Assembly: GCF_044324785.1 (NCBI RefSeq) | Contig: NZ_CP172127.1 | Length of the DNA stretch: 64,000 bases | Strand: one strand, 5' to 3' | From: Escherichia coli | GTDB taxonomy: Bacteria; Pseudomonadota; Gammaproteobacteria; Enterobacterales; Enterobacteriaceae | Shown: in pieces, positions 1 through 64,000 of the stretch | Position numbering within the stretch: position 1 is the first letter of the stretch | How the letters are laid out: every line of letters begins with the position of its first letter | Translations under genes and position numbers: made by a program | Notes under the pieces: generated by a model | Database searches by the model: none | Seen by the model: only the letters and a program-made list of their open reading frames with translations | Told to the model about the DNA's origin: nothing

Positions 1-821
1 TGAATCAGCATGGATTTTCCCCTTCCCGCTCTGCGCGCGCTATGCGTGGGCAAAGCGATAAAGTGGTCGCCATCATTGTTACCCGTCTGGATTCGTTGTC
101 AGAAAATCTCGCCGTTCAAACCATGCTGCCAGCGTTCTATGAACAAGGTTACGATCCAATCATGATGGAAAGTCAGTTTTCCCCACAATTAGTTGCCGAA
201 CATTTGGGGGTGCTGAAACGGCGTAATATCGACGGCGTAGTGCTGTTCGGTTTTACCGGCATAACAGAAGAAATGTTAGCCCACTGGCAGTCATCGCTGG
301 TTCTGCTGGCGCGTGACGCAAAAGGCTTTGCTTCGGTCTGTTATGACGACGAAGGGGCAATCAAGATCCTGATGCAACGGCTGTATGACCAGGGGCATCG
401 TAATATCAGTTATCTCGGCGTGCCGCATAGTGACGTGACGACCGGTAAGCGACGTCACGAAGCCTACCTGGCGTTCTGCAAAGCGCATAAACTGCATCCC
501 GTTGCCGCTCTGCCAGGCCTTGCTATGAAGCAAGGCTATGAGAACGTAGCAAAAGTGATTACGCCTGAAACTACCGCGTTACTGTGCGCAACCGACACGC
601 TGGCACTTGGTGCAAGTAAATACCTGCAAGAGCAACGCATCGACACCTTGCAACTGGCGAGCGTCGGTAATACACCGTTAATGAAATTCCTCCATCCGGA
701 GATCGTCACCGTAGATCCCGGTTACGCCGAAGCTGGACGCCAGGCGGCCTGCCAGTTGATCGCGCAGGTAACCGGGCGCAGCGAACCGCAACAAATCATC
801 ATCCCCGCCACCCTGTCCTGA
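1..821 (+). CDS. treR: Trehalose operon repressor TreR (LacI/GalR family), 5' end truncated by window edge
   Basis: Frame is open from window start; translation ...NQHGFSPSRSARAMRGQSDKVVAIIVTRLDS... matches the ligand-binding domain of TreR as remembered; followed by treBC. Confidence 0.9.
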   Translation, partial: NQHGFSPSRSARAMRGQSDKVVAIIVTRLDSLSENLAVQTMLPAFYEQGYDPIMMESQFSPQLVAEHLGVLKRRNIDGVVLFGFTGITEEMLAHWQSSLVLLARDAKGFASVCYDDEGAIKILMQRLYDQGHRNISYLGVPHSDVTTGKRRHEAYLAFCKAHKLHPVAALPGLAMKQGYENVAKVITPETTALLCATDTLALGASKYLQEQRIDTLQLASVGNTPLMKFLHPEIVTVDPGYAEAGRQAACQLIAQVTGRSEPQQIIIPATLS

Positions 822-860
822 TCGTTTCCTGAACGATAAATTGTGATCTTCGCTGCGTTT

Positions 861-874
861 CGGGAACGTTCCCG
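861..874. promoter_or_regulatory. Perfect 14-bp palindrome CGGGAACGTTCCCG upstream of treB; candidate TreR operator
   Basis: Palindrome read directly in treR-treB spacer; a second inverted repeat ATCGTT-N5-AACGAT lies at about 821-837. Confidence 0.5.
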
Positions 875-939
875 TTTTTAAATTTTTCCGCGCAATATAT
901 TCTGCAGCCAACCAAAAATGTCATCTGCCATGGGGCTTT

Positions 940-2361
940 ATGATGAGCAAAATAAACCAAACGGATATCGATCGGTTGATTGAACTGGTCGGCGGGCGCG
1001 GCAATATTGCGACGGTGAGCCACTGTATTACTCGTCTGCGCTTTGTCCTCAACCAACCGGCCAATGCCAGACCGAAAGAAATTGAGCAACTCCCCATGGT
1101 GAAAGGCTGTTTCACCAATGCCGGGCAATTTCAGGTGGTGATTGGCACCAACGTGGGTGATTACTATCAAGCACTGATAGCGTCAACCGGACAGGCGCAG
1201 GTTGATAAAGAGCAGGTAAAAAAAGCCGCCCGGCAGAATATGAAATGGCATGAGCAGTTGATCTCTCATTTCGCGGAGATCTTCTTCCCGTTGCTGCCCG
1301 CGTTGATTAGTGGTGGTTTGATCCTCGGTTTTCGCAATGTGATCGGCGATTTGCCCATGAGCAACGGTCAGACGCTGGCGCAAATGTACCCTTCCCTGCA
1401 AACGATCTACGATTTTCTGTGGTTGATCGGTGAAGCGATCTTCTTCTACCTGCCGGTCGGGATTTGCTGGTCAGCGGTGAAAAAAATGGGCGGCACGCCG
1501 ATCCTTGGTATCGTGCTTGGCGTAACGCTGGTTTCTCCACAGCTGATGAACGCTTATCTGCTCGGGCAGCAGCTGCCGGAAGTGTGGGACTTTGGCATGT
1601 TCAGCATCGCCAAAGTGGGCTATCAGGCGCAGGTGATCCCGGCACTGTTAGCCGGGCTGGCGCTGGGCGTTATTGAAACTCGCCTTAAACGCATCGTGCC
1701 GGATTACCTCTATCTGGTGGTGGTGCCCGTCTGTTCGCTGATCCTCGCGGTGTTCCTCGCCCATGCGCTGATTGGTCCGTTTGGTCGCATGATTGGCGAT
1801 GGCGTTGCCTTTGCGGTACGTCACCTGATGACCGGCAGCTTTGCTCCGATTGGCGCGGCATTGTTTGGCTTCCTGTACGCCCCGCTGGTGATCACGGGCG
1901 TACACCAGACCACGCTTGCTATTGATTTGCAGATGATTCAAAGCATGGGTGGCACGCCAGTGTGGCCGCTGATTGCGCTGTCGAATATCGCTCAGGGTTC
2001 CGCCGTGATAGGCATTATCATTTCCAGCCGCAAGCACAATGAACGCGAGATCTCCGTGCCTGCTGCAATCTCCGCCTGGCTTGGGGTCACTGAGCCTGCA
2101 ATGTACGGCATCAACCTGAAATATCGCTTCCCGATGCTGTGCGCGATGATTGGTTCTGGTCTGGCAGGATTGCTTTGCGGCCTGAACGGCGTTATGGCGA
2201 ATGGCATCGGCGTAGGCGGCCTGCCGGGAATTCTCTCGATTCAACCGAGCTACTGGCAGGTGTTTGCGCTGGCAATGGCTATCGCCATCATCATCCCGAT
2301 TGTACTCACCTCGTTTATCTATCAGCGGAAATACCGTCTGGGCACGCTGGACATTGTTTAA
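940..2361 (+). CDS. treB: PTS trehalose-specific EIIBC component
   Basis: 473 aa, N-term MMSKINQTDIDRLIELVGGRGNIATVSHCITRLRF (EIIB Cys motif) then polytopic membrane domain; ATG at 940. Confidence 0.9.
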   Translation: MMSKINQTDIDRLIELVGGRGNIATVSHCITRLRFVLNQPANARPKEIEQLPMVKGCFTNAGQFQVVIGTNVGDYYQALIASTGQAQVDKEQVKKAARQNMKWHEQLISHFAEIFFPLLPALISGGLILGFRNVIGDLPMSNGQTLAQMYPSLQTIYDFLWLIGEAIFFYLPVGICWSAVKKMGGTPILGIVLGVTLVSPQLMNAYLLGQQLPEVWDFGMFSIAKVGYQAQVIPALLAGLALGVIETRLKRIVPDYLYLVVVPVCSLILAVFLAHALIGPFGRMIGDGVAFAVRHLMTGSFAPIGAALFGFLYAPLVITGVHQTTLAIDLQMIQSMGGTPVWPLIALSNIAQGSAVIGIIISSRKHNEREISVPAAISAWLGVTEPAMYGINLKYRFPMLCAMIGSGLAGLLCGLNGVMANGIGVGGLPGILSIQPSYWQVFALAMAIAIIIPIVLTSFIYQRKYRLGTLDIV

Positions 2362-2410
2362 TTTTCTTCGGGGCGCAATTGCGCCCCCTCGCATTTGCAG
2401 GAATAACGTA

Positions 2411-4066
2411 ATGACTAATCTTCCCCACTGGTGGCAAAACGGCGTTATCTACCAGATTTATCCAAAGAGTTTTCAGGACACCACGGGTAGCGGCACCGGC
2501 GATTTACGTGGCGTTATCCAGCGCCTGGACTATCTGCATAAACTGGGCGTTGATGCCATCTGGCTAACCCCCTTTTATGTCTCTCCCCAGGTCGATAACG
2601 GTTACGACGTAGCGAACTATACGGCGATTGATCCCACCTACGGCACACTGGACGATTTTGACGAACTGGTGACACAGGCAAAATCTCGCGGGATTCGTAT
2701 CATTCTCGATATGGTGTTTAACCATACCTCTACCCAACATGCCTGGTTTCGTGAGGCGCTGAACAAAGCAAGCCCTTACCGCCAGTTTTATATCTGGCGC
2801 GATGGAGAACCAGAAACACCACCGAACAACTGGCGTTCAAAATTTGGCGGTAGCGCGTGGCGCTGGCATGCGGAAAGCGAACAGTACTATTTGCATCTCT
2901 TTGCACCAGAACAGGCGGATCTCAACTGGGAGAATCCAGCGGTACGCGCAGAGCTGAAAAAAGTCTGTGAGTTCTGGGCCGATCGTGGGGTCGACGGGTT
3001 GCGCCTGGATGTGGTGAATCTGATCTCCAAAGACCCGCGTTTCCCTGATGACCTGGATGGCGACGGGCGTCGCTTCTACACCGACGGGCCACGAGCACAC
3101 GAGTTTTTGCACGAGATGAACCGCGATGTGTTTACGCCGCGCGGGTTAATGACCGTAGGTGAAATGTCCTCCACCAGCCTTGAGCATTGCCAGCGATATG
3201 CGGCACTGACAGGCAGTGAATTGTCGATGACCTTTAATTTTCATCACCTGAAAGTCGATTATCCCGGTGGTGAAAAATGGACGCTGGCTAAACCTGACTT
3301 TGTGGCGTTGAAAACATTGTTCCGCCACTGGCAACAAGGAATGCACAACGTGGCATGGAATGCCTTGTTCTGGTGTAACCACGATCAGCCGCGCATTGTT
3401 TCTCGCTTTGGTGATGAAGGTGAATACCGCGTGCCTGCGGCAAAAATGCTGGCGATGGTGCTGCATGGCATGCAGGGAACGCCATATATCTACCAGGGCG
3501 AAGAGATTGGCATGACTAACCCACATTTCACGCGCATTACTGACTATCGCGACGTGGAGAGCCTCAATATGTTTGCCGAGCTGCGCAACGATGGGCGTGA
3601 TGCCGACGAGTTATTGGCAATCCTCGCCAGTAAATCCCGTGACAACAGTCGCACACCCATGCAATGGAGCAACGGCGATAATGCCGGGTTTACGGCTGGC
3701 GAACCGTGGATTGGCCTGGGCGATAACTATCAACAAATCAACGTAGAAGCAGCGCTGGCCGATGAGTCCTCGGTGTTTTACACCTACCAAAAGTTAATCG
3801 CACTGCGTAAGCAAGAAGCCGTCCTGACATGGGGCGATTACCAGGATCTGCTGCCAAACAGCCCTGTATTGTGGTGCTATCGCCGTGAGTGGAAGGGGCA
3901 AACCTTGCTGGTCATTGCCAACCTTAGCCGTGAGACCCAACCCTGGCAGCCAGGGAAAATGCTCGGCAACTGGCAGCTTGTGATGCATAACTACGAAGAA
4001 GCCTCACCACAACCCTGTGCCATGACTTTACGGCCTTTTGAGGCTGTCTGGTGGTTACAGAAGTAA
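2411..4066 (+). CDS. treC: Trehalose-6-phosphate hydrolase (GH13 alpha-glucosidase)
   Basis: 551 aa from internal ATG (MTNLPHWWQNGVIYQIYPKSF...), GH13 motifs (DGLRLDVV, FNHT); longer ORF-track start at 2264 overlaps treB and is rejected. Confidence 0.9.
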   Translation: MTNLPHWWQNGVIYQIYPKSFQDTTGSGTGDLRGVIQRLDYLHKLGVDAIWLTPFYVSPQVDNGYDVANYTAIDPTYGTLDDFDELVTQAKSRGIRIILDMVFNHTSTQHAWFREALNKASPYRQFYIWRDGEPETPPNNWRSKFGGSAWRWHAESEQYYLHLFAPEQADLNWENPAVRAELKKVCEFWADRGVDGLRLDVVNLISKDPRFPDDLDGDGRRFYTDGPRAHEFLHEMNRDVFTPRGLMTVGEMSSTSLEHCQRYAALTGSELSMTFNFHHLKVDYPGGEKWTLAKPDFVALKTLFRHWQQGMHNVAWNALFWCNHDQPRIVSRFGDEGEYRVPAAKMLAMVLHGMQGTPYIYQGEEIGMTNPHFTRITDYRDVESLNMFAELRNDGRDADELLAILASKSRDNSRTPMQWSNGDNAGFTAGEPWIGLGDNYQQINVEAALADESSVFYTYQKLIALRKQEAVLTWGDYQDLLPNSPVLWCYRREWKGQTLLVIANLSRETQPWQPGKMLGNWQLVMHNYEEASPQPCAMTLRPFEAVWWLQK

Positions 4067-4078
4067 ATCTTCCCTAAG

Positions 4079-4108
4079 CCCCGGTAATGCCGATCATTCC
4101 GGGGTTTT
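4079..4108 (+). terminator. Rho-independent terminator after treC
   Basis: CCCCGG...CCGGGG stem followed by TTTT immediately after treC stop. Confidence 0.5.
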
Positions 4109-4239
4109 GTCTGTCAGTATGTTGTTTTTGTTGATTTTTCAACCAGCAAATTCATTAAAAAATTTACATAACGCTGTAGCGCCCGTCATCCGTACGCTCT
4201 GCTTTTTACTTTGAGCTACATCAAAAAAAGTTAAAACAT

Positions 4240-4330
4240 CCTTGATGCAAAGCACTATATATAGACTTTAAAATGCGTCCCAACCCAATATGTTGTATTA
4301 ATCGACTATAATTGCTACTACAGCTCCCCA
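4240..4330 (+). promoter_or_regulatory. nrdDG promoter region with two AT-rich near-palindromes (candidate NrdR boxes)
   Basis: cactatatatagac and ccaatatgttgtatt about 30 bp apart upstream of nrdD; assignment by resemblance to NrdR box consensus from memory. Confidence 0.3.
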
Positions 4331-4459
4331 CGAAAAAGGTGCGGCGTTGTGGATAAGCGGATGGCGATTGCGGAAAGCACCGGAAAACGAAACAAAAAAA
4401 CCGGAAAACGCCTTTCCCAATTTCTGTGGATAACCTGTTCTTAAAAATATGGAGCGATC

Positions 4460-6598
4460 ATGACACCGCATGTGATGAAACGAGACGGCTGCAAAGTGCC
4501 GTTTAAATCAGAGCGCATCAAAGAAGCGATTCTGCGTGCAGCTAAAGCAGCGGAAGTCGATGATGCCGATTATTGCGCCACTGTTGCTGCGGTTGTCAGC
4601 GAGCAGATGCAGGGCCGCAACCAGGTGGATATCAATGAGATCCAGACCGCAGTTGAAAACCAGCTGATGTCGGGTCCATACAAACAACTGGCTCGTGCTT
4701 ACATCGAGTACCGTCACGATCGCGACATTGAACGTGAAAAACGCGGTCGCCTGAACCAGGAAATCCGTGGTCTGGTCGAGCAGACCAACTCCTCGTTGCT
4801 CAACGAAAACGCCAACAAAGACAGCAAGGTGATTCCAACCCAGCGCGACCTGCTGGCCGGGATCGTGGCTAAACACTATGCACGCCAGCACCTGCTGCCG
4901 CGTGACGTGGTGCAGGCACATGAGCGTGGCGATATTCACTATCACGATCTCGATTACTCACCGTTCTTCCCGATGTTCAATTGCATGTTGATCGACCTGA
5001 AAGGCATGCTGACCCAGGGCTTTAAGATGGGGAACGCCGAGATTGAACCGCCGAAGTCGATCTCTACGGCAACCGCTGTAACTGCGCAGATTATTGCTCA
5101 GGTCGCCAGCCATATTTATGGCGGCACCACCATTAACCGTATCGATGAAGTGCTGGCACCGTTTGTCACCGCCAGCTACAACAAACATCGCAAGACCGCA
5201 GAAGAGTGGAACATCCCGGACGCCGAAGGCTACGCTAACTCTCGAACCATCAAAGAGTGCTACGATGCCTTCCAGTCGCTGGAGTACGAAGTAAACACCC
5301 TGCACACCGCCAACGGTCAAACACCGTTTGTGACCTTTGGTTTTGGTCTGGGCACCAGCTGGGAGTCGCGCCTGATTCAGGAATCTATCCTGCGTAACCG
5401 TATCGCAGGCCTCGGTAAAAACCGTAAAACTGCGGTGTTCCCGAAACTGGTGTTTGCGATTCGCGATGGCCTAAACCATAAAAAAGGCGATCCGAACTAC
5501 GACATCAAACAGCTGGCGCTGGAGTGCGCAAGCAAGCGCATGTATCCGGATATCCTGAACTACGATCAGGTAGTGAAAGTCACCGGTTCGTTTAAAACCC
5601 CGATGGGCTGCCGCAGCTTCCTCGGCGTGTGGGAAAATGAAAACGGCGAGCAGATCCACGATGGTCGTAACAACCTCGGCGTGATCAGCCTGAACCTGCC
5701 GCGTATTGCTCTGGAGGCAAAAGGCGATGAAGCCACCTTCTGGAAGCTGCTGGATGAACGTCTGGTGCTGGCACGTAAGGCGCTGATGACCCGTATCGCC
5801 CGTCTGGAAGGCGTGAAGGCACGCGTAGCTCCTATCCTCTATATGGAAGGTGCTTGTGGCGTGCGTCTGAATGCTGACGATGATGTTTCTGAAATCTTCA
5901 AAAACGGTCGTGCGTCTATTTCGCTGGGCTACATCGGCATCCACGAAACCATTAACGCGCTGTTCGGCGGCGAGCATGTTTACGACAACGAGCAGCTTCG
6001 CGCGAAAGGTATCGCGATTGTTGAACGTCTGCGTCAGGCGGTGGATCAGTGGAAAGAAGAAACGGGTTATGGTTTCAGTCTCTACAGCACGCCAAGTGAA
6101 AACCTGTGCGACCGCTTCTGCCGTCTCGATACCGCTGAGTTTGGCGTGGTGCCGGGCGTGACCGATAAAGGTTACTACACCAACAGTTTCCACCTTGATG
6201 TGGAGAAAAAGGTGAACCCGTATGACAAGATCGACTTTGAAGCGCCTTACCCGCCGCTGGCGAACGGTGGTTTCATTTGCTACGGCGAGTATCCAAACAT
6301 TCAGCACAACCTGAAGGCGCTGGAAGATGTCTGGGATTACAGCTATCAGCATGTACCGTATTACGGCACCAATACGCCGATCGATGAGTGCTACGAGTGT
6401 GGCTTTACTGGCGAGTTCGAGTGCACCAGCAAAGGCTTCACTTGCCCGAAATGTGGTAACCATGACGCCTCCCGTGTGTCGGTGACTCGCCGCGTGTGCG
6501 GATATTTAGGTAGCCCGGATGCACGTCCGTTTAACGCCGGTAAGCAGGAAGAAGTTAAGCGCCGCGTTAAACATTTGGGAAATGGGCAGATCGGTTAA
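4460..6598 (+). CDS. nrdD: Anaerobic ribonucleoside-triphosphate reductase (class III RNR)
   Basis: 712 aa; ATP-cone N-terminus, C-terminal Zn-ribbon CxxC...CxxC and glycyl-radical region (RVCGYLG). Confidence 0.92.
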   Translation: MTPHVMKRDGCKVPFKSERIKEAILRAAKAAEVDDADYCATVAAVVSEQMQGRNQVDINEIQTAVENQLMSGPYKQLARAYIEYRHDRDIEREKRGRLNQEIRGLVEQTNSSLLNENANKDSKVIPTQRDLLAGIVAKHYARQHLLPRDVVQAHERGDIHYHDLDYSPFFPMFNCMLIDLKGMLTQGFKMGNAEIEPPKSISTATAVTAQIIAQVASHIYGGTTINRIDEVLAPFVTASYNKHRKTAEEWNIPDAEGYANSRTIKECYDAFQSLEYEVNTLHTANGQTPFVTFGFGLGTSWESRLIQESILRNRIAGLGKNRKTAVFPKLVFAIRDGLNHKKGDPNYDIKQLALECASKRMYPDILNYDQVVKVTGSFKTPMGCRSFLGVWENENGEQIHDGRNNLGVISLNLPRIALEAKGDEATFWKLLDERLVLARKALMTRIARLEGVKARVAPILYMEGACGVRLNADDDVSEIFKNGRASISLGYIGIHETINALFGGEHVYDNEQLRAKGIAIVERLRQAVDQWKEETGYGFSLYSTPSENLCDRFCRLDTAEFGVVPGVTDKGYYTNSFHLDVEKKVNPYDKIDFEAPYPPLANGGFICYGEYPNIQHNLKALEDVWDYSYQHVPYYGTNTPIDECYECGFTGEFECTSKGFTCPKCGNHDASRVSVTRRVCGYLGSPDARPFNAGKQEEVKRRVKHLGNGQIG

Positions 6599-6619
6599 TC
6601 TTCACTCTGCGTTAAGCAA

Positions 6620-6746
<127 letters not shown>

Positions 6747-6755
6747 GGCGAAATA

Positions 6756-7220
6756 ATGAATTATCATCAGTACTATCCTGTCGACATCGTCAACGGCCCC
6801 GGCACTCGCTGTACCCTGTTTGTCTCCGGGTGTGTTCATGAATGCCCCGGTTGCTATAACAAAAGCACATGGCGGGTAAATTCTGGTCAGCCATTTACCA
6901 AAGCAATGGAAGACCAGATCATTAACGATCTGAATGACACTCGTATCAAACGCCAGGGGATTTCCCTCTCCGGCGGCGATCCGCTGCATCCGCAAAACGT
7001 GCCGGATATTCTGAAACTGGTACAACGCATCCGCGCCGAGTGTCCGGGTAAAGACATCTGGGTGTGGACAGGCTACAAGCTGGACGAGCTCAACGCCGCA
7101 CAAATGGAAGTGGTCGATCTCATCAACGTGCTGGTCGACGGTAAGTTTGTGCAGGATTTAAAAGACCCTTCCCTGATCTGGCGCGGCAGCAGCAATCAGG
7201 TGGTGCATCATTTGCGATGA
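6756..7220 (+). CDS. nrdG: Anaerobic RNR activating enzyme (radical SAM)
   Basis: 154 aa from internal ATG (MNYHQYYPVDIVNGPGTRCTLFVSGCVHECPGCYNK); Cys cluster typical of glycyl-radical activases. Confidence 0.88.
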   Translation: MNYHQYYPVDIVNGPGTRCTLFVSGCVHECPGCYNKSTWRVNSGQPFTKAMEDQIINDLNDTRIKRQGISLSGGDPLHPQNVPDILKLVQRIRAECPGKDIWVWTGYKLDELNAAQMEVVDLINVLVDGKFVQDLKDPSLIWRGSSNQVVHHLR

Positions 7221-7264
7221 TAAGTTCCCTGTTACCTGAGTGCAGGCAACAGGGAAATAAGGAA

Positions 7265-7654
<390 letters not shown>

Positions 7655-7834
7655 TCACTTCCTTTTTTATTTACACTTCATCCTTCACACTGCCTCATCG
7701 ACGGCTACGCTCATTCGACCGGGTCACCTACTACGAGTACGCTCCCCGGCCCTCATTCACTTTCCGTCTCGATGCAGTGCGAATGATTTTGTGTAATTTT
7801 TTAGTTTATAGCGCGGCAGGTCGCGCCAGTTTTT

Positions 7835-9187
7835 TTACTGCCCGGCGATTTTCATCTCCGGCAACAGCACAGAACCACACTGTATATTACTGCGTGTTTC
7901 AATATCGTTACCGACGGTGACAATATTGCGCCACATATCTTTCAAATTACCTGCGATGGTGATTTCACTAACAGGATACTGAATTTCGCCATTCTCTACC
8001 CAGAAGCCCGCTGCACCACGGGAATAATCACCGGTAATGGCACTCACGCCCTGGCCCATTAGCTCCGTCACCACCAGCCCGGTGCCCATCTCTTTGAGCA
8101 TTTGTTCGAAGCTTAGCCCTTGTCCGGCAATCCGCCAGTTATGAATACCGCCCGCGTGCCCAGTGCTTTTCAGCCCCAGTTTCCGCGCCGAGTAGCTGGT
8201 CAGCAGCCACTGAGTCAGAATGCCATCTTTAATAATATCGCGACGCTCGGTGCGCACACCTTCGCTGTCGAATGGTGTAGATGCCAGCCCTTTCAGCAGA
8301 TGCGGATGTTCTTCAATAGTCAGCCAGTCCGGCAGAATTTGTTTACCGAGCGAGTCGAGCAAGAAGGTCGATTTACGGTAGACCGCACCACCCGCTATCG
8401 CCCCCACCAAATGACCAAACAACCCTGTTGCCACTTCATTGGCAAAAATCACCGGCGCTTTCATGGTAGAAAGTTTACGCGGTGACAGGCGCGATAAAGT
8501 GCGGCGAGCACAGTCGGCCCCGACCCACTCTGGCGTTTGCAGATCGCTCATCGCACGACCAATGGTGTAGGCGTAATCACGCTCCATATCGCCATTTTCT
8601 TCGGCAATTACACAGCTGGAGAGCGAATGACGCGTTGAGCAGTAACCCTGCAACATGCCGTGGCTGTTGCCAAAAACTTTGACACCGTAGTGGCTGTTAA
8701 AGCTGCCACCTTCGGTATTGGTGATGCGTTTATCCGCCTGCAATGCTGCCTGTTCTGCGCGGGCCGCCAGTTCAATGGCTTCATCCGGGGAAACTTCCGC
8801 AGGGTGGAACAAGTCGAGATCCGGTGCGTCAAAGGCCAGCAGCTCTTTGTCTGCCACGCCGGCACAGGGATCTGGCGAGGTATAACGGGCAATATCCAGC
8901 GCCGCCTGTACGGTGCGGGCAATGGCCTGCGGGCTTAAATCGGTAGACGATGCGCTACCTTTGCGGTTCTGGTGATAAACAGTGATCCCCAGCGCGCCAT
9001 CGCTATTAAATTCAACATTCTCCACTTCACCATAGCGCGTGCTTACGCTAATGCCGGTGGTCTTGCTGACGGCAACTTCCGCACCGTCCGATTTGCCTGA
9101 GGCCAACTCCAGCGCAGTGGAAACTGCTTCTTCCAGAATCTTGCGCTGCGCTTCAACTTGAGAGATTACTTTCATTGCAAGTGCCAT
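7835..9187 (-). CDS. pmbA: Metalloprotease PmbA/TldE
   Basis: 450 aa, PmbA/TldD fold; conserved position next to cybC. Confidence 0.9.
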
Positions 9188-9280
9188 AATGTAGAGAGTT
9201 TCTCTGAAGTCTAACAGAGAACCGTTTTTCAGTGCGCATCTTAACTGGTAACATTAGCCTCTTTTTTTAAGGAGCCTGAG

Positions 9281-9832
9281 ATGACTAAGCAGCCCGAAGA
9301 CTGGCTCGACGACGTTCCCGGTGATGACATCGAAGACGAAGACGATGAAATTATCTGGGTCAGTAAAAGTGAAATTAAACGCGATGCCGAGGAGCTAAAA
9401 CGCCTTGGCGCGGAAATTGTTGATCTGGGGAAAAACGCGCTGGATAAGATCCCGTTAGATGCGGATCTGCGCGCGGCTATTGAGCTTGCCCAGCGTATTA
9501 AGATGGAAGGTCGCCGCCGCCAGTTGCAGCTCATCGGCAAGATGCTGCGCCAGCGCGACGTAGAACCTATTCGTCAGGCGCTGGATAAGCTGAAAAACCG
9601 CCACAATCAGCAGGTGGTGCTGTTCCATAAACTGGAAAACCTGCGCGATCGTCTGATCGACCAGGGTGATGATGCCATCGCTGAAGTATTGAATCTGTGG
9701 CCCGATGCCGATCGTCAGCAACTGCGTACTCTGATCCGTAACGCGAAGAAAGAGAAAGAAGGGAATAAGCCACCGAAATCCGCACGCCAGATTTTCCAGT
9801 ATCTGCGCGAGTTAGCAGAGAACGAAGGGTAA
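9281..9832 (+). CDS. yjgA: Ribosome-associated DUF615 protein YjgA
   Basis: 183 aa, acidic N-terminus, strong RBS GGAG 7 nt upstream. Confidence 0.85.
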
Positions 9833-9857
9833 TTTTCGTTGTTGATGTGAGTATGGT

Positions 9858-9890
9858 TTGCCGGATACGGTGTAAACGCCTTATCCGGCA
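9858..9890. repeat. REP element between yjgA and mpl
   Basis: GCCGGATACGGTGTAAACGCCTTATCCGGC palindromic unit. Confidence 0.5.
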
Positions 9891-9914
9891 ATGCTATATC
9901 AGGCTGAGGCCGAA

Positions 9915-11288
9915 TTACTGCGCGGCTTCCGCTTTCTTCGCCAGACCATCCAGCAGTTTCTGATGGATGCCACCAAAACCGCCGTTGCTCATCACCAGAA
10001 TATGGTCGCCAGGCTGAGCGGTTTTCACCACCATATCTGCCAGCGTATCCACATCGCCACTCCAGTGTGCAGGCTGAACGCAGGCTTCTGCCACTTCTGC
10101 CACCTGCCACGGAATATGCGCCGGTTGCAGCAGGAAGACTTCATCGGCACGACCTAATGAAGGTGCCAGATCGTCTTTGCAGATCCCCATTTTCATGGTA
10201 TTCGAGCGCGGTTCCAGCACGGCAATAATGCGCGCCGTACCGCCAACTTTGCCACGCAGCGCCGCCAGCGTTGCCAGAATCGCAGTCGGGTGATGGGCGA
10301 AATCGTCATATACCGTCACGCCATTGGCTTCACCACGCAACTCCAGACGGCGACGAGCATTAATAAACGAACCCAGCGCGTTAGCGGCATCTGCCGGCGC
10401 TACGCCAACATGGCGGGCCGCCGCAATCGCCATCAGGCCATTATGCATATTATGTTCGCCTACCAGCGACCATTTCACTTCGCCCACTTTTTCGCCATCC
10501 AGCAAGACTTCCCATTCGGAAGCATCGGTGGTCAGCTTTTTCGCCTGCCAGTGACCCTGCTCGCCCACCAGCTCCTGCTCGCTCCAGCAGCCCATCGCCA
10601 TGGTCTGTTTCAGGTTGATGTCGTTTTCCGGCCAGATAATACGGCCCTGCCCCGGAACGATACGCACCAGATGGTGGAACTGTTTCTGGATCGCTTTCAG
10701 GTCGTCAAAGATATCGGCGTGATCGAACTCAAGGTTGTTGAGGATCAGCGTACGCGGGCAGTAATGGACAAATTTAGAGCGTTTGTCGAAAAAGGCGCAG
10801 TCGTACTCATCCGCTTCGATAACAAAGAAGTCGCTTTCGCCCAGACGCGCCGAAACCTCAAAGTTCCCCGGCACACCGCCGATCACAAATCCCGGTTTGT
10901 AACCGCACTGTTCCAGAATCCAGGTCGCCATTCCCGCGGTGGTAGTTTTGCCGTGTGTACCGGCAACGGCCAGCACCCAGCGGTCGCGCAGCACAAAATC
11001 GTGCAGCCACTGTGGACCTGACATATAAGGGATGTTTTTTTCCAGTACCGCTTCCACACACGGATTTCCACGGGTCATGGCGTTGCCAATAATCACCAGA
11101 TCCGGCTGCGGGTCGAGCTGGCTGGCATCGTAACCCTGAATCAGTTCAATGCCTTGCTTCTCAAGTAAGGTGCTCATCGGCGGATACACATTGGCGTCCG
11201 AACCCGTTACTTCATGGCCTAACTGGCGCGCCAGCATCGCCAGACCGCCCATAAACGTGCCACAAATTCCTAAAATATGAATGCGCAT
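9915..11288 (-). CDS. mpl: UDP-N-acetylmuramate:L-alanyl-gamma-D-glutamyl-meso-diaminopimelate ligase (murein peptide ligase)
   Basis: 457 aa Mur-ligase family (GTHGKTTT P-loop). Confidence 0.9.
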   Translation of the reverse strand: MRIHILGICGTFMGGLAMLARQLGHEVTGSDANVYPPMSTLLEKQGIELIQGYDASQLDPQPDLVIIGNAMTRGNPCVEAVLEKNIPYMSGPQWLHDFVLRDRWVLAVAGTHGKTTTAGMATWILEQCGYKPGFVIGGVPGNFEVSARLGESDFFVIEADEYDCAFFDKRSKFVHYCPRTLILNNLEFDHADIFDDLKAIQKQFHHLVRIVPGQGRIIWPENDINLKQTMAMGCWSEQELVGEQGHWQAKKLTTDASEWEVLLDGEKVGEVKWSLVGEHNMHNGLMAIAAARHVGVAPADAANALGSFINARRRLELRGEANGVTVYDDFAHHPTAILATLAALRGKVGGTARIIAVLEPRSNTMKMGICKDDLAPSLGRADEVFLLQPAHIPWQVAEVAEACVQPAHWSGDVDTLADMVVKTAQPGDHILVMSNGGFGGIHQKLLDGLAKKAEAAQ

Positions 11289-11463
11289 ACGTCACTATCC
11301 TTTTTTAATCTGGCGCTCATTTTACGCATATGTCGGGCAAGTGAGAAACGCATTTCAGGATAATCCGTAATTTGCTGGCGCGATTCACCTGAGCGCAACA
11401 TTGAGATTATTTGTTAAGATTGTTGCGGTCGCTTTACTCCATAAACATTGCAGGGAAAGTTTT

Positions 11464-12462
11464 ATGAAAACGTTAGGTGAATTTATTGTCGAAAAGCAGC
11501 ACGAGTTTTCTCATGCTACCGGTGAGCTCACTGCTTTGCTGTCGGCAATAAAACTGGGCGCCAAGATTATCCATCGCGATATCAACAAAGCAGGACTGGT
11601 TGATATCCTGGGTGCCAGCGGTGCTGAGAACGTGCAGGGCGAGGTTCAGCAGAAACTCGACTTGTTCGCTAATGAAAAACTGAAAGCCGCACTGAAAGCA
11701 CGCGATATCGTTGCGGGCATTGCCTCTGAAGAAGAAGATGAGATTGTCGTCTTTGAAGGCTGTGAACACGCAAAATACGTGGTGCTGATGGACCCCCTGG
11801 ATGGCTCGTCCAACATCGATGTTAACGTCTCTGTCGGTACCATTTTCTCCATCTACCGCCGCGTTACGCCTGTCGGCACGCCGGTAACGGAAGAAGATTT
11901 CCTCCAGCCTGGTAACAAACAGGTTGCGGCAGGTTACGTGGTATACGGCTCCTCTACCATGCTGGTTTACACCACCGGATGCGGTGTTCACGCCTTTACT
12001 TACGATCCTTCGCTCGGCGTTTTCTGCCTGTGCCAGGAACGGATGCGCTTCCCGGAGAAAGGCAAAACCTACTCCATCAACGAAGGAAACTACATTAAGT
12101 TTCCGAACGGGGTGAAGAAGTACATTAAATTCTGCCAGGAAGAAGATAAGTCCACCAACCGCCCTTATACCTCACGTTATATCGGTTCACTGGTCGCGGA
12201 TTTCCACCGTAACCTGCTGAAAGGCGGTATTTATCTCTACCCAAGCACCGCCAGCCACCCGGACGGTAAACTGCGTTTACTGTATGAGTGCAACCCGATG
12301 GCATTCCTGGCGGAACAAGCGGGCGGTAAAGCGAGCGATGGCAAAGAGCGTATTCTGGATATCATCCCGGAAACCCTGCACCAGCGCCGTTCGTTCTTTG
12401 TCGGCAACGACCATATGGTTGAAGATGTCGAACGCTTTATCCGTGAGTTCCCGGACGCGTAA
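11464..12462 (+). CDS. fbp: Fructose-1,6-bisphosphatase class I
   Basis: 332 aa from internal ATG ([15 protein letters not shown]...); upstream extension of ORF track rejected. Confidence 0.92.
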
Positions 12463-12470
12463 TCTCCTGC

Positions 12471-12497
12471 GCCTCTCCACACGGAGAGGCGTTTTTA
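12471..12497. terminator. Hairpin plus T-run between convergent fbp and yjfF (bidirectional terminator)
   Basis: GCCTCTCC-ACAC-GGAGAGGC followed by TTTTTAT. Confidence 0.5.
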
Positions 12498-13490
12498 TCG
12501 CTGCGCAATGTTGACTCTTGTCACAGGCGAACTCTGACGATTCTCCCACAGCACCGTTAATCCACGCTGTAATGCTATAAAAATAAACAACAAAATACCG
12601 ATGGCGATTTTCGTCCACCATGAGCTCAGCGTGCCATCAAAGTTTATGTAAGTCTGAATCAGTCCCTGAATCGCCACGCCAAAAAGCGTCCCTAATACCG
12701 TTCCAACGCCACCGCTCAAAAGCGTACCGCCAATCACCACTGAGGCGATAGCGTCCAGTTCCACACCTACGCCCGCCAGCGCATATCCGGCCTGGGTATA
12801 AATCGAGAAGACAATCCCCGCCAGCGTTGCCAGTCCGGTGGAAAGCATATAAATGCGAATAGTGGTGCTGCGAGTGGAAATCCCCATCAGGTTTGCCGAC
12901 GTTGCGTTGCCGCCAATGGCGTATACCTGATTACCAAAACGGGTACGATGCGCGAGGAATATGCCGATAACCACCACCGCCAGCATCAGCAGTCCCATCG
13001 CACTTAAGCGACCGCCGCCAGGGATTTTCCACGCAAGGCTTGAGAGCGTGTCATAAACAGGATGGTTTATCGGGATCGACTCTTCCGAAACGAGATAGCT
13101 GACGCCACGCAAAAAGAACATTCCTGCCAAAGTAATGATAAACGCCGGGATCTTCAGGGCGTCGATCAAAAGCCCCATAAATGCGCCGAAGGCACAGCCC
13201 ATCACCAGCACCAGTGGAAACGCCAGCAGCGGCGAGAGGCCGAAATCGCCAATCACTTTTGCCAGAAACACGCCGGTAAAGGCGATCACCGAACCGACGG
13301 AGAGATCGATCCCACCGGAGAGGATCACAAAGGTCATGCCAACGGCAATGATCCCAAGAAAAGCATTATCGGTCAGGATATTGCAGATCACTCTTGTGGA
13401 AGCAAAACCGGGAAACTGCGTCAGACAGTAGAGATAACCCAGCACAAAGACGCCGATGGTGATCATAAGCGGCAGGTTACGTTTTATCAC
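12495..13490 (-). CDS. yjfF: ABC transporter permease (galactofuranose/sugar family)
   Basis: 331 aa polytopic permease; GTG start; overlaps ytfT 3' end by 14 nt. Confidence 0.85.
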   Translation of the reverse strand: MIKRNLPLMITIGVFVLGYLYCLTQFPGFASTRVICNILTDNAFLGIIAVGMTFVILSGGIDLSVGSVIAFTGVFLAKVIGDFGLSPLLAFPLVLVMGCAFGAFMGLLIDALKIPAFIITLAGMFFLRGVSYLVSEESIPINHPVYDTLSSLAWKIPGGGRLSAMGLLMLAVVVIGIFLAHRTRFGNQVYAIGGNATSANLMGISTRSTTIRIYMLSTGLATLAGIVFSIYTQAGYALAGVGVELDAIASVVIGGTLLSGGVGTVLGTLFGVAIQGLIQTYINFDGTLSSWWTKIAIGILLFIFIALQRGLTVLWENRQSSPVTRVNIAQR

Positions 13491-14502
13491 GGCTACGCAC
13501 TCCTTTAATCAGACTGATAAAGCGTTGCGACTGAACAATCAGCACGCAAAGCACCACTACCGCTTTCACCACCTGGTTCATCTCTGGCGGAAAGCCCGAA
13601 AGCAAAATTCCGGTGTTCATCCCCTGAATAATCAGCGCCCCTACCACTGAGAGCAGCAGGTTAAAACGCCCGCCCATCAGCGATCCGCCGCCAATCACCA
13701 CCGCAAGAATGGCGTCCAGCTCCAGCCATAATCCGGCGTTGTTGGCATCGGCACCGCGAATATCCGCCGCCACGATAATGCCCGCAATCGCCGCACACAG
13801 CCCGCTCAACACATAAGTGAGCATGACGATGATTCGTGTGTTGACTCCGGCATTTTTGGCCGCCCGAATGTTGATACCAACGGCTTCGATAAACATCCCC
13901 AGTGCCGTTTTGCGGGTCAACAGCCAGAAGAGGAGAAGCGTCAGTACCGCAATAATGACTGGTGTTGGCAAGAACACCAGCGATCCGCTGCCAAACCATG
14001 AAAGATCCGGCGAGTTAAACGTGACGATCTGTCCGGAGGTGATCAGTTGCGCCACGCCGCGCCCGGCGACCATCAGGATCAGGGTGGCAACAAACGGCTG
14101 AATTTTGAGGATCGCTACCAGTATGCCGTTCCACAATCCCGCCAGGATGCCAGTGCCCAGGGCACTTAACAAAACAATTGGCAGGCTGAATCCCGCGACC
14201 GTCATCGCAGCCGTTGTGGCTCCGGCGATAGCCATCACCGCCCCCACGGAGAGATCAATCCCACCTGTTGCGATCACCAGCGTCATTCCGATAGCCAACA
14301 GCGCAACGGGGGCCGCACGGTTAAGAATGTCGATAGGGCTACCGAACAAACGCCCATCCTGAAGCACCACCTGCCAGAAATGCGGGGCCACCAGACTGTC
14401 GACCAGCAGCACCAGCAATAGCGCTACCAGCTGCGGCATCCCCGTCGGCCAGCAAAAGCGCCTTTTTGGCGTAGTGGTGTCCGGAAGAGATTGAGGCATC
14501 AC
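13477..14502 (-). CDS. ytfT: ABC transporter permease
   Basis: Permease; start placed at GTG (V8 of ORF-track protein) 6 nt after a perfect AAGGAG RBS, giving 341 aa; ORF-track TTG start at 14523 is less likely. Confidence 0.8.
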   Translation of the reverse strand: MMPQSLPDTTTPKRRFCWPTGMPQLVALLLVLLVDSLVAPHFWQVVLQDGRLFGSPIDILNRAAPVALLAIGMTLVIATGGIDLSVGAVMAIAGATTAAMTVAGFSLPIVLLSALGTGILAGLWNGILVAILKIQPFVATLILMVAGRGVAQLITSGQIVTFNSPDLSWFGSGSLVFLPTPVIIAVLTLLLFWLLTRKTALGMFIEAVGINIRAAKNAGVNTRIIVMLTYVLSGLCAAIAGIIVAADIRGADANNAGLWLELDAILAVVIGGGSLMGGRFNLLLSVVGALIIQGMNTGILLSGFPPEMNQVVKAVVVLCVLIVQSQRFISLIKGVRSRDKT

Positions 14503-14512
14503 ACTGTTCTCC

Positions 14513-16015
14513 TTACGCCGCAATGGCGTTCATGATCGCCGGAACGGAAAGCTCTGCCAGCGGGATCTCCGCCACCTGTTTGCGATCGCGCATGATAATC
14601 ACCCGGTCGGCATAGCCCACCAGCTCTTCCAGTTCAGAGGAGATCACCAGCAGTGCCAGACCGTCAGCGCATAGCGTTTCAATCAGGCGGATGATCTCGG
14701 CATGCGCACCAACATCAATGCCGCGGGTTGGCTCATCAAGGATCAAAAATTGCGGTCGGGTCAGTAGCCAACGTGAAAGCAACACTTTTTGCTGATTGCC
14801 GCCGGAGAGAAATTCAATCGGTTGTTCAGTTGAAGGTGTGCGAATGCCAAGCTGGCGGATAAAGCGTTCGGCAATCTCTTGCTGTTCTTTGCGGGAAATC
14901 GGTCGTAACCAGCCGCGCTGGGCCTGGAGAGCGAGGATGATATTTTCCCGCACCGAGGCGGCGGCGATGATGCCATCGGTTTTCCTGTCTTCCGGGCAGA
15001 AGCCGATACCCAGTACCGAAGCCTGATGTGGCGATCGCAGGGTTTGCTGTTTGCCTTTGATCAACGCCGTGCCGCTGTCAGCAGGTTTGATACCGAAGAT
15101 CACTTCGGCGGTTTCGGTACGTCCTGATCCCAGCAAGCCTGCCAAGCCAACGATCTCGCCGGGGCGTACTTCGAGATCAAACGGTGCGATCGTTCCTTTT
15201 TTACCGTAATTTTTGAACGCGGCAACGGGTTTGTCGCTCAGCAATGTTCGTCCGGCACGCTGTAGCGCGTGGGTGTCCAGCTCGCGCCCCAGCATCATTT
15301 TTACCAGTTCGATCTGCGGTAGCTCGCGGGTTTCCCGACAGCCTACGAAACTGCCGTTGCGTAAGACGGTGATCCGATCGCTGACCTGATAGACCTGATC
15401 GAGAAAGTGAGTGACAAAGATCAGGCTGACGCCGCGATCGCGCAACTGGCGCATCAAGCCAAACAGCAACTCTACTTCCTGAGTGTCGAGGCTGGCGGTG
15501 GGTTCATCGAGGATCAGCACTTTGGCGGAGAGATCGATGGCCCGACAAATGGCGACGATTTGCTGCATCGCCACCGATAAACGGTTGAGCGGTTCCCGCA
15601 CGTCGAGGGAGAAACCATACGATGCCATCAGTTCGGTGGCGCGCTTTTCCATCTCTTTGCGGCGTAGAAGGCCGAAACGTTTGGGTTCGCGACCTATGAA
15701 TAGATTATCAGCGACCGACATATTGGGTAGCAGGTTGACTTCCTGATAGACGGTGCCGATGCCGAGTTGTTGTGCGTGGGCGGTATTTTTCGGTGAGATA
15801 GTCTGGCCTTCCAGCCAGATGGTGCCGCGATCGGCGTGGTAGACACCGGTTAATGCTTTGATTAGCGTTGATTTTCCCGCCCCGTTTTCACCGAGCAGCG
15901 CCATGATTTCACCACGGCGCAGGCTGAAATCAACGTTGTCTAACGCTTTGACACCGGGGAAAAATTTACTTAATCCTTCGGTGCGGAGGATTTCCTGGTG
16001 TTGGTTAGTATTCAT
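14513..16015 (-). CDS. ytfR: ABC transporter ATP-binding protein with two ABC domains
   Basis: 500 aa from internal ATG (MNTNQHQEIL...); two Walker A motifs (GENGAGKST, GLLGSGRT). Confidence 0.85.
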   Translation of the reverse strand: MNTNQHQEILRTEGLSKFFPGVKALDNVDFSLRRGEIMALLGENGAGKSTLIKALTGVYHADRGTIWLEGQTISPKNTAHAQQLGIGTVYQEVNLLPNMSVADNLFIGREPKRFGLLRRKEMEKRATELMASYGFSLDVREPLNRLSVAMQQIVAICRAIDLSAKVLILDEPTASLDTQEVELLFGLMRQLRDRGVSLIFVTHFLDQVYQVSDRITVLRNGSFVGCRETRELPQIELVKMMLGRELDTHALQRAGRTLLSDKPVAAFKNYGKKGTIAPFDLEVRPGEIVGLAGLLGSGRTETAEVIFGIKPADSGTALIKGKQQTLRSPHQASVLGIGFCPEDRKTDGIIAAASVRENIILALQAQRGWLRPISRKEQQEIAERFIRQLGIRTPSTEQPIEFLSGGNQQKVLLSRWLLTRPQFLILDEPTRGIDVGAHAEIIRLIETLCADGLALLVISSELEELVGYADRVIIMRDRKQVAEIPLAELSVPAIMNAIAA

Positions 16016-16037
16016 AGTTTCCCCCGTTGTAAAGCGT

Positions 16038-16145
16038 GCGCCAGATAAGACACAACAGCGTCGCATCAGGCATCTCGCACAACCGCCGGATGCGGCGTGA
16101 ATGCCTTATCCGGCGGCCCACAAGTCGGCATCAGGCATTGATGCC
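16038..16145. repeat. REP/BIME cluster between ytfR and ytfQ
   Basis: Multiple GCCGGATGCGGCG.../CGCATCAGGC palindromic units. Confidence 0.55.
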
Positions 16146-16147
16146 CC

Positions 16148-17104
16148 TCAATACCCCATGTTTTTCTTCTTCTCTAACTCTTCTTTTGCGGTATCAGGCA
16201 GGTAAAGGGTGGATTTGGTCAGGGTCAGCTTTTCAGGCATGGTGCCGTCTTTTTTGTATTTCTCCAGCGCGTCAAAAGCGGGTCCCGCCATGTTCGGCGT
16301 CAGTTCAACGCTGGCGTTCGCTTCGCCATCAATCATCGCTTTGTAGATGTCCGGCACGCCGTCGATAGAGCCTGTCAGGATATCTTTGCCCGGTTTCAGG
16401 CCCGCTTCTTTAATTGCCTGAATTGCACCAATCACCATGTCATCGTTATGGGCGTAAACCATGCAGATGTTTTTGCCGTTGTTTTCCGCTTTGATAAAGC
16501 TCTCCATGACTTCTTTGCCTTTACTGCGGGTGAAGTCACCTGACTGCGAGCGGATAATTTTGATATTTGGCGCATTCTTTATGGCTTCGGCAAAGCCTTT
16601 CTTACGGTCAATGGCGACGCTGGCCCCAACGGTGCCCTGCAGCTCCACCACGTTGCATGGTTTGCCATTCACTTCTTTTACCAGCCAGTCACCAATCAAC
16701 TTGCCTTCGAGGATGTTGTCGGCAGTGACGGTGGTCATATAGAGAGACTTGTCTTTCACATCGATGGAACGATCGAGCAAGAAGACCGGGATTTCGGCAT
16801 CTTTCGCCTCTTTTAATACCGGCTCCCAACCGGTCGCTACCACTGGAGCGATAAAGATCGCATCCACCCCTTGCGCGACGAAGGAACGTACCGCTTTAAT
16901 CTGGTTTTCCTGCTTTTGCTGACCATCGGCAATTTTCAACGTAATTCCGCGCTTTTCGGCTTCACTTTTCGCCACATTGGTTTCTGCGGCGCGCCAGCCG
17001 GATTCCGATCCGACCTGCGAAAATCCAACGGTTAATGGAGCGGCCAACGCCATAGACGACATGGCTGCCGAGACTGCAGAGACTACAAGTAAGCGTTTCC
17101 ACAT
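16148..17104 (-). CDS. ytfQ: Periplasmic sugar-binding protein (galactofuranose-binding) of the ytfQRT-yjfF ABC system
   Basis: 318 aa with signal peptide, periplasmic-binding-protein fold. Confidence 0.88.
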   Translation of the reverse strand: MWKRLLVVSAVSAAMSSMALAAPLTVGFSQVGSESGWRAAETNVAKSEAEKRGITLKIADGQQKQENQIKAVRSFVAQGVDAIFIAPVVATGWEPVLKEAKDAEIPVFLLDRSIDVKDKSLYMTTVTADNILEGKLIGDWLVKEVNGKPCNVVELQGTVGASVAIDRKKGFAEAIKNAPNIKIIRSQSGDFTRSKGKEVMESFIKAENNGKNICMVYAHNDDMVIGAIQAIKEAGLKPGKDILTGSIDGVPDIYKAMIDGEANASVELTPNMAGPAFDALEKYKKDGTMPEKLTLTKSTLYLPDTAKEELEKKKNMGY

Positions 17105-17413
17105 AGGGTTGTCCTCGTCGGGGTAATTATTATTGGTGAAAAGATGTTCGCGAAAAAACTATAGACAATTCGTTATGTAACGGATTGCGTTACATCACAC
17201 TTCAAAAAAGTAAATAAAACGTTAATCACAAGTTTGTAATCGCTTTCATCTCACTATGAAAAATGCGGCTACGGTTATGGATTTTCCTGCTCTTTAAACC
17301 ACCTTAAAACTGGCTAAAAAGGAAAATGAAGAAGAAAACAAGCGAAGACATTCGGCGCGAGTTGGCTATAATACTCGGCACTTGTTTGCCACATATTTTT
17401 AAAGGAAACAGAC

Positions 17414-17944
17414 ATGAGCTTACTCAACGTCCCTGCGGGTAAAGATCTGCCGGAAGACATCTACGTTGTTATTGAGATCCCGGCTAACGCAGATCCGATC
17501 AAATACGAAATCGACAAAGAGAGCGGCGCACTGTTCGTTGACCGCTTCATGTCCACCGCGATGTTCTATCCGTGCAACTACGGTTACATCAACCACACCC
17601 TGTCTCTGGACGGTGACCCGGTTGACGTACTGGTCCCGACTCCGTACCCGCTGCAGCCGGGTTCTGTGATCCGTTGCCGTCCTGTTGGCGTTCTGAAAAT
17701 GACCGATGAAGCCGGTGAAGATGCGAAACTGGTTGCGGTTCCGCACAGCAAGCTGAGCAAAGAATACGATCACATTAAAGACGTTAACGATCTGCCTGAA
17801 CTGCTGAAAGCACAGATCGCTCACTTCTTCGAGCACTACAAAGACCTCGAAAAAGGCAAGTGGGTGAAAGTTGAAGGCTGGGAAAACGCAGAAGCCGCTA
17901 AAGCTGAAATCGTTGCCTCCTTCGAGCGCGCAAAGAATAAATAA
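17414..17944 (+). CDS. ppa: Inorganic pyrophosphatase
   Basis: 176 aa, [44 protein letters not shown] signature. Confidence 0.93.
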
Positions 17945-18022
17945 GTTCTTCTAGCGTAATAACCCTGAACGCCGGGCTTCGGTTAGTAGGGGTTTTTTAT
18001 GCCCGCGATAAATAAACACACC

Positions 18023-18373
18023 TTATTCCACCACCGCCTGCAAACGTAATAACGCCTCTTCCACCACCTCACCCGCAGCCAGACCAATACGCTTTGCCAG
18101 CCGGGCGCGTAGATCCATCATCCGCACCTGATTCACCAGCACCACGCCGTGCACATCGCCTTCTTCGCAATGTAAAGGAACGCTAAATCCGGCATAACGG
18201 GCAAAATTTCCGCCCTGCGTAATGGGGGCCACCAGCGTCATTCCCAGTTGATTAAAGGCTTGAACGGAGAGCACAAGCGCAGGTCGACCAGCACCTTGCT
18301 GTTCATGGCCGCTTGCTGGATCAAAGCCAACCAGCACAATGTCTCCCCGTTCAAATTCACTTTTCTTTACCAT
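18023..18373 (-). CDS. chpB: Toxin ChpB (MazF-family mRNA interferase)
   Basis: 116 aa PemK/MazF fold (ERGDIVLVGFDPASGHEQQGAGRPALVLS); overlaps antitoxin gene by 7 nt. Confidence 0.88.
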   Translation of the reverse strand: MVKKSEFERGDIVLVGFDPASGHEQQGAGRPALVLSVQAFNQLGMTLVAPITQGGNFARYAGFSVPLHCEEGDVHGVVLVNQVRMMDLRARLAKRIGLAAGEVVEEALLRLQAVVE

Positions 18374-18618
18374 ATTTCGTCACCCGCAGGGGTGGATTTA
18401 CCCCAGACATCCTGCTCGCTAAGTTCCGTGGCGTTCATGTCACACTGTGCCAGCAGTTCATCAAGCGAGTAGCGCCTGGAGATGGGTGTCAGAATCAGTT
18501 GATTGTTGCTCACTTGCGCCTCCACGCTCTGCCCCGGCCGTAAGTTAAGTTCTTTCATCACAACATTAGGAATGACCATACCTGAACTGTTCCCCCATCT
18601 TTTTATGGTAATACGCAT
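18367..18618 (-). CDS. chpS: Antitoxin ChpS (AbrB/MazE-type)
   Basis: 83 aa from ATG preceded by AAGGAGG RBS (MRITIKRWGNSSGMVIP...). Confidence 0.85.
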   Translation of the reverse strand: MRITIKRWGNSSGMVIPNVVMKELNLRPGQSVEAQVSNNQLILTPISRRYSLDELLAQCDMNATELSEQDVWGKSTPAGDEIW

Positions 18619-18829
18619 CTGCACCTCCTTAAGTTATACAAAGTATAACTCACGGTGCTACAGGAAACGTTTTACCCCTGCGCATTTGTGAACGCCAGCA
18701 GAGTTTTTTATGCGTTAACAGATATGGAAAGCGGCTCGGAGAGAAAAGCAAAAGGTGAGGGAATTACAAAACAGAATGCGAGTCGTCTCGCAAAAAACAA
18801 CGCCACCCGAAGGTGGCGTATGCGTATGG

Positions 18830-19171
18830 TTACTTATCCCTGTCTAACCAGTCGCCGCTTTCAATTAGCTTTAATCCATCGACGGGTCGTTGATAAACGT
18901 ACATCCATGCACTCCCGTACGGCGTCTGAATCAACTGGCGCGCGTATTCACCGCCCCTGGTGCGCAAGGCATCAAGTTCGGCCAGCGTGGCGTTGTCAAT
19001 ACGATAAACTTCACCGTGTACTGTTCCGTTCCCCGGAACTGCGCCTGGATAGTGGCCCAGGCTATACAACTGGTAGTTATCGATACTGAAATCGCCCAGT
19101 AACTGGGCATTGGTCATCCAGTGACTGTTGCCTTGTTTGTGGCGTAAACTGCCGTAGACAAATATTCGCAT
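18830..19171 (-). CDS. ytfP: Gamma-glutamylcyclotransferase-family protein YtfP
   Basis: 113 aa, MRIFVYGSLRHKQGNSHWM... (GGCT/AIG2-like); 2 nt downstream of tamB. Confidence 0.85.
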   Translation of the reverse strand: MRIFVYGSLRHKQGNSHWMTNAQLLGDFSIDNYQLYSLGHYPGAVPGNGTVHGEVYRIDNATLAELDALRTRGGEYARQLIQTPYGSAWMYVYQRPVDGLKLIESGDWLDRDK

Positions 19172-19173
19172 TG

Positions 19174-24725
<5,552 letters not shown>

Positions 24726-24888
24726 TTAAACGGCTTAACAAAAATCCAGTAATATGGATTAAAAAGCAGACTAAACCCCAAATATTTCTTATGTTTTACT
24801 TTAGACCTATTCACGGCGGTTATTGTGTGCAAATACGCCTCTTGTTACAACCTTAACCCCAATGACCGATTTTCGGGAGAGCGATACC

Positions 24889-25527
24889 ATGAGTTTATTT
24901 GATAAAAAGCATCTGGTTTCCCCCGCCGATGCCCTGCCTGGACGTAACACCCCGATGCCCGTAGCCACACTGCATGCGGTCAACGGTCACTCAATGACCA
25001 ATGTACCTGACGGAATGGAGATTGCCATTTTTGCGATGGGTTGTTTCTGGGGTGTGGAGCGTCTGTTCTGGCAGTTACCCGGCGTTTACAGCACCGCCGC
25101 AGGCTATACCGGCGGCTATACGCCAAATCCGACTTATCGGGAAGTGTGTTCCGGTGATACTGGTCATGCCGAAGCGGTACGCATTGTTTACGATCCTTCC
25201 GTCATCAGCTATGAGCAGTTGCTACAGGTATTTTGGGAGAATCACGATCCCGCCCAGGGAATGCGTCAGGGCAATGACCACGGCACGCAGTATCGTTCAG
25301 CGATTTATCCGCTGACCCCAGAACAGGATGCCGCAGCTCGCGCCAGTCTGGAACGTTTTCAGGCGGCGATGCTTGCCGCCGATGACGATCGTCGCATCAC
25401 CACGGAAATCGCGAACGCCACACCGTTTTATTATGCCGAAGATGACCACCAGCAATATCTGCATAAAAACCCGTATGGTTACTGTGGAATTGGCGGAATT
25501 GGCGTCTGTCTGCCGCCGGAAGCATAG
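24889..25527 (+). CDS. msrA: Peptide methionine sulfoxide reductase A
   Basis: 212 aa from internal ATG ([19 protein letters not shown]...), active site GCFWG. Confidence 0.92.
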
Positions 25528-25573
25528 CGTTACGGGTACAAATGTAGATTGTTGATAAAGTGCGTTTTGTTTA

Positions 25574-25672
25574 TGCCGGATGCGACGTAAACGCCTTGCC
25601 AGGCCTACAAAACCCTCCAAATTCAATATATTGCAGGGACTTCGTAGGCCTGATCGGCATAGCGCATCAGGC
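25574..25672. repeat. REP elements between msrA and ytfL
   Basis: GCCGGATGCGACGTAAACGCCTTGCCAGGCCTACA and inverted partner. Confidence 0.5.
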
Positions 25673-25849
25673 AGTTTTTCATTTATCAACAGTCTGAATT
25701 TTAACCCTCTGGCGGCTTTACAGTACCTTACGCTATACTAGCCACTGAAAATGCCGGTTCACTTTCTTCGAATCGGCTTTCAATGTGTATTTCACACAAA
25801 TTAATCAACTTCCCCTTCCGAGGATCTGGCCTGAAAGGTCGGATAAGAT

Positions 25850-27193
25850 ATGTTAAACAGTATTTTAGTCATACTCTGCTTGATCGCTGTAAGTGCGTTC
25901 TTCTCGATGTCCGAGATCTCGCTTGCCGCTTCACGCAAAATCAAACTTAAACTGCTGGCTGATGAAGGCAATATAAATGCCCAACGCGTTCTGAATATGC
26001 AGGAAAATCCCGGCATGTTCTTTACCGTGGTCCAAATCGGTCTGAACGCAGTGGCGATTCTCGGCGGTATCGTCGGTGATGCGGCATTTTCTCCAGCTTT
26101 TCACAGCCTGTTCTCCCGCTATATGTCGGCAGAACTCTCTGAGCAACTGAGCTTTATTCTCTCTTTCTCGTTAGTGACTGGCATGTTTATCCTGTTTGCG
26201 GATTTAACCCCGAAACGCATCGGTATGATTGCGCCAGAAGCTGTGGCTTTGCGTATCATCAACCCGATGCGCTTCTGCCTGTACGTTTGCACCCCGCTGG
26301 TGTGGTTCTTCAACGGACTGGCGAACATGATCTTCCGTATTTTCAAACTGCCAATGGTACGTAAAGATGACATCACTTCTGATGACATCTACGCGGTAGT
26401 GGAAGCCGGTGCGCTGGCGGGCGTGTTACGTAAACAGGAACACGAGCTGATTGAAAACGTCTTTGAGCTGGAATCCCGTACCGTTCCGTCGTCAATGACA
26501 CCGCGTGAAAACGTGATTTGGTTTGATCTCCACGAAGATGAGCAAAGTCTGAAGAATAAGGTGGCGGAACATCCACACTCTAAGTTCCTCGTCTGTAATG
26601 AAGATATTGACCACATCATCGGCTATGTCGATTCTAAAGACCTGCTGAACCGCGTGCTGGCTAACCAAAGCCTGGCACTGAACAGCGGCGTACAAATTCG
26701 CAACACGCTGATTGTGCCGGATACGTTAACCCTTTCAGAGGCGTTGGAAAGTTTTAAAACCGCAGGTGAAGACTTCGCGGTGATCATGAACGAGTACGCG
26801 CTGGTAGTGGGGATCATCACCCTCAACGACGTGATGACCACGCTGATGGGCGATCTGGTCGGTCAGGGGCTGGAAGAGCAGATTGTCGCCCGTGATGAGA
26901 ACTCATGGCTGATTGACGGCGGCACTCCGATTGACGACGTCATGCGCGTGCTGGATATTGACGAGTTCCCGCAGTCGGGCAACTACGAAACCATTGGCGG
27001 CTTTATGATGTTTATGCTGCGTAAGATTCCGAAACGCACCGATTCGGTGAAATTCGCCGGCTACAAATTTGAAGTGGTGGATATCGATAACTACCGCATC
27101 GACCAGCTGCTGGTGACCCGAATCGACAGCAAGGCCACCGCCCTTTCGCCAAAATTGCCTGATGCTAAAGATAAAGAAGAAAGCGTCGCGTAA
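25850..27193 (+). CDS. ytfL: UPF0053/CNNM-family inner membrane protein (DUF21 + CBS pair + CorC_HlyC)
   Basis: 447 aa; N-terminal membrane domain, CBS region, C-terminal transporter-associated domain. Confidence 0.88.
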   Translation: MLNSILVILCLIAVSAFFSMSEISLAASRKIKLKLLADEGNINAQRVLNMQENPGMFFTVVQIGLNAVAILGGIVGDAAFSPAFHSLFSRYMSAELSEQLSFILSFSLVTGMFILFADLTPKRIGMIAPEAVALRIINPMRFCLYVCTPLVWFFNGLANMIFRIFKLPMVRKDDITSDDIYAVVEAGALAGVLRKQEHELIENVFELESRTVPSSMTPRENVIWFDLHEDEQSLKNKVAEHPHSKFLVCNEDIDHIIGYVDSKDLLNRVLANQSLALNSGVQIRNTLIVPDTLTLSEALESFKTAGEDFAVIMNEYALVVGIITLNDVMTTLMGDLVGQGLEEQIVARDENSWLIDGGTPIDDVMRVLDIDEFPQSGNYETIGGFMMFMLRKIPKRTDSVKFAGYKFEVVDIDNYRIDQLLVTRIDSKATALSPKLPDAKDKEESVA

Positions 27194-27209
27194 CCCCCAG
27201 AAACATCAA

Positions 27210-27236
27210 CGGCTCCTGAATCAGGAGCCGTCTTAT
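27210..27236. terminator. Hairpin between convergent ytfL and ytfK
   Basis: CGGCTCCTGA-ATC-AGGAGCCG then TCTTATT. Confidence 0.45.
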
Positions 27237-27254
27237 TACTGCATAGCACTTTGG

Positions 27255-27461
27255 TTAAGCCATCTCTGTTTGCAGACGCATAACCTGACGGTTAACTTCG
27301 GACATCACTGACAAATGCAGCTTATCCTTCACTTTTGGGATAAGAATCTTACCCTTATCAAATTCAAAAGCGCCAACGTCCTTGATGTATAACCGTCCAC
27401 GGAACAGGATCTTTACGTACTTCGCCACCTGAAGTGGGTTGTACCGTTGGAAAATTTTCAT
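27255..27461 (-). CDS. ytfK: Small DUF1107 protein YtfK
   Basis: 68 aa from internal ATG ([43 protein letters not shown]...). Confidence 0.8.
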
Positions 27462-27785
27462 TGTTATCTCCTGCTGAGTATTACGCCTGTGCGGTGCCAC
27501 AATCGGCCCAACTATTATGAGGCGCAAATTTTAATGCTTAGTGACTATAGACTATCCGGGCAATGTTTCCACCGCGTATAACTTTTTTTACCTAAAGGTT
27601 ACAATTATTCAGAATTATCTTTTTACCGAAGCGCGGTCTTCAGTATAAGCATTCATTTTTCATATGATTTGTGCGCTTGACCGCAAACTGGCATCACACT
27701 TGCGGGAAATTCGATAAATAGCACATATGATTAAAACTCAGACCCAAGTGGTCGGATCACCTGCATATCATAAGAAGGAAACACC

Positions 27786-28340
27786 ATGACCCTACGCAAG
27801 ATTCTGGCACTCACCTGCCTGCTGTTGCCGATGATGGCTTCCGCACATCAGTTCGAAACCGGTCAGCGAGTGCCGCCGATTGGCATTACCGATCGTGGCG
27901 AGTTGGTGCTTGATAAAGATCAGTTTAGCTACAAAACCTGGAACAGCGCGCAGTTAGTGGGAAAAGTGCGAGTACTGCAACATATTGCTGGTCGCACCTC
28001 TGCAAAAGAGAAAAATGCGACGCTGATTGAAGCGATTAAATCAGCAAAGTTACCGCACGATCGTTACCAGACCACCACCATTGTTAACACCGACGACGCA
28101 ATTCCGGGTTCCGGCATGTTTGTGCGCAGCAGTCTGGAGAGTAATAAAAAGCTTTATCCCTGGTCGCAGTTTATTGTCGATAGCAATGGCGTCGCGCGCG
28201 GTGCCTGGCAGCTGGATGAAGAAAGTTCCGCTGTAGTGGTGCTGGATAAAGACGGTCGCGTGCAATGGGCCAAAGACGGGGCGCTCACACCGGAAGAGGT
28301 GCAGCAAGTGATGGACCTGCTGCAAAAGTTGCTCAAATAA
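27786..28340 (+). CDS. ytfJ: Periplasmic protein YtfJ
   Basis: 184 aa with signal peptide (MTLRKILALTCLLLPMMASAHQ). Confidence 0.85.
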   Translation: MTLRKILALTCLLLPMMASAHQFETGQRVPPIGITDRGELVLDKDQFSYKTWNSAQLVGKVRVLQHIAGRTSAKEKNATLIEAIKSAKLPHDRYQTTTIVNTDDAIPGSGMFVRSSLESNKKLYPWSQFIVDSNGVARGAWQLDEESSAVVVLDKDGRVQWAKDGALTPEEVQQVMDLLQKLLK

Positions 28341-28373
28341 TGGCAATAACATAAATTCTGCAAAAATAATTTT

Positions 28374-28400
28374 CCCCTATCGTTATCTATGGGATAGGGG
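28374..28400 (-). terminator. Hairpin with downstream T-run on minus strand; terminator of ytfI
   Basis: CCCCTATC...GATAGGGG stem flanked by AAAATAATTTT. Confidence 0.4.
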
Positions 28401-28429
28401 AATTAAGCCTCTGAGTTCTTACGCTGAAC

Positions 28430-29341
28430 TCATACTGGTAACGCTAGTTGCTTTTTTTTAAACGCCTCAATGGTCGATTTATATTTCTCGCAAATCTTTT
28501 CTTCGGTAATATCACTATCTGCGGCCAGATTCGCACTTACTATCGCATCCACTTGTTCGGCTAATTCGACTTGTTGGCAACCTGCATTAACCAGAAAATT
28601 ATAAATAAGAGAGTAATCTTCATCCTCCAAAACAACAGAGGAACCATTACGAAAACGTTCATCCCCTCCATAGATTTTAAGCGCAAAGCCCAAAGATTCT
28701 ATGACTATGGCAAAATTATCATCAATTATTTTTTCGTAAATATACCATCCATCGCATTCTTTAATTCCACCTCCTGGAATTTGGAGGTCAAATTTACCCC
28801 GTTTTAATTTACTTACTATATCATCCAATACAGCATAACCTAAAGACACGTCACCAAACGCCTGGCGAATATAACCTTTAATCCTTTCCGGTATGTCAGA
28901 CTGTTTTTTCTGCAGAATATCCCAGGCATACAATCTTCTGTTTTGTTCTAACGGAAACTCGCGGTTTTTGAAATCCATGAATGAGTTATACTCATTTATT
29001 GTTATGGGAATTTCTTCGTATTCAAATCCACTGCCTCGCAATGTCATTATATATTCGGCACCGTTATCTTTAAGGCTGAAACTGATAAGAAACTTATCCA
29101 TGGCGTTAACAGTTTCATTTTTTGATGAAAGTACCTGATAACTATTTTTATCAATCTGAGTTGCGCAACGAAAGAACTCCCGCAAAGTTAACAGGCTATC
29201 ATAATTCGAAATCCAATCTTTTTTATTAAATGCATGCTGGATATTGTTAAAAAAATTGTTTGAATGTGTTTTTGTATGCGATGATTTTACGAATAACTCC
29301 ACCGCACCAATAAAATTATTGTGTCTGATCCTGGGTAACAT
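28430..29341 (-). CDS. ytfI: Uncharacterised protein YtfI (AT-rich orphan gene)
   Basis: 303 aa, no recognisable motifs, markedly AT-rich relative to flanks; position between ytfJ and cysQ matches ytfI. Confidence 0.7.
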   Translation of the reverse strand: MLPRIRHNNFIGAVELFVKSSHTKTHSNNFFNNIQHAFNKKDWISNYDSLLTLREFFRCATQIDKNSYQVLSSKNETVNAMDKFLISFSLKDNGAEYIMTLRGSGFEYEEIPITINEYNSFMDFKNREFPLEQNRRLYAWDILQKKQSDIPERIKGYIRQAFGDVSLGYAVLDDIVSKLKRGKFDLQIPGGGIKECDGWYIYEKIIDDNFAIVIESLGFALKIYGGDERFRNGSSVVLEDEDYSLIYNFLVNAGCQQVELAEQVDAIVSANLAADSDITEEKICEKYKSTIEAFKKKQLALPV

Positions 29342-29552
29342 ATGGCTACCTTATTTTATTTGGTTATTTTATGTCGCCATTAAATATCTCATTATAGAAG
29401 TAAACTATCAAAAAACGCTCATTATTAAAATGTAACTTATTAGCAATTGAATTTTTGCACTTTAAATACAATCTCTTTTTATTTATAACTTTTTAGGTTG
29501 GGAGAAATCAGGATGGCAGATTCAGGAAATACACTGTTTCTGCCATCTGAAT

Positions 29553-30293
29553 TTAGTAAATAGACACTCTGAATCCCGGATTCAGGAACGACTCGCGCGG
29601 AGTGTAATCCAGCGGTTTACCCTGCCAGTCGTGAACGTGCGCTCCGGCAGCTGCAGCCACAGCATGACCAGCGGCGGTATCCCAAATATTCGTTGGTCCG
29701 AAGCGCGGGTACAGCTGCGCCTGCCCTTCCGCCACCAGGCAGAATTTCAGCGAAGAGCCGATGGACGTGGTCTGATGTTCGCCAAGCTGTTGCAGATACT
29801 CTTTCAGCTCCGCATCTGCATGGGAACGGCTAATAACGACCAATGGCGGGCGCGCATCGCGGACCTGAATCTGCTTGCGCACGCCGCACTCTTCTTTCCA
29901 CGCTTTGCCTTCTGCCGCGCTGTACATTACGTTCATTACCGGCGCATACACCACGCCTAAAATCGGTTTTCCATGGTCAATGAGCGCAATGTTAACGGTG
30001 AATTCGCCATTACGTTTAATAAACTCTTTAGTACCATCCAGTGGGTCTACCAGCCAGTAACGCTGCCAGTGCTGACGGACTTCCCAACCGGGAGGATCTT
30101 CTTCAGAAAGCACCGGAATATCCGGTGTCAGCGTACGTAAACCGTCCATGATAACGGTGTGTGCGGCAATATCCGCTGCCGTTACCGGAGAATTGTCCGC
30201 TTTGCTGACGACGTCCATCGGTTTCGTCCCGTCGTAGACCTGCATAATGGCATCGCCTGCATTCCGTGCAAGCTGGCATACTTGATCTAACAT
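29553..30293 (-). CDS. cysQ: 3'(2'),5'-bisphosphate nucleotidase
   Basis: 246 aa inositol-monophosphatase fold ([17 protein letters not shown]). Confidence 0.92.
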
Positions 30294-30482
30294 TTCTCCA
30301 CCTCGTCTCTGTGAGCGGTGTTAACTTATTGTTTTACTTATACCCTATCGTTAATGAATGCGCCAACTGTGATAGTGTCATCATTTTCAAAGCGTAAAAT
30401 TGTGGCATTCTTCACTGTTCTATAAGTAAGACGTTTATTCTCCCTTTTCTTTCGTATTCCCGATGATAAAAGGATGTCCCTG

Positions 30483-32426
30483 ATGATTAAGTTTAGCGCA
30501 ACGCTCCTGGCCACGCTGATTGCCGCCAGTGTGAATGCAGCGACGGTCGATCTGCGTATCATGGAAACCACTGATCTGCATAGCAACATGATGGATTTCG
30601 ATTATTACAAAGACACCGCCACGGAAAAATTCGGACTGGTACGTACGGCAAGCCTGATTAACGATGCCCGCAATGAAGTGAAAAACAGCGTACTGGTCGA
30701 TAACGGCGATTTGATTCAGGGGAGTCCGCTGGCAGATTACATGTCGGCGAAAGGATTAAAAGCAGGTGATATTCACCCGGTCTATAAGGCATTAAATACG
30801 CTGGACTATACCGTCGGCACGCTTGGCAACCACGAGTTTAACTACGGTCTGGATTATCTGAAAAATGCGCTGGCGGGAGCGAAATTCCCTTATGTAAATG
30901 CCAACGTCATTGACGCCAGAACCAAACAGCCAATGTTTACACCGTATTTAATTAAAGACACCGAAGTGGTCGATAAAGACGGAAAAAAACAGACGCTGAA
31001 GATTGGCTATATTGGCGTCGTCCCGCCACAAATCATGGGCTGGGATAAAGCTAATTTATCCGGGAAAGTGACGGTGAATGATATTACCGAAACCGTGCGC
31101 AAATACGTGCCTGAAATGCGCGAGAAAGGTGCCGATGTCGTTGTCGTTCTGGCGCATTCTGGTCTGTCTGCCGATCCGTATAAAGTGATGGCGGAAAACT
31201 CAGTTTATTACCTCAGTGAAATTCCGGGTGTTAACGCCATTATGTTTGGTCATGCTCACGCCGTTTTCCCGGGTAAAGATTTTGCTGATATCGAAGGGGC
31301 TGATATCGCCAAAGGCACGCTGAATGGTGTTCCGGCGGTAATGCCAGGCATGTGGGGCGATCATCTTGGTGTGGTCGACTTACAACTCAGTAATGACAGC
31401 GGTAAATGGCAGGTGACGCAGGCGAAAGCGGAAGCACGGCCGATTTACGACATCGCGAATAAAAAATCCCTCGCGGCGGAAGACAGCAAGCTGGTAGAAA
31501 CACTCAAAGCCGATCACGATGCCACACGCCAGTTCGTCAGCAAGCCAATCGGTAAATCTGCCGACAATATGTATAGCTATCTGGCGCTTGTGCAGGACGA
31601 TCCGACCGTGCAGGTGGTGAACAACGCGCAAAAAGCGTATGTCGAGCATTACATTCAGGGCGATCCGGATCTGGCAAAACTGCCGGTGCTTTCAGCTGCC
31701 GCACCGTTTAAAGTTGGTGGTCGCAAAAATGACCCGGCAAGCTATGTGGAGGTGGAAAAAGGTCAGCTGACTTTCCGTAATGCCGCCGATCTTTATCTCT
31801 ATCCCAATACGCTGATTGTGGTGAAAGCCAGCGGTAAAGAGGTGAAAGAGTGGCTGGAGTGCTCCGCCGGACAGTTTAACCAGATTGATCCTAACAGCAC
31901 GAAACCACAGTCACTCATCAACTGGGATGGTTTCCGCACTTATAACTTTGATGTTATTGATGGTGTGAATTATCAGATTGATGTTACCCAACCCGCCCGC
32001 TATGACGGTGAATGTCAGGTGGTTAATGCCAATGCAGAGCGGATTAAGAACCTGACCTTTAACGGTAAGCCGATTGATCCGAACGCCATGTTCCTCGTTG
32101 CCACCAATAACTATCGCGCTTACGGCGGCAAATTTGCCGGTACGGGCGACAGCCATATCGCTTTTGCTTCACCGGATGAGAACCGCTCGGTGCTGGCAGC
32201 GTGGATTGCTGAAGAGTCGAACCGTGCGGGGGAAATTCACCCGGCGGCAGATAACAACTGGCGTTTAGCACCGATAACTGGCGATAAGAAACTGGATATC
32301 CGTTTCGAAACCTCTCCGTCAGATAAAGCCGCAGCGTTCATTAAAGAGAAAGGGCAATATCCGATGAATAAAGTCGCGACCGATGATATCGGGTTTGCGA
32401 TTTATCAGGTGGATTTGAGTAAGTAA
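30483..32426 (+). CDS. cpdB: 2',3'-cyclic-nucleotide 2'-phosphodiesterase/3'-nucleotidase
   Basis: 647 aa from internal ATG ([34 protein letters not shown]...), calcineurin-like phosphoesterase plus 5'-nucleotidase C-domain. Confidence 0.9.
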
Positions 32427-32440
32427 TACACTTCTTTTTC

Positions 32441-32552
32441 GGCCTATAAATCATCAACCGCATCCGGCACTTTTGTCGGATGCGATGCTGGCGCATCTTA
32501 TCCGTCCTACAAGCCATGCACCGTTGGCCGGATAAGCGCAGCGCATCCGGCA
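32441..32552. repeat. REP/BIME cluster between cpdB and ytfH
   Basis: Repeated GCATCCGGCA / GCCGGATAAGCGCAGCGCATCCGGCA units. Confidence 0.5.
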
Positions 32553-32553
32553 G

Positions 32554-32934
32554 TTATGCCGCACGTTCATCCCGCACCGCTAACACCTCGGGCAAATTCA
32601 ACTCAATCCAGTCCGCCAGTGCAGCAACCTTTTCGCTCACCTGCTCGCCCAGCGGCGTGAGGCTATATTCCACATGCGGTGGCACCACCGGATACGCGAT
32701 ACGGTTAAGAAAACCATCCTGCTCTAGCGCCTGTAACGACTGCGCAAGCATCTTTTCACTCACCCCCCCGATTTTGCGCCGCAGGTCGCTAAAGCGATGA
32801 GTACCTTCGCGTAGCGCCACCAGAATCAATACCCCCCAACGGCTGGTGACGTGTTTTAACACCTCACGCGACGGGCACTGTTCCGCAAAGAGATTTCCCT
32901 CTTTCAGTTGTTGCGACAGGCTAACCTGACTCAT
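32554..32934 (-). CDS. ytfH: HxlR-family transcriptional regulator
   Basis: 126 aa from internal ATG (MSQVSLSQQLKEGNLFAEQCPSREVLKHVTSRWGVLILVAL...). Confidence 0.8.
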   Translation of the reverse strand: MSQVSLSQQLKEGNLFAEQCPSREVLKHVTSRWGVLILVALREGTHRFSDLRRKIGGVSEKMLAQSLQALEQDGFLNRIAYPVVPPHVEYSLTPLGEQVSEKVAALADWIELNLPEVLAVRDERAA

Positions 32935-33022
32935 TTCATACTTACCTTTTTGTATGTACTTACTAAAAGTAAGTTTAGGTGGTAGCGTATTTAAACACAA
33001 GACAAAACGATGGAGGCTTCCC

Positions 33023-33883
33023 ATGATCGCTATTACTGGTGCCACTGGCCAACTTGGTCATTATGTTATTAACTCCTTACTGAAAACCGTTCCTGCCAGC
33101 CAAATAGTGGCTATCGCACGTAACCCGGCAAAAGCGCAGGCATTGAGCGCGCAAGGCATTACTGTACGTCAGGCTGACTACGGCGATGAGGCCGCACTGA
33201 CATCTGCGCTTCAGGGAGTGGAAAAACTGCTACTGATCTCTTCCAGCGAAGTGGGGCAACGTGCCCCGCAGCATCGAAATGTTATTAATGCCGCTAAGGC
33301 GGCGGGCGTGAAACTTATCGCTTATACCAGCCTGCTACATGCAGATACCTCCCCGCTCGGCCTCGCCGATGAGCACATCGAGACGGAGAAAATGCTGGCT
33401 GATTCTGGCATCGTTTACACCCTGCTGCGCAACGGCTGGTACAGCGAAAACTACCTCGCCAGCGCCCCGGCAGCACTGGAACACGGCGTATTTATCGGTG
33501 CCGCGGGCGATGGCAAAATCGCCTCAGCAACGCGGGCAGATTATGCGGCAGCTGCGGCACGCGTGATTAGCGAAGCCGGTCACGAAGGCAAGGTTTACGA
33601 ACTGGCGGGCGATAGTGCCTGGACGTTGACACAGTTAGCGGCAGAGCTGACCAAACAGAGCGGAAAATCCGTTACCTATCAAAATCTGAGCGAAGCCGAT
33701 TTCGCCGCGGCACTGAAAAGCGTCGGACTGCCCGACGGACTGGCGGATATTCTGGCGGATTCCGACGTTGGCGCATCGAAAGGTGGTCTGTTTGATAACA
33801 GCAAAACGCTTAGCAAATTGATTGGCCGCCCAACGACAACATTAGCCGAGAGCGTAAGCCATCTTTTTAATGTTAATAACTAG
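33023..33883 (+). CDS. qorB: NAD(P)H:quinone oxidoreductase (NmrA-like)
   Basis: 286 aa from internal ATG (MIAITGATGQLGHYVINSLL...), divergent from ytfH; K-12 synonym ytfG. Confidence 0.85.
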   Translation: MIAITGATGQLGHYVINSLLKTVPASQIVAIARNPAKAQALSAQGITVRQADYGDEAALTSALQGVEKLLLISSSEVGQRAPQHRNVINAAKAAGVKLIAYTSLLHADTSPLGLADEHIETEKMLADSGIVYTLLRNGWYSENYLASAPAALEHGVFIGAAGDGKIASATRADYAAAAARVISEAGHEGKVYELAGDSAWTLTQLAAELTKQSGKSVTYQNLSEADFAAALKSVGLPDGLADILADSDVGASKGGLFDNSKTLSKLIGRPTTTLAESVSHLFNVNN

Positions 33884-33990
33884 TTAATTAAAGTGGCATC
33901 CTCCCGTATCCTCTCTGATAATGACGGGATGCGGGGAGCAATCATGTCTGCTTCCTGAACTTTCTTCTGACAGATCAATGGATGCCAGTA

Positions 33991-34956
33991 ATGATTAGCG
34001 GCGTGCTGTACGCCCTGTTAGCAGGGTTGATGTGGGGGCTTATTTTTGTCGGGCCGTTGATCGTGCCGGAATACCCGGCGATGTTGCAGTCTATGGGGCG
34101 TTATCTGGCGTTAGGGTTAATTGCGCTGCCCATTGCCTGGCTGGGACGCGTGCGTCTGCGTCAGTTGGCGCGTCGCGACTGGCTTACCGCCTTGATGCTC
34201 ACCATGATGGGCAACCTCATCTATTACTTCTGCCTTGCCAGTGCCATTCAACGTACTGGCGCGCCTGTTTCCACGATGATTATTGGCACCCTGCCGGTGG
34301 TGATACCTGTCTTTGCCAATCTGCTTTATAGCCAGCGCGACGGCAAACTCGCGTGGGGAAAACTCGCCCCGGCGCTGGTTTGTATTGGCATCGGCCTGGC
34401 GAGTGTGAATATTGCTGAGTTAAACCACGGACTCCCCGATTTTGACTGGGCACGTTATACCTCTGGCATCGTGCTGGCGTTAGTTTCCGTGGTCTGCTGG
34501 GCGTGGTATGCCCTGCGCAACGCCCGCTGGCTGCGGGAAAATCCCGACAAACATCCAATGATGTGGGCAACAGCGCAGGCGCTGGTCACGCTGCCGGTTT
34601 CTCTCATCGGCTATCTCGTCGCCTGTTACTGGCTGAATATACAAACGCCGGACTTCTCCTTACCTTTTGGCCCCCGTCCGCTGGTGTTTATTAGTCTGAT
34701 GGTTGCGATAGCCGTGCTTTGCTCATGGGTTGGCGCACTCTGCTGGAACGTCGCCAGCCAGCGATTACCGACAGTGATTCTCGGGCCGCTGATTGTTTTC
34801 GAAACGCTGGCAGGTTTGCTGTACACCTTTTTACTCCGCCAGCAAATGCCGCCGCTAATGACGCTGAGCGGTATCGCGCTGTTAGTGATTGGCGTGGTCA
34901 TCGCGGTCAGAGCAAAACCAGAAAAACCTTTAACTGAATCTGTCTCAGAAAGTTGA
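33991..34956 (+). CDS. ytfF: EamA/DMT-family inner membrane protein
   Basis: About 321 aa, 10 predicted TM helices; start ambiguous (ATG at 33982 or 33991). Confidence 0.8.
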   Translation: MISGVLYALLAGLMWGLIFVGPLIVPEYPAMLQSMGRYLALGLIALPIAWLGRVRLRQLARRDWLTALMLTMMGNLIYYFCLASAIQRTGAPVSTMIIGTLPVVIPVFANLLYSQRDGKLAWGKLAPALVCIGIGLASVNIAELNHGLPDFDWARYTSGIVLALVSVVCWAWYALRNARWLRENPDKHPMMWATAQALVTLPVSLIGYLVACYWLNIQTPDFSLPFGPRPLVFISLMVAIAVLCSWVGALCWNVASQRLPTVILGPLIVFETLAGLLYTFLLRQQMPPLMTLSGIALLVIGVVIAVRAKPEKPLTESVSES

Positions 34957-35024
34957 CACGCTGGCAGTGAGTTAAATAAGCCTCTGCTACGTAAGGGTTA
35001 TAGCATTTGCCTTAAAGATGCATT

Positions 35025-35047
35025 TAAAATGCACCTTATATTATTAA
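35025..35047. promoter_or_regulatory. Candidate NsrR operator upstream of ytfE
   Basis: AAGATGCATTTAAAATGCACCTT, an AT-rich inverted repeat about 17 bp upstream of the ytfE start, resembling the NsrR consensus as remembered. Confidence 0.5.
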
Positions 35048-35063
35048 GAATGAGGTATCAGCT

Positions 35064-35726
35064 ATGGCTTATCGCGACCAACCTTTAGGTGAACTGGCGC
35101 TCTCTATTCCTCGCGCTTCGGCTCTGTTTCGTAAATATGATATGGATTACTGCTGCGGCGGTAAGCAGACGCTGGCGCGCGCGGCGGCACGTAAGGAGCT
35201 GGATGTTGACGTCATTGAAGCCGAACTGGCAAAGCTTGCTGAACAACCGATTGAGAAAGACTGGCGTAGCGCCCCGCTGGCTGAAATCATCGACCATATC
35301 ATCGTGCGCTACCACGATCGCCACCGCGAGCAGCTGCCGGAGCTGATCCTGCAAGCGACTAAAGTCGAGCGCGTTCACGCCGACAAACCGAGCGTGCCAA
35401 AAGGGCTGACAAAATACCTGACTATGCTGCATGAAGAGCTTTCCAGCCACATGATGAAAGAAGAGCAGATCCTCTTCCCGATGATCAAACAAGGCATGGG
35501 TAGCCAGGCGATGGGGCCAATCAGCGTAATGGAAAGCGAGCACGATGAAGCGGGCGAACTGCTGGAAGTGATCAAACACACTACCAATAACGTCACACCG
35601 CCGCCAGAAGCCTGCACCACCTGGAAAGCGATGTATAACGGCATTAATGAACTGATTGATGACCTGATGGATCACATCAGTCTGGAAAACAATGTGCTGT
35701 TCCCACGCGCGCTGGCGGGTGAGTGA
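35064..35726 (+). CDS. ytfE: Iron-sulfur cluster repair di-iron protein (RIC)
   Basis: 220 aa, ScdA N-domain plus hemerythrin-like His/Glu ligands. Confidence 0.92.
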
Positions 35727-35733
35727 TCTAAAA

Positions 35734-35758
35734 GCTGGATGGCATTGCGCCATCCAGC
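35734..35758. terminator. Bidirectional hairpin between convergent ytfE and cycA
   Basis: GCTGGATGGC-ATTGC-GCCATCCAGC. Confidence 0.5.
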
Positions 35759-35770
35759 ATGATAATGCGG

Positions 35771-37183
35771 TTATTTCCGCAGTTCAGCAGCCCGCTTCTT
35801 ACCAATAAACAGCCAGCCCAGCCCCAGTGCGATAAACCACAGCGGGGTAACCAGCAGCGCCTGGCGAGTGTCATCTTCCAGTGTCAGCAACACGACCACG
35901 AACACAAAGAACGCCATACATACCCAGCACATCAGCTTGCCGAGCGGCATCTTGTAGATCGACTTCTCATGCAGATGAGGACGCTGTTTGCGGTACACCA
36001 GGTACGAGCAAAGGATAATCGTCCAGACGAACATAAACAGAATCGCGGAAACGGTTGTAATCATCGTGAACGCGCCAATCACGCTGGGATTCACATACAA
36101 CATCACCACGCCGCCGAGCAGACAGATACAAGAGAAGGTCAGCCCTTTCGCGGGTACTGCGCGCTTAGAGAGTTTAGCGAACGCTTTCGGTGCCACACCT
36201 TCCTGCGCCAGACCAAACAGCATACGACTGGTAGAGAAGACGCCGCTGTTAGCGGAAGACGCCGCAGAGGTCAGCACCACAAAGTTAATCACGCTGGCGG
36301 CAGCAGGCAGCCCTACCAACACAAACAGTTCAACGAACGGACTTTTCTCCGGGACTACCGAACTCCACGGCGTCACGGACATAATCACAATCAGCGCGAA
36401 GACGTAGAACATAATGATACGGATCGGAATGGAGTTAATCGCGCGTGGCAGTGATTTCTCTGGATCTTTGGTTTCCGCAGCTGTTGTACCTACCAGCTCA
36501 ATCCCTACGAAAGCGAAAACCGCTATCTGGAATCCGGCAAAGAAGCCACTTAAACCTTTCGGGAACCAGCCGCCATCATTCCACAAATGCGCGAATGACG
36601 CTTCTACACCGGTCGGTGACTGAAAGTGCATCGCCACCATGACCAGGCCGACGACTATCAGCGACACAATGGCGACGATTTTGATCATCGCAAACCAGAA
36701 CTCCATCTCACCGAACATTTTCACGGTGGCGAGGTTGAGCGTCAGCAGCAGCACTATCACCGCCAGCGAGGCGACCCAGTCGGAGAGATCGGGGAACCAG
36801 AACTGAGCATAAGCCGTGATCGCCACCACGTCTGCCATACCGGTTACAACCCAGCAGAACCAGTAAGTCCAGCCGGTGAAATATCCTGCCCACGGCCCGA
36901 GTAAATCGGAAGCGAAGTCACTAAAAGATTTGTATTCCAGATTCGAAAGCAGCAATTCCCCCATTGCCCGCATCACGAAAAAGAGCATAAAACCAATGAT
37001 CATATAAACAAAAATGATCGACGGTCCGGCAAGACTGATTGTTTTACCGGACCCCATAAACAACCCAGTACCAATGGCACCGCCAATGGCAATAAGCTGA
37101 ATATGTCGGTTTGTGAGATTGCGCCGTAGCGACTGTTCAGCCGGAGCCTGATCATCGGCAACGACTTTTACCTGATCTACCAT
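35771..37183 (-). CDS. cycA: D-serine/D-alanine/glycine APC-family transporter
   Basis: 470 aa amino-acid permease (12 TM). Confidence 0.92.
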   Translation of the reverse strand: MVDQVKVVADDQAPAEQSLRRNLTNRHIQLIAIGGAIGTGLFMGSGKTISLAGPSIIFVYMIIGFMLFFVMRAMGELLLSNLEYKSFSDFASDLLGPWAGYFTGWTYWFCWVVTGMADVVAITAYAQFWFPDLSDWVASLAVIVLLLTLNLATVKMFGEMEFWFAMIKIVAIVSLIVVGLVMVAMHFQSPTGVEASFAHLWNDGGWFPKGLSGFFAGFQIAVFAFVGIELVGTTAAETKDPEKSLPRAINSIPIRIIMFYVFALIVIMSVTPWSSVVPEKSPFVELFVLVGLPAAASVINFVVLTSAASSANSGVFSTSRMLFGLAQEGVAPKAFAKLSKRAVPAKGLTFSCICLLGGVVMLYVNPSVIGAFTMITTVSAILFMFVWTIILCSYLVYRKQRPHLHEKSIYKMPLGKLMCWVCMAFFVFVVVLLTLEDDTRQALLVTPLWFIALGLGWLFIGKKRAAELRK

Positions 37184-37491
37184 GTTTTTTTCTTCCTGTA
37201 CCTGTCTGTGTTGTTCAGGCTCTACGGCCTTTAGTCAGTCTATGATACGACGAATCTGTATCGGGACTCATCGATATTAGGTAACAATACGCGGGATGAA
37301 TACTAAGATTTAGATCTAATGTTAATTTTATGTTTAAAGTGAGTGTCATATCACGGTGATAACGCGAAACAGCTCACAAAAATACACGCTTACGGGGTCT
37401 TTGCAACACAAAATAGCGCCGTTTGGCAAACTGAAGGGTTTATTGCTGAATGTCTGCTCCCCTCTGGTTCGAGGGGAACAGAATGCGCTGC

Positions 37492-38112
37492 TTAGAGGAT
37501 TTCCAGCAGTTCGACTTCAAACACCAGGGTGCTGAACGGAGGGATGGACGCGCCAGCGCCGCGCTCGCCATATGCCAGTTCCTGCGGGATAGTCAGTTCC
37601 CATTTAGAACCTACCGGCATCAGAGTCAGTGCTTCAATCCAGCCAGGGATCACGCCGTTAACCGGGAATTCAGCTGGCTCGCCGCGAGCAACGGAGCTGT
37701 CAAACACGGTGCCGTCGATCAGTTTTCCGGTGTAATGAACACGAACGCGGTCGGTACGTGCCGGAATTGCGCCTTCGCCCTGGTTGATCACGCGGAATTG
37801 CAGGCCAGATTCGGTGCTATTTACACCTTCTTTTTTGGCGTTTTCTTCCAGGTATTTCACACCTTCAGCAGCCATCGCCTGGAAACGCTGACGACGAACG
37901 GCATCGGCGCGTTCGTGGATTTCACGCAGCGCGCGGTGCACCACATCAACCGGAACAGCCGGATGTTTGCCTTCCAGCGCATCAGCAATGCCTGCAACCA
38001 GTGCTTCTGGCAGCAGCCCTTCCAGGCCAGATTCACTCAGTTGTTGCCCTACCTGCAAACCAATGCCGTAGCTTGCTTGCGCTTCGATGGTGTCAAAAGT
38101 TGGGGTGGTCAT
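37492..38112 (-). CDS. fklB: FKBP-type peptidyl-prolyl cis-trans isomerase
   Basis: 206 aa from internal ATG ([20 protein letters not shown]...), FKBP C-domain. Confidence 0.9.
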
Positions 38113-38329
38113 CGTATTTCCTTTCTTAGGGTATAAAGTAGCGGGCAGCATATCAGCCACACTTCTTTGGGTAAAACTTTGTCGCGGGAATGATGACAAA
38201 TCACGGGGAAAAAGAAACAATAGCAATATCCCGTATGAATATAATAAAGGCGGGTTTACCACGGACATCATAGCGTTAGCTTATTCATAGGCTATGATTG
38301 AGGAACAAGACGCGGAGCAGGAGGAAACC

Positions 38330-38968
38330 ATGCCCGGGCGCTTTGAACTAAAACCAACCCTGGAGAAAGTCTGGCACGCGCCGGACAATTTTCGCTTCAT
38401 GGACCCGCTGCCGCCGATGCATCGTCGGGGGATCATTATTGCCGCCATTGTATTGGTGGTCGGATTTCTGCTTCCATCTGATGATACGCCCAACGCGCCG
38501 GTGGTGACGCGTGAAGCGCAGTTAGATATTCAGTCGCAATCACAACCGCCGACAGAAGAACAGCTGCGGGCGCAATTAGTCACCCCACAAAATGATCCTG
38601 ATCAGGTGGCTCCGGTCGCTCCAGAACCTATACAGGAAGGCCAGCCAGAAGAGCAGCCGCAAACCACCCAAACGCAACCATTCCAGCCAGATAGCGGAAT
38701 TGATAATCAATGGCGCTCTTACCGTGTCGAACCCGGTAAAACGATGGCGCAGCTGTTCCGCGACCACGGACTGCCCGCTACCGATGTCTATGCAATGGCG
38801 CAGGTAGAAGGCGCGGGTAAGCCGCTGAGTAATTTGCAAAACGGGCAGATGGTGAAAATCCGCCAGAACGCCAGCGGCGTGGTGACGGGCTTAACCATTG
38901 ATACGGGGAATAATCAACAGGTCCTGTTTACCCGCCAGCCGGATGGCAGTTTTATTCGTGCGCGGTAG
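38330..38968 (+). CDS. ytfB: OapA/LysM-like cell-division-associated protein
   Basis: 212 aa from internal ATG ([23 protein letters not shown]...), membrane anchor, Pro/Gln-rich linker. Confidence 0.8.
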
Positions 38969-39599
38969 ATGAAGGATCAACCAAAAGCCAGCTAAGGAGC
39001 GTCTCTTTGATGACCTTACGTCTGGCTTCCAGTGCCTGGGGGGAAACCATACTGATATGATAAACTAGGCCAAGCGTATGCTGGTTGATCAAATAATATC
39101 CCCCAAGCGCAGCAATATTAATATTCACCTGCAATGGGTCGATATCTGGCTTAAAAATATTGTGTTTCTTCCCTTCATCCAATAAGGATTCCATTAACTG
39201 CAAGTGCGCATGGTTAATTTCTAAGAGACGCTGTGATTTTGCATAATGCACACCTTTACTTTGATTTTCACTATGCACAATTTTTAAAAACCAGGGGTTA
39301 GCAATATAATAATCCCATGTAAAATCAATAATTTTCTCAATGGCTTTTTGTGGCGGAAGATCTGAGAAATCAAGGGCCTTTTCTTTTTGTCGAATATCGT
39401 TCCAGGTATATTCCAGTACTTCAATAAATAAATTTTCTTTATTACCAAAGTGATGATAAACCGTCTGTTTACTACACCCCGCAGCCTTAACAATATTATC
39501 GACCCTGGCCCCTTCATAACCATATTCGGCAAATTCATTAACCGCGCATAACAGCAGCTTTTCCTTCAGGCTCTGTACGTTGCTGGTATCAAGATACAT
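38952..39599 (-). CDS. TetR/AcrR-family transcriptional regulator, divergent from the accessory operon (possibly the intact form of K-12 ytfA)
   Basis: 215 aa from ATG at 39599; N-terminal HTH ([23 protein letters not shown]); 3' end overlaps ytfB by about 17 nt. Confidence 0.8.
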
Positions 39600-39721
39600 A
39601 ACGCTTCCCCACGACCTCTTCAAGACAACTATCTTAACCCGATTAATTAGAAGCTCCAGTAAAAAGGATAAAAACTTGTACTTTCATCAAGTTATCAAAT
39701 GTCCTGTGATCACTATCGCAT

Positions 39722-39743
39722 ATCAACCAACCAGATGGTTGAT
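39722..39743. promoter_or_regulatory. Perfect inverted repeat ATCAACCA-N6-TGGTTGAT in divergent promoter region; candidate operator of the TetR regulator
   Basis: Verified against ORF-track translation of this region; a second repeat CTTGCG-N6-CGCAAG lies at about 39748-39765. Confidence 0.4.
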
Positions 39744-39809
39744 CTTTCTTGCGGCACGTCGCAAGCTAATTGTCACTTAGAAACAATATTCAAAAAAGAG
39801 AGCTATTGT

Positions 39810-40601
39810 ATGAAATCCACTCGTCCTGTTGCCGTGATTACCGGAGCCGCTCGTGGTATTGGAAAGGGCTGTGCGCTGGAGCTTGCTCGTGGCGGATTTA
39901 ACCTGCTGATTAACGATCGCCCCGATGATGACAGCGTAGAAAAATTACATGCCACGCAACAGGAATGTCTGGCAGAAGGTGTGGAAGTGATTTGCTTCCC
40001 TGCCGATGTCGGCGATCTCTCCTTGCATGAAGAGATGCTCGACGCGGCACAAAACCAGTGGGGACGTCTGGACTGCCTGCTCAACAACGCAGGCATTTCA
40101 GTGAAAAAACGCGGTGACCTTCTCGACCTCGAACCAGACAGCTTCGACCAAAATATTGCCATTAACACCCGCGCACCGTTCTTCCTCGCTCAGGCATTCA
40201 GTAAGCGCTTACTGGCACAGCCGAAACCGGAAGCAGAACTGCCGCACCGCTCGATTATTTTTGTCAGTTCCATCAACGCCATCATGCTGGCGATGAATCG
40301 CGGCGAATATACCATTGCCAAAACTGCCGTCTCTGCCGCTGCTCGTCTGTTTGCTGCTCGGCTTTGTAATGAACAAATTGGCGTTTATGAAGTGCGTCCT
40401 GGTCTCATCAAAACCGATATGACTATTCCGGCAACGGCCTATTACGACGAACTGATTGCCAAAGGTCTGGTGCCGTGGGGACGTTGGGGTTATCCGGCTG
40501 ATATTGCTTCCACTGTCCGCGCGATGGCGGAAGGTAAACTGATTTACACCTGTGGTCAGGCGGTTGCCATTGACGGCGGCTTAAGTATGCCGCGTTTCTG
40601 A
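39810..40601 (+). CDS. Short-chain dehydrogenase/reductase (classical SDR, FabG-like)
   Basis: 263 aa; TGAARGIGKG cofactor motif, NNAG, catalytic Y-x3-K (YTIAK); RBS AAAGAGAG upstream. Confidence 0.8.
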   Translation: MKSTRPVAVITGAARGIGKGCALELARGGFNLLINDRPDDDSVEKLHATQQECLAEGVEVICFPADVGDLSLHEEMLDAAQNQWGRLDCLLNNAGISVKKRGDLLDLEPDSFDQNIAINTRAPFFLAQAFSKRLLAQPKPEAELPHRSIIFVSSINAIMLAMNRGEYTIAKTAVSAAARLFAARLCNEQIGVYEVRPGLIKTDMTIPATAYYDELIAKGLVPWGRWGYPADIASTVRAMAEGKLIYTCGQAVAIDGGLSMPRF

Positions 40602-40610
40602 GGCTGAATC

Positions 40611-41453
40611 ATGAGAGATCTGTTACAACGCCCGGATTTATTCAGTATCAATACCGCGACACTGGGCTATAAAACGCCGCTTCCCGCCATTATTGATGCC
40701 TGCGCCGCACGCGGTATTGGCGCAATTGCCCCCTGGCGCAGGGAGTTGCAGGGTGAAGATCTCCAGCAAATCGCCCGCCAGCTTGCCGCCAGTAAGATGA
40801 ACGTTTCCGGTTTGTGCCGTAGCACTTACTACACCGCGCCGACACTGGCGGAACGCAAACTGGCGATTGATGATAACCGCCGGGCGCTGGACGACGCAGC
40901 GGTGCTTAACGCCGCCTGTTATATGCAGGTGGTTGGCGGGTTACCGCAGGGAACAAAAGATTTGTACGAAGCGCGGGAACAAGTAAAACAAGGGATTCGC
41001 CAGTTGCTGCCACATTCGAAAGATGTCGGCGTGCCAATTGCGCTGGAGCCGCTGCACCCGATGACTGCTGCCGACCGCTCTTGCCTGTGCACGTTACGTC
41101 AGGCGCTGGACTGGTGTGATGAACTCGATCCCGATGGTGAGTTTGGCCTCGGCGTAGCGGTAGATGTCTACCATGTCTGGTGGGACCCGGATCTCGCCAG
41201 CCAACTCCAGCGCGCCGGAAAACGCATCCTCGCGTTTCATGTTTCCGACTGGTTAGTACCAACCACCGATCTGGTCAATGACCGTGGAATGCCGGGAGAT
41301 GGCGTCATCAATATTCCGTCAATTCGTCGGCTGGTTGAAAACGCCGGATTTAATGGCGCTATTGAACTGGAAATATTCTCGCCGTACTGGTGGCAAAAAG
41401 ATATTAACAGCACGCTGGATATTAGCGTCGATCGCATCGCGCATTATTGCTAA
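40611..41453 (+). CDS. Xylose-isomerase-like TIM-barrel enzyme (sugar-phosphate isomerase/epimerase or dehydratase superfamily)
   Basis: 280 aa; conserved metal-ligand-like positions (LEPLHP, HVSDW, ELEIFS); starts 9 nt after SDR stop. Confidence 0.75.
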   Translation: MRDLLQRPDLFSINTATLGYKTPLPAIIDACAARGIGAIAPWRRELQGEDLQQIARQLAASKMNVSGLCRSTYYTAPTLAERKLAIDDNRRALDDAAVLNAACYMQVVGGLPQGTKDLYEAREQVKQGIRQLLPHSKDVGVPIALEPLHPMTAADRSCLCTLRQALDWCDELDPDGEFGLGVAVDVYHVWWDPDLASQLQRAGKRILAFHVSDWLVPTTDLVNDRGMPGDGVINIPSIRRLVENAGFNGAIELEIFSPYWWQKDINSTLDISVDRIAHYC

Positions 41454-41462
41454 GGAATGATT

Positions 41463-42239
41463 ATGAGTGACCAACCCGTTCTGTTCAGCAGAGCGGCGGC
41501 TTCCTGCCGTCTGACATTGAACCGTGAAGATAAATGTCATGCTATTAATGAAGAGATGATTGAATCTCTCGATCATTATTTAAATGAAATTGAAAACGAC
41601 ACCACATTACGATTAGTCGAATTAACGGCAACCGGCGATAAATTCTTTTGTGCGGGCGGCGATATTAAATCGTGGTCAGCCTATTCGCCATTAGATATGG
41701 GCAGAAAATGGATTAAACGCGGTAATGACGTTTTTAATCGCCTGCGCAACTTACCCCAATTAACCGTTGCAAATCTCAACGGTCATACCATCGGCGGTGG
41801 TATTGAACTTGCTTTGTGCTGCGATATTCGTATTGCCCGTCCCGGCGCGAAATTCTCTAACCCGGAAGTGATGCTCGGCATGGTGCCTGGCTGGATGGGC
41901 ATTGAACGTGTGCTTAATCAGGTCGGTCCGGTGGTCGGTCGCCAGATGCTGATGCTGGGTAAACGCCTGACGGCGCGGGAAGCTCAGGCGGCGAATTTAA
42001 TTGATGAAGTGGTAGAAAAAGAACAGGTGGAAAGCTGGATGGCGAACCAGTTAGCGCAGCTGGAAAAATGTGGTCCGGTGGCGCTCGCACATATCAAGCA
42101 ACTGATTCTGGCACTGGAAAATAAACATGCCGATTACCCGCACCAGCTACTGGCTGGATTAATGTCCGCCACTCAGGATTGCCAGCAGGCGACGCGCGCG
42201 TTTGCCGAAAAAAGTAGCGTGAGCTTCCACAATCAATAA
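41463..42239 (+). CDS. Enoyl-CoA hydratase/isomerase (crotonase fold)
   Basis: 258 aa; oxyanion-hole segments FCAGGDIKSW and NGHTIGGGIELALCCDIRIA; start taken at second ATG, 6 nt after AAGGA. Confidence 0.8.
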   Translation: MSDQPVLFSRAAASCRLTLNREDKCHAINEEMIESLDHYLNEIENDTTLRLVELTATGDKFFCAGGDIKSWSAYSPLDMGRKWIKRGNDVFNRLRNLPQLTVANLNGHTIGGGIELALCCDIRIARPGAKFSNPEVMLGMVPGWMGIERVLNQVGPVVGRQMLMLGKRLTAREAQAANLIDEVVEKEQVESWMANQLAQLEKCGPVALAHIKQLILALENKHADYPHQLLAGLMSATQDCQQATRAFAEKSSVSFHNQ

Positions 42240-42248
42240 GGAAATTGT

Positions 42249-43790
42249 ATGCGTAAGATAACAACCGCCGAGGCACTGGCGGCGCAAATTCAGGACGGCG
42301 CAACCATTGCCATTAGCGGTAACGGCGGCGGCATGGTGGAAGCTGACCATATTATGGCCGCCATTGAAGCGCGTTTCCTGCAAACCGGACACCCTCGCGA
42401 TCTGACATTGATCCACTCGCTGGGTATTGGCGATCGCGACAGCAAAGGCACTAACCGTTTTGCTCACGCCGAAATGCTCAAACGCATTATTGCCGGACAT
42501 TTTACCTGGTCGCCCAAGATGCAGGAACTGGTGAAAAGCAATGCTATTGAAGCCTACTGTTTCCCTGGTGGCGTGATTCAGGCGTTGCTACGGGAGATCG
42601 GTGCCGGACGTCCGGGGCTTTTTACCCACGTTGGGCTGGGATCGTTTGTTGATCCACGCAATGGCGGCGGTAAGTCGAATGAATGCACTACCGACGACCT
42701 GGTAGAACTGATTGAAATCGACGGTGAGACCAAACTTCGTTATCGCCCTTTCAAAGTGGATTACGCGATTTTGCGTGGCACTTATGCCGATCCACGAGGC
42801 AACGTTAGCCTCGAAGAAGAAGCGATTGATATGGATAGCTATTCGATGGCGCTGGCAGCACACAACAGCGGTGGCAAAGTGTTCGTACAGGTACGCGATG
42901 TGCTGGAAGCAGGTGCCATTGAACCACGCCGGGTTAAATTACCGGGGATTCTGGTTGATGGCATCGTTGAACACCGCGAACAGCCACAAACCTATCTTGG
43001 CAGTTACGACCTGACCATCAGCGGCCAACATCGCCGTCTGAGTTCTAACGACGCTATTGAGCTGGTTAGTCATCCGGTGCGTCGCCTGATTGCCCGTCGG
43101 GCAGCGCGGGAACTGGTGGCAGGCGCTTCAACCAACTTTGGCTTTGGTATTCCCGGCGGCATTCCAGGAGTAGCGCTGCGCGAAGGCGTGCCTTACCAAA
43201 GTTTATGGCTGAGCGTCGAGCAAGGCGTGCATAACGGTATGATGCTGGATGATGCGTTTTTCGGCTGCGCCCGCAACGCCGATGCCATTATTCCATCACT
43301 CGATCAATTTGAGTTCTACAGTGGTGGAGGGATCGATATCACCTTCCTCGGCATGGGAGAGATGGATCAGTACGGTAACGTCAACGTATCCCATCTCAAT
43401 GGCAATCTGATTGGCCCCGGCGGATTTCTCGAAATTGCGCAAAATGCCCGTAAAGTGGTGTTCTGCGGCACGTTCGACGCTAAAGGCAGCAAAATCGATA
43501 TAACGCCAGATGGCTTGCATATCGCCCAGTCAGGTCAAATCCCTAAACTGGTTACCCAGGTGGAAAAAATCACTTTTAGCGCCGCCTACGCACAGCAAAG
43601 TGGTCAGGAAGTGTTGTATATCACTGAGCGCGCAGTATTCCAGTTAACGGCAGAAGGCGTTGAATTAATTGAAATCGCGCCGGGTGTAGAGATTGAGCGC
43701 GACATTCTGCCGTTCATGGCTTTCCGTCCAATTATCAAGCACCCACGCCTGATGGAAAGTAGCCTGTTTACGCCGATGGAGGATGCATGA
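42249..43790 (+). CDS. Family-I CoA-transferase, fused alpha/beta subunits (YdiF / propionate-CoA-transferase-like)
   Basis: 513 aa; N-terminal ISGNGGG and later SGGGIDITFLGMGEMDQYGNVNVS segments typical of 3-oxoacid CoA-transferases. Confidence 0.75.
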   Translation: MRKITTAEALAAQIQDGATIAISGNGGGMVEADHIMAAIEARFLQTGHPRDLTLIHSLGIGDRDSKGTNRFAHAEMLKRIIAGHFTWSPKMQELVKSNAIEAYCFPGGVIQALLREIGAGRPGLFTHVGLGSFVDPRNGGGKSNECTTDDLVELIEIDGETKLRYRPFKVDYAILRGTYADPRGNVSLEEEAIDMDSYSMALAAHNSGGKVFVQVRDVLEAGAIEPRRVKLPGILVDGIVEHREQPQTYLGSYDLTISGQHRRLSSNDAIELVSHPVRRLIARRAARELVAGASTNFGFGIPGGIPGVALREGVPYQSLWLSVEQGVHNGMMLDDAFFGCARNADAIIPSLDQFEFYSGGGIDITFLGMGEMDQYGNVNVSHLNGNLIGPGGFLEIAQNARKVVFCGTFDAKGSKIDITPDGLHIAQSGQIPKLVTQVEKITFSAAYAQQSGQEVLYITERAVFQLTAEGVELIEIAPGVEIERDILPFMAFRPIIKHPRLMESSLFTPMEDA

Positions 43791-45859
43791 GTCAGCTTGA
43801 TGACACCATCCTTGATGCGCTGACGCACGTCACTTTCCCAAAGGGGTTTGTGTCAGCAGAGCCAACGTCAATTGTCACCGTTGAGGATGTTGATTACCCG
43901 ATCTGGCAAGTTGATGCGCTGGTCGTTGGTAGCGGCGCAGCAGGATTACGTGCGGCAGTTGAACTTAAACGCCGCCAGCAAAATGTGCTGATCGCCACCG
44001 CCGGGTTATATATGGGGACGTCGGCATGTTCTGGTTCCGATAAACAGACGTTGTTTACCGCCGCTACCGCGGGCAACGGCGACAACTTCGCCAAACTGGC
44101 AGAGGCACTTGCGAGCGGTGGGGCGATGGATCACGACACCGCTTATGTCGAAGCGGTAGGTTCTCTGCACACTCTTGGCGGGTTGCAATATCTTGGTCTG
44201 GAATTACCGGAAGATCGCTATGGCGCGATTCTTCGTTATCAAACCGACCATGACGAAGCCGGGCGTGCAACCTCGTGTGGGCCGCGTACCTCAAGGTTAA
44301 TGGTGAAAGTGCTGCTGGAAGAAGTACAGCGTCTTGCTATCCCAATGTTGACCAGTGCAACAGTGATTAAACTGCTGCATCAGCGTGACGAAAACGGCGA
44401 AGACCGCGTGGCGGGGGCTATCCTCGCGACCGGTCATCGCGCCCATAACCCATGGGGGCTGGCAATTGTGATTGCGCCCAATGTGGTACTGGCAACAGGA
44501 GGGCCTGGCGAGCTTTATCGCGACAGTGTGTACCCACACAAATGTTTCGGCTCGCTGGGTCTGGCGCTGGAGGAAGGTCTGACGCTAACGAATCTGACTG
44601 AAAGCCAGTTTGGTATAGGCACACCGCGCAGCACGTTTCCGTGGAATTTGTCCGGGACTTATGTACAGGTGATCCCATATATCTATTCCGTGGATGCTGA
44701 GGGTAACGAGTATAACTTCCTCGCGGATTACTATCGCACCACCCAGGAGCTGGCTTCAAACATTTTCCGTAAAGGCTATCAGTGGCCGTTCCACGCCACT
44801 CGGGTGATGGATTTTGGCTCCAGCTTGTTAGATATGGCAGTAGCGCAAGAGCAGCAATCAGGGCGTCAGGTATTTATGGATTTCAATCGCAATCCTGAAG
44901 CGGTGCCGGGTGACCTGCCCTTCTCATTAGATCGACTGGACGACGACGTTCGCGCGTATCTGGAAAATAACGACGCTCTGGCACCATCGCCCATCGAACG
45001 GCTGCAACGAATGAATCCGCTGTCTATCTCGCTGTATAAGATGCACGGTTACGATCTCACCACACAGCCATTGCAGTTTGCCATGAATAATCAGCATATG
45101 AATGGCGGCATTGAAGTCGATATCTGGGGACAAACATCTCTACCCGGTTGTTTTGCAGTGGGGGAAGTTGCTGGCACACACGGCGTCACCCGACCTGGCG
45201 GCGCGGCATTGAATGCCGGGCAGGTTTTTGCTGTTCGTCTGGCACGTTTTATTGGTTGCACGCAAAAGCGGAATATTGATGGAGATATAGCACAGCTGGC
45301 AGCTCCGGCACTGGCTTCTATAAGAGAGATCATTACTCAGGCGCACGATAACGGGACCGGGATGCCGTTGTCGGTTGTGAGAGAAAAAATTCAGGCACGA
45401 ATGTCTGACCATGCGGGATTTATTTGTCATGCCGATAAAGTCCGACGCGCCACTCGTGATGCCCTGCTATTGAACGAATTTGTCCAACGGCATGGATTGG
45501 CAATCAAACATGTGGGTGAAGTTTCCGAGCTGTTTATGTGGCGGCATATGGCGCTGACTTCTGCCGCGGTATTAACACAATTAACGCATTATATTGATGC
45601 TGGTGGCGGCAGTCGTGGGGCGCGGATGGTTATTGATCCACAAGGCAAATGCCTACCACAAACTCGTCGCGGCGTAAAAGAAGAATGGCGTTTTCGCTCT
45701 GAACTCGCTGAAGATAAAAATCACAAATTAACAATTCAATATTCGCAAGGTTCTTTTATTACCGAAGTAAAGTCTTTACGTATGCAACCGTGTATTAACG
45801 GTATTTACTTTGAAAAAAACTGGCCAGACTTTTTAAAGGGAGACATTTACACACAATAA
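43787..45859 (+). CDS. FAD-binding oxidoreductase of the fumarate-reductase/succinate-dehydrogenase flavoprotein superfamily
   Basis: 690 aa; dinucleotide fold VVGSGAAGLRAA, later GEVAGTHGVTRPGGAALNAGQVFAVRLARF; ATGA overlap with upstream gene. Confidence 0.75.
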   Translation: MSQLDDTILDALTHVTFPKGFVSAEPTSIVTVEDVDYPIWQVDALVVGSGAAGLRAAVELKRRQQNVLIATAGLYMGTSACSGSDKQTLFTAATAGNGDNFAKLAEALASGGAMDHDTAYVEAVGSLHTLGGLQYLGLELPEDRYGAILRYQTDHDEAGRATSCGPRTSRLMVKVLLEEVQRLAIPMLTSATVIKLLHQRDENGEDRVAGAILATGHRAHNPWGLAIVIAPNVVLATGGPGELYRDSVYPHKCFGSLGLALEEGLTLTNLTESQFGIGTPRSTFPWNLSGTYVQVIPYIYSVDAEGNEYNFLADYYRTTQELASNIFRKGYQWPFHATRVMDFGSSLLDMAVAQEQQSGRQVFMDFNRNPEAVPGDLPFSLDRLDDDVRAYLENNDALAPSPIERLQRMNPLSISLYKMHGYDLTTQPLQFAMNNQHMNGGIEVDIWGQTSLPGCFAVGEVAGTHGVTRPGGAALNAGQVFAVRLARFIGCTQKRNIDGDIAQLAAPALASIREIITQAHDNGTGMPLSVVREKIQARMSDHAGFICHADKVRRATRDALLLNEFVQRHGLAIKHVGEVSELFMWRHMALTSAAVLTQLTHYIDAGGGSRGARMVIDPQGKCLPQTRRGVKEEWRFRSELAEDKNHKLTIQYSQGSFITEVKSLRMQPCINGIYFEKNWPDFLKGDIYTQ

Positions 45860-45951
45860 TTTTCAATATTTCCTCTGTACCTGATTTTTATTGCCTATTA
45901 CATGGAAATACCAACAACCAGGGTTTATTAATATAATTAAAAGGTTTAAAA

Positions 45952-47229
45952 ATGAATAAAATAAAGAATTATCGATGGCATATGATTGCCCTCGTATGCT
46001 TTATCACTGTAATCAATTATCTGGACAGAACGGCGTTAGGTATTGCGGCTCCAACGATTATGGAGACAACCGGAATAACTAAAGAGCAATATTCATGGAT
46101 TGTCAGTGCATTCCAGTTGGCCTATACATTAGGGCAACCGGTAATGGGCTTCTTTATTGATACCGTGGGTCTGAAGTTAAGTTTTGCGATATGTGCCGCA
46201 ATTTGGGGCCTGGCGACAATGGGCCATGCACTAACCGGAACGTGGTCTGGTCTGGCATTTATGCGCGCCCTGATGGGTTTCAGCGAAGCGTCGGCAATTC
46301 CGGCGGGTGTAAAAACCGCATCAACATGGTTCCCGGCAAAAGAGCGTGGCGTGGCGACAGGTGTTTTCAATATGGGCACCTCACTCGGCGCGATGCTTGC
46401 TCCACCGTTGATTGCCTGGTGCATTATGTTTCATAGCTGGCAATTTGCGTTTATTGTTTCAGGTAGCCTTGCTTTGCTCGCGGCTTTATTTTGGTTCTTT
46501 TGTTATAAAGATCCGAAAGATGCCAAACGCCTTTCTGATGAAGAGCGCCACTATATTGAATCAGGGCAAGAACAGCATCTTAAAACAGATAAGAAAGAAA
46601 AAACGTCAATCAAGCATATCCTCAGCCAACGTAATTTCTGGGGGATTGGCATCGCGCGTTTTCTCGCAGACCCGGCATGGGGAACCATTAACTTCTGGGT
46701 GCCGATTTTCTTCGTCGAAACGCTGCATTTTAGCCTGAAAGAAATTGCCATGTTCGTCTGGCTGCCTTTCCTGCTGGGCGATCTCGGCTGTTTAGCCAGT
46801 GGTTTTGTCGCGAAGTTCTTCCACGATCGCGGCGTGAGTTTAATTAACTCACGAAGAATTACCTTCACTATTGCAGCCGTCATTATGATGACGATTGGCC
46901 TGGTGAGTATTGTCGAAAATCCCTACATTGCCGTATTACTGATTAGTATTGGCGCGTTCTCGCATCAATGTCTTTCTACTGTAGCAGCAACTCTGGGTGG
47001 CGATCTGTTCAAAAAAGACGAAGTAGCTACCGCAGTGGGTATGGCAGGAGCCTGTGCGTGGAGCGGTCAGTTGATTTTCAACCTGTTCATCGGGGCATTC
47101 GTTCACATTATCGGCTTCGCGCCGTTCTTTATTGCCCTGGCTTTCTTTGACATTATTGGTGCTATTGCGTTGTGGACGCTTATCAAAGTTAAAGATGAAG
47201 AACCGCAAGTACAGCTAGCTACCCATTAA
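45952..47229 (+). CDS. MFS transporter, anion:cation symporter (ACS) family, ExuT/DgoT-like
   Basis: 425 aa; N-terminus NYRWHMIALVCFITVINYLDRTALGIAAPTIME and FPAKERG loop resemble hexuronate/aldonate transporters. Confidence 0.85.
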   Translation: MNKIKNYRWHMIALVCFITVINYLDRTALGIAAPTIMETTGITKEQYSWIVSAFQLAYTLGQPVMGFFIDTVGLKLSFAICAAIWGLATMGHALTGTWSGLAFMRALMGFSEASAIPAGVKTASTWFPAKERGVATGVFNMGTSLGAMLAPPLIAWCIMFHSWQFAFIVSGSLALLAALFWFFCYKDPKDAKRLSDEERHYIESGQEQHLKTDKKEKTSIKHILSQRNFWGIGIARFLADPAWGTINFWVPIFFVETLHFSLKEIAMFVWLPFLLGDLGCLASGFVAKFFHDRGVSLINSRRITFTIAAVIMMTIGLVSIVENPYIAVLLISIGAFSHQCLSTVAATLGGDLFKKDEVATAVGMAGACAWSGQLIFNLFIGAFVHIIGFAPFFIALAFFDIIGAIALWTLIKVKDEEPQVQLATH

Positions 47230-47242
47230 TTATTTTAAATAA

Positions 47243-47272
47243 AAACGCTATAATTGAGGTTATGGCGTTTTT
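47243..47272 (+). terminator. Probable rho-independent terminator after the MFS transporter gene
   Basis: AAACGCTATAA...TTATGGCGTTT stem (one G-U pair) followed by T-run. Confidence 0.4.
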
Positions 47273-47499
47273 AAAGAAGCTTGAGTTATCGAACCTCGCT
47301 TACCAACGCGTTGTCAATCATATCCCCCCTCCCTGCTGCATCGTTATATCCACAATGAGCGATTTTTGATATTAATATCTTTCACCATCCGCTATTTTCA
47401 CTACTTCAGAAAACAAACTTATTTTTATTAATATCGATTCTTTATTCTGTAAACATTCAGCTGAGATATTTATAAAAACATTAAACAGGCAACGATACA

Positions 47500-48294
47500 A
47501 TGACATTACCAACCACTATTTATTCATTTCCTGCATATTCACCCCGTTTTTCGTCCACCGACAAACCAGTAAAATTAAAATTTCATCAATACGCACGCGC
47601 TACATTACTTTCAAATCGTGGAAGAGATCATAATTGCGATGGCAGACATACTGTTGAGATCCACAAACTAGATCTCTCAGACTGGCAAGCATTCAATAAA
47701 CTAGCGATGGCGTGTAATGCTTACGATGGAATAACAATGAATGGTGATAATTCTTTTGGATGGAACCATGAAGCTACATTAGATAATATTCACGCCCAGA
47801 AATACAATAAAGCTTACGCGGGTGCGAGGTTAACCGCAGAACTGAAATATTTATTGCAAGATGTCGAATCCTTCGAACCCAACAGTAAATACACAATACA
47901 CGAGGTTGTTTTGGGTCCAGGTTATGGTACTCCAGACTATACCGGCCAAACGATAGGATACGTTGTAACCCTTCCTGCCCAAATGCCTAATTGCTGGTCA
48001 TCTGAACTACCAACAATCGATCTTTATATCGACCAACTTCGCACTGTTACAGGCGTTTCTAATGCCCTCGGATTCATCATTGCTGCATTGCTAAACGCGT
48101 ATTCTGATTTACCCCATGATTTGAAAATTGGTCTGCGTTCCTTATCAAGTTCAGCAGCAATCTACTCGGGTTTGGGTTTCGAGCGAGTGCCGCAGGGCCG
48201 AGACATAAGGTGCGATCATATGCATCTAACGCCAGCAAACCATCCTGAATTATGGACACAAGAGAATGGTGAATGGATCTACTTGCGAAACTAA
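47500..48294 (+). CDS. yjfZ: Uncharacterised DUF2686-like protein YjfZ (AT-rich gene)
   Basis: 264 aa, no motifs recognised, preceded by 270-bp AT-rich spacer; position next to rplI matches yjfZ. Confidence 0.7.
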   Translation: MTLPTTIYSFPAYSPRFSSTDKPVKLKFHQYARATLLSNRGRDHNCDGRHTVEIHKLDLSDWQAFNKLAMACNAYDGITMNGDNSFGWNHEATLDNIHAQKYNKAYAGARLTAELKYLLQDVESFEPNSKYTIHEVVLGPGYGTPDYTGQTIGYVVTLPAQMPNCWSSELPTIDLYIDQLRTVTGVSNALGFIIAALLNAYSDLPHDLKIGLRSLSSSAAIYSGLGFERVPQGRDIRCDHMHLTPANHPELWTQENGEWIYLRN

Positions 48295-48317
48295 TACCTG
48301 ACGAAAAATAGAAAGCA

Positions 48318-48345
48318 AAACGCCGACCACTGGTCGGCGTTTTTA
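48318..48345. terminator. Bidirectional terminator between yjfZ and rplI
   Basis: ACGCCGACC-ACTG-GTCGGCGT followed by TTTT. Confidence 0.55.
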
Positions 48346-48364
48346 CGTCTCGTTGAATAACGAA

Positions 48365-48826
<462 letters not shown>

Positions 48827-48855
48827 TCAAAGTCGTATTAATGGACCGTGACCGA

Positions 48856-49402
<547 letters not shown>

Positions 49403-49408
49403 CAGAAA

Positions 49409-49822
<414 letters not shown>

Positions 49823-50130
49823 TTATTCAGCCTCCTGTCTGGGTCAGCCGAATCCCGGGGAGGCAAGGAACGTGTTAAAGGTCGGCTGAAAAATGACGCG
49901 TTATAGTACTGACATACCCCGCTAAACTCAAGGCCAGCCGACAAATAAATCTCATCTTTCACCAAATCGTACTAACACACTGATTTGAAGTTCATCACAC
50001 ATCATCATGGTGTTTTTTTGAACAACTGCATCAGAAATGGTCACCATCAACTTCTTTATCATTGATTAAAATTAAATCAGAAGATCATCACAAAGGAGAG
50101 CACACAAAGTCAGCCGTCGAGGAGGTATCT

Positions 50131-50406
50131 ATGTTCAGTCGTGTTTTAGCCCTTCTGGCTGTGCTTTTGCTAAGTGCAAATACATGGGCAGCCATTGAAA
50201 TTAATAACCACCAGGCCAGAAATATGGACGATGTGCAAAGCTTAGGCGTGATTTATATCAACCATAACTTCGCCACTGAAAGTGAAGCACGTCAGGCATT
50301 AAATGAAGAGACAGATGCGCAGGGCGCAACGTACTACCACGTGATTCTGATGCGGGAACCGGGGAGTAACGGCAATATGCACGCCAGCGCGGATATTTAT
50401 CGCTAG
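50131..50406 (+). CDS. yjfY: Small periplasmic DUF1471 (YdgH/BhsA/McbA-family) protein
   Basis: 91 aa from internal ATG after GAGGAG RBS; signal peptide; C-terminal Y-x-hydrophobic...IYR motif. Confidence 0.8.
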   Translation: MFSRVLALLAVLLLSANTWAAIEINNHQARNMDDVQSLGVIYINHNFATESEARQALNEETDAQGATYYHVILMREPGSNGNMHASADIYR

Positions 50407-50446
50407 CACCAGGTATAACCAACGAAACATTGCCATAGTTTGCTTT

Positions 50447-50471
50447 GCCCCCTTCGCAGGGGGCTTTTTTT
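50447..50471 (+). terminator. Rho-independent terminator after yjfY
   Basis: GCCCCC-TTCGCA-GGGGGC followed by TTTTTTT. Confidence 0.55.
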
Positions 50472-50534
50472 GAAAAACGGCTGCGGAATTAGACCAGTTA
50501 TCTCCCGAGGAAGGAAATTTCCGCAGCGCGTGTT

Positions 50535-51221
50535 TTACTTCTGCCCGTAATAAGCGTTGGGACCATGCTTACGCATGAAGTGTTTATTCATCAGGAAGCT
50601 GTCGATGTGATTCAGTTGTGGGTTAATGCCGCGGGCAATCCACGCCATTTTCGCCACTTCTTCCATCACCACCGCATTATGCACCGCATCGTGAGCATCT
50701 TTCCCCCAGGCGAACGGCCCGTGCTGATACACCACAATCCCCGGTGTATGCAGCGGCTCGGCGTTGCCCAGCGTTTCGATAATTACTTTGCCGGTGTTCA
50801 GTTCGTACTCGCCCTGCACCTCTTCTTCGCTTAATCCGCGCGTACACGGGATATCGCCAAAGAAGTAGTCGGCGTGCGTGGTGCCTAACGCCGGGATCGC
50901 CAGCCCCGCCTGCGCCCATGCGGTAGCATGAGTGGAGTGGGTATGGACAATGCCACCAAGCGACGGATAACGACGGTAGAGTTCGAGATGCGTCGCAGTA
51001 TCGGAAGACGGGCGATACGCCCCTTCCACCACCTTGCCGCTCATATCGACCACCACCATATCGCCTGCTTTCATGGTTTCGTAGGCGACGCCGCTGGGCT
51101 TGATCACCACCAGCCCGCGTTCGCGGTCGATGGCGCTGACGTTGCCCCAGGTAAAGGTCACCAGCCCGTAACGCGGCAGATCCATGTTGGCTTCAAATAC
51201 CTGCTGTTTCAGCTTTTGCAT
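50535..51221 (-). CDS. ulaF: L-ribulose-5-phosphate 4-epimerase (ascorbate utilisation)
   Basis: 228 aa from internal ATG ([21 protein letters not shown]...), class II aldolase/adducin fold. Confidence 0.9.
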
Positions 51222-52075
51222 TATGCCGCCTCCACCATGCCAGCTTTGGCCATGCGCGCTTTCACCCAATCACGCGCTTTCGCCACTTCCGCCGCCGGGT
51301 CTTCCGCCGTTTCGCTCCACATCTCAATCAGGTACGGCCCGCAATAGCCACTCTGTTTGAGCGTTTCGAAGCAACGTTCGAAATCCACTACGCCTTCGCC
51401 AAACGGCACATTTTTGAAGACGCCTGGTTTGGTGTCTTTCACATGCACCGCGACGATATGCCCAATTCCGGCCTGCAATTCCATCTGCACGTCGTTGTCC
51501 CACGCCGACAGGTTGCCGATATCCGGATAGAGCTGGAACCACGGGTTGTTGAGATAGTGCGCATAGCCCAGCGCCTTGCTGATGGAGTTCATCAATGGAT
51601 AATCCATGATCTCCATTGCCAGCGTCACCTGCGCGCGGCTTGCCATCTCAACGCTCTCTTTCAGGCCGTCACGGAAACGACGACGCGTTTCGTTATTGGC
51701 TTCCTGATAGTAAACGTCATAGCCCGCCAGTTGGATCACGCGAATGCCAACGTCCTGGGCGAACTGGATAGCTTTACGCATAATCTCCAGCCCCTGCGCC
51801 CGCACCGCGTCATCTTCGCTACCCAGCGGGAAACGACGATGAGCAGAAAGGCACATAGACGGTACACGCACGCCGGTTTCAACAATCGCATTCACCAGCG
51901 CCAGACGCTGCTCGCGGCTCCAGTCGAGGCGCGACAGGCGATCGTCAGTTTCATCTACCGACATCTCGACAAAATCGAAGCCTAACGTTTTTGCCAGTTG
52001 CAGCCGTTCCAGCCAGCACTCCCCGGCGGGGAGCGCTTTTTCATAGATGCCAAGCGGGATTTGTTTGGACAACAT
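51221..52075 (-). CDS. ulaE: L-ribulose-5-phosphate 3-epimerase
   Basis: 284 aa xylose-isomerase-like TIM barrel. Confidence 0.9.
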
Positions 52076-52084
52076 ATCCGCTCC

Positions 52085-52735
52085 TTAGCCCCACAGTTCG
52101 GCGATGGAACGTTTGAACTGACGCGCAGCTTCAACCGGAGAAGCGGCATCACGGATACTGCGACCAGCGATAAACACATGAATCGGAATGCCTTTGAACA
52201 GCGGCAGATCTTCCAGCGCTAGGCCACCGGTGACGGTCACTTTAAAGCCCATATCGGACAGACGTTTGATCGCGGTAATGTCAGCTTCGCCCCACGCCAC
52301 GCCTGCGGCCTGCGCGTCACGGCTGCGGTGATAAACCACCTGCTGAATACCTGCGTCGCGCCACTGTTGCGCCTGTTCCCAGGTCCAGTAGCCAGTCAGT
52401 TCGATCTGCACGTCGCCGTTAAACTCTTTTGCCACGTCCAGCGCGCCCTTGGCGGTGTTGATATCCGCACAGCAAATTACGGTCACCCAGTCAGCGTTGG
52501 CTTCGAAGCACATACGAGAAAGGATTTTGCCCGCATCGGCAATTTTGGCGTCTGCCAGTACGATTTTGTGCGGGTAAAGCGCTTTCAGGTCACGAACTGC
52601 ACGCACGCCTTCGCCTACGCACAGAATGGTGCCCACTTCGATAATGTCGACTTCTTCGGCAATCAGGCGAGTGGTTTCGTAGGCGCTATCCATAGTCTGG
52701 TTGTCCAGCGCGACTTGCAACATTGGTAATGACAT
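52085..52735 (-). CDS. ulaD: 3-keto-L-gulonate-6-phosphate decarboxylase
   Basis: 216 aa from internal ATG ([20 protein letters not shown]...), OMP-decarboxylase-like. Confidence 0.9.
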
Positions 52736-52748
52736 GTTCAATTCCTTC

Positions 52749-53213
52749 TTAAGCTGCCGCGTTGGTGCGGTCAATGAGATCCAGTACTTCCTGCTCGGTA
52801 CGGCAGGCACGTAAACGGTCGAAATTCTCTTCATCTTCAAACAGATTGACGATCTGCATGATGCCCACTTCCTGGTGAGTGTTGGCATCGACCGCCGCCA
52901 TGGTGATGAGGATATCCACCGGATCGTTATCTTCGTGGTTGAACTCCAGCGGCTTTTTCAGCGTCACCAGCGCAAAACCGGTTTTCTTAACGCCCTCTTC
53001 CGGGCGACCGTGCGGCATTGCCAGGCCTGGTGCGAGCACAAAGTACGGACCGTGCTGTTCAACCGCATCCAGAATCGCCTGGTAGTAACGCGGCTCGACA
53101 ACATCCGCCGCCACCAGCAGGTCAACGCCGATTTTCACTGCGTCCTGCCATGTCTCAGCTTCAGCCTGCAGGCGGATGGATTTATTCTCCGCCAGCGAAT
53201 CACGTAATTTCAT
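52749..53213 (-). CDS. ulaC: PTS ascorbate-specific EIIA component
   Basis: 154 aa PTS EIIA-2 fold. Confidence 0.9.
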
Positions 53214-53222
53214 GGCGCGTCC

Positions 53223-53528
53223 TTACTTCACGTCCTGCGGGAAATGCTCTTTGATCACTTCCAGCAGTTTCGGGCCAAAGTCGGCAGGAGAGAGCATGTT
53301 GCGCACACCAACCACGTATTTGTTGCCGGTCACGGTGATTTCGCCCGCAATGTGCGTAGAAGCGATGATGATATCCGCGCCGCTCAACTCGCTTTTGTAT
53401 TCGCCAACCGCGCAGCTGTTTACCGTGTGGTCAATGTTTGATTGGGTTAAAAACTGGTCCACTTTCATCTTCATGATCATGGAACTGCCTTGTCCGTTGC
53501 CACACACAGCCAGAATACGTACGGTCAT
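53223..53528 (-). CDS. ulaB: PTS ascorbate-specific EIIB component
   Basis: 101 aa from internal ATG ([20 protein letters not shown]...), active-site Cys. Confidence 0.9.
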
Positions 53529-53543
53529 AATCAAAACTCCTTA

Positions 53544-55295
<1,752 letters not shown>

Positions 55296-56360
55296 ATGAG
55301 TAAAGTGAAAAGTATCACCCGAGAATCCTGGATCCTGAGCACTTTCCCGGAGTGGGGTAGCTGGCTGAATGAAGAAATTGAACAAGAGCAGGTCGCCCCT
55401 GGCACATTTGCGATGTGGTGGCTAGGCTGCACCGGGATCTGGCTGAAATCAGAAGGTGGCACCAACGTTTGCGTTGATTTCTGGTGCGGCACTGGCAAAC
55501 AAAGTCACGGTAACCCGTTAATGAAACAGGGTCACCAGATGCAGCGCATGGCTGGCGTGAAAAAACTGCAGCCAAACCTGCGCACCACCCCGTTTGTTCT
55601 TGATCCGTTTGCGATTCGCCAGATCGACGCGGTACTGGCGACTCACGATCACAACGATCATATCGACGTTAACGTCGCTGCTGCCGTGATGCAGAACTGT
55701 GCTGATGACGTACCGTTCATTGGACCGAAAACCTGCGTTGATTTGTGGATTGGCTGGGGCGTACCGAAAGAGCGTTGCATCGTGGTCAAACCTGGCGATG
55801 TTGTAAAAGTGAAAGACATTGAAATTCATGCGCTTGACGCTTTCGACCGTACTGCACTGATCACCCTGCCTGCCGATCAAAAAGCGGCTGGCGTACTGCC
55901 AGATGGCATGGACGATCGCGCAGTAAACTACCTGTTCAAAACCCCTGGCGGTTCCCTGTATCACAGTGGCGATTCCCACTACTCTAACTATTATGCGAAG
56001 CACGGTAACGAACATCAGATCGATGTGGCGTTAGGATCGTATGGTGAGAACCCGCGCGGTATTACCGACAAAATGACCAGCGCCGATATGCTGCGTATGG
56101 GTGAAGCCCTGAATGCGAAAGTGGTTATCCCGTTCCACCACGACATCTGGTCAAACTTCCAGGCCGATCCGCAAGAAATCCGCGTGCTGTGGGAGATGAA
56201 AAAAGATCGTCTGAAGTATGGCTTCAAGCCGTTTATCTGGCAGGTGGGCGGCAAATTTACCTGGCCGTTGGATAAAGACAACTTCGAGTACCACTATCCG
56301 CGTGGTTTCGATGATTGCTTCACTATTGAACCGGATCTGCCGTTCAAGTCATTCCTGTAA
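55296..56360 (+). CDS. ulaG: L-ascorbate-6-phosphate lactonase (metallo-beta-lactamase fold)
   Basis: 354 aa from internal ATG ([20 protein letters not shown]...), HDHNDH-type metal motif. Confidence 0.9.
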
Positions 56361-56383
56361 TCTGTCGTTTATACCGGATAGCG

Positions 56384-56414
56384 TGGAGTAGTTCGCGCTA
56401 TCCGGCGTAGTATT
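56384..56414. repeat. Palindromic hairpin after ulaG (REP-like or terminator)
   Basis: CCGGATAGCG...CGCTATCCGG inverted repeat. Confidence 0.35.
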
Positions 56415-56467
56415 TCCTGGCTATTTCAAATATCATCTAAAAAAATCAAATTTTATCGGAATAGCTC

Positions 56468-57223
56468 ATGACTGAAGCACAAAGACATCAAATCCTCCTG
56501 GAAATGCTCGCACAATTGGGCTTTGTGACCGTTGAGAAAGTCGTTGAGCGTCTGGGAATTTCGCCTGCCACTGCGCGACGCGATATCAATAAACTTGACG
56601 AAAGCGGCAAACTGAAAAAAGTGCGCAATGGCGCAGAAGCTATTACCCAACAGCGCCCACGCTGGACGCCGATGAATCTGCATCAGGCGCAGAATCACGA
56701 TGAAAAAGTACGTATTGCTAAAGCGGCCTCGCAGCTGGTTAATCCGGGCGAAAGCGTAGTCATCAACTGCGGCTCCACCGCGTTTCTGCTTGGGCGGGAA
56801 ATGTGTGGCAAGCCAGTGCAAATCATCACTAATTATCTACCGCTGGCAAATTACCTGATCGATCAGGAGCATGACAGCGTGATCATTATGGGCGGACAGT
56901 ACAACAAAAGTCAGTCCATCACTTTAAGCCCGCAAGGCAGCGAAAACAGTCTCTATGCCGGGCACTGGATGTTTACCAGCGGCAAAGGGCTGACAGCAGA
57001 AGGGTTGTATAAAACCGATATGTTGACGGCAATGGCAGAGCAGAAGATGCTGAGCGTGGTAGGGAAATTGGTGGTACTGGTTGATAGCAGTAAGATTGGC
57101 GAACGCGCGGGAATGCTTTTTAGCCGTGCCGATCAAATCGATATGCTGATCACCGGCAAAAATGCTAACCCGGAAATCCTGCAACAACTGGAAGCGCAAG
57201 GGGTCAGCATTCTGCGTGTTTAA
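56468..57223 (+). CDS. ulaR: DeoR-family repressor of the ula regulon
   Basis: 251 aa, N-terminal HTH, C-terminal sugar-phosphate-binding domain. Confidence 0.9.
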
Positions 57224-57969
57224 AGATGCTGGCGGAAAAATGTCACGGCAGCATCTAACGCCTCAGGCGTAATGCGGTGACGCACGCCTGGCTGCCATGA
57301 ACAGGTTAGCAGTTTATCCCGTCCCGTCTCGCTTAAGGCCTGCTGCAAACGTAGTGATTCGTCGGCAGGCACGACGTCATCGTCAAGGCCATGCCACAGC
57401 AGTAGAGGTCTGTCAGCAAGTTGTTCCAGGTGGTTTGTCGCTTCCCACTCTGCCAGCGGCGCGACAATGTTATTGAATTCATTCTGCTGTGCTGCCGTTT
57501 CAGGTATCAGCGGTGGAAACAGTGAACGGGCGAGTGATGTAAAATAGCCCGATCCCATCATGCTGGCGGTACATTTCACCGTGGGGTGGCGAGCGGTAAT
57601 TCCCAGTGCCGTCATCGCGCCCATCGACGCGCCACCGACTGCCAGACGGTCAGCAAGCAGCCAGTTTTCTTCGGCTATTGCCGCACGTAACGTAGTGAAT
57701 TCCTGCATACTTTGTAGCAAAATTTGCCAAAATTGATTTAACCGCCGCGCTGCGTCGCCCCTAAAACGGCTACCGTGATCGGGCGCATCCGGCATGATCA
57801 CTCGCAAACCAGCCTGCGCCAGCGCAACGGCAAAATAGCTATACACCAGACTGGACGAAGTAAAGCCGTGATAAAAAATCACGCACGGTAATGGGGTATC
57901 TTTTTGCCCGACAGGATAAGCATGAAGAACGGGAATATCTGCCAGCTCGCGTGATTCTATTTCAATCAT
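57220..57969 (-). CDS. yjfP: Alpha/beta-hydrolase esterase
   Basis: 249 aa, nucleophile elbow GGASMG; convergent with ulaR, stop codons overlap. Confidence 0.85.
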
Positions 57970-58150
57970 CTGTCTCTCCTTTTTGTCTGGTATGACATGA
58001 AGAAATCCTTAGCACAAGTTTCTGCTGGCGGTATTAGTTCATAATGTTGAGATGTGGGTTACGCTTTCATCACGTTTTCATTCGAAAATCGCGTACCAGG
58101 TAACAATTCGGGAACATTCCCCCAAAGTTAAATTAATAAGGCACTACACT

Positions 58151-58480
58151 ATGGTTAGCAGGAAACGTAATAGCGTTATTTACCGGTTTGCCAGTTTATT
58201 ATTGGTGTTGATGTTAAGTGCCTGTAGCGCACTGCAAGGTACGCCACAGCCAGCACCGCCAGTAACGGACCATCCGCAAGAGATTCGCCGCGACCAGACG
58301 CAAGGGTTACAGCGAATAGGTAGCGTAAGCACGATGGTTCGGGGTTCTCCGGATGACGCATTAGCAGAAATCAGAGCGAAAGCTGTCGCGGCAAAAGCTG
58401 ATTATTACGTTGTCGTCATGGTGGACGAAACCATCGTGACAGGACAGTGGTATTCACAAGCCATTTTGTACCGTAAATAA
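58151..58480 (+). CDS. bsmA: Lipoprotein BsmA (biofilm/stress), DUF1471-like
   Basis: 109 aa from internal ATG (MVSRKRNSVIYRFASLLLVLMLSAC lipobox); C-terminal YYVVVM...ILYRK. Confidence 0.8.
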   Translation: MVSRKRNSVIYRFASLLLVLMLSACSALQGTPQPAPPVTDHPQEIRRDQTQGLQRIGSVSTMVRGSPDDALAEIRAKAVAAKADYYVVVMVDETIVTGQWYSQAILYRK

Positions 58481-58628
58481 ATCAGACAACTTACATAGTC
58501 AGCTTTACATTGCTTTGCGTCCCTATGCGTTTACCTGTGCACAATAAATTACCGGCTGGAAGCCTGGGCGTTTATTACCGCGATGGAATGCCCTGCAACA
58601 TGTGGGGAAACGAAAAATGGAGCTGACG

Positions 58629-58904
58629 ATGAAACAATTACTTGCCTCACCCTCGCTGCAATTAGTGACTTATCCTGCGAGCGCCACGGCACAGTCTGCA
58701 GAATTCGCCAGTGCTGACTGCGTGACAGGCCTGAATGAAATAGGTCAGATCTCAGTTAGCAATATTTCAGGGGATCCGCAGGACGTGGAACGTATCGTGG
58801 CGTTAAAGGCTGATGAACAAGGTGCGTCATGGTACCGCATTATTACCATGTACGAAGACCAGCAGCCTGATAACTGGCGCGTACAGGCGATCCTGTATGC
58901 GTGA
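58629..58904 (+). CDS. yjfN: Small periplasmic DUF1471 protein
   Basis: 91 aa from internal ATG (MKQLLASPSLQLVTYPASATAQS...); C-terminal WYRIITM...ILYA. Confidence 0.75.
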   Translation: MKQLLASPSLQLVTYPASATAQSAEFASADCVTGLNEIGQISVSNISGDPQDVERIVALKADEQGASWYRIITMYEDQQPDNWRVQAILYA

Positions 58905-58928
58905 GTGTCATCTACAGCAAATGAACAA

Positions 58929-58959
58929 TGCCGGATGCGGCGCGAGCGCCTTGTCCGGC
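58929..58959. repeat. REP element after yjfN
   Basis: GCCGGATGCGGCGCGAGCGCCTTGTCCGGCC. Confidence 0.5.
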
Positions 58960-59011
58960 CAACAATTTTCACATATTTCATATAGTTAATCGAAACCAGC
59001 GTCGTATACGC

Positions 59012-60637
59012 TTACAAACACACTCCTCCCGTCGCCCGCAGCAATAAATCATTCTGGATCTGCTCTGACAACCGTACGCCGCCGCGCGTATCTAACATCA
59101 CCTGACACCACGCCTGCGCCATTGGCGGAGAGGCATATTTCAACATTTGCGCACCGCAGCCCAGCAGGAATAGCTGATGAGTAATCTCTCGCCCCAGTTC
59201 TTCAGCTGGCTTACGCAGCTGCTGCTGTAAACGACGAACCGCGCGATCAAAATAGCGCTCCTGCCCTTTCACTTCCACAAATGCTTCCGACAATAAGTCG
59301 TATACGCCCGCTTGCTTATTGAGAACGCGCAGCACATCCAGGCACATAATATTGCCGGAACCTTCCCAGATACTGTTTACCGGCATCTCCCGGTAAAGCC
59401 GCGGCAGCTCGCTCTCCTCGCAATAACCAATGCCGCCCAGCACCTCCATCGCTTCGGCCACAAACGGCATACCTCGTTTGCAGATCACAAATTTCGCCGC
59501 AGGCGTAAATAAACGCGCCCACAGGGCTTCTTTGGCATCGGCACGCCGGTCCCACGCTCGCGCAAGACGAAACAGCAACGCCGTTTGCCCTTCAAGCTGA
59601 AGTGCCATGCGACTTAAGACATGACGCATAAGGGGCTGTTGGATCAATGGATTACCAAAAACATGGCGTTGATGTGCATGATAAATCGCCAGCGAAAATG
59701 CACGGCGCATCATGGCATGGCTACCCAGGGCGCAATCAAAACGCGTCATCCCACCCATTTTCAGGATCAGACGAATTCCTTCCCCTTCCTGCCCCAACAA
59801 CCAGCCAATGGCATCCTGAAACTCCACTTCGCAGCTGGCGTTAGAGCGATTACCCAGCTTATCTTTCAGCCGCTCGAGGCGAATCGCGTTGCGTTGCCCG
59901 TCAGGCAAAAAGCGCGGCACAAAAAAGCAGGACAAACCGCCCGTAGTCTGCGCCAGCACCAGATGCGCATCGCTTTGCGGCACCGAGAAAAACCATTTAT
60001 GCCCCACCAGCCGATAAGAGCCATCTTCCAGGCGCTCTGCGCGGGTGGTGTTGCTCATGACATCGGAACCGCCCTGCTTTTCCGTCATTCCCATGCCAAT
60101 CAACAAACCGCGTTTTTGTCCACCTGGCAATAAGTGAGAATCGTAGCGATCGCTCAGCAGCGGGGTGGTCCAGTCCTGAAACAGCGCGGGTAACATCTGT
60201 AACAGCAATGGCGTGGCGGCAAAGGTCATGGTTATCGGACATAACGACCCTGCCTCAACCTGTGCGTGCAACATAAAACGCGCCGCGCGCGCCACAAATG
60301 CGCCAGAGCGAGCGTCTTCTTCCCAGGCCAGATTATGTACCCGATTGGTACATAGCGCCTGCATCAGCAGGTGCCAGGCGGGGTGAAAACGCACATCGTC
60401 CAGACGGCGTCCTTGCGCATCGTAGCGCAATAATTCAGGCGGATTCACATTCGCCAGACGCCCCAGTTCAAGGGATTCAGCCGTTCCTAACTGCTGACCA
60501 ATACTGGCTAGAAAATCGCTATCCCAGCCAGCACCTTCACGCGTTACCGCTTCGCAGAGCGCGCCATCAGACAGGTATAAGTTGCTGTTATTTAATGGTA
60601 TAGGTTGATTAAAAACGGTGTGAGTTTGCCAGTGCAC
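59012..60637 (-). CDS. aidB: AidB, acyl-CoA-dehydrogenase-like adaptive-response protein
   Basis: 541 aa with non-ATG (GTG) start at V7 of ORF-track protein (..HWQTHTVFNQPIPLNNSNLY..), ACAD fold. Confidence 0.9.
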   Translation of the reverse strand: MHWQTHTVFNQPIPLNNSNLYLSDGALCEAVTREGAGWDSDFLASIGQQLGTAESLELGRLANVNPPELLRYDAQGRRLDDVRFHPAWHLLMQALCTNRVHNLAWEEDARSGAFVARAARFMLHAQVEAGSLCPITMTFAATPLLLQMLPALFQDWTTPLLSDRYDSHLLPGGQKRGLLIGMGMTEKQGGSDVMSNTTRAERLEDGSYRLVGHKWFFSVPQSDAHLVLAQTTGGLSCFFVPRFLPDGQRNAIRLERLKDKLGNRSNASCEVEFQDAIGWLLGQEGEGIRLILKMGGMTRFDCALGSHAMMRRAFSLAIYHAHQRHVFGNPLIQQPLMRHVLSRMALQLEGQTALLFRLARAWDRRADAKEALWARLFTPAAKFVICKRGMPFVAEAMEVLGGIGYCEESELPRLYREMPVNSIWEGSGNIMCLDVLRVLNKQAGVYDLLSEAFVEVKGQERYFDRAVRRLQQQLRKPAEELGREITHQLFLLGCGAQMLKYASPPMAQAWCQVMLDTRGGVRLSEQIQNDLLLRATGGVCL

Positions 60638-60720
60638 TGTGTCTCCCTCCATCAATGGCAGTCACCCTTAGTATGGTCACTGCCATGGATTCATGACAGA
60701 AAGAGATTGCTAAAACATTC

Positions 60721-61884
60721 TTATCCAGCAATGTAATGCGGAACGAAACGTGAGGTGTCTTTGGTGATCAGCGTGTTATCTTCACGGATCCCCATTCCGC
60801 ACGCTTCATCATCGACAATCCAGCTACCGATGAGTGTGTAGCTATCGCCAAATCGCGGCAGAGGTTGAAACGCCTGGTAGATCATCGGTTCATCGGCGTA
60901 ATCACCATCAGCGTGGTCAACGACGTTATTCTGACCGTCGAAAATGGTGACGTTTCCGCCTTCGCGTGAGTAGATCGGTTTACGCACATAGCTTTCGCCA
61001 GCGGCAATCTGCGGTTTTTCGCCCTCAAACCAGGATGCAAGAAGGTTAGGATGACCAGGAAAGAAGCGCCAAAGCAGCGGCATTAACCCTTTGTTGCTCA
61101 AGATACTTTTCCATAACGGCTCCACCCATTGCTCGCGGCGCTTGCGCAGCAGCGGACCGTTATCGTCACGCATCATCCACTCCAGCGGATACAGCTTAAA
61201 TGCACGCTGGATGACATTATCATCAAGATCGGTCAGCACACCGCCGACGCCCAAACCGAGATCTTCAATGTAGATAAACCGCGACTCCTGCCCAGCCTGC
61301 TGGGCGCAGTCCTGCAAGTACAGCACGGTACTCCTGTCTTCATCGGTGTCCTGACAGCAGCAAAAATAAAACGGGTCCCGACTGTAAAGCTCACTAAAGC
61401 GCGAAATCAGGCGTTCCTGAATGGCATTGTACTGATCGGCATCACGCGGAATAATGCCGCTGCGCCGGGCATCTTCCAGCCACAGCCACTGGAAATAAGC
61501 CGATTCATACAACGAGGTTGGCGTATCGGCGTTGTACTCCAGCAGCTTCACCGGCGCATTGCCACACCAGGCAAAATCCATCCGGCCATACAGCGAAGGA
61601 TCGCGTGCGCGCCAGCTTTCGGCGATCACATCCCAGTACAACGGAGGGATCGCCAGTTGCGTCAGGATTTCTTCGTCTTTAACCACGCGATCCACCACCT
61701 CAAGGCACATCTGATGCAGTTCCGCAGTTGGTTTTTCGATCTGCTCTTCAATCTGGCGCAGGGTAAAGCGGTAAGCCCGACTCTCATCCCAATAGATTTC
61801 ATTGTCGATGATATGAAAGTCGAAACCGTTGTCAGCGGCGATCTGGTCCAGATCCCGCCGTACAGGAACGTTGTGTCTCAGCAT
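60721..61884 (-). CDS. yjfC: Glutathionylspermidine-synthase-like ATP-grasp protein
   Basis: 387 aa from internal ATG (MLRHNVPVRRDLDQIAADNGFDF...), GspS pre-ATP-grasp family. Confidence 0.8.
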   Translation of the reverse strand: MLRHNVPVRRDLDQIAADNGFDFHIIDNEIYWDESRAYRFTLRQIEEQIEKPTAELHQMCLEVVDRVVKDEEILTQLAIPPLYWDVIAESWRARDPSLYGRMDFAWCGNAPVKLLEYNADTPTSLYESAYFQWLWLEDARRSGIIPRDADQYNAIQERLISRFSELYSRDPFYFCCCQDTDEDRSTVLYLQDCAQQAGQESRFIYIEDLGLGVGGVLTDLDDNVIQRAFKLYPLEWMMRDDNGPLLRKRREQWVEPLWKSILSNKGLMPLLWRFFPGHPNLLASWFEGEKPQIAAGESYVRKPIYSREGGNVTIFDGQNNVVDHADGDYADEPMIYQAFQPLPRFGDSYTLIGSWIVDDEACGMGIREDNTLITKDTSRFVPHYIAG

Positions 61885-61886
61885 GA

Positions 61887-62525
61887 TTAGCCTCCCCAAT
61901 GCCCACGGGCGCTGGAAGAACGACCATAGCCGCCGCGAGAAACGGTTGACGCTTTTTTGGTGGTAAAGCCGCCCGAAGAATAAGACTCTTTTTTGCCAGA
62001 ACCGGAGCGCCAGGAGTAATCACCGGAAGTGTTGCGCCAGACGGGGCGCGAAGCAAAAGAGGAACCGCCGCTGTTATAAACAAACTGCTCATCGCGATCT
62101 TTACGAATAACCCGGCTTAACAAAAATCCAGAAACAACCGGGATCCAACTCTGTTCAACGTTGTCGTAGTAACAATTTTCATACTTAGACTGACAATTCT
62201 GCTGAGTCATATTCTTCGGAACATCGGCATAAAATGCCGCTTTGGCATTGTTCCAGCCACGCGCGCAAATGTCTGCATTATTACCGTCATCAATACAATC
62301 CTGCACTGTCGAGTAAAACGTTCCGTCGCCGTCGTTATCGACATCGCTACTTTCACTCCATCCTTTGACTATTAAAAAAGCAGCACCGCCCATTAGCGCC
62401 AACGTTAAGTATTTTTGTGCGTAGCGATTGCGGCGCGGCTCAAAAGGATTATGCGGTCTTCCAATGCGACTGATTGCCCCATGTCCGATATTTTTGTTAT
62501 TTCTGGATTTGCGTTTTCTGGCCAT
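61887..62525 (-). CDS. yjfM: DUF1190 protein, Gly/Ser-rich C-terminus
   Basis: 212 aa, basic N-terminus, one TM segment, C-terminal GGSSFASRP...SSARGHWGG low-complexity tail. Confidence 0.75.
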   Translation of the reverse strand: MARKRKSRNNKNIGHGAISRIGRPHNPFEPRRNRYAQKYLTLALMGGAAFLIVKGWSESSDVDNDGDGTFYSTVQDCIDDGNNADICARGWNNAKAAFYADVPKNMTQQNCQSKYENCYYDNVEQSWIPVVSGFLLSRVIRKDRDEQFVYNSGGSSFASRPVWRNTSGDYSWRSGSGKKESYSSGGFTTKKASTVSRGGYGRSSSARGHWGG

Positions 62526-62534
62526 GATCGTCCA

Positions 62535-62933
62535 TTACCATGTCATACAAGCTGCGTTAAAAATACCGCCAGCCAGCGCGGCGGTTCCCATAAACATTCC
62601 TGCTGCGGTATTGTGATTAATAATTTTTTCGCTTAATGAGGGCATATAAAGTCTGACACCAGCAAAAACGAGTAACTGAATCACCAGTGCAATCCCGCCC
62701 CAGGCGAAATAGTCTGGAATACTCACCGCATTGATTGCCGCACTGGATAACGGGATCACGTACCCCAACAATGTTCCGCTGAACGCCAGTGACGCCGCGG
62801 TATTATTGTTTTTGATTAACTGCCATTCGTTGTGCGGTGTAATTTTGGAGTAGATAAACAGAAAAATAATCACCATCGCCACGCCAATAAAAAAATAGGC
62901 GCTAAAGGCAAGAAGTGAATCCAGTATATGCAT
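62535..62933 (-). CDS. yjfL: DUF350 inner membrane protein
   Basis: 132 aa from internal ATG (MHILDSLLAFSAYFFIGVAMVIIFLFIYS...), 4 TM. Confidence 0.75.
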   Translation of the reverse strand: MHILDSLLAFSAYFFIGVAMVIIFLFIYSKITPHNEWQLIKNNNTAASLAFSGTLLGYVIPLSSAAINAVSIPDYFAWGGIALVIQLLVFAGVRLYMPSLSEKIINHNTAAGMFMGTAALAGGIFNAACMTW

Positions 62934-62950
62934 TGTAAACGTCCTTGTAA

Positions 62951-63610
62951 TTAACCAATAATATGAAGTGATGTCAGCGGGATATCGACACCCAGCGCGC
63001 GCGAAAATAACCACTCCGGCTCGCCGAGATCGTTAAAAGATTCCTCACCATTTAACAGCAAATATTCGTAAGTATCTCCGGTCACCTGCCGTTGGTAGCC
63101 CATGCTAAAATTATGGACCTCCCATTTGGCATGGTTTTGATTTTCTACTTTTTCCAGCATGTAGACAGGTTCGATATTTCCTGGTTCTTCGCTGTTAAAA
63201 AATCGCTGCCAGCGTTTTTCCTGCCAGTTTAAGGTCATTGCCCCCATCGCTTTGGCGTTGATCGCCTCGCGCCAGTGACTCTCTTTACTGATACCGTAGC
63301 TCTCTTCATAGACAAAGAGCTTGATATCATCAATGTCATCAATATCTTCGCCGCCGGTGGTATTGATTTGCAGAAATTCATCGCCCGAAGTGTAGTAGCG
63401 GAAAATCTGGCTACCGCCGCCCAGATCGATGCGGCTGACGGCGGCTACCGTAAATTCCTCACCCGGCAGCGCAATCAGCAATTCATCTTCCAGCAAACGA
63501 AACGCTAACGTGTCGAGCGTAAAGCCACTATTGAGATGCAGACCCAGCGGACCGCGAGCGATAGCAGGCTTATTATCCTTGCCAAACAGACGCTGGAAAA
63601 AACCAGACAT
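62951..63610 (-). CDS. yjfK: DUF2491 protein
   Basis: 219 aa soluble protein in yjfJ-yjfC cluster. Confidence 0.75.
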   Translation of the reverse strand: MSGFFQRLFGKDNKPAIARGPLGLHLNSGFTLDTLAFRLLEDELLIALPGEEFTVAAVSRIDLGGGSQIFRYYTSGDEFLQINTTGGEDIDDIDDIKLFVYEESYGISKESHWREAINAKAMGAMTLNWQEKRWQRFFNSEEPGNIEPVYMLEKVENQNHAKWEVHNFSMGYQRQVTGDTYEYLLLNGEESFNDLGEPEWLFSRALGVDIPLTSLHIIG

Positions 63611-63659
63611 ATTTTATCCTTAAAATAGTTGCCAGCCTTTTAGCGAGGCTGGCAAAAAA

Positions 63660-64000
63660 TTACTCGCCCTGTTGGCGTTGCAGTCTTGCTAATACATCCT
63701 GGGCGCTACTTTTATTGCTACCGCCAATTCCGGCTTCCGCCAGCTTTTCATCAAGATCGCGACCGTCTGCGACTTTTTCCAACTGTGCGGCAGCATCCAG
63801 GCGAGCCTGACGTTCGGCCTGACGCGTTTGCAGGCGTTTTAAGGATTCTGCCGCTGTCGAAACGCTGGAAGATGCGCCAACGGTAGAGGTCGTTACAGCC
63901 TGTTGTGCACGCTGCATGGCTTCAGTAGCTTTAACGACTTCCATTTGCTGCTCAAACTGAGCGATACGCTGCGCTGTCGCTGTAACTGCTTTTTCCACAC
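63660..64000 (-). CDS. yjfJ: PspA/IM30-family protein, C-terminal part only (gene continues beyond window end)
   Basis: Coiled-coil rich C-terminus (...QRIAQFEQQMEVVKATEAMQRAQQ...); frame open to window edge. Confidence 0.75.
   Translation of the reverse strand, partial: VEKAVTATAQRIAQFEQQMEVVKATEAMQRAQQAVTTSTVGASSSVSTAAESLKRLQTRQAERQARLDAAAQLEKVADGRDLDEKLAEAGIGGSNKSSAQDVLARLQRQQGE

Follow-up and report, generated by a model that had tools for sequence, protein, structure and literature searches.

The 64,000-nucleotide stretch of Escherichia coli DNA that we analyzed, referred to here as the window, begins within treR and continues into treB and then treC, an order that agrees with the RefSeq annotation of the region (treR, trehalose operon repressor; treB, PTS trehalose EIIBC; then treC). 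The 3' part of treR, which encodes the LacI-family trehalose repressor, occupies positions 1-821 of the + strand (open reading frame 42-821, with the TGA stop codon at 819-821) and is 100% identical to the 'trehalose operon repressor TreR' of E. coli N3. Proteins nearly identical to TreR carry PF00356, PF00532 and PF13377, the first of which is the LacI helix-turn-helix (HTH). treB, the regulated gene, is an open reading frame at 940-2361 of the same strand, starts with an ATG at 940, and is listed by RefSeq as 'PTS trehalose transporter subunit IIBC'. The two genes are separated by a spacer of 118 nt. The segment 600-1100 matches E. coli chromosomes with 100% identity and was found in 5423 of 5426 complete E. 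coli genomes. Queries with 600-1100, 812-846 and 847-881 against the E. coli genome set also gave three matches on plasmid-classed records, and a few genomes with two copies of the treR-treB region. Identity within the E. coli population did not discriminate between two 35-mers from the end of treR and the spacer (812-846 and 847-881), which are identical in 4927 and 5035 of 5419 genomes, respectively.

The spacer between treB and treC (2362-2410) has a palindrome of its own, a perfect 18-bp sequence, GGGGCGCAATTGCGCCCC, at 2370-2387. Of the 81 enterobacterial loci that we compared (see below), 68 have a perfect 7-bp G+C stem in this spacer. The stem is mostly GGGGCGC, with the fully complementary variants GGGGTGC, GGGGCCA and GGGGCCG, and the loops vary. 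Complementary stem variants combined with variable loops are the pattern of a conserved RNA hairpin. In E. coli there is no T-run after this hairpin, and a scan of 600-2600 against Rfam at a permissive threshold gave nothing relevant, including no match for the hairpin. It could perhaps be an intercistronic stabilizer, a processing site or a partial terminator.

The spacer between treR and treB contains a perfect 14-bp palindrome, CGGGAACGTTCCCG, at 861-874 (unstranded), as reported in the initial annotation of this DNA. Both the sequence and a repeat finder confirm that it consists of two 7-nt arms that are 100% complementary and are not separated by a gap. The palindrome thus has an even length, is 100% symmetric over its 14 bp (CGGGAAC followed by GTTCCCG), and has a CG at its center (867-868). 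The center, at 867.5, is 72 nt before the treB ATG, and treR, the gene for a LacI-family regulator with an HTH, is directly upstream. Sites for regulators of the LacI family are even palindromes with a central CG, and most are 30-140 nt upstream of a start codon (PMC4052901). A perfect 14-mer palindrome as such is not rare within the window, since we observed six and first-order Markov simulations gave ~5.6. The expectation for finding one inside a given 118-nt spacer is ~0.007. A search of the spacer and the whole window for other TreR sites with three or fewer mismatches found none in or near the spacer, and the three weak, distant matches elsewhere in the window are at the level of chance (4 found, 3.25 expected).

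Comparison with other species indicates which part of the palindrome is conserved. Using TreB, we retrieved another 80 loci, with each GTDB species represented once, for a total of 81 loci from about 19 named genera of Enterobacteriaceae. The core of the palindrome, GGGAACGTTCCC (862-873), is upstream of treB in 81 of 81 loci, without a substitution in any of its 12 columns. Mean top-base frequency in the rest of the treR-treB spacer is 0.49-0.53. The outer pair of the 14-mer (861/874) varies and is C..A in 71 loci and C..G in 7. Thus, the perfect 14-mer is a peculiarity of E. coli, and the conserved element is the 12-mer. The initial annotation had tied its reading of the palindrome to conservation in other enterobacterial treB promoters, and this conservation is borne out for the 12-bp core, with the outer pair variable.

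The core is embedded in a larger block (842-903) that has no insertions or deletions across the 81 loci and in which TGTGATC, the palindrome, TTTT and a -10 hexamer are held in fixed register. TGTGATC (842-848) is invariant at all seven positions and would be the left half of a CRP-type site, a 22-mer at 839-860 (unstranded, centered at 849.5). The right half of this site, CTGCG, is poor and varies among the loci. We infer that CRP binds here from the consensus TGTGA-N6-TCACA and from the dependence of treBC on cAMP/CAP, which was reportedly described by Klein et al. in 1995. TGTGA and GGGAAC are exactly 15 nt apart in every one of the 81 loci, and TTTC precedes the core within the conserved block. 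Immediately downstream of the palindrome is the probable -35 region of treB, TTTTTA (875-880, + strand; T875-T878 are 91-100% conserved), located 17 bp upstream of the probable -10 hexamer, TATTCT (898-903, + strand; T898 is 96% conserved and A899 and T903 are 100% conserved). When the loci are anchored on the core, this hexamer stands in an otherwise variable stretch. These promoter elements were placed by conservation and not by a consensus scan. A scan of 600-1200 with the sigma-70 consensus found no promoter, as one would predict if the promoter depends on an activator and its -35 is weak. Judging from the position of the -10, transcription of treB probably starts near 910 (910-911). If so, the CRP-type site would be centered at about -61 (-60.5 to -61.5) and the palindrome at about -42. 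In class I CRP-dependent promoters the TGTGA-N6-TCACA site is centered near -61.5; a resemblance here would depend on a start at 910-911, and the right half-site is poor.

The motif is also found beyond the Enterobacteriaceae. A direct search for homologous proteins gave only close relatives, so distant homologues were obtained with a full-length TreR search of 50%-identity representatives, followed by look-up of the contigs that encode them. This gave treR-treB(-treC) loci beside TreR homologues of 36-49% identity in Orbus, Salinivibrio and metagenomes. The core is unchanged in Orbus hercynius (L084) and in two other loci (L083 and L087). In O. hercynius the spacing from TGTGA is the same 15 nt, and a TATATG -10 follows at 22 nt; the TGTGA-GGGAAC spacing in Salinivibrio is likewise 15 nt, and in L083 a CRP-like site is approximately two helical turns further upstream. 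This rigid CRP-TreR spacing in the 81 loci, Orbus and Salinivibrio may mean more than a shared promoter geometry.

Some of the distant loci have more than one operator-like site. The two Salinivibrio loci (L085 and L086) contain two slightly degenerate copies of the operator, TGGGAACGATTCCA and TGGGAACGTTACCA, 46 bp apart (L085:2806 and 2852). Another locus, L090, has two copies of TGGGAACGTTACCA upstream of the regulator gene itself, 58 bp apart (L090:619 and 677), and L091 carries GAGAACGTTCCCG. The treB-treC spacer of Salinivibrio also carries GGGAACGCTCCC (L085:4336). Together with the paired sites, which are separated by 46-58 bp, this points to auxiliary operators or to autoregulation in lineages other than the Enterobacteriaceae.

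Among the distant homologues, the site follows the recognition helix of the regulator. The helix, KSTVSRV, is invariant among TreR homologues whose loci bear the motif. The sole homologue with a different helix (STATVSRA, in L089) has no operator motif, and no recognizable PTS or treB gene call follows it. One locus, L082 (Logan SRR18107613), was left out because its sequence is that of a Klebsiella-like treR-treB locus in which C has been converted to T. It reads GTTTTGGGAATGTTTTTATTTTG at the operator position and is probably an assembly of bisulfite-treated reads. Because of this conversion, the 'protein' that it appears to encode (P0126) is an artefact.

Based on our results, we consider it very probable that the palindrome at 861-874 is the TreR operator of treB and that a second inverted repeat in the spacer, at 821-837, is not an operator. 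The initial annotation had interpreted the 14-mer as a TreR site, and the comparisons above support that interpretation: the core is invariant in 81 loci and recurs beside distant TreR orthologues, its form is that of LacI-family sites, and it abuts the probable -35. Taken together, the sequence itself, its extreme conservation, the rigid register of the promoter and the co-occurrence with TreR-type recognition helices strongly support an operator function. The operator is an already-known element, and there is nothing new in its identification. In 1997, Horlacher & Boos reportedly located the binding site of purified TreR in a palindrome immediately before the treB -35, and trehalose-6-phosphate is said to be the inducer. 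We take 861-874 to be this palindrome, the TreR site at treBC.

The TreR(1) regulog of the Enterobacteriales comprises eight regulons and eight sites, with trehalose-6-phosphate as the effector (RegPrecise; PMC4052901 supplement), and the same effector is stated elsewhere (PMC3505978). According to PMC3505978, the RegulonDB entry for treBC contains two TreR operator sites. We found only one conserved TreR site in the 81 loci of Enterobacteriaceae, which agrees with RegPrecise rather than with the two sites reported for RegulonDB. The other annotated site may be at a place where our comparison shows no conserved motif. Full-text literature searches with the operator sequence, and for a TreR footprint or palindrome, found no paper that gives the footprint.

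We postulate that TreR binds as a dimer, with one GGGAAC half-site on each side of the central CG. The operator would then sit between the CRP-type site (839-860) and the -35 region (875-880) of treB. Bound TreR would deny RNA polymerase access to the -35 and to the DNA upstream of it, by hindering sigma region 4 as well as the alpha C-terminal domain. It would also block the contact between CRP and polymerase, thereby breaking CRP-dependent activation. Trehalose-6-phosphate, the reported effector, would free the operator from TreR.

The second repeat, ATCGTT-N5-AACGAT, is on the + strand at 821-837 (ATCGTT at 821-826 and AACGAT at 832-837) and could fold into a small A/U-rich hairpin. The initial annotation described this repeat as overlapping the treR stop codon. 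The repeat is indeed present, but with the TGA at 819-821 the overlap is limited to the A that ends the stop codon. The window contains 28 inverted repeats of the 6-N5-6 type, compared to 17.8 ± 3.4 in simulations, and the one in the spacer is not significant. The chance of finding any 6-bp inverted repeat with a loop of 3-8 nt in 118 nt is about 0.16. The repeat is not conserved in the orthologous treB upstream regions: in the 81 loci, the most frequent base averages 0.53 over columns 822-841 and none of these 20 columns is invariant, the repeat sequence is absent beyond Escherichia and Citrobacter, and the sequence that follows the treR stop is unrelated in other genera. In two Enterobacter loci (L040 and L074), an insertion of roughly 1.8 kb separates the treR stop from a point ~12 nt upstream of TGTGA (L040:134-1990), and a third locus (L032) probably carries the same insertion. 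The inserted DNA has two opposite-strand open reading frames, of 159 and 230 amino acids, and it disrupts neither the CRP half-site nor the operator nor the -10. Because the promoter block survives this insertion, the sequence after the treR stop is not an obligatory part of the control region. We conclude that 821-837 is most likely either a chance repeat or a small, lineage-restricted hairpin at the 3' end of the treR message.

A hairpin at this position could have a function of its own, as a stabilizer or weak terminator at the 3' end of treR mRNA that is specific to Escherichia and Citrobacter. We regard this as unlikely, if not implausible. The E. coli RNA folds at -5 kcal/mol (z of -2.3), and in an alignment of 14 Escherichia and Citrobacter sequences 78% of the cells in the stem pair, a value that is much lower when the register is slid. 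Two pairs have changed on both sides (C-G/U-A at columns 10/18 and one U-A at 8/20), but the covariation is weak: one stem pair is broken in 7 of the 13 distinct sequences, Escherichia genome L002, a close relative, has already lost the stem, and the shuffle controls are only marginal (19-36 of 500). Leclercia and Silvania have hairpins at the same place (-9.7 and -10 kcal/mol, respectively) that are unrelated in sequence and are followed by TTTATTG. In E. coli the bases after the hairpin are AAATTG and not a U-tract. The idea that a hairpin, whatever its sequence, is conserved downstream of treR was also tested over the full set of 81 loci and rejected. Compared to shuffles, the 34 nt before TGTGA have a mean fold z of 0.01, and z is below -1 in only 12% of the loci.

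A more elaborate possibility concerns the conserved block as a whole (842-903), a compact 65-bp unit held in rigid register from the Enterobacteriaceae to Orbus and Salinivibrio. The operator in this block may serve both as an anti-activator wedge, which would prevent contact of CRP with the alpha C-terminal domain instead of only covering the -35, and, as RNA transcribed from treR together with the T-run of the -35, as a terminator for treR. TreR bound to the DNA could also be a roadblock, and 821-837 would separately be a lineage-specific hairpin at the treR 3' end. If this were true, then a single element would end the message of the regulator and also control the operon. We consider this combination improbable.

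It is quite improbable that the palindrome at 861-874 and TTTTTAAATTTTT function mainly or additionally as the intrinsic terminator of treR, with an RNA hairpin, CGGGA-ACGU-UCCCG, and a U-tract that would stop transcription before treB. The treR transcript has to end at some point within the 118-nt spacer, the run of T's that follows the palindrome is conserved, and a terminator scan scores 861-874 plus TTTTT as terminator-like. The hairpin folds at -7 kcal/mol, but this is weak and usual for its composition (z of -0.86, with 44 of 200 shuffles folding as well). The stem has 5 bp in E. coli and 4 bp in the majority variant, and it is not kept by compensatory change, as its sole variable pair (861/874), the closing pair, is an unpaired C.A in 71 of the 81 loci. 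Twelve core bases that never vary are the signature of recognition by a protein and not of a stem that tolerates compensation. In addition, the -35, spaced 17 bp from the -10 hexamer, is reason enough for TTTT to be conserved, and the motif persists upstream of the regulator gene itself in L090. These observations argue against termination as the main function; a secondary role as a terminator or roadblock for read-through from treR may exist.

Finally, the proposal of the initial annotation that 821-837 is a second TreR operator, here an auxiliary site that would cooperate with the main one, is highly improbable and does not stand: two TreR sites at treBC are reportedly in RegulonDB (PMC3505978), pairs of sites 46-58 bp apart occur in Salinivibrio and L090, and a weak TreR-like sequence with a central CG, CCTGATCGTTTCCT (817-830), overlaps the repeat 44 bp from the main operator, but the repeat itself has the wrong geometry, with a 5-nt gap and no central CG where a match to GGGAACGTTCCC has a central CG and no gap. 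CCTGATCGTTTCCT is the best TreR-like alignment near the repeat and matches at only 9 of 14 positions and 8 of 12 in the core, a level reached by chance in ~220 nt (four mismatches in the 12-mer core have a binomial expectation of ~0.6 per 220 nt). Its central CG is missing in two Citrobacter species, there is no similarity in other genera, the position is occupied by the insertion in some Enterobacter with the promoter block intact, and RegPrecise has a single site per enterobacterial regulon.

The TreR operator of treBC is a characterized element of a textbook sugar regulon, and its identification here has little value as a discovery. Its value is that of a positive control, in that a reader with only the sequence can pick out a real operator. 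The analysis also corrects the over-reading of a second, chance-level palindrome. In addition, it provides a clean layout of the promoter, in which CRP half-site, operator, -35 and -10 keep constant distances from one another, and it defines the conserved operator as a 12-bp core.

Several known types of element resemble the palindrome in part. Like an intrinsic terminator, 861-874 combines a stem-loop that contains G+C with a T-run. In contrast to terminators, the stem has only 4-5 bp, its outer pair is mostly lost, compensatory changes are absent, and its T-run is also the -35 region. The arrangement at treB is also similar to anti-activation by CytR and CRP, in which the site for a LacI-family repressor adjoins a CRP site in fixed register. 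However, TreR has a strong palindromic operator that sits between CRP and the -35, and not between two CRP dimers, and protein-protein cooperation between TreR and CRP would be speculative at treB. The operators of PurR (ACGCAAACGTTTGCGT) and Cra/FruR, like that of TreR, are palindromes of even length whose center contains a CG and resembles AACGTT, and they are alike in being bound by a dimer, through the HTH and a hinge helix, and in their position at 30-140 nt (PMC4052901). Compared to PurR and Cra, the half-site GGGAAC is specific to TreR, and the TreR operator is short, with a conserved core of 12-14 bp. The ligand of TreR is a sugar phosphate that acts as an inducer; PurR works with a corepressor instead. 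The closest known counterpart is the TreR operator of E. coli treBC itself (Horlacher & Boos 1997; RegulonDB; RegPrecise TreR(1)). The repeat at 821-837 is not part of that operator, and the palindrome at 861-874 corresponds to it in locus, gene pair and organism, with no difference between the two.

Follow-up and report, generated by a model that had tools for sequence, protein, structure and literature searches.

Translationally coupled gene junctions are known from trpE-trpD, trpB-trpA, galT-galK, and many ABC transporter operons. In Escherichia coli K-12, the ytfQRT-yjfF operon (b4227, b4485, b4230, b4231; also called gafABCD) encodes a galactofuranose/arabinofuranose ABC transporter, with ppa upstream and fbp and mpl downstream. 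The transporter is a CUT2-type sugar ABC importer. The binding and transport of these sugars are described in the literature on K-12 YtfQ, as are the function of the operon and its regulation by AraC and GalR/GalS (PMC10191376). K-12 curators shifted the start codon of ytfT from the ATG of the 2006 record to the GTG of the 2014 record (PMC4909307 Table S3). Nakahigashi et al. 2016 (PMC4909307) list ytfT itself among the K-12 genes re-annotated by one codon, with a shift of 3 nt; this is the locus studied here in another strain. The text of EcoGene 3.0 gives no reason for the change in the ytfT start. By manual inspection of tetracycline ribosome profiling (TetRP), the signal for K-12 ytfT was found at the 2014 (GTG) site (PMC4909307 Table S3). 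The authors of the profiling study considered one-codon differences beside an ATG hard to resolve (PMC4909307), so the support that profiling lends to the GTG of ytfT is weak.

We examined the equivalent region in a 64,000-nucleotide stretch of an E. coli genome, which we call the window. The region contains the last three genes of the ytfQRT-yjfF operon, all on the minus strand as are the features described below. The order ytfQ-ytfR-ytfT-yjfF and the neighboring genes match the annotated K-12 and NRZ14408 records. All three predicted proteins scored above the cutoffs of their NCBIfam equivalog models: YtfR against NF041861 (863.2 bits, cutoff 850), YtfT against NF041862 (631.7 bits, cutoff 535), and YjfF against NF008630 (568.6 bits, cutoff 363). 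YtfR matched Pfam ABC_tran in two stretches, as expected of an ATPase (500 aa) in which two ABC domains are fused. The permeases YtfT and YjfF both matched BPD_transp_2 (PF02653), and YtfT matched no other Pfam family. PGAP/RefSeq records name the YtfT permease an "ATP-binding protein".

Compared with K-12, the genes and their order are the same and the proteins are 98.4-99.1 % identical. By contrast, the DNA of the three genes is only about 96 % identical, indicating a different haplotype. Neither junction differs between the two strains: the ytfR-ytfT junction (TAAGGAGAACAGTGTGATG) is identical, as is the 14-nt overlap between ytfT and yjfF. This is an ordinary locus: what the operon does and where its genes start are already known and curated in K-12. 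We put the probability of our full reading at roughly 80 %; it comprises the identity of the operon, starts at ATG for ytfR and at GUG for both ytfT and yjfF, and translational coupling as suggested by the layout of the junctions.

The start of ytfR and the spacer before it

The first-pass annotation had pointed to non-ATG starts across the three transporter genes. This applies to ytfT and yjfF and not to ytfR (14513-16015), which starts with ATG at 16015-16013 and ends with TAA at 14515-14513. The same 500-aa start is used in K-12 and by PGAP. A Shine-Dalgarno-like GGGGGA (16020-16025) ends 4-5 nt before this ATG and is predicted to form a duplex of -8.6 kcal/mol with the 3' end of 16S rRNA. 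Orthologs have GGGGGA or GGAGG at the same place. A longer ytfR reading frame of 517 aa, opening at ATG 16066, was rejected: it crosses a REP element, and in the orthologs stop codons interrupt the frame ahead of the conserved ATG, at positions that vary.

The REP-type palindromic element (16039-16115) lies in the 132-nt spacer that sets the gene for the binding protein, ytfQ, apart from ytfR, and is given here as context. Its match to Rfam RF02564 (naRNA4) scored 63.6 bits, above the gathering score of 59.5. Nested inverted repeats are present within it. An Rfam scan of positions 12300-17500 returned nothing beyond this match.

The start codon of ytfT

The stop codon of ytfR is fused with the Shine-Dalgarno sequence of ytfT, forming TAAGGAG (14509-14515) with a predicted duplex of -9.2 kcal/mol. 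Within it, the first two bases of AAGGAG (14514-14509) are the last two of the TAA. Two adjacent codons follow. The first is GTG (14500-14502), which lies 10 nt past the ytfR stop, is preceded by the 6-nt spacer AACAGT, and is the start of the curated 341-aa K-12 protein. The second is ATG (14497-14499), which has a 9-nt spacer and is the start of the 340-aa PGAP protein. These spacings are those claimed in the first-pass annotation. With 6 nt between them, UAAGGAG and the in-frame GTG fall within the 5-10 nt expected of a Shine-Dalgarno sequence and its start codon. The reading frame from this GTG (ytfT, 13477-14502) encodes a permease subunit and ends with TAA at 13479-13477.

We aligned the junctions of 80 species, in which 46 ytfR-ytfT junctions were comparable (stop-GGAG-N6). 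The GGAG after the stop is invariant in all 46, and the six bases that follow vary freely (1.5-1.95 bits per position). The codon aligned with GTG 14502 is GTG in 36 species and ATG in the other 10; nothing else was found there. No ortholog N-terminus extends upstream of this codon, and in 16 of the 46 species a stop codon lies in frame upstream of it. The next codon is not ATG in seven species, one of which (L032) has GTG followed by AGA. Because of this, the first codon is the sole possible start of ytfT in these seven. Where distant genera have a single ATG, it aligns with the GTG codon and not one codon later. Together with the published TetRP assignment, this comparison suggests that ytfT most likely starts at GTG 14502, although the profiling call is a weak one.

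It is possible but doubtful that ytfT instead starts solely at AUG 14499, in which case the GTG would simply close a 9-nt spacer. As an initiation codon, AUG is intrinsically stronger than GUG, and spacers of 9 nt are also functional. The AUG is the start called by PGAP and was the start in the 2006 K-12 annotation. In a collection of 15 billion proteins, the 340-aa form occurs on at least 1000 contigs compared with 106 for the 341-aa form. An ATG is also retained as the second codon in 35 of the 36 species with GTG as the first, which would fit use of the AUG as a start. However, three bases of spacer should vary like the six before them, and the GTG position instead holds GTG or ATG in 46/46 species. 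An AUG-only start is likewise hard to reconcile with the seven species that lack ATG as second codon, with the place of the single ATG in distant genera, and with the TetRP inspection, which favored the GTG site. We therefore continue to favor GUG over AUG as the probable start of ytfT.

A further reading, to which we also give a low probability, is that the conserved GUG-AUG pair heading ytfT truly acts as a tandem start. A single Shine-Dalgarno sequence would serve both codons as ribosomes re-initiate after terminating on ytfR, yielding two proteoforms, MMPQS... from GUG and PQS... from AUG with Met removed. Selection would retain the AUG as a back-up specifically in species whose first codon is the weaker GUG. 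This role for the AUG is suggested by the difference in its frequency as second codon between GTG-first species (35/36) and ATG-first species (4/10), counts in which shared ancestry is left uncorrected. Met2 is the best conserved of the first 12 residues in the GTG-first species.

The doubt over the ytfT start is thus real, spans one codon (GTG versus ATG), and is documented in the literature. The expectation that automated annotation might put the start in the wrong place holds in that PGAP/RefSeq and the curated K-12 record disagree, but they do so by one codon only.

The start of yjfF and the opening of the ytfT frame

The second permease gene, yjfF (12495-13490), starts with GTG at 13490-13488 and ends at 12497-12495. 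Its 5' end overlaps the 3' end of ytfT by 14 nt (13477-13490; GTGATAAAACGTAA), as the first-pass annotation had reported. We also found an AAGGAG (13500-13505) that had gone unmentioned there. It lies inside the ytfT codons for Lys-Gly-Val, 9 nt before the yjfF GTG, and has a predicted duplex of -8.2 kcal/mol; orthologs have GGAG, GGA, or GGGG at this place. The yjfF frame is interrupted by a stop codon 21 nt before the GTG, and the stretch from that stop to the GTG contains no start codon. At the orthologous position, 72 of 78 species have ATG and the remaining 6 have GTG. Thus, the start-codon ambiguity suspected for these genes is confined to ytfT, and the GTG start and 14-nt overlap of yjfF are not ambiguous. 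No entry for yjfF was found in the start-site supplementary tables searched, and those of TRAINSPOTTER 2026 and Giess 2017 contain neither ytfT nor yjfF.

Long overlaps are often annotation artifacts, and codon 9 of yjfF is an ATG (13466) that lies downstream of the ytfT stop. Nevertheless, it is very improbable that yjfF starts there. This ATG lacks a Shine-Dalgarno sequence (+0.6 kcal/mol) and is present in just 51 of the 78 species, while all 78 have a start codon as codon 1. Residues 1-8 of YjfF (MIKRNLPL) are also conserved as protein; past the overlap, codons 5-8 (NLPL) keep their amino acids through synonymous DNA changes. On these grounds a start at codon 9 was rejected.

Least credible of all is a start of ytfT at TTG 14523 (14521-14523), which would give a 348-aa product and an 11-nt overlap with ytfR. 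As first noted from the sequence, this TTG lies inside the 3' end of ytfR, begins 8 nt ahead of the ytfR stop, and is the earliest start codon in the open ytfT frame. A TTG occurs at this position in 33 of the 46 species, although these bases also encode Ile-Ala in the conserved C-terminus of YtfR. The codon has no Shine-Dalgarno sequence (duplex of -2.1 kcal/mol), is absent in 13/46 species, and is separated from the GTG position by the in-frame stops found in 16/46. The 348-aa form was not found in the protein collection, the TTG is not the start in either of the two records examined (K-12 and PGAP), and published mapping in K-12 places the ytfT signal at GTG and not at TTG (PMC4909307 Table S3). 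The preference for the GTG/ATG pair over the TTG was therefore borne out, and a start at TTG is refuted as far as the comparison reaches.

Tight junctions and translational coupling

Both junctions have the layout of coupled gene pairs. ytfR and ytfT lie on the same strand with a gap of 10 nt and a Shine-Dalgarno sequence fused to the stop; ytfT and yjfF overlap. Across 83 ytfR-ytfT junctions (those of 80 species loci, of the window, and of two more E. coli records), the probable start of ytfT ranges from an 8-nt overlap with ytfR to about 14 nt past its stop. The ytfT-yjfF overlap is 14 nt in 41 of 78 species and 14, 8, 4, or 1 nt in 77 of them, with a 3-nt gap in the other one. Hence the tight junction is kept though its form changes. 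At 14 nt, the overlap exceeds the commonest forms of coupled junctions, which are 4 nt (ATGA) and 1 nt (TAATG); these forms occur at the ytfT-yjfF junction in Pantoea, Serratia, Yersinia, and Rahnella. As in coupled operon junctions, the gap or overlap is short, the Shine-Dalgarno sequence lies within the upstream gene or merges with its end, and the tight spacing is conserved across genera. Translational coupling of ytfR, ytfT, and yjfF fits these conserved junctions and is a reasonable inference from sequence comparison.

RNA structure that sequesters a start was considered as a basis for coupling and rejected. Folding from position -40 to +40 at each of the three starts gave structures no more stable than those of shuffled sequence (z of -0.8 to 0 at both junctions). 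Because local folding is unremarkable, there is no sign of a structure that makes downstream initiation depend on upstream translation. The AAGGAG motif is not enriched in the window, with 19 copies compared with 21 +/- 4.5 expected. What is non-random about the AAGGAG at ytfT is its position and conservation, not its number in the window.

These features are consistent with the following model. Translation of ytfR begins at ATG 16015. Translation of ytfT most likely begins at GUG 14502, served by the UAAGGAG whose first three bases are the ytfR stop; AUG 14499 encodes Met2 and may be a secondary start. The TTG at 14523 is just where the ytfT frame happens to open and goes unused. Translation of yjfF begins at GUG 13490, served by the AAGGAG within the ytfT coding sequence. 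Ribosomes finishing ytfR, and later ytfT, would then terminate on or beside the ribosome-binding site of the next gene. This could link the amounts of the three cytoplasmic and membrane subunits in a 1:1:1 ratio, a fused ATPase with a heterodimeric permease, whereas the binding-protein gene ytfQ stands apart behind its REP-containing spacer.

The biological weight of these results is very small, given that K-12 curation already covers the operon with its function and start sites, and that a change of one residue in the cytoplasmic N-terminal tail of YtfT is unlikely to alter the function of the transporter. The main point concerns annotation: RefSeq/PGAP use ATG (one PGAP record examined; at least 1000 contigs), whereas the comparative evidence and the curated K-12 record favor GTG. 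Both the ytfT start and the "ATP-binding protein" name could be corrected in NCBIfam model NF041862. The locus also serves as a teaching example of how cross-species alignment of gene junctions can exclude a TTG that merely opens a reading frame and confirm GTG starts without experiment.

The ytfR-ytfT-yjfF genes and their surroundings

Three genes follow one another on the minus strand at 12495-16015: ytfR (16015 to 14513, 500 aa), which has an ordinary ATG start that the first-pass annotation had missed, ytfT (14502 to 13477, 341 aa counted from GTG), and yjfF (13490 to 12495, 331 aa). They are flanked by ytfQ (17104-16148) and ppa upstream and by fbp and mpl downstream, and the gene order is the same as in the ytfQRT-yjfF operon of E. 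coli K-12. This operon encodes a galactofuranose/arabinofuranose importer, lately renamed GafABCD, and is regulated by GalR/GalS and AraC (PMC10191376). Judged against the curated cutoffs of the NCBIfam equivalog models, YtfR scored 863 bits (cutoff 850), YtfT 632 bits (cutoff 535), and YjfF 569 bits (cutoff 363). Pfam identified two ABC_tran domains in YtfR and one BPD_transp_2 permease domain each in YtfT and YjfF. The family assignment of all three proteins is secure. The product name of YtfT in NCBIfam NF041862 and in RefSeq (e.g. NZ_CP158426.1) is "galactofuranose ABC transporter, ATP-binding protein". Pfam found no ABC_tran domain in YtfT, and the name looks like an error carried into E. 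coli RefSeq records and cluster members. YjfF proteins of 329-331 aa also appear among the 12769 members of the 90 %-identity cluster that contains YtfT; the two are only distantly related paralogues, and this is probably a quirk of clustering or member listing rather than biology.

A 132-nt spacer sets ytfQ and ytfR apart. Most of it is occupied by a REP-type palindromic element with nested inverted repeats on the minus strand (16039-16115; Rfam RF02564 naRNA4, 63.6 bits vs a gathering score of 59.5). Such a REP-bearing spacer after the binding-protein gene is usual in ABC-transporter operons when the binding protein is made in excess. A 517-aa ytfR reading frame from ATG 16066 passes through this element and was rejected as spurious.

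Across the three-gene segment, E. coli genomes diverge unusually strongly. Among 5426 complete genomes, the segment's best match was 97.9 % and 2749 genomes were only 90-95 % identical, whereas the flanks (9915-12462 and 16148-17944) reached 99.6 %, with nearly all genomes at 95-99 %. E. coli haplotypes here are 4-10 % apart, the same as the distance to E. albertii, and their proteins are at least 96.5 % identical. This pattern suggests old, recombining haplotypes that would be under strong purifying selection. The convergent genes fbp and yjfF are 32 nt apart, and this gap holds, on the plus strand, a strong terminator-like hairpin downstream of fbp (12469-12492; 10 pairs, 7 of them G-C, then TTTTT), and its T-run overlaps the stop codon and last codons of yjfF. 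Read on the yjfF strand, this hairpin has no T-run.

The start codon of ytfT

The ytfT reading frame opens at a TTG (14523-14521) inside the 3' end of ytfR and continues to a GTG (14502) directly followed by an ATG (14499), with an AAGGAG (14514-14509) 6 nt before the GTG. The first-pass annotation had described this arrangement, and its coordinates, description and interpretation were all correct on checking. Because the ytfR stop codon, TAA (14515-14513, minus strand), shares bases with the hexamer, TAAGGAG is a stop codon fused to a Shine-Dalgarno sequence. AAGGAG occurs in the window no more often than chance predicts (19 copies vs 21 +/- 4.5 expected); therefore, the signal lies in its placement and conservation, not in motif number.

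A scan of one genome per species gave 80 loci, from Enterobacterales, Aeromonas, Vibrio, and one Microvirga; we placed ytfR, ytfT, and yjfF in every locus with tblastn and then read the junctions. Counts for ytfT come from the 46 non-redundant junctions with a stop-GGAG-N6-start architecture, across which GGAG was invariant and the six spacer bases were near random (1.5-1.95 bits each). Where the window has GTG 14502, these junctions carried GTG in 36 and ATG in 10, with no other codon found. The next codon was ATG in 39/46 and not a start codon in the other seven, among them species locus L032, where AGA follows GTG; therefore, only the first codon can begin ytfT there. More distant genera that have only one ATG carry it at the GTG position. 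Since this position holds a start codon in 46/46 junctions, the comparison favors GTG over ATG as the ytfT start by roughly 2:1.

Annotations differ on this point, as the first-pass annotation had warned for automated calls: one PGAP-annotated E. coli genome starts ytfT at ATG (340 aa) and the curated K-12 RefSeq record at GTG (341 aa). In a collection of 15 billion proteins, YtfT with the K-12 sequence was found on at least 1000 contigs in the 340-aa form and on 106 in the 341-aa form. The sequence from our window occurred in the 340-aa form only (338 contigs), and a 348-aa form starting at TTG was on no contig of the collection. Table S3 of Nakahigashi et al. 2016 (PMC4909307) includes ytfT among genes with starts changed between the 2006 and 2014 records, from ATG (4450597 in U00096.2 coordinates) to GTG (4452571 in U00096.3 coordinates). 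Their manual inspection of tetracycline-inhibited ribosome profiling in K-12 was scored "3. 2014", a signal at the GTG start and not at TTG, and they caution that shifts of a single codon beside an ATG are difficult to resolve.

Among the first twelve YtfT residues, Met2 is the best conserved when GTG is codon 1 (35/36), and Pro3, Ser5, and Leu6 are kept in 28-32/36. When ATG is codon 1, only 4/10 retain Met2 (Fisher p = 1.4e-4, with species counted as independent and no phylogeny correction). Because of this contrast ATG is still in play, and a tandem GUG-AUG start is possible. The ambiguity left for ytfT is one codon wide, real, and already on record.

TTG 14523 has no Shine-Dalgarno sequence (predicted duplex energy -2.1 kcal/mol vs -9.2 kcal/mol for UAAGGAG), is missing at its position in 13/46 species, and is separated from the GTG position by an in-frame stop in 16/46; orthologue N-termini do not extend upstream of GTG. 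Thus, junction comparison and duplex energies exclude TTG and indicate that the GTG position acts as a selected start codon.

The operon and its function, the non-ATG starts, and the shift of the annotated ytfT start by one codon were all known before, and the finding is ordinary. Two points are mildly useful to annotators: the RefSeq/PGAP start at ATG conflicts with curated K-12 and comparative evidence, and the YtfT product name in NCBIfam/RefSeq appears wrong.

The start codon of yjfF

The yjfF gene starts at GTG 13490 without ambiguity; the uncertainty raised by the first-pass annotation applies to GTG and ATG of ytfT and not to yjfF or TTG. As it had reported, yjfF and ytfT share 14 nt, including the ytfT stop (13479-13477); it had overlooked a perfect AAGGAG belonging to yjfF (13505-13500), 9 nt ahead of the GTG. 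A stop lies 21 nt upstream in the yjfF frame, no start codon comes between it and GTG 13490, and K-12 and PGAP annotations share this GTG start. The orthologous codon was a start in 78/78 species (ATG in 72, GTG in 6), GTG being found in Escherichia, one Citrobacter, and three Pantoea/Erwinia. Past the overlap, residues 5-8 (NLPL) are kept while the DNA changes synonymously, and therefore translation starts upstream of them. The sole alternative, an ATG at codon 9, lacks a Shine-Dalgarno sequence (+0.6 kcal/mol), and only 51/78 species have ATG at that codon.

The variable base of the GTG/ATG start (13488-13490) is also the second base of YtfT codon 338, which is CGT (Arg) in Escherichia and CAT (His) elsewhere. 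Thus, one substitution altered the yjfF start codon and a YtfT amino acid together.

Gene junctions and possible translational coupling

The tight junctions are conserved although their form varies between taxa. Between ytfR and ytfT, most Enterobacteriaceae have a 10-nt gap and a stop fused to the Shine-Dalgarno sequence, Pantoea and Erwinia an 8-nt overlap (ATGCTTGA), Serratia a 4-nt overlap (ATGA), and Aeromonas TGAtATG. Between ytfT and yjfF, the 78 species have overlaps of 14 nt (41 species), 8 nt (11), 4 nt (12), or 1 nt (13), or a 3-nt gap (1). RNA folds local to the starts were unremarkable, and our literature search found no coupling experiment on the ytfQRT-yjfF operon. Both junctions match the architecture of classical translational coupling by termination-reinitiation, from which we infer that ytfR, ytfT, and yjfF may be translationally coupled. 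Such coupling would fit the 1:1:1 need of a transporter whose ATPase is fused and whose permease is a heterodimer.

Follow-up and report, generated by a model that had tools for sequence, protein, structure and literature searches.

A BIME-2-type REP unit between ytfQ and ytfR and the REP sites of a 64-kb Escherichia coli chromosome segment

Known REP systems and the ytfQ-ytfR element

REP and BIME elements have been described since the 1980s. In the malE-malF and hisJ-hisQ operons, a REP pair lies between the gene of a binding protein and the genes of the membrane and ATPase components and acts as a stabiliser of the message (Newbury et al. 1987; Khemici & Carpousis 2004); these two papers, together with Espeli 2001, are the classical references on REP function as given in PMC12306157. 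The yjdM-yjdN spacer carries REP325, a BIME-2 array of six tandem copies (12 palindromic units), for which PMC4550694 gives the composition Y + Z2. At this locus the upstream yjdM message is stabilised and transcription is partially terminated before yjdN. The curated Rfam model naRNA4 is a REP-dimer model derived from REP325 and represents one y-linker-z2 repeat. BIME-1 is described as z1 + y with an L linker (PMC3333891). We label long Z units as z2 and short 29-nt Z units as z1, a usage inferred from PMC4550694 and PMC3333891.

We compared these systems with an element that lies within the ytfQRT-yjfF sugar-transporter operon, after ytfQ and before ytfR. The DNA analysed, here called the window, is a 64-kb segment of the E. 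coli chromosome, colinear in reverse orientation with K-12 MG1655 from treR to yjfJ (~4.411-4.467 Mb), with ~97% identity overall and genes that are 94-100% identical. A 25-kb query taken from the window is 97-98% identical to essentially all of the 5426 complete E. coli genomes. One stretch of 8.1 kb (39354-47499) has no K-12 counterpart.

Both flanking genes are encoded on the minus strand: ytfQ (16148-17104, stop at 16148-16150), for the periplasmic galactofuranose-binding protein, and ytfR (14513-16015, ATG at 16015), for the ABC ATPase. A longer ytfR reading frame in the ORF list, extending to 16066, is spurious since it runs into the REP sequence. The spacer between the two genes (16016-16147, minus strand) measures 132 nt and is orthologous to the spacer holding REP336 in K-12. 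The preliminary description had placed the element after ytfR, while it actually follows the ytfQ stop and precedes the ytfR ATG; the gene labels given for the other five sites are right.

The element as a whole (16034-16145) consists of an inverted y unit, a 13-nt linker and a z2 unit, with a truncated Z arm in front. Read in the order of the mRNA, the Z 5' arm (16145-16120) is followed by the inverted y (16120-16083), the linker, z2 (16073-16034), about 12 unstructured nucleotides, the Shine-Dalgarno sequence of ytfR and its ATG. The y unit (16083-16120) is on the plus strand and inverted in the minus-strand ytfQ-ytfR mRNA; it scores 43.7 bits with R1, a covariance model built from 14 aligned REP units (see below), and aligns with naRNA4 positions 1-31. 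Its outer stem, GCCGGAT/ATCCGGC, can be extended to 9 bp and the GC/TT mismatch is retained, while the tail reads GGCCCA in place of CTAC and carries a 3-nt GGC insertion in comparison to K-12. The y hairpin is predicted at -18.0 kcal/mol in the mRNA and at -20.4 on the complementary strand. In the naRNA4 alignment, the two 5' arms are separated by the short linker at 16072-16084. The z2 unit (16034-16073, minus strand) is direct in the mRNA, scores 41.7 bits with R1 and aligns with naRNA4 positions 45-77. Its CTAC box has been removed by a 9-nt deletion relative to K-12. The inner stem of z2 still pairs in the mRNA, by way of a G-U wobble that the opposite strand lacks, and the hairpin is predicted at -16.5 kcal/mol in the mRNA as opposed to -9.5 on that strand.

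The Z 5'-arm remnant (GCCTGATGCCGAC, 16120-16145, minus strand) is present in all spacer alleles examined and scores only 11.1 bits with R1. In the window allele it forms a 7-bp hairpin (-10.9 kcal/mol) that starts 2 nt after the ytfQ stop; this hairpin is specific to the window allele and absent in K-12. The RNA of the spacer has a predicted fold of -67.1 kcal/mol (z = -4.2), in which the ytfR Shine-Dalgarno sequence GGGGGA, ~12 nt past the z2 hairpin, remains free of pairing. On its minus strand, the spacer presents neither a sigma-70-like promoter nor an intrinsic (T-tract) terminator consensus, and no T run follows the focal hairpins; readings of the spacer as a promoter or as an intrinsic terminator were rejected on these grounds. 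Tandem Repeats Finder reported no tandem repeat in the spacer.

The element is one BIME-2-type unit. It has the inverse y(+), the z2(-) and the short 13-nt linker of BIME-2, but it is a single y-z2 pair with a Z-arm remnant, not a series of tandem copies. The block of inverted y, 13-nt linker and z2 is common to this element and REP325, and both lie between tandem genes of one operon. On the other hand, REP325 is at a different locus and has six tandem copies compared to one here, and the focal linker is identical to the naRNA4 consensus at 5 of 13 positions. Rfam naRNA4 (RF02564) matches 16039-16115 on the minus strand with 63.6 bits (gathering score 59.5, E 6.5e-9) over all 77 positions of the model. 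We rejected the possibility that the element is the naRNA4 gene itself, since its locus is ytfQ-ytfR whereas REP325 is at yjdM-yjdN (PMC4550694); the Rfam label at this site reflects shared REP ancestry and architecture. In comparison to BIME-1, the focal element has a short linker without the L motif.

REP units across the window

The preliminary description had reported REP/BIME units in six spacers. This assignment is confirmed by the consensus of the units, the Rfam naRNA4 model, their extragenic position, their high copy number and their orthology with K-12, and the units are candidates for stabilising mRNA or for binding proteins, as had also been suggested. GC-rich palindromic units were found in all six spacers, and the arms GCCKGATGCG...CTTATCMGGC occur in the sequences of all six as well. 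Together these spacers contain 10 well-formed REP palindromic units and 3 degenerate remnants (6713-6745, 16120-16145 and 32442-32468).

The 10 window units were aligned with 4 units from K-12, giving the consensus GCCGGATGCGnCGC..GCGCCTTATCCGGCCTAC. The consensus of this 14-unit alignment, ATGCCGGATGCGnCGCnAGCGCCTTATCCGGCCTAC, is the classical REP consensus, the point on which the preliminary description had let its assignment depend. R1 was built from the same alignment and run over the whole window with filters off, in line with the profile scan proposed there. The ten units score 36-57 bits and their reverse-strand echoes 18-26 bits; these scores are circular, as the same units built the model, and the scan is useful because the rest of the window lacks strong matches. 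It revealed no additional canonical REP unit in the 64 kb, the best non-echo remainder reaching 14.5 bits.

Apart from the focal match, naRNA4 has matches in the window, below threshold, only at four of the five remaining sites, and ES036/CssrF matches the linker of the fifth, msrA-paeA. Allowing at most one mismatch, the consensus 5' arm GCCKGATGCGRCG has 7 matches compared to 0.64 expected from shuffles; REP units account for six of them, and the one left over, with 1 mismatch, falls inside ytfR (15021-15033). The 3' arm with the CTAC pattern likewise has 7 matches, with 0.39 expected, and for either arm pattern none of 100 shuffles reached 7 matches. A two-arm scan with 3 mismatches was discarded as too permissive, as its 88 matches, many of which fell within genes, compare to ~33 in Markov simulations. 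The repeat finder grouped five sequences in one direct-repeat family and two others in a second family. Of the 5426 complete E. coli genomes, 5425 match the 87-nt focal dimer in 40 or more places each, with 206,416 chromosomal and 216 plasmid places among the matches listed. Every unit in the window is extragenic on the gene map, and within genes R1 reaches 15 bits nowhere.

REP units are imperfect palindromes of 30-40 nt, and the ten units found here fold over 29-36 nt at -7.9 to -21.4 kcal/mol; a consistent strand asymmetry of the hairpin energies across units was not found. The two-base GC/TT stem mismatch is present in both focal units and in most of the others. The CTAC box is exact in 4/10 units and reads CAAC in 2/10. 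At the focal site the GTAG/CTAC boxes are missing, the tails reading GCAC and GGCC/CCAC, which marks degenerate copies and not a different family. Neighbouring units are inverted relative to each other, a site holds three of them at most, and no array was reported by Tandem Repeats Finder. A CRISPR array was rejected for these reasons, in agreement with the preliminary description.

The density of REP sites in the window is the genome average. Six sites are seen compared to 4.9 expected in 64 kb from the 355 annotated REPs of K-12 (Poisson P(>=6) = 0.37), and calling the units dense, as had been done before, is not supported. Two of the six sites lie within operons (ytfQ-ytfR and nrdD-nrdG), three between convergent genes (yjgA/mpl, cpdB/ytfH and yjfN/aidB) and one between the tandem genes msrA and paeA. 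Both intra-operon sites are flanked by adjacent genes on the same strand, in operons known from the literature. A location between operons, the setting originally given for all of the sites, is wrong for these two.

The nrdD-nrdG spacer of the nrdDG operon (6620-6745) contains a y unit (6620-6657, plus strand), a z2 unit (6668-6707, minus strand) and a degenerate y (6713-6745), with a sub-threshold naRNA4 match. Single y units on the plus strand are found between the convergent genes yjgA and mpl (9858-9895), from R1 and the comparison with K-12, and between yjfN and aidB (58928-58965), where the tail reads CAAC in the window and CTAC in K-12. At the yjgA/mpl position, K-12, O157 and other strains have a partial y, a z2 and a y; the 73-bp difference would fit either a deletion between two y units or an insertion in the other strains. 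The convergent pair cpdB/ytfH (32441-32553) carries an atypical BIME, with a remnant (32442-32468, minus strand), a long unit (32473-32512, plus strand) and a short unit (32521-32553, minus strand) whose stem ends at 32551, 2 nt from the ytfH stop codon. One or two units are present here among the strains scanned.

The tandem msrA-paeA site (25573-25674) is of the BIME-1 type: a y unit (25573-25610, plus strand), an L linker (25609-25643) and a z1 unit (25642-25674, minus strand), with both CTAC/GTAG boxes intact. ES036/CssrF matches this 35-nt linker at 25609-25651 with 43.5 bits (gathering score 37.6), and the linker alone has a median of 12 places per genome. Its core ATTCAATATATTG fits the IHF consensus WATCAANNNNTTR at 8 of 9 specified positions. 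The site shares with BIME-1/RIB-RIP the y unit, the dispersed 35-nt linker, the short Z and the single copy (PMC3333891). A single-copy y + z1 with a long L linker was found at msrA-paeA only, and this is the one BIME-1 among the six sites. IHF sites had been suggested before for the units in general, but a putative IHF-type linker is confined to msrA-paeA.

The preliminary description omitted a hairpin between the convergent genes ytfE and cycA (35734-35758). This palindrome, GCTGGATGGC-ATTGC-GCCATCCAGC, has a perfect 10-bp stem (-19.0 kcal/mol on both strands) and is the best non-seed match of R1 at 14.5 bits. It is non-canonical, and its K-12 ortholog is REP333.

K-12 orthologs and alleles of the ytfQ-ytfR spacer

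Each of the six spacers has a REP-bearing ortholog in K-12; the names and coordinates of the K-12 REPs come from the supplement of a 2026 preprint. This supplement lists REP332 (aidB/yjfN), REP333 (ytfE/cycA), REP334 (cpdB/ytfH), REP335 (msrA to paeA) and REP336, the tandem ytfQ-to-ytfR element at 4450945-4451029; by numbering only, REP337 and REP338 would be further orthologs. Intergenic positions, flanking genes, unit types and orientations are the same as for REP332, REP334, REP335 and REP336. The spacers at nrdD-nrdG, msrA-paeA, cpdB/ytfH and yjfN/aidB are 95-99% identical to those of K-12. At yjgA/mpl, on the other hand, the window has 1 unit compared to 2 plus a partial unit in K-12, and at ytfQ-ytfR the K-12 allele has both GTAG/CTAC boxes whereas the window allele has neither.

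We scanned six other strains with R1, a comparison across strains that the preliminary description had called for. The REP positions are conserved, while copy number varies at yjgA/mpl, ytfQ-ytfR and cpdB/ytfH. A REP is present at the ytfQ-ytfR position in every strain examined, and the spacer alleles fall into three or more classes, with lengths of 132, 139 and 309 nt. The 139-nt class is that of K-12, O157, CE10 and most genomes, and its GTAG and CTAC are intact. The 132-nt class is the window allele, to which ~8% of complete genomes are at least 95% identical. The 309-nt class (NCTC8623 and 17-07187) has the arrangement y-z2-y, with an extra y unit and a boxC-like GC-rich element. In all three classes the y + z2 pair is kept in the same arrangement.

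The window spacer is ~75-77% identical to the majority (K-12-type) allele, compared to ~96% for the flanking genes. The boxes were lost by a change of GTAG to GTGG with a 3-nt insertion and by the 9-nt deletion that takes CTAC. Between spacer alleles we found no compensatory base changes; changes in the stems are single-sided and weakening, and thus give no covariation signal of selection on RNA structure. Since GTAG and the stem mismatch are needed for binding and cleavage by TnpA-REP in vitro (PMC3333891), the focal copy, having lost GTAG/CTAC, is probably immobile.

Proposed role in the ytfQRT-yjfF mRNA

We propose, with a probability of about 55%, that the focal element is an exonuclease barrier and partial attenuator that would raise the expression of ytfQ over that of ytfRT-yjfF. 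The element is transcribed within the ytfQRT-yjfF mRNA, where its two stable hairpins (~-18 and -16.5 kcal/mol) would block 3'-to-5' exonucleases, and decay intermediates ending at the REP would preserve the upstream ytfQ message. The hairpins would also cause a partial loss of transcript before ytfR, by pausing or attenuation. More binding protein would then be made in relation to the membrane and ATPase components, an outcome described for REPs of other binding-protein operons and for REP325 (yjdMN). The same logic would apply to the other five sites, each in its own context, and units between convergent genes are expected to be bidirectional 3'-end/terminator elements.

The element sits immediately behind the gene of the binding protein in an ABC transporter operon, the classical place for a stabiliser, and the REP pair is placed as in malE-malF and hisJ-hisQ. 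For ytfQRT-yjfF in K-12, DESeq2 baseMean values of 314 (ytfQ) and 137 (ytfR) per kb give a crude ratio of 2.3 (log2 1.2). This ratio goes in the expected direction but is modest, comes from an uninduced operon and may have other causes, and it weighs little. Genome-wide, tandem gene pairs with a REP (n=146) have a median log2 upstream/downstream ratio of 0.96, compared to -0.09 in controls, with a large spread (2026 preprint). The same preprint reports no overall effect of REPs on half-life.

Its supplement also contains a terminator entry with ytfQ, ytfR, ytfT and yjfF among the associated genes, which is compatible with readthrough of REP336. In the table intersecting rut peaks with REPs, the only Rho-binding peak of REP336 is antisense, which leaves Rho-dependent attenuation into ytfR without support. 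For the other K-12 elements, the 2026 preprint supplement places mapped terminator hairpins of convergent gene pairs at REP332 and REP333. At REP334 there is overlap with both a rut peak and a transcript sensitive to bicyclomycin, and REP335 has sense-strand rut peaks 35-46 bp downstream.

The lack of compensatory changes between alleles and the fast turnover of the spacer speak against the proposed role. With the spacer 23-25% diverged and the flanking genes ~4%, turnover of a selfish repeat would fit as well as a tuned regulator. It is possible, though less likely, that the element is a neutral relic, an immobilised REPIN/BIME copy left by the REP transposase (TnpA-REP/RAYT), which has stayed merely because the spacer tolerates it and has no meaningful effect on ytfQ or ytfR expression. 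This explanation agrees with the destruction of both tetranucleotide boxes in the window allele, GTAG being needed by TnpA-REP in vitro (PMC3333891), with a spacer that evolves much faster than its flanking genes into at least three allele classes without compensatory changes, with the differences in copy number among strains at three of the sites, and with an exact CTAC in only 4/10 units. It does not account equally well for the y + z2 arrangement kept in three allele classes, for a REP at this position in every strain examined, for two hairpins whose stability in the mRNA has survived the loss of those boxes, or for the upstream-biased expression that goes with tandem-gene REPs genome-wide (2026 preprint). 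These explanations and the ones that follow are not mutually exclusive with the barrier and attenuator role.

The BIME of this minority lineage may be a selfish repeat that has come free of its transposase and is turning into an operon regulator working through RNA alone, in which case the ytfQ:ytfR ratio would differ between lineages according to the allele they carry (132, 139 or 309 nt); we regard this as speculative and fairly improbable. Features that point in this direction are the hairpins kept on the mRNA strand, one of them by means of a G-U wobble, and the new small hairpin 2 nt past the ytfQ stop.

We consider it distinctly unlikely that the element acts at the level of DNA, as a DNA gyrase or HU/cruciform site, or as the source of an HU-binding naRNA4-like RNA. 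Gyrase cleavage is over-represented in BIME-2, with y units favoured (PMC6379681), and the focal element is a y + z2; the published preference for BIME-2 and y units (PMC3333891, PMC6379681) would apply mainly to the focal and nrdD-nrdG sites. However, the enrichment is reported for a subset of multi-copy BIME-2 arrays (sucC-sucB, tldD-yhdP), whereas the focal element is a single unit, and its linker has no L motif or IHF site. As for an RNA, the focal score is above the gathering threshold of naRNA4, which binds HU in vitro (PMC4550694; 2026 preprint), but naRNA4 proper is encoded at yjdM-yjdN, not at ytfQ-ytfR. REP325/naRNA4 is moreover without measurable nucleoid compaction and no REP-REP contacts are seen in Hi-C (2026 preprint), and the nucleoid-compaction model for naRNA4 is now contested.

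Finally, a hairpin within 15 nt of a stop codon could stall terminating ribosomes and, through tmRNA trans-translation, reduce the upstream protein, as REPs within 15 nt of the stop lower translation (Liang et al. 2015, as cited in PMC12306157), but in spite of the -10.9 kcal/mol remnant hairpin 2 nt after the ytfQ stop this is very unlikely here: the canonical y hairpin starts 33 nt from that stop, beyond the 15-nt limit, and the remnant hairpin is weak and allele-specific, so that such control would apply at most to ytfH, where the stem of the short unit is equally close to the stop, and not to the focal element.

The feature belongs to a textbook repeat family that is already annotated, at least four of the six sites being named K-12 REPs, and the earlier reading of it was essentially right. 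Its significance beyond a correct annotation is small: matches to 'naRNA4' and 'ES036/CssrF' of Rfam in the window denote generic REP/BIME sequences and not dedicated sRNA genes. The only local peculiarity, which is mildly interesting, is a minority allele without both GTAG/CTAC boxes, together with the allelic series of the spacer. As a natural series of 132, 139 and 309 nt, the ytfQ-ytfR spacer could serve the debate on REPs as tunable 3'-UTR and intra-operon regulators.

Orientation of the REP units and the ytfR start

The y-type units of the window, at 6622, 9860, 16085, 25575 and 58930, all lie on the plus strand (5/5), a bias that is not significant at this sample size (n=5, two-sided p ~0.06), and the three clear Z units (6668-6707, 16034-16073 and 25642-25674) all lie on the minus strand. 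The mechanical ORF list places ytfR at 14513-16066 on the minus strand, starting at an ATG at 16066 inside the z2 unit. The start annotated in related genomes corresponds to window position 16015, upstream of which lies the Shine-Dalgarno sequence GGGGGA.

Further palindromes and structured RNAs

The convergent gene pair ytfE/cycA is separated by a spacer that holds a perfect palindrome with a 10-bp stem (35734-35758). This palindrome is non-canonical and scores 14.5 bits in R1, our covariance model built from 10 window and 4 K-12 REP units. Its K-12 ortholog, REP333, is given as a mapped terminator hairpin in the supplement of a 2026 preprint. This palindrome was missing from the REP sites listed in the preliminary description.

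A second palindrome, ACCGGATAGCGTGGAG..CGCGCTATCCGGC, immediately follows ulaG (56373-56410); it has a 14-bp stem with a predicted fold of -25 kcal/mol, and GTAG comes directly after it. Its arms are similar in sequence to REP y arms, but their pairing is perfect, and it reaches just 10.8 bits in R1. Judging by the REP numbering, it carries no REP annotation in K-12.

Three Rfam families also match above their gathering scores: the ES239 sRNA in the divergent cysQ-cpdB spacer (30360-30482, minus strand), STnc450 upstream of paeA and just downstream of the BIME-1 element (25731-25788, plus strand), and the RpsF leader (49802-49886, minus strand).

Strain variation around and within the REP sites

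Gene content between the REP sites differs by strain, as seen when window 18023-18618 and 28403-29341 are compared with the related genomes L005-L007. The chpSB toxin-antitoxin pair of the window is missing from LC-1302-2020, its position is occupied by esiB in FDAARGOS_1283, and ytfI, also present in the window, is missing from three of the compared strains.

Comparison with K-12 reveals no counterpart for the 8.1 kb at 39354-47499, flanked by ytfA and yjfZ. Its six genes, all on the same strand, encode an SDR 3-ketoacyl-ACP-reductase-like protein, a protein weakly matching sugar-phosphate isomerase/epimerase families, an enoyl-CoA hydratase, a FadX-like CoA-transferase, a FAD flavoprotein of the fumarate-reductase / L-aspartate-oxidase type and a D-galactonate-type MFS transporter. 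The K-12 ytfA pseudogene is shorter than the window ORF (38952-39623, minus strand), which runs past it.

Related genomes also carry canonical REP pairs just beyond both window ends, in the ridA-mgtA spacer (about 5650-5741; L001, L004-L007) and between rnr and rlmB (9152-9253; L003).

The ytfQ-ytfR spacer itself extends to 309 nt in NCTC8623 (L005 25083-25391) and strain 17-07187 (L011 180-488), where the order y-z2-y is followed by a GC-rich element, TGTCCCCTCGCCCCTTCGGGGAGAGGGTTAGGGTGAGGGGGACA, resembling a boxC repeat. The 309-nt spacer illustrates how a BIME grows as a mosaic.

Follow-up and report, generated by a model that had tools for sequence, protein, structure and literature searches.

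The chromosomal chpS-chpB toxin-antitoxin operon in an Escherichia coli genome and a decayed alternative at the same site

The chpSB toxin-antitoxin (TA) system of E. coli has been known since 1993. Masuda et al. 1993 and Zhang et al. 2005 are cited for it in a later study (PMC7781912). The K-12 toxin ChpBK is, like MazF, a ribosome-independent endoribonuclease of the mRNA interferase type (PMC8546651). Its cleavage site is ACY (Y = U, A or G), and the loss of protein synthesis that it causes is only partial (PMC7781912). Transcriptome-wide mapping placed the cut before the AC of UAC (U^AC), irrespective of codon position (PMC8546651). Two related systems are the closest points of comparison. 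MazE-MazF (chpA) shares with ChpSB the superfamily, the catalytic Arg/Thr pair and an antitoxin that can be aligned up to a C-terminal Trp; however, the two toxins are only 37% identical, the mazEF locus is a different one, downstream of relA, and MazF, which cuts at ACA, shuts down translation more fully than ChpB does (PMC7781912). Kis-Kid (parD) of plasmid R1, which is the PemI-PemK system of R100, resembles chpSB in that the antitoxin gene comes first. In parD, Kis binds an 18-bp palindromic operator, the left half of which overlaps the -10 element (PMC1865072). Unlike chpSB, Kis-Kid is plasmid-borne and a true post-segregational killer, and Kid recognizes UAH, as compared with ACY/UAC for ChpB (PMC7781912).

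The chpS-chpB pair analyzed here, at its canonical locus, is this already known system. The only material that is, mildly, new concerns a dimorphism of intact and relic states at the site and a conserved palindrome upstream of chpS.

The locus, its proteins and its setting in the window

In the window, by which we mean the whole 64-kb stretch of DNA that was analyzed and which corresponds to the treR...yjfC region of E. coli, the toxin gene chpB (chpBK) lies at 18023..18373 and the antitoxin gene chpS (chpBI) at 18367..18618, both on the minus strand. They are flanked by ppa (17414..17944, plus strand), which is convergent with chpB, and by ytfP (18830..19171, minus strand), the neighbor upstream of chpS. 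An earlier note on this DNA had placed a chpS-chpB pair between ppa and ytfP, and its coordinates proved to be exact, with synteny as in K-12. K-12 and 3097 complete genomes all have the gene order ppa-chpB-chpS-ytfP-tamB, and the position between ppa and ytfP recurs in E. coli ECCNB12-2 and three other Escherichia lineages. The layout is that of a type II TA operon, with the antitoxin gene first, an overlap of 7 nt and a single strong ribosome binding site (RBS). Direct reading gave the overlap as ATGGTAA at 18367..18373 (minus strand), in which chpB starts within the ...TGG TAA end of chpS; the length reported earlier was thus correct. By analogy, we infer that the overlap could couple the translation of the two genes. 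In the open reading frame list chpS appears as 18367..18624 (minus strand), i.e. as 85 aa from a GTG. Because this upstream GTG overlaps the Shine-Dalgarno sequence, we take the ATG two codons 3' of it (18618..18616) as the true start, which yields an 83-aa product coinciding with residues 1-83/83 of the ChpS model.

Both proteins were assigned by profile comparisons, and the family assignments made earlier from the letters of the DNA were borne out for antitoxin and toxin alike. The 116-aa product of chpB (MVKKSEFERGD..., as translated in the open reading frame list), a PemK/MazF/Kid-family endoribonuclease, matched its NCBIfam equivalog (NF007320/NF008463 set) over 1-116/116 with 226.8 bits (cut-off 129, E = 3.9e-68), and Pfam PF02452 (PemK_toxin) over profile positions 1-108/109 with 88.7 bits (cut-off 23.1, E = 3.7e-25). 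ChpS matched its equivalog of the same set over its full length with 192.8 bits (cut-off 101, E = 7e-58). Its residues 5-49 matched Pfam PF04014 (MazE_antitoxin) with 44.5 bits (cut-off 24.7, E = 1.5e-11), which places a SpoVT/AbrB-like DNA-binding domain of the MazE type at the N-terminus. The MazF and MazE equivalog models scored the window proteins far under their cut-offs. The nearest solved structure to ChpB is that of Kid (1m1f; E = 6e-21, 45% identity over 107 residues), and from this identity we infer that ChpB would adopt the SH3-like barrel of the CcdB/MazF fold. ChpS can be aligned with MazE (1mvf/1ub4) as far as the terminal Trp (...DEIW versus ...KEVW), and by this alignment its C-terminal tail is a putative toxin-binding segment.

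The window proteins are 98% (ChpB, b4225) and 95% (ChpS, b4224) identical to those of K-12, and the DNA of the cassette is 98.5% identical. Locus, lengths (83 and 116 aa), the 7-nt overlap and the RBS are common to both, and the upstream region shows two substitutions, neither of them within the palindrome described below. ChpB has R89 and G101 where K-12 has H and D; ChpS has S12, V19, R27 and T64 where K-12 has A, I, Q and A, respectively. R89 is found in the window and in all other Escherichia lineages seen, so that H89 of K-12 ChpB appears to be the derived state; MazF also has R at this position, and Kid has Lys. G101, on the other hand, is specific to the allele group of the window.

A 901-nt query spanning the locus was 100% identical to E. 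coli ECCNB12-2, for which RefSeq annotates chpB and chpS. This complete identity is confined to the chpSB locus, the two sequences being neither collinear nor identical elsewhere. The nrdG-cybC spacer (window 7221-7264) measures 44 nt, and ECCNB12-2 has a TA pair of the RelE/RelB-DinJ family there. The earlier view of chpS-chpB as the one recognizable addiction/stress module in the core part of the window was compared with the ECCNB12-2 annotation only, whose one extra pair, RelE/RelB, is absent here. Further differences are of other kinds. The insert at 28328-29552 between ytfJ and cysQ contains a 303-aa open reading frame (28430..29341, minus strand) that carries the RefSeq name ytfI. It has no Pfam match. 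ECCNB12-2 lacks it, as do all but about 1603 of 5426 complete E. coli genomes, and we therefore regard it as an accessory gene. Between ytfE and cycA, ECCNB12-2 has two hypothetical genes that are missing near window 35727-35793. Window 45619-48312, beside rplI, is a replacement polymorphism: genes for an MFS transporter (45952..47229) and a DUF2686 protein (47500..48294) occupy the site that in ECCNB12-2 holds three TRAP-transporter genes.

Sequence elements around the operon

The Shine-Dalgarno sequence of chpS, AAGGAGG, is located at 18624..18630 (minus strand), 5 nt 5' of the ATG, and is followed by TGCAG and then by the start codon, in line with the strong RBS described earlier. Except for its first bases, it is kept in all six orthologous loci compared. 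One nucleotide upstream of it, a repeat search revealed a perfect 8-3-8 palindrome of 19 bp, AGTTATAC-AAA-GTATAACT, at 18632..18650. No second copy of it occurs in the 64-kb window, and 100 shuffles yielded no match at up to 2 mismatches. It is intact in five of the six orthologous loci, three other Escherichia lineages among them. Its first arm in the coding orientation contains the -10-like hexamer TATACT (plus-strand positions 18642-18647), which agrees with the -10 consensus at five of six positions. With region I of parD as the model, the palindrome is a likely candidate for the operator of ChpS (ChpS-ChpB). If ChpS acts like Kis and MazE, its AbrB-type domain would bind the 19-bp palindrome over TATACT, leading to autorepression of the operon; on this analogy, ChpS probably represses its own operon at the conserved site.

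The palindrome is part of an extended imperfect inverted repeat at 18619..18663 (minus strand), which was found by the same search and has 21-nt arms that are 76% complementary. The RNA of this interval, if it is made, is predicted to form a hairpin (-18.6 kcal/mol, z = -3.5) in which part of the chpS Shine-Dalgarno sequence is paired. If transcription starts upstream of it, the modeled hairpin may provide a second, translational layer of control.

Further upstream, a terminator scan located the ytfP terminator at 18777..18819 (minus strand), which comprises a strong hairpin of 8 pairs with a T-run behind it, and then a second hairpin. As judged from the sequence, this element would insulate chpSB against read-through from ytfP, and chpSB should therefore have its own promoter. 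Upstream of chpS on the minus strand, neither the built-in scan nor a relaxed scan (-10 with at least 4/6 matches, -35 with at least 3/6, spacer of 15-19) returned a sigma-70 promoter, and no -35 element was recognizable; the one conspicuous feature was the TATACT within the palindrome. On the other side of the operon, the terminator of the convergent ppa (17954..18002, plus strand; hairpin of -18.8 kcal/mol followed by U6) lies 21 nt beyond the chpB stop codon. For chpB itself we recognized no terminator, the minus-strand RNA downstream of the gene folding no better than shuffled sequences (z = +0.73). A search with Rfam revealed no RNA family in or beside the chpSB locus. The gathering-threshold matches in the window, which comprise naRNA4 (CssrE), ES036 (CssrF), STnc450, ES239 sRNA and the RpsF leader, are situated at 16039-16115, 25609-25651, 25731-25788, 30360-30482 and 49802-49886, none of them near chpSB.

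Integrity of the two genes and possible roles

In E. coli MazF and homologous toxins, the catalytic and stabilizing roles are generally assigned to R29 and T52 (PMC8887465, PMC10893535), and loss of the MazF catalytic residues had been set beforehand as a check on the toxin. A four-way alignment of the window ChpB with K-12 ChpB, Kid and MazF showed that none is lost: MazF Arg29 and Thr52 are kept as ChpB Arg30 and Thr52, both in invariant columns. H23 of ChpB aligns with H17 of Kid, which is the only Kid equivalent retained. In place of Kid R73 and D75, which had been proposed as catalytic, all ChpB sequences examined, that of K-12 among them, have L79 and N81 (in the alignment, ChpB residues 79, 81 and 89 fall within window 18107-18139, minus strand). 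Residues of the Kid R73/D75 type are not conserved across the family (PMC8887465), and K-12 ChpB is an active nuclease despite L79/N81. Because of these replacements, the Kid-specific mechanism is not transferable to ChpB.

Orthologues were retrieved by a DNA pattern scan for chpB with one genome per species. The gene was found in four records (the E. coli-labelled E69, Escherichia sp. MOD1-EC7003, Escherichia sp. E1V33 and E. whittamii), and each of them is collinear with the window across all of ppa-chpB-chpS-ytfP, with about 94% identity. Relative to the orthologues of cryptic-clade Escherichia, dN/dS ranged from 0.08 to 0.17 in chpB and from 0.09 to 0.16 in chpS (dS 0.18-0.39). With values of about 0.1, both genes are therefore under purifying selection. 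Within E. coli, approximately 559 complete genomes carry a cassette at least 99% identical to that of the window.

These data bear on the reading that the locus is a decaying or inactive remnant, i.e. a TA-like sequence in which the toxin is dead or the antitoxin broken. Decay does occur at this site, as 2321 of 5426 genomes hold nothing but a chpB relic and in one genome a partial pseudogene is annotated, and the window allele has two substitutions in ChpB and four in ChpS relative to K-12. However, both open reading frames are full length with respect to the equivalogs, the catalytic R30 and T52 are present, the low dN/dS applies to both genes, the allele is shared by hundreds of genomes, and the substitutions are either conservative or back to the state of the other lineages. 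We hold an inactive remnant to be very improbable. From its sequence, we read the locus with high confidence as an allele of chpS-chpB (chpBI-chpBK), a chromosomal type II TA operon of E. coli, that is intact and functional. Being intact and under selection, this allele can be counted as functional in strain-level inventories.

If the functional allele behaves as described in the K-12 literature, ChpB would cut single-stranded RNA sequence-specifically at ACY/U^AC and inhibit translation in part, and ChpS would neutralize ChpB by binding it through its C-terminal tail. As for Kis and MazE, a labile ChpS that is not replenished would then set the toxin free; a review lists the protease acting on ChpBI as unknown (PMC3021852). 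Counts of UAC, ACA, ACG and ACU in chpS and chpB were no different from those in mononucleotide shuffles, and hence gave no sign of self-targeting or of its avoidance within the two genes.

As to what the operon is selected for, stress response, anti-addiction and phage defence are roles that the sequence does not tell apart. The biochemistry could be as supposed and the selected role nevertheless be anti-addiction against plasmid-borne pem/parD, or abortive infection of phages. Several observations speak in favor of such a role: the nearest solved relative of ChpB is, at 45% identity, the plasmid toxin Kid; pemIK homologues of about 44% identity occur on thousands of enterobacterial plasmids; laboratory-selected mutant ChpBI variants, and these alone, were reported to neutralize Kid (PMC7354431); mazEF has been linked to phage defence (PMC7781912, PMC12151602); and a strain without five TA loci, chpB included, displayed no stress phenotype (reviewed in PMC3021852). 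However, cross-neutralization by wild-type ChpS is not established, no defence-system model of PADLOC matches ChpB or ChpS, and the target triplets of ChpB are not depleted in RNA coliphages, unlike the ACA of MazF (PMC12151602). No sequence feature separates the proposed roles. We consider selection for anti-addiction or phage defence unlikely.

In a plasmid collection, 60 records encode ChpB-like proteins at 60-80% identity. One of the seven matches of at least 99% identity is a record of 4.9 Mb, evidently a chromosome entered among the plasmids.

Intact and decayed states of the ppa-ytfP spacer

We surveyed the cassette, defined as window 18023-18667, in 5426 complete E. coli genomes. It is complete in 3097 of them (57%), while in 2321 (43%) the ppa-ytfP spacer measures 379 nt and contains a heavily decayed chpB of one shared architecture instead; the remaining eight genomes show other arrangements. 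Alignment of occupied and seemingly empty sites with MAFFT misplaced the relic, and the chpB remnants were revealed by local BLAST with small words. By local alignment, the relic spacer retains the last codons and the stop of chpB, followed by a first deletion that corresponds to window 18034-18228 and is bounded by CCACCA microhomology. Next comes a 125-nt remnant from the N-terminal half of chpB, equivalent to window 18229-18355, and a second deletion (window 18356-18667) has removed the rest, so that chpS, RBS and palindrome are gone. The remnant still reads ...LPASGYEQQNGGR..., with stop codons.

Patchy presence, in 57% of genomes, would be expected if some E. coli lineages had recently acquired a mobile addiction module by horizontal insertion between ppa and ytfP, and TA loci are usually accessory (PMC7167474). 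However, genomes without the cassette have no clean empty site, but a decayed chpB fragment with internal deletions, and the ppa-chpB-chpS-ytfP stretch is collinear, at about 94% identity, in genomes of three other species-level Escherichia lineages, one of them E. whittamii. The GC content of chpSB, about 53%, is similar to that of its neighbors, and neither flanking direct repeats nor mobility genes were detected at the locus. Given the synteny across Escherichia, the normal GC content and the lack of flanking repeats, recent horizontal insertion was rejected as highly improbable. The relics at the seemingly empty sites, together with the synteny in other Escherichia, indicate that chpSB is ancestral at this position and was lost by deletion.

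The remnant is only about 74% identical (about 26% diverged) to every intact chpB, whereas over the same stretch intact chpB genes of the various Escherichia lineages share at least 95% identity. On either side, the coding sequences of ppa and ytfP agree at 95-100% between the relic and intact haplotypes. The long branch of the relic could reflect an early loss, acquisition from a divergent lineage, or decay that was rapid and AT-biased. If the divergence measures age, and not import or a burst of mutation, the spacer would be a species-wide, two-state polymorphism whose loss allele dates back at least to the separation from the cryptic clades and has persisted alongside the intact allele since. 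We put this forward tentatively, as a possibility that is on balance doubtful. If true, the two-state spacer would amount to a natural long-term experiment on whether a chromosomal TA pair is beneficial, neutral or costly. Independently of its age, relic versus intact offers a simple marker for asking why chromosomal TA pairs are retained or dropped. TA loci are described as unevenly spread among E. coli phylogroups in work cited in PMC7167474, and presence of chpB/chpS has been associated with isolates from healthcare-associated bacteraemia (PMC6096937).

Two individual genomes depart from the simple pattern of the two haplotypes. E. coli HH45 (locus 2393-2904) has the deletion architecture of the relic, yet over 101 nt its chpB fragment matches the window at 100% identity, with about 140 nt of G-rich sequence coming next; it may represent a gene-conversion mosaic or an assembly artefact. 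Two types of right flank exist, which are about 85% identical to each other, and in E. coli NWU_4 (locus 3356-4163) an intact chpSB is joined to a right flank 100% identical to that of the relic haplotype. The flank is thus separable from the presence of the cassette, which points to recombination within the spacer.

Follow-up and report, generated by a model that had tools for sequence, protein, structure and literature searches.

The entire spacer between the convergent genes ytfJ and cysQ, in the 64,000-nt stretch of Escherichia coli DNA that we analyzed (the window), is very probably an old xenogeneic islet that is coated by H-NS, carries a single gene, the real and Escherichia-only ytfI, and persists in the species as a presence/absence polymorphism. 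That ytfI lies in an accessory islet which is AT-rich and bound by H-NS is already known and has been illustrated in the literature. What is added here relative to Higashi et al. (2016) is that the insertion, judged by sequence comparison, is old rather than specific to K-12. Also added are the purifying selection acting on ytfI with its asymmetry between domains, firmer evidence that the gene is an orphan, the reason why the window allele encodes 303 aa and the other cargo that is found at the same junction.

The islet occupies 28341..29552 (no strand assigned), and its limits are based on GC content, on its absence elsewhere and on the alignment of junctions. It is flanked on the left by the core gene ytfJ (27786..28340, plus strand; PF09695) and on the right by the core gene cysQ (29553..30293, minus strand), which encodes 3'(2'),5'-bisphosphate nucleotidase. 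The GC content of the islet is 34.7% as compared with 51.3% for the 64-kb window, and among all 1212-nt sliding windows across it (mean 51.3%, sd 3.7%) the segment 28341-29552 is the minimum, with z = -4.5. The initial annotation had described ytfI and its flanks as far more AT-rich than ytfJ and cysQ; this description holds, and the value lies 4.5 standard deviations below the mean rather than within one. The ytfI ORF itself has a GC content of 36.0% and the 211-nt spacer upstream of it (29342-29552) one of 28.0%, while the border with cysQ is sharp, the GC fraction passing from 0.26-0.33 to 0.55 over ~200 nt. TpA steps are 2-fold denser and A/T tracts 3-fold denser in the islet than in the whole window. 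The 10-mer H-NS motif is not enriched, with densities of 1.65 vs 1.18 per kb. Codon usage, the calculation of which had been proposed together with that of GC skew, was also examined. The GC3 of ytfI is 0.33, the lowest among the 43 long ORFs (mean 0.574, sd 0.080), and a leave-one-out codon-usage index ranks the gene third from the bottom of the same 43 (z = -1.65). ytfI deviates less by codon usage than by GC. The other low-GC ORFs in the window are one for a TetR-family regulator (38952-39599, minus strand; 39.8% GC), an MFS transporter gene (45952-47229, plus strand) of which the 3' part and the downstream spacer are below 40% GC, and a gene for a DUF2686 protein (47500-48294, plus strand; 42.4% GC), the codon-usage index of which is the lowest of all 43 ORFs.

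ytfI (28430..29341, minus strand; 303 aa) is the sole long ORF between ytfJ and cysQ, and RefSeq labels its CDS as either 'protein YtfI' or 'hypothetical protein'. As had been noted from the letters, the coding is rich in Asn (6.9%), Lys (7.9%), Ile (9.2%) and Phe (6.6%); Leu, Glu, Ser and Asp are abundant as well. The protein has a pI of 5.3 and a GRAVY of -0.35, and neither a transmembrane segment nor a signal-peptide-like N-terminus was detected (maximum 19-residue Kyte-Doolittle value 1.28). The initial annotation had set the 303 residues predicted here against a length of about 312 for K-12. That figure is correct, and the discrepancy lies in the strain: K-12 YtfI has 312 aa, and the window allele, 95% identical in protein and 96.7% in DNA, is 9 codons shorter because of a single substitution, TTA>TGA, at codon 304. 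The resulting TGA stop (28430..28432, minus strand) replaces the TTA that encodes Leu304 in K-12, and the tail LVRRKNSET (9 residues) is lost. This shorter form is not peculiar to one strain: annotations of the closest genomes contain the 912-nt CDS too, and a divergent allele (P0003, 89% identical) also terminates at the codon of the window allele's stop. Other alleles encode 304, 306, 307, 312 or 319 aa, and the C-terminal tail of YtfI therefore appears to be poorly constrained.

Both ends of the islet carry inverted repeats. Between the stops of ytfJ and ytfI there is a perfect 10-bp repeat with an 11-nt loop (28372..28402, no strand; TTCCCCTATC...GATAGGGGAA), which could function as a bidirectional terminator-like hairpin. 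Directly downstream of the cysQ stop, an imperfect repeat (29505..29554, minus strand; GATGGCAGA...TCTGCCATC), conserved in the divergent allele of locus L010, is a putative cysQ terminator supplied by the islet. In the 5' region of ytfI (29342..29552, minus strand; 28% GC), a Shine-Dalgarno-like AAGG (the complement of 29349-29352) precedes the ATG by 7 nt, and a single promoter-like pair of hexamers is present, TTGATA-17-GATATT with TG (29411->29383); promoter-like matches in this region are not above shuffled expectation. An Rfam scan revealed no RNA family inside the islet. Outside it, in the cysQ-cpdB intergenic region, a full-length match to the Rfam sRNA ES239 (157 bits, E = 7e-32) was observed at 30360-30482 (minus strand). 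Terminal inverted or direct repeats, a transposase and an integrase were looked for in the islet and none was found, and the candidate interpretation of the cysQ-side border as a degenerate duplicate of the 3' end of ytfJ was rejected as not significant (p ~0.23). Mobility machinery and an identifiable donor are not obligatory features of xenogeneic islets. Neither a donor nor a mobility signature, a significant target duplication included, was found.

The comparison of filled and empty sites is what identifies the segment as an insertion. ytfJ and cysQ are present in 5420 of the 5426 complete E. coli genomes, and the spacer sequence is found in 1622 of the 5426 (30%), leaving ~70% without it. 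In genomes that do not carry ytfI, ytfJ and cysQ together measure 1288 nt and overlap by 11 nt; in strain PK8276, for example, ytfJ (1501-2058) and cysQ (2048-2788) share 11 nt and the junction reads ...CTGCTGCATAAATTAATTAATAAATAGACAC.... We also compared the cysQ loci of 80 Enterobacterales species, with Citrobacter, Enterobacter, Klebsiella, Lelliottia, Pantoea and Erwinia among the genera sampled. ytfJ could be located in 79 of these loci, and in 75 of the 79 the two genes abut, overlap or lie no more than ~150 nt apart. In the alignment, essentially the same overlapping junction is shared by Citrobacter, Enterobacter, Klebsiella, Lelliottia and three other Escherichia species. The junction is empty in most of the loci sampled, and therefore the empty arrangement appears to be ancestral and the 1.2-kb segment to have been added in Escherichia. 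Horizontal acquisition, which the initial annotation had proposed together with a presence/absence comparison to check it, is thereby supported: ~70% of E. coli genomes, and almost all of the 80 loci, have a vacant orthologous site.

The empty sites of E. coli have features of their own. When the empty junction at L004 2035-2062, which reads CATAAATTAATTAATAAATAG, was compared with window positions 28320-28345 and 29540-29565, we observed that E. coli empty sites have AATTAATAAATAG in common with the cysQ-side borders of the filled sites in L010 and E. albertii. Relative to the empty sites of other Escherichia and Citrobacter (CATAAGTTGCTCAATAAATAG), CATAAATTAATTAATAAATAG has four clustered GC>AT changes. 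It is possible that AATTAATAAATAG at the empty junctions is an excision scar and that some 'empty' alleles of E. coli are secondary excisions, not the untouched ancestral state. If there was one gain followed by many losses or excisions, empty alleles with the AATTAATAAATAG scar are expected to be nested within filled clades. If the ancestral empty allele was retained, the GCTCAATAAATAG form is expected in empty lineages that branch deeply. Insertion sequences are also eroding the islet in some strains: in ETEC1738 (L002 2866-3945) an IS1 stands in place of ytfI and ytfJ is truncated, and in two other strains (hits H38 and H46) an IS1 or IS2 has inserted inside the ytfJ-cysQ interval.

Divergent alleles at the same site bear on the age of the insertion. 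The protein search recovered alleles whose products share 78% (P0008) and 70% (P0010) identity with the window protein, and on the contigs that carry them the gene lies between cysQ and ytfJ, or adjoins cysQ with an IS on the opposite side. In L010, a GTDB species representative labeled E. coli, the 70% allele sits in a 1236-nt gap. Synonymous divergence of ytfI is equal to or slightly greater than that of the flanking core genes. Between the window and K-12, dS is 0.10 for ytfI, 0.105 for cysQ and 0.065 for ytfJ; between the window and L007 it is 0.36 for ytfI and 0.05-0.34 for eight flanking genes; between the window and L005 it is 0.72 for ytfI and 0.31-0.73 for four flanking genes. The islet has 32-33% GC in the divergent Escherichia lineages too. 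Because ytfI has diverged together with its flanks across Escherichia lineages, the acquisition is judged to be old, and the simplest reading is a single ancient insertion that preceded the split of these lineages, after which the islet was inherited with its flanks and did not ameliorate. Equal dS could also result from movement of the islet and its flanks together by homologous recombination between lineages. In L005, from the lineage with the 70% ytfI allele, cysQ (4050-4790, compared with window 29553-30293) has a dS of 0.73 and the adjacent cpdB one of 0.31. This elevated divergence beside the islet fits either the H-NS-associated diversification of Higashi et al. (2016) or a recombination boundary.

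Two other histories were weighed against an old insertion. A ytfI that already stood between ytfJ and cysQ in the enterobacterial ancestor, and has since been lost by deletion from most lineages, would be compatible with the derived, AT-enriched bases and the AATTAATAAATAG at the E. coli empty junction, which could reflect excision within Escherichia. However, the 75 of 79 loci in which a homologous close or overlapping junction has no ytfI, and an islet GC content that is foreign to the region, make deletion from an ancestral state extremely improbable. An acquisition that was recent and strain-specific, with a young islet in some E. coli clones, is highly improbable as well. It would account for the patchy presence in 30% of complete E. 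coli genomes, for the unameliorated GC of 35% and for the segment being 'K-12-specific' in a three-strain comparison (PMC4720273), but not for alleles of 70-78% identity that divergent Escherichia lineages carry at one and the same position, nor for allelic dS values that equal or slightly exceed those of the flanking core genes, nor for a dS of 0.10-0.16 between ytfI alleles within E. coli. The site-matched divergent alleles and a dS that tracks the flanks largely refute the reading of a young islet.

The pattern of substitution indicates that ytfI is a real protein-coding gene under purifying selection. Overall dN/dS is 0.21-0.41 vs 0.00-0.14 in the flanking genes, and the two halves of the protein differ: the N-terminal one (residues 1-147), under fairly strong purifying selection, has values of 0.11-0.22, and the C-terminal one, which evolves faster, has values of 0.23-0.64. 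A patch at approximately residues 161-190 is near-neutral, with pN/pS ~1. At the composition of ytfI a stop is expected about once per 14 codons, and the probability of 303 open codons is ~3e-10. Every full-length allele keeps the frame open, across a dS of ~0.7.

Homologues of this gene were found within Escherichia and Shigella only. YtfI has no match in Pfam or NCBIfam at E <= 10, in agreement with the earlier observation that it has no recognisable domain, and a search of 5.8 billion proteins returned 18 clusters, all of them from Escherichia/Shigella and none pointing to a housekeeping family. An exhaustive phmmer search of 1.84 billion representatives yielded only fragments of ytfI (at least 68% identity) and a single other match, an Ig-repeat protein (P0036) that we consider noise. 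In phage genomes the only tblastn matches had E = 0.1, the viral contigs scanned contained no ytfI homologue, and the 'plasmid' matches were traced to mislabeled chromosomes or to a 655-kb replicon, with no true plasmid among them. The best E value in a profile search of PDB sequences was 0.72. Structure prediction, also proposed in the initial annotation, gave no confident fold: both AlphaFold models are of low confidence (pLDDT 50.5 and 53.0), and no fold match was found. A comparison of the two halves of YtfI for internal duplication gave an hhalign probability of 0.2%. Judged by these searches, YtfI is an Escherichia-restricted orphan in which both of the defining properties of an ORFan, a narrow taxonomic range and maintained coding, are seen. 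Bacterial ORFans are reportedly AT-rich and fast-evolving. Like them, ytfI has no homologue outside the genus, a low GC content and a dN/dS ~10x that of the neighboring core genes; unlike typical ORFans, it is longer (303 aa) and its frame has stayed intact across species-level divergence.

What ytfI is and where it came from admits several readings. If ytfI were a non-functional ORF, fortuitous or decaying, and the only thing that mattered were the H-NS-binding DNA, then the missing homologues and domain, the low-confidence structure prediction, a C-terminal tail that ends variously at 303, 304, 306, 307, 312 or 319 aa, the many truncated protein clusters, the IS insertions in some strains and a dN/dS an order of magnitude above the flanks would all be accommodated. 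This is nevertheless very unlikely given a 300-codon frame that stays open across dS ~0.7 despite the stops expected (P ~3e-10), the dN/dS of 0.11-0.22 in the N-terminal half and a plausible Shine-Dalgarno sequence upstream. A question that is compatible with the islet explanation is whether the gene arose de novo, within the inserted AT-rich DNA after its arrival in Escherichia, or has changed so much since leaving its donor that the relationship is no longer visible. Such an origin is suggested by the AT-rich codon composition, by 1.84 billion representatives among which nothing besides ytfI fragments is related at E <= 1e-3, by phages, plasmids and viral contigs in which nothing was found, and by the missing fold match. 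Against it, a de novo gene of 303 aa would be a long one, good constraint on the N-terminal half is evident even in the comparison that reaches furthest back, and the donor may simply be unsampled; we consider this origin unlikely.

The initial annotation had also likened the islet to immunity-like orphans, a suggestion that we set aside. An orphan immunity or anti-phage defense protein would be consistent with a gene that is accessory, AT-rich, H-NS-bound and polymorphic in presence, with the patch of pN/pS ~1 at residues 161-190 and with weak matches to PADLOC Cas6b (E = 0.001, 40 residues, 112-152) and to phrog_3250, a family of unknown function (E = 0.002). However, these two matches are short, marginal and overlap in the same compositionally biased segment of YtfI, and we treat them as noise. 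YtfI also matches no Pfam immunity family, and selection on it is purifying overall, not diversifying. The gene stands alone between core genes, with ytfJ, cysQ, cpdB and ytfK as neighbors in every allele examined, and has no toxin, CDI, Rhs, T6SS or defense gene beside it. The orphan immunity genes of CDI, Rhs and T6SS loci are likewise accessory, being small, often AT-rich and lineage-restricted, but they follow toxin loci and can be assigned to recognizable immunity families, whereas ytfI is solitary and resembles no such family. An immunity or defense role is decidedly unlikely on this evidence. It is quite unlikely, too, that YtfI is a structurally novel, Escherichia-only conflict protein maintained at an insertion hotspot as a balanced polymorphism older than E. 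coli. If that were true, the conserved N-terminal domain and the fast-evolving 161-190 segment would reflect a conflict-type function, such as recognition of phages or competitors, that is released when H-NS silencing is lifted. We propose, with low confidence, that YtfI has a niche-specific accessory function and is expressed only when silencing by H-NS is relieved.

The binding of H-NS to this islet comes from the published record. Using ChAP-seq, Higashi et al. (2016) showed ytfI as an inserted K-12-specific segment bound by H-NS (PMC4720273, S10 Fig). In K-12 the binding spreads from ytfI to cpdB, cysQ, ytfJ and ytfK, and the signal is absent in SE11 and SE15, both of which have no ytfI (PMC4720273). 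The suggestion in the initial annotation that the islet is a target of H-NS is thus supported by binding on the K-12 allele (PMC4720273), which is 96.7% identical in DNA to the window allele. Compared with H-NS-bound islets, and specifically with the K-12 ytfI segment (PMC4720273), the present islet has an identical location and cargo gene, is AT-rich and variable between strains, and has a dN that is elevated relative to core genes; its allele differs from that of K-12 in being 9 codons shorter, at 96.7% DNA identity. Other mentions of ytfI in the literature include a strong and disputed sigma-32 ChIP-chip signal, discussed as a possible artefact (PMC3870955, PMC2996942), a place on a proteome-chip list for YtfI and a listing of ytfI in the revised genotype of JM83. 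An entry for HOCl tolerance in an ASKA overexpression screen (PMC8228696) is the only ytfI phenotype that we found in the literature, where we found no functional study of the gene.

The ytfJ/cysQ junction carries other cargo elsewhere. In E. albertii NBRC 107761 (L014 4742-6245) an islet of 33% GC encodes a 385-aa pentapeptide-repeat protein, which has weak similarity, well below the cut-off (E = 4e-5), to the repeat region of a T3SS effector family. We looked for a relationship between this cargo and the ytfI islet and found no similarity. Citrobacter youngae ATCC 29220 (L025 4742-6861) carries genes for a radical-SAM/SPASM maturase and for a TIGR04222 membrane protein with a Cys/Gly/Ser-rich tail, and its insert is flanked by a 42-nt direct duplication (40/42) of the ytfJ 3' end. 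Intestinirhabdus alba (L089 4745-6825) has an SSF-family symporter at the junction. Like the ytfI islet, these three inserts (1.5-2.1 kb) lie exactly between intact ytfJ and cysQ genes, but their cargo is unrelated to ytfI, with no DNA or protein similarity, and the clear 42-nt target duplication of C. youngae has no counterpart in the ytfI islet. As unrelated cargo has arrived independently in four lineages, the ends of convergent overlapping genes may be tolerated as insertion sites, and the overlapping convergent stops of ytfJ and cysQ are suggested to be a tolerated insertion hotspot.

In the reading that we favor, an old islet coated by H-NS, approximately 1.2 kb of AT-rich DNA would have inserted exactly where the convergent ytfJ and cysQ genes ancestrally overlap, and would have supplied each of the two with its own stop region and hairpin. 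This event would predate the split of E. coli from at least two divergent Escherichia lineages. Because the islet is AT-rich it would be coated by H-NS, with binding that spreads into cpdB, cysQ, ytfJ and ytfK, and the coating probably keeps the ytfI promoter largely off under laboratory conditions. The cargo, ytfI, is predicted to encode a soluble, acidic protein of ~35 kDa that is restricted to Escherichia, and the islet persists as a presence/absence polymorphism, being present in ~30% of E. coli. These results leave current understanding unchanged, and the finding is largely ordinary, a textbook example of this class of islet. Besides the repeated use of the ytfJ/cysQ junction by unrelated cargo, its interest lies in two points. 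ytfI is a K-12 'y-gene' that has no homologue or confident fold and is yet under purifying selection, and it can serve as a test case for long-lived orphans. The islet has kept a GC content of 32-36% over the timescale of the Escherichia lineages, which bears on the question of why DNA bound by H-NS fails to ameliorate.

Follow-up and report, generated by a model that had tools for sequence, protein, structure and literature searches.

The 23-mer AAGATGCATTTAAAATGCACCTT at positions 35015-35037 of the window (the whole 64-kb stretch of Escherichia coli DNA that was analysed) is very probably an NsrR operator in the promoter of ytfE, an assignment made from sequence in which the binding of NsrR and the derepression by NO are taken from other strains. 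NsrR is an Rrf2-family Fe-S repressor, and NO abolishes its DNA binding. An exact sequence search of the 64 kb found the 23-mer only once. The preliminary description had thus quoted a real, single-copy sequence, but its coordinates, 35025-35047, were wrong, the true position lying 10 nt to the left; the span 35025-35047 contains only the right half-site plus ATATTATTAA.

The site consists of two 11-bp arms around a single base, AAGATGCATTT-A-AAATGCACCTT, in an 11-1-11 inverted repeat whose stem is AT-rich and complementary at 10 of the 11 positions; the preliminary description had likewise seen an AT-rich inverted repeat. Its left half-site, AAGATGCATTT (35015-35025, + strand), is the 11-bp NsrR motif that scores highest among the ytfE entries in the ChIP-seq table of strain CFT073 (PMC5320621). 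The right half-site (35027-35037, − strand) reads AAGGTGCATTT on its own strand and includes a rare G, the complement of the + strand C at 35034, position 20 of the site (C20). As a bare inverted repeat, the site is only moderately unusual, since four 11-1-11 repeats with at least 10 of 11 matches were found in the window versus 0.7 expected from Markov-1 simulations. The three other repeats (27209-27231, 48319-48341, and 52015-52037) are GC-rich, two of them being perfect (ACGGCTCCTGAATCAGGAGCCGT and AACGCCGACCACTGGTCGGCGTT) and one matching at 10/11 positions (AGCACTCCCCGGCGGGGAGCGCT); these probably represent terminator stems or the like, unrelated to NsrR.

As a match to the NsrR motif, the operator is far beyond chance. 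Twenty-five published NsrR sites of E. coli CFT073 (Table 4, PMC5320621) served to train a symmetric weight matrix, from which the ytfE site and one duplicate were excluded. In a scan of the kind proposed in the preliminary description, the site scored 29.8 bits and was the sole strong match in the 64 kb, the second-best position reaching 13.4 bits. This score lies above the maximum of the training sites themselves (26.3 bits; leave-one-out range 9.2 to 25.7), and none of approximately 3,000,000 positions of Markov-1 random sequence attained it, the random maximum being 19.8 bits. The site also shows the architecture of E. coli-type NsrR operators, with two 11-bp AANATGCATTT motifs in inverted orientation, separated by a 1-bp spacer and complementary at 10 of 11 positions. 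Only one of the 20 specified bases of AANATGCATTT-N-AAATGCATNTT (also written AANATGCATTTNAAATGCATNTT) is mismatched, and likewise one of the 14 specified bases of gATGyAT-N5-ATrCATc, the motif predicted upstream of dnrN/ytfE by Rodionov et al. (2005) (PMC1274295). The resemblance to the NsrR consensus, noted in the preliminary description, is thus borne out by mismatch count, by matrix score, and by orthology to the published ytfE sites.

The second and third matches to the matrix, at 29216-29238 (13.4 bits) and 29452-29474 (12.2 bits), are intergenic and lie upstream of a 246-aa ORF (29553-30293, − strand). Such scores are comparable to those of the weakest published sites and far under that of the ytfE site, and both matches have most likely arisen by chance in AT-rich DNA.

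The gene downstream of the operator, a 220-aa ORF at 35064-35726 on the + strand, encodes the di-iron protein YtfE (RIC), as indicated by its match to NCBIfam NF008221, "iron-sulfur cluster repair protein YtfE" (417 bits, cut-off 254); it also matches TIGR03652 (269 bits), and the matching E. coli loci carry the RefSeq annotation ytfE. The end of the operator is separated from the ATG by 26 nt, which agrees with the location "immediately upstream of ytfE" given earlier, and the half-site centres are 44 and 32 nt before the ATG, fitting the values of 45 and 33 given for CFT073. A Shine-Dalgarno sequence, GAGG, was read directly at 35053-35056 (+ strand).

The gene order ytfH, qorB, ytfF, ytfE, cycA, fklB is that of the E. 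coli chromosomal locus. Among the 5,426 complete E. coli genomes, 5,414 contain the greater part of a 1.2-kb query from the ytfE region, the best match being 98.5% identical; three matches in complete assemblies sit on plasmid-labelled records. Across ytfF-cycA, the DNA shares approximately 98% identity with E. coli strains N3 and K-12, compared to 93% with the E. albertii representative, and yet the YtfE proteins of the window and of the latter are 100% identical. On the strength of the DNA identities, E. albertii was rejected as the source, and the window was assigned to an E. coli-lineage genome outside the complete-genome collection. The 107-nt ytfF-ytfE intergenic region has a perfect match only in strain N3. 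A tblastn search of the 64-kb window, with an NsrR sequence as the query, found no NsrR-like ORF; by synteny with K-12, nsrR should be located several kb past the 3' end of the window.

Between ytfF and ytfE, the window hardly differs from K-12 MG1655, with which the site aligns base for base. The K-12 operator, AAGATGCATTTAAAATACATCTT, agrees with that of the window in locus, 23-bp register, distance of 26 nt to the ATG, and left half-site, and 21 of 23 bases are identical. The two differences are confined to the right half, where position 17 (35031) is G in the window and A in K-12, and position 20 (35034) is C instead of T; G17 restores the symmetry of one pair whereas C20 breaks that of another, and the K-12 allele is itself only 10/11 symmetric. 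Beyond the operator, K-12 has C where the window has A at 35040, so that the hexamer TATCTT of K-12 reads TATATT in the window. The CFT073 ytfE site, AAGATGCATTTAAAATGCATCTT, occupies an equal position relative to the start codon and is identical to the window at 22 of 23 bases, but it is a perfect palindrome, whereas the window has C at position 20. That site lies under an NsrR ChIP-seq peak with its summit 50 nt before the ytfE start, ranks first by PatSer among 27 palindromic NsrR sites, and belongs to a gene that was 69.6-fold induced in nitrate-grown CFT073 cells (PMC5320621). With one base of difference and matching offsets, the operator of the window is orthologous to a site occupied by NsrR in vivo. 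In addition, the left half-site of the published ygbA NsrR site (AAGGTGCATTTATATTACAACTT) is AAGGTGCATTT, identical to the right half-site of the window on the − strand, but the ygbA site belongs to another gene and has another partner half-site.

A more distant likeness is provided by the complex of Streptomyces coelicolor NsrR with hmpA1 DNA (PDB 7B0C; PMC9338935), in which a dimer of this Rrf2-family Fe-S protein also occupies a 23-bp pseudo-palindromic operator whose central base pairs receive no base-specific contacts. Its specificity is nevertheless different, as the S. coelicolor protein has no significant affinity for E. coli-type sites (PMC9338935).

Regulation of ytfE by NsrR, summarised in PMC9268430, is documented in several strains, and few NsrR targets are repressed as strongly as this gene. 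According to a communication from Spiro, the inverted repeat takes part in the NsrR repression of ytfE (PMC1274295). The gene is 544-fold upregulated in a Salmonella nsrR mutant (PMC2884951), and in Yersinia it is induced more than 100-fold by acidified nitrite and constitutively expressed in an nsrR deletion (PMC6759291). These reports, together with NsrR repression in E. coli, uphold the earlier description of ytfE as a nitrosative-stress gene. In EHEC, the ytfE promoter was used as an NO reporter in a PytfE-tnpR strain (PMC7336997). Altogether, the NsrR evidence covers the alleles of K-12, CFT073, EDL933, Salmonella, and Yersinia (PMC5320621, PMC2884951, PMC7336997, PMC6759291).

The NsrR operator of ytfE is therefore already known: its prediction dates from 2005, and genetic, ChIP-chip, and ChIP-seq evidence confirmed it later. 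The ytfE promoter with this operator is among the most NO-responsive in enterobacteria and serves as an NO reporter. Confirming the operator here adds no new biology; apart from the 10-nt slip in coordinates, a known operator was recognised from its sequence, and only the rare natural allele, at a motif position that tolerates change, is a new detail.

The conservation of the site was analysed at 80 ytfE loci retrieved by a protein-based scan of other Enterobacteriaceae species, one genome per species, from Escherichia, Enterobacter, Citrobacter, Klebsiella, Kluyvera, Kosakonia, Lelliottia, Trabulsiella, Buttiauxella, Raoultella, Cedecea, and other genera, and in an alignment of 81 sequences. 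At all 80 loci, the best matrix match of the entire 2-3.7-kb locus was the site upstream of ytfE (24.8-30.9 bits), and it ended 24-27 nt before the ATG. The operator is the best-conserved part of the ytfF-ytfE intergenic region: the mean majority fraction was 0.945 over the columns of the site (entropy 0.20 bits), compared to 0.644 in the upstream flank (entropy 1.28 bits), 0.858 between the site and the ATG, and 0.864 over the first 30 coding bases of ytfE. Near the start codon, the GAGGTA of the ribosome-binding region was invariant or nearly so.

Within the operator, positions 1, 2, 5, 6, 8, and 9 and their mirror positions were invariant in the 81 sequences, and variation was limited to positions 3, 4, 7, and 10 and their mirrors, where the published half-site matrix carries little information. 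Among the 99 departures from the consensus, 95 were one-sided and four were double. Such mostly one-sided changes fit two protein half-sites evolving independently rather than a base-paired hairpin.

The alignment also bears on the position of the promoter. A candidate −10 hexamer, TAAAAT, is embedded at the centre of the operator (35025-35030, + strand), with a 5/6 match to TATAAT; all 81 sequences have TAAAAT, TAATAT, or TATAAT there, with the A at position 2 and the T at position 6 unchanged throughout. An alternative candidate, TATATT (35037-35042, + strand), which also matches TATAAT at 5/6 positions, abuts the right end of the operator and was found as TATATT in 67 of the 81 sequences and as TATAAT in six. 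The central base of the operator, at 35026, was A in all 81 ytfE sites, compared to 10 A, 6 C, 5 G, and 4 T in 25 other published NsrR sites. A spacer base that is fixed here though variable at other NsrR sites points to an extra constraint, for which the simplest explanation is a −10 hexamer embedded in the operator with this A as its second base. The sequence TTATATTATT, just 3' of the operator (35037-35045), was strongly conserved as well. The conserved central A and TTATATTATT together suggest that promoter elements (TAAAAT and/or TATATT) overlie or abut the operator. The abstract of Bodenmiller and Spiro (2006) is said to report that the inverted repeat overlaps the −10 element. A simple, strict consensus scan found no sigma-70 promoter in 34800-35200, and a relaxed hexamer search found no good −35 sequence for either candidate −10.

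The best-supported reading of how ytfE may be repressed is occlusion of RNA polymerase, given that the operator overlies or adjoins the candidate −10 hexamers. A dimer of holo-NsrR, an Rrf2-family protein with its Fe-S cluster in place, would occupy both 11-bp half-sites, and the bound repressor would bar RNA polymerase from the promoter. Nitrosylation of the cluster by NO would then release NsrR from the DNA and allow ytfE to be transcribed.

A further conserved block, AAAGGGkTATAkC, was observed at 34987-35004, 11-28 nt upstream of the operator. It was kept in nearly all of the 81 sequences, and the 8-9 nt that separate it from the operator varied freely. The AGGGGTA found in this block in many species fits the NarL/NarP heptamer AKRRGTA, and the corresponding AGGGTTA of E. 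coli matches it at 6/7 positions. The block was also considered as a hairpin (CCyC-N4-GrGG) and rejected, RNAalifold returning no consensus structure and covariation not exceeding that of shuffled controls. Its role may be that of a second control element or of a promoter component.

Could the palindrome be something other than an NsrR operator? Rrf2-family operators have in common a two-fold symmetric, AT-rich architecture (PMC9338935), and ytfE was reported to be derepressed in fnr and fur mutants (PMC9268430), so that another Rrf2 protein such as IscR, or else FNR, Fur, or NarL/NarP, might be imagined to bind the palindrome in place of NsrR. We consider this very improbable. The best matches to these regulators in the ytfF-ytfE intergenic region were poor, with 10/25 mismatches for the type 1 IscR site, 4/10 for FNR, 9/19 for Fur, and 4/14 for the NarL 7-2-7 arrangement, and none of them fell on the palindrome itself. 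An IscR operator (ATASYYGACTRWWWYAGTCRRSTAT or AxxxCCxxAxxxxxxxTAxGGxxxT) was likewise rejected for the type 2 consensus, whose best match had 3/9 mismatches and lay off the palindrome. Moreover, the ytfE promoter is described in a review as having no recognised Fur or FNR site (PMC9268430), and the NsrR matrix score is extreme.

The repeat might instead act as an RNA or DNA hairpin, for example as a terminator of ytfF or as a structure in the 5' leader of ytfE, given that the 23-mer is located 58 nt past the ytfF stop codon and folds at −5.0 kcal/mol (z = −4.4 versus mononucleotide shuffles). Such a role is hardly credible, as the stem is AT-rich and weak and is not followed by a T-run, a simple scan of 34800-35200 found no terminator-like site, and a gathering-threshold scan with Rfam gave no match in the ytfF-ytfE intergenic region. 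In addition, pairing has not been preserved by compensation, as shown by the predominance of one-sided over double changes among the 81 sequences, and the invariant positions of the operator are the high-information positions of the NsrR motif. Nor is there any real likelihood that the site is a palindrome arisen by chance, devoid of a regulatory role. Short palindromes are indeed encountered in promoter regions, which are rich in A and T, but this explanation is refuted by the scores of random sequence, none of which equalled that of the operator, and by the conservation of the site, found at a fixed distance from the ATG in 80/80 orthologous loci and more strictly kept than the start of the coding sequence.

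With the palindrome attributed to NsrR, the effect of the rare allele has to be weighed. Its frequency was determined with 30-base probes, for which a near-exact match was required, in the 5,426 complete E. coli genomes: the K-12 operator allele was present in 4,168, the CFT073 allele in 959, and that of the window in only four. This rarity, the symmetric pair broken by C20, and the A at 35040 (C in K-12), which gives TATATT instead of TATCTT, could be taken to mean that C20, G17, and the better hexamer at 35037-35042 measurably alter repression and make ytfE leakier or differently tuned in this lineage, in the manner of a natural regulatory polymorphism as opposed to a neutral variant. We regard this as improbable, if less so than the attribution of the palindrome to another regulator. 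The matrix score is nearly unchanged, at 29.8 bits for the window versus 30.3 for K-12 and 31.0 for CFT073. The base concerned corresponds to position 4 of the half-site, which carries 0.5 bits and is occupied by 20 A, 9 G, 21 T, and no C in 50 published half-sites, so that the G of the window's right half-site has precedents in nine of them. The position pair of C20 is also the least constrained of the operator, with its symmetry kept in just 57 of the 81 sequences, and C occurs at position 20 in the ytfE sites of 8 of the 80 other species, one of which has the identical 23-mer. The K-12 operator, too, is imperfect by one pair. We infer from these comparisons that the C20 allele is functional. 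A large effect on the strength of repression is unlikely, and some change in NsrR affinity is conceivable, one symmetric pair being lost and the allele being very rare.

Two further readings are more speculative and doubtful as they stand. In the first, C20 together with the stronger TATATT would re-tune the NO threshold or the basal level of ytfE in this lineage; in the second, the operator would be dual-coded, with the −10 hexamer TAAAAT at its centre. The block at 34987-35004 might likewise give the ytfE promoter a second control element, one so far undescribed. Dual coding of the operator would account for the spacer A being kept in 81/81 species.

Elsewhere in the window, an accessory gene cluster was observed at approximately 38950-47230, between ytfB and yjfZ, which is absent from K-12 at that position. 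The cluster comprises a divergent TetR/AcrR regulator, a 3-ketoacyl-ACP reductase, a sugar phosphate isomerase/epimerase, and an enoyl-CoA hydratase, followed by an acyl-CoA:acetate/3-ketoacid CoA transferase, an FAD-dependent oxidoreductase, and an MFS transporter. A 12-kb query containing it (38200-50200) was covered over at least 80% of its length in 1,654 of the 5,426 complete E. coli genomes. Five RNA elements in the window scored above the Rfam gathering score, namely naRNA4 (CssrE; 16039-16115, − strand), ES036 (CssrF; 25609-25651, + strand), STnc450 (25731-25788, + strand), the ES239 sRNA (30360-30482, − strand), and the RpsF leader (49802-49886, − strand).

Follow-up and report, generated by a model that had tools for sequence, protein, structure and literature searches.

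The hexuronate isomerase pathway (ExuT, UxaC, UxuB/UxaB, UxuA/UxaA, KdgK, Eda) probably shares its substrate class and its end product with the seven-gene module described here, which lies in a window of Escherichia coli DNA (the whole stretch that was analysed, 64,000 nucleotides). In fact a paralogue of the module's MFS transporter, 85 % identical, serves a plasmid-borne cluster where it adjoins uxuA, a fructuronate reductase gene, uxaC and an FCD regulator, and the TIM barrel and the SDR of the module could take the roles of isomerase and reductase. However, none of the five module enzymes is homologous to UxaC, UxuB or UxuA (no module protein has an NCBIfam match to UxaC, UxuA or UxuB, or to Udh, Gci or KdgD), dehydration in the module would depend on CoA, and the module has a flavoprotein in addition. 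An isomerase and an SDR acting on a keto-deoxy uronate are also known from KduI/KduD and DhuI/DhuD, which turn 5-keto-4-deoxyuronate into KDG, and the two module proteins may play similar roles, though the presumed isomerase of the module has a TIM-barrel fold where the others are of cupin or RpiB type; that isomerases of this step need not be homologous to one another is already known.

The use of CoA and flavin recalls other systems. The carnitine operon caiTABCDE likewise combines a transporter, a CoA-transferase, a crotonase dehydratase and a flavin oxidoreductase, and handles a beta-hydroxy acid via CoA esters, but its CoA-transferase is of family III whereas that of the module is of family I, its flavoprotein has the acyl-CoA dehydrogenase fold instead of the FRD fold, and the module lacks a fixABCX partner while adding SDR and TIM-barrel genes. 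Soluble enoate reductases of the FRD family, namely fumarate, urocanate, acrylate and cinnamate reductases with OYE-like or FMN_bind partner domains, have a FAD_binding_2 catalytic domain and non-covalent FAD as the module flavoprotein does, and one member of the latter's family is fused to an OYE domain; the identity, however, is at most 13-19 %, the QxHPT His is replaced by Gly, and the E. coli protein has no partner domain. In levoglucosan and 3-keto-glycoside pathways, a Gfo/Idh/MocA dehydrogenase and a xylose-isomerase-like TIM-barrel lyase activate a C-H for beta-elimination, as the module may do. Sister clusters of the flavoprotein family carry Gfo/Idh/MocA genes, one of them levoglucosan-dehydrogenase-like (308 bits against a cut-off of 650), and clusters in the window's own flavoprotein clade pair such a gene with a TIM barrel; the E. 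coli module, by contrast, has CoA-transferase and crotonase in its place and imports an acid. Another enterobacterium, Klebsiella michiganensis, degrades a sugar acid, 2-deoxy-D-ribonate, through CoA thioesters, with a cluster of CoA synthetase, beta-hydroxyacyl-CoA dehydrogenase, thiolase, glycerate kinase and lactonase that differs from the module in having no FRD-like protein, TIM barrel or crotonase (PMC6365646).

Our results revealed that the seven-gene catabolic operon is real and intact (Table 1). The initial annotation had described a self-contained module, and it proved right in this as well as in the places of all seven ORFs within 38952-47273, namely a divergent TetR gene followed by genes for an SDR, a xylose-isomerase-like TIM barrel, a crotonase, a YdiF-type CoA-transferase, an FRD/NadB-like flavoprotein and an ACS-family MFS transporter. 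Its family assignments stand by NCBIfam, by Pfam (FAD_binding_2, AP_endonuc_2) and by the match to YdiF, and the gaps or overlaps of 3-9 nt it had reported agree with gaps of 9, 9 and 9 nt from the SDR gene to the CoA-transferase gene, whose stop is overlapped by the start of the flavoprotein gene (ATGA, 4 nt). Ahead of the MFS gene come 92 nt of spacer and a weak promoter-like site (45832-45860), and behind it, as had been claimed, a terminator hairpin of its own; RNA folding of 47225-47335 gave -20.7 kcal/mol (z = -2.3 against shuffles), and a simple terminator scan missed this hairpin. The further claim that no described pathway has this enzyme set also held, for searches of the literature, PDB and AFDB50 gave no functional assignment.

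Table 1. Features of the locus in the window; genes are given with RefSeq-type starts.
Feature	Position	Strand	Evidence
TetR/AcrR-family regulator	38952-39599	-	ORF; RefSeq orthologues 648 nt
CRP-like motif (putative)	39705-39720		inferred; retained in Klebsiella and Salmonella
Candidate TetR operator	39722-39743		perfect inverted repeat
SDR oxidoreductase	39810-40601	+	NCBIfam PRK12745, intact motifs
Xylose-isomerase-like TIM barrel (AP_endonuc_2)	40611-41453	+	Pfam 1.7e-37
Crotonase-family enoyl-CoA hydratase/dehydratase	41463-42239	+	NCBIfam matches below cut-offs; both Glu motifs
Family-I (YdiF/Pct-type) acyl-CoA:carboxylate CoA-transferase	42249-43790	+	YdiF 2ahu 5e-115
690-aa FRD/SDH/NadB-like flavoprotein	43787-45859	+	Pfam FAD_binding_2, AlphaFold2, Foldseek
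ACS-family MFS sugar-acid transporter	45952-47229	+	TIGR00893 315 bits
Terminator-like hairpin	47240-47273	+	15-bp stem, U tract
Segment absent from K-12-type genomes	39355-47330		BLASTN of DH5alpha vs window
Segment exchanged in TRAP-form alleles	45620-48311		BLASTN of TRAP-form sequence L002 vs window; annotation; sequence comparison

As for its regulation, the TetR gene overlaps ytfB by 17 nt at its 3' end, and its longest ORF reaches 39623. NCBIfam TetR-type matches span residues 14-140 of the regulator, each below its cut-off, and Pfam records TetR_N and TetR_C_29 on the Klebsiella and Salmonella orthologues; an HTH and a C-terminal domain, the divergent position and a palindrome, which serves as the candidate operator, all agree with a TetR/AcrR regulator. 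This palindrome, the perfect inverted repeat ATCAACCA-N6-TGGTTGAT (8-N6-8), is the sole inverted repeat of the divergent spacer, has a single copy in the window where chance would give 0.01, and is located inside the intergenic block best conserved among E. coli, Klebsiella and Salmonella. A CRP-like motif reads TGTGA-N6-TCGCA in the window, GGTGA-N6-TCACA in Klebsiella and AGTGA-N6-TCACA in Salmonella, in a spacer otherwise diverged among the three, and from the known consensus it is a putative CRP site. The operon is probably repressed by the TetR protein and also CRP-dependent.

The module was said to vary among strains, and indeed at least 80 % of the five-enzyme core is present in 3114 of the 5426 complete E. 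coli genomes, so that most E. coli (57 %) have the module and it is no rare accessory. The locus takes more forms than the initial annotation saw, with MFS, with MFS and a hipBA-like pair, with TRAP, deleted, or deleted with IS609, the last element being confined to deletion-type genomes. MFS (1685 genomes) and TRAP (1446) together account for the 3114 core-positive genomes; in the TRAP form the last ~240 nt of the flavoprotein gene, the MFS gene and yjfZ are replaced by a divergent 3' end of the flavoprotein gene and by genes for a TRAP small permease, large permease and binding protein. In K-12, expected to have only a ytfA remnant, all that separates ytfB from yjfZ in the derivative DH5alpha is a TetR pseudogene annotated as 'missing N-terminus', and in place of the missing segment there are ~103 bp of decayed SDR gene (about window 39899-39968, 82-83 % match), which together with the TetR C-terminus (ytfA) forms the K-12 relics of the module.

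The same module recurs in Klebsiella oxytoca and Salmonella enterica, again at the cycA-fklB-ytfB / rplI position, with dN/dS of 0.03-0.06 and saturated dS as expected of vertically inherited orthologues. When the TRAP-form allele of E. coli is compared as well as Klebsiella and Salmonella, the values are 0.03-0.09 (0.03-0.04 for the regulator gene), with two exceptions: the replaced MFS has 0.18, and the flavoprotein gene, of which the TRAP form has another 3' end, has 0.20; the module is thus under strong purifying selection. From the shared position, the vertical-type dN/dS and the K-12 relics we conclude that the locus is ancestral and was repeatedly deleted, whereas the initial annotation had seen a metabolic island of unclear mobilisation route, which would mean that some strains gained it horizontally between ytfB and yjfZ. 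The polymorphism itself, the TetR and MFS genes of lower G+C than the flanks, and the transporter end replaced by recombination would suit an island; the enzyme genes, however, have host-like G+C, the site is shared with Klebsiella and Salmonella, and TetR and SDR relics persist in K-12. Moreover no integrase, transposase or recombinase occurs in 38.9-47.3 kb or in the orthologous loci, and no meaningful flanking direct repeats but short, imperfect ones at chance level, both as had been noted, nor any tRNA gene in 30-55 kb, and such a lack of mobility genes and repeats is explained by ancestral presence with repeated deletion. The island is therefore very improbable; it is refuted for the enzyme core and holds only for the transporter/yjfZ end, clearly exchanged by recombination. 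Considering the tight spacing, the intact motifs, the low dN/dS and the conserved palindrome and CRP-like motif, the operon is real and probably functional.

Motifs needed for catalysis are intact in the SDR, the crotonase and the CoA-transferase. The SDR (PRK12745, 421 bits against a cut-off of 250, named '3-ketoacyl-ACP reductase' in NCBIfam) has intact TGxxxGIG, NNAG and YxxxK motifs, and its nearest PDB entries, 4one/5vn2 and 4da9 (1e-56), bear only generic names; a FabG function is not supported, for the FabG models give 112-127 bits against cut-offs of 222-298 and the context is catabolic. The TIM barrel is closest to 3qc0, 3ju2 (SMc04130, 1e-85) and 7vpf, again with generic or 'uncharacterized' names only, and since its sole annotated remote relatives are IolO, Hyi, FrlC, OtnI (weak NCBIfam matches to these four) and IolI, it is probably a keto-sugar-acid isomerase or epimerase. 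In the crotonase, all of whose NCBIfam enoyl-CoA hydratase matches are under cut-offs, both catalytic glutamate motifs are present (GGGIEL at 111, PEVMLG at 134), and the nearest PDB entry is 3-hydroxypropionyl-CoA dehydratase 5zai (2.5e-40). The CoA-transferase matches YdiF over its full length, has the fused alpha/beta domains and the Glu in the (S/T)xExG motif of family I, and its E324 (SVEQG) aligns to E333 of YdiF (VETG), which we take to be the catalytic Glu.

The flavoprotein merits closer attention. Its AlphaFold2 model (pLDDT 90.7) has the FAD_binding_2 fold with capping and C-terminal helical domains of FRD/SDH proteins, Foldseek matches are to SdhA, FrdA and NadB at 13-19 % identity, and AFDB50 holds no named relative of it. 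The His of the RSH motif, presumably the site of covalent FAD, and that of QxHPT, presumably binding the second carboxylate, are both absent, and the family shows 'GTSxNSGSDKQT' and 'ESQFG' at these positions, while QH437xNGG and R469PGG are retained. No Fe-S or membrane-anchor partner subunit was found in about 80 neighbourhoods. An L-aspartate oxidase NadB was rejected (TIGR00551, 98.6 bits against 452.75; 690 aa against 540 aa in E. coli NadB). Altogether 420 representative clusters at 50 % identity match it at E <= 1e-30, and its family extends from Enterobacteriaceae to Planctomycetota, gut Firmicutes and an Asgard archaeon; this family is uncharacterised and most likely a branch of the fumarate-reductase superfamily, and the pathway would be built around a new kind of FRD-like enzyme.

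As to the substrate, the MFS transporter had been called ExuT-like, and this stands only at the level of the ACS family (315 bits against the TIGR00893 cut-off of 395), and the 25 listed of 39 NCBIfam matches include no ExuT model; a hexuronate is supported independently. The binding protein of the TRAP form has as its best PDB relatives 4x8r, 4n8y, 4n15, 4n91 and 4mhf/4mij, which bind glucuronate or galacturonate, and retains N31, Q32, R146, R166, N206 and D233, that is six of the seven contact residues of STM3169 (matched by constant spacing), including the Arg/Arg/Asn/Asp/Asn-Gln set, so it is a predicted hexuronate binder. In L017, the closest non-enterobacterial cluster with CoA-transferase, crotonase, TIM barrel and flavoprotein, the binding protein matches 4nx1/4ovp at 4e-84, which we take to be taluronate and mannuronate complexes. 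Since both E. coli forms use carboxylate importers related to hexuronate systems, a hexuronate-type substrate is suggested; against it count that specificity cannot be read reliably from transporters at 45-56 % identity, that one glucuronate-contact residue is changed (E74 to Q70), and that the alphaproteobacterial clusters import a glucose-like neutral sugar.

We favour, tentatively and at somewhat less than even confidence, a TetR-repressed operon by which a hexuronate-type acid (D-glucuronate-like, possibly a uronate beyond the UxaC pathway) is converted to a 2-keto-3-deoxy acid via dehydration of a CoA thioester. In the presumed order, the acid would enter via the ACS-family MFS, or the TRAP system in other alleles; the YdiF-type CoA-transferase would form a uronyl- or aldonyl-CoA thioester, an alpha,beta-dihydroxyacyl-CoA from which the crotonase would take off the beta-hydroxyl; after the CoA is passed on, a 2-keto-3-deoxy acid (5-keto-4-deoxy-uronate-type) would result; and the TIM-barrel isomerase and the SDR would turn this keto-deoxy intermediate into 2-keto-3-deoxy-hexonate, analogous to KduI/KduD, to be finished by the housekeeping KdgK and Eda. 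The flavoprotein may perform a redox step at C-alpha/C-beta (or the alpha-C-O) beside the carboxylate. Across phyla, TIM barrel, flavoprotein and SDR form the conserved core, and genes resembling KDG kinase or aldolases often accompany it. In Alphaproteobacteria, in Phycisphaerae and at locus L094 the flavoprotein gene is flanked by genes of KdgK-like, KDPG-aldolase-like or DHDPS-type aldolase proteins, and this is why a 2-keto-3-deoxy end point is proposed for E. coli. The CoA-transferase and crotonase appear as a swappable sub-module, probably for dehydration, because they alternate with other enzymes, a Gfo/Idh/MocA dehydrogenase in the window's flavoprotein clade and a pair of GMC oxidoreductases in that of the Alphaproteobacteria, and recur with family-I or family-III CoA-transferases in independent arrangements.

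Several points speak against the hexuronate route. Plain glucuronate would be redundant in E. coli, given UxaC/UxuAB and KduID, and the searched literature holds no report of a uronyl-CoA intermediate. On paper CoA-transferase, crotonase, TIM barrel and SDR suffice to bring a hexuronate to KDG, which leaves the flavoprotein, the family's universal member, without a necessary role. A rival reading is a carnitine-like reductive pathway, in which CoA-transferase, crotonase and flavoprotein work as a unit and a beta-hydroxy acid goes via its CoA ester to an enoyl-CoA (or enoate) that the FRD-like enzyme reduces, the sugar acid serving partly as an anaerobic electron sink and SDR and TIM barrel preparing the substrate or finishing the product. 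Such a pathway follows the logic of caiB/caiD/caiA; the flavin is non-covalent, the covalent-FAD His being absent, as fits reductases in the FRD superfamily; the family is tied to ene-reduction and electron transfer by an OYE::FAD fusion that occurs naturally and by a neighbouring OYE/GltD gene; and clusters L017 and L074 add acyl-CoA dehydrogenase, ETF and MaoC whose best matches are acryloyl-CoA reductase components. Yet we consider it unlikely on the whole: a 4,5-unsaturated uronate would be reduced to a 4-deoxyuronate, which has no evident way into central metabolism, an electron-donor gene is lacking from the E. coli module, and flavoproteins with and without the CoA-transferase and crotonase are interleaved in the tree, so the flavoprotein probably needs no CoA substrate.

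The Brenneria cluster has SDR, TIM barrel and flavoprotein only, with a PcaK-like aromatic-acid-type MFS, and hence the core may act without CoA and on a different acid. It would be a complete pathway if the flavoprotein dehydrogenated the uronate at C4-C5 to a 4-keto (beta-keto) acid that loses CO2, with SDR and TIM barrel turning the 4-keto-pentose into a pentose or pentulose and the CoA enzymes as a side branch. SDH-type enzymes do oxidise hydroxy-acids to enols, and carbonyl migration in uronates can lead to pentoses, as the title of PMC10523364 indicates; but the kinase- and aldolase-like neighbours in other clades suggest a six-carbon 2-keto-3-deoxy acid, a flavin that is not covalently bound oxidises an unactivated C-C bond poorly, and CoA-transferase and crotonase are left unexplained, which makes this decarboxylation quite improbable. 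The Brenneria transporter would also suit another polyhydroxy or hydroxy carboxylate degraded via CoA esters, for example a quinate/shikimate-type cyclitol acid, an ulosonic acid or a conjugate-released C3-C4 hydroxy acid, and so would the MFS of a further cluster (c61), which scores with aromatic-acid symporters, ydiF presumably adjoining ydiB/aroD in K-12, the best PDB match of the crotonase, and a BNR_4 sialidase-like propeller in a Phycisphaerae operon. However, two unrelated E. coli transporters each map to hexuronate systems and the TIM barrel has no match to the NCBIfam dehydroshikimate-dehydratase model, and such a substrate seems to us improbable. Database names and scores ('3-ketoacyl-ACP reductase', 'FadX', 'enoyl-CoA hydratase') would even suggest a fatty-acid or short-chain acyl-CoA beta-oxidation-like operon, a highly improbable one considering the lack of thiolase, acyl-CoA dehydrogenase and acyl-CoA synthetase, the sugar-type TIM barrel and sugar-acid transporters, and the sugar enzymes among its neighbours across phyla.

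To sum up, more than half of sequenced E. coli, the Klebsiella oxytoca group and some Salmonella strains have an intact, selected and regulated operon without assigned function, probably overlooked so far because K-12 and O157:H7 lost it. It is conceivable, though on balance we doubt it, that these bacteria and their relatives possess an undescribed uronate route with CoA-thioester activation, crotonase dehydration and a new, widespread FRD-superfamily branch acting directly on sugar acids. If true, such a route may open uronates beyond the UxaC pathway, for example L-iduronate, mannuronate/guluronate or 4-O-methyl-glucuronate, and would add CoA-thioester chemistry to sugar-acid catabolism as well as give a first function to a large orphan family of FRD-like flavoproteins. 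Moreover, should the operon serve to use a uronate from the host or its diet, it would be a niche-relevant nutritional trait separating E. coli lineages.

Our ORF calls and annotation revealed that the segment follows the order of an Escherichia chromosome, namely cycA-fklB-ytfB on one side and yjfZ-rplI-rpsR-priB-rpsF on the other. Between ytfB and yjfZ, the ORF calls and profile searches recover in full the seven-gene module proposed in the initial annotation, at the place given there, and a hairpin lies behind the transporter gene, for which the annotation gave a terminator. From the SDR gene to the CoA-transferase gene, each intergenic gap measures 9 nt; the FAD gene overlaps the CoA-transferase gene by 4 nt, and 92 nt separate it from the MFS gene. 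By sequence inspection, the catalytic motifs are undamaged in all module enzymes: the SDR keeps TGxxxGIG, NNAG and YxxxK, the crotonase keeps both glutamates, E324 of the CoA-transferase aligns with E333 of YdiF, and the flavoprotein keeps the GxGxxG dinucleotide fold. At the ATGA overlap (43787-43790), a number of E. coli database entries read through from the CoA-transferase into the FAD protein, giving a product of 1078 aa (P0006), and the ytfB and TetR genes are convergent with a tail-to-tail overlap of 17 nt (38952-38968).

Features of the module in the window and positions of the yjfZ slot there and in comparison loci
Feature	Position	Remark
TetR-family regulator gene	38952-39599	leftward
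Classical SDR gene	39810-40601	
Xylose-isomerase-like TIM-barrel protein gene	40611-41453	
Crotonase gene	41463-42239	
Fused family-I CoA-transferase gene	42249-43790	
FAD protein gene	43787-45859	690 aa, fumarate-reductase/aspartate-oxidase superfamily
MFS transporter gene	45952-47229	
Hairpin	47240-47273	15-bp stem and U tract, 3' of MFS gene
yjfZ slot, window	47500-48294	yjfZ
yjfZ slot, comparison locus L003	10876-12637	
yjfZ slot, TRAP-form E. coli locus L002		
yjfZ slot, comparison locus L090	13468-14394	

The divergent spacer between the TetR and SDR genes carries a perfect palindrome, ATCAACCA-N6-TGGTTGAT (39722-39743), which occurs once in the window against 0.01 expected by chance, and this putative TetR operator lies within the spacer block that is best conserved when E. 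coli, Klebsiella and Salmonella are compared. Directly upstream of it is a CRP-like pair of half-sites, TGTGA-N6-TCGCA (39705-39720), retained in both Klebsiella and Salmonella. A promoter and terminator scan of the window gave no enrichment relative to shuffled sequence, and the search for a sigma-70 promoter of the operon yielded no convincing hexamers. We hold with good confidence that the module serves the catabolism of a sugar acid, under repression by the TetR protein and probably also under catabolite control.

The strain variability suspected from the window is confirmed by a search of 5426 complete E. coli genomes, where the flanks are universal while the middle is polymorphic. The core of five enzyme genes is present at a coverage of at least 80 % in 3114 of them (57 %), the MFS gene in 1685, and a TRAP transporter in its place in 1446; since the latter two sum to 3131, which matches the core-positive count, each core has one of two importers. 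The remaining genomes are in the deletion state. For example, the K-12 derivative DH5alpha is without 39355-47330, and what it retains of the TetR gene is a pseudogene 'missing N-terminus', the ytfA remnant already named for K-12; this remnant is yet not the only one, for the approximately 100 bp between the breakpoints match the SDR gene at 82-83 % and are not random filler, so a module that was once complete has left two degraded remnants in K-12. In O157:H7 F7386, a copy of IS609 (IS200/IS605 family, tnpA and tnpB) lies inside the TetR relic (locus L005, 2604-4251), with an insertion point between 39056 and 39059 of the window, and several other deletion-type E. coli likewise have IS609 in this relic. 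Besides, the module alleles of E. coli (39810-45859) are unusually divergent: compared with other E. coli, this region of the window has 92-97 % identity, with dS up to 0.26 against a TRAP-form allele, and the neighbouring rplI region 99.6-99.8 %. Such divergence relative to the flank suggests that recombination has maintained allelic lineages of considerable age.

The proposal that the module is a metabolic island does not survive the comparison with other genera. In fact the same TetR / SDR-TIM-ECH-CoAT-FAD-MFS module (ECH, crotonase; CoAT, CoA-transferase) is located between ytfB and rplI in Klebsiella oxytoca and Salmonella enterica, where the proteins have 77-93 % amino-acid identity, a dN/dS of 0.03-0.06 and saturated dS, and homologues are further found in E. 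albertii, E. marmotae and Shigella. The enzyme genes have a host-like G+C content, no integrase was found in the module or at orthologous loci, and no tRNA gene or flanking repeat around the module, extending the initial annotation, which had seen no integrase, transposase or direct repeats. With the same module at the same site and the relics in K-12, a truly horizontal acquisition is refuted for the core and retains very little credibility; most simply, the locus was already present in an enterobacterial ancestor and has been deleted repeatedly. Recombinational exchange concerns only the right-hand end. There the MFS and TRAP alleles part ways inside the FAD gene, within ~240 nt of its 3' end, as seen by BLASTN and sequence comparison, and the MFS protein of Klebsiella and Salmonella is just 51 % identical to that of E. 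coli, though of the same ACS family. The yjfZ (DUF2686) slot is itself variable: some MFS-form E. coli have a hipA/HTH (hipBA-like) toxin-antitoxin pair there, whose hipA is frameshifted in one strain examined, TRAP-form genomes are missing yjfZ, and Klebsiella and Salmonella have an EamA-family gene in its position.

The AlphaFold2 model of the flavoprotein is confident (pLDDT 90.7, pTM 0.92) and superposes over the full length on SdhA, FrdA and NadB at 13-19 % identity by Foldseek; PDB searches gave no closer solved structure, and the best 50 relatives in AFDB50 all lack a name that indicates function. The family is large, with 420 representative clusters (50 % identity) matching at E <= 1e-30, and among the AFDB50 relatives extends to gut Firmicutes and one Asgard archaeon. 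While the flavoprotein shares the fold of FRD/SDH and NadB, it fails their other defining features. In a profile alignment to NadB and FrdA the family is without the covalent-FAD histidine and has Gly at the 'QxHPT' histidine site, whereas the invariant 'QHxNGG' His437 and 'RPGG' Arg469 are kept. Given what is known of the superfamily, this residue pattern would fit a non-covalent flavin and a substrate with one carboxylate beside the redox bond, the rest of the pocket being rebuilt, and a polyol would be consistent with the large number of polar residues that are invariant.

Flavoprotein relatives were sought in one genome per species and the neighbouring ORFs of ~80 loci were clustered. The flavoproteins form three clades, each with typical partner genes. 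The clade of the window covers Enterobacterales, Verrucomicrobiota, Lentisphaerota and some Planctomycetota and Betaproteobacteria; here the SDR and the TIM barrel always accompany the flavoprotein, and one of two further elements joins them, a Gfo/Idh/MocA dehydrogenase or the CoAT+ECH pair, but the two never occur together. Brenneria lacks both and apparently makes do with SDR, TIM barrel and flavoprotein plus an MFS transporter. In the alphaproteobacterial clade, the flavoprotein gene is usually located between genes for a levoglucosan-dehydrogenase-like Gfo/Idh/MocA protein and a KdgK-like kinase, and the clusters contain CoAT+ECH or, alternatively, two GMC oxidoreductases. Genes for LacI, an aldehyde dehydrogenase and an ABC importer of glucose type are commonly found nearby, the importer's binding protein matching 4R2B at 4e-184. 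Anaerobic Phycisphaerae have a conserved operon of an OYE/GltD-type reductase, SDR, KDPG-aldolase-like protein, BNR_4 propeller (in some), flavoprotein and KdgK-like kinase. Moreover, a distant relative, P0150, is a natural fusion of an OYE domain with the FAD domain, flanked by TIM-barrel and SDR genes, with DHDPS-type aldolase and solute symporter genes nearby. From these neighbourhoods across clades, it follows that TIM barrel, flavoprotein and SDR form the conserved functional core, that the usual end is a 2-keto-3-deoxy sugar acid, phosphorylated and/or cleaved by an aldolase, and that CoAT+ECH is an exchangeable sub-module standing in for an oxidoreductase step. That OYE is found both fused to the flavoprotein and encoded next to it is an argument for genuine redox chemistry involving a partner in electron transfer. 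The reaction could run as an enoate reduction or as a dehydrogenation. The tree compared with the gene neighbourhoods opposes a strictly CoA-ester enzyme.

As for the substrate, three lines of evidence suggest a sugar acid of the hexuronate type, and a hexuronate or close derivative is the somewhat favoured candidate. Profile search places the MFS transporter in the anion:cation symporter (sugar-acid) family, and many E. coli plasmids carry a paralogue with 85 % identity that divergently adjoins uxuA, a fructuronate reductase gene, uxaC and an FCD regulator, namely a canonical glucuronate cluster. The nearest solved relatives of the TRAP-form binding protein are a block of DctP proteins (E 1e-56 to 1e-71), of which 4N8Y, 4X8R, 4N91 and 4MHF are documented as glucuronate or galacturonate binders; it keeps N31, Q32, R146, R166, N206 and D233 at constant spacing to STM3169 numbering, that is, six of the seven residues described as D-glucuronate contacts, with the seventh changed from E to Q. 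In the nearest CoAT+ECH+TIM+FAD cluster outside Enterobacterales (L017), the TRAP binding protein matches 4NX1/4OVP at 4e-84, which are probably D-taluronate and D-mannuronate complexes. Large E. coli resistance plasmids such as pCP53-mcr (L092, NZ_CP033094.1 43235-49995) have this glucuronate cluster in complete form (FCD regulator, uxaC, fructuronate reductase gene, uxuA and the 85 % MFS); it adjoins ISKpn21 and aph genes, so that AMR plasmids carry a mobile cassette for sugar-acid catabolism. Another sugar-acid locus that varies between strains lies between ygiQ and ftsP in E. coli AR_0017 (L093). It has genes for an FCD regulator, a mannitol-dehydrogenase-family protein, a Zn-ADH and an Ldh-family oxidoreductase, as well as a TRAP system whose binding protein is 56 % identical to the TRAP binding protein of the module.

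For the chemistry, we tentatively propose a scheme of CoA-thioester formation, dehydration and CoA hand-on. The CoA-transferase would make the CoA thioester of the acid, the open-chain uronyl- or aldonyl-CoA being an alpha,beta-dihydroxyacyl-CoA; the crotonase would strip the beta-hydroxyl, the enol would tautomerise to a 2-keto-3-deoxy acid, and CoA would then pass to the next substrate molecule. The net reaction would be that of UxuA/UxaA or a polysaccharide-lyase-type elimination. On the model of KduI/KduD, it is conceivable, if doubtful, that the TIM barrel acts as isomerase/epimerase and the SDR as reductase on the keto-deoxy intermediate, giving KDG (the 2-keto-3-deoxy end point) for KdgK and Eda. 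The flavoprotein may catalyse redox chemistry adjacent to the carboxylate, at C-alpha/C-beta or alpha-C-O, fitting a non-standard uronate to the route, or may act as an enoate reductase. A weakness is that the CoA-dependent dehydration and the isomerase/reductase steps are on paper enough for hexuronate to KDG, although the flavoprotein is the universal member; either it is the key deoxygenating or entry step with CoAT+ECH on a branch, or the true substrate requires an extra redox step.

Other readings have to be weighed against the hexuronate scheme. The CoA logic of the module is similar to that of the cai operon, and a carnitine-like reductive pathway, where CoAT, ECH and the flavoprotein perform dehydration and reduction, is unlikely but deserves mention. 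A non-uronate hydroxy acid such as quinate or shikimate is decidedly less probable; a 3-dehydroshikimate-dehydratase reading of the TIM barrel found no supporting profile match and is kept as a low-probability rival only. Oxidative decarboxylation of the substrate to a pentose seems slightly more improbable still. A fatty-acid-type beta-oxidation operon, which the database names would suggest, hardly deserves credence. As for known pathways, the NCBIfam profile search gave no homologues of UxaC, UxuA, UxuB or of oxidative-pathway enzymes among the module proteins, and the deoxyribonate acyl-CoA pathway of K. michiganensis has a different gene set (PMC6365646) and is rejected as a match.

We regard the module as a catabolic operon outside any described pathway; its superfamilies are known, but their combination has not been described, and its flavoenzyme belongs to an orphan family. 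This agrees with the initial impression that no described pathway has this exact enzyme set, for neither profiles nor structures nor the searched literature provide one, and that literature contains no mention of the module genes, their accessions or a uronyl-CoA intermediate. It has probably escaped notice because laboratory strains lost it. While its chemistry is hypothetical, the module itself is real, widespread, selected and experimentally tractable.
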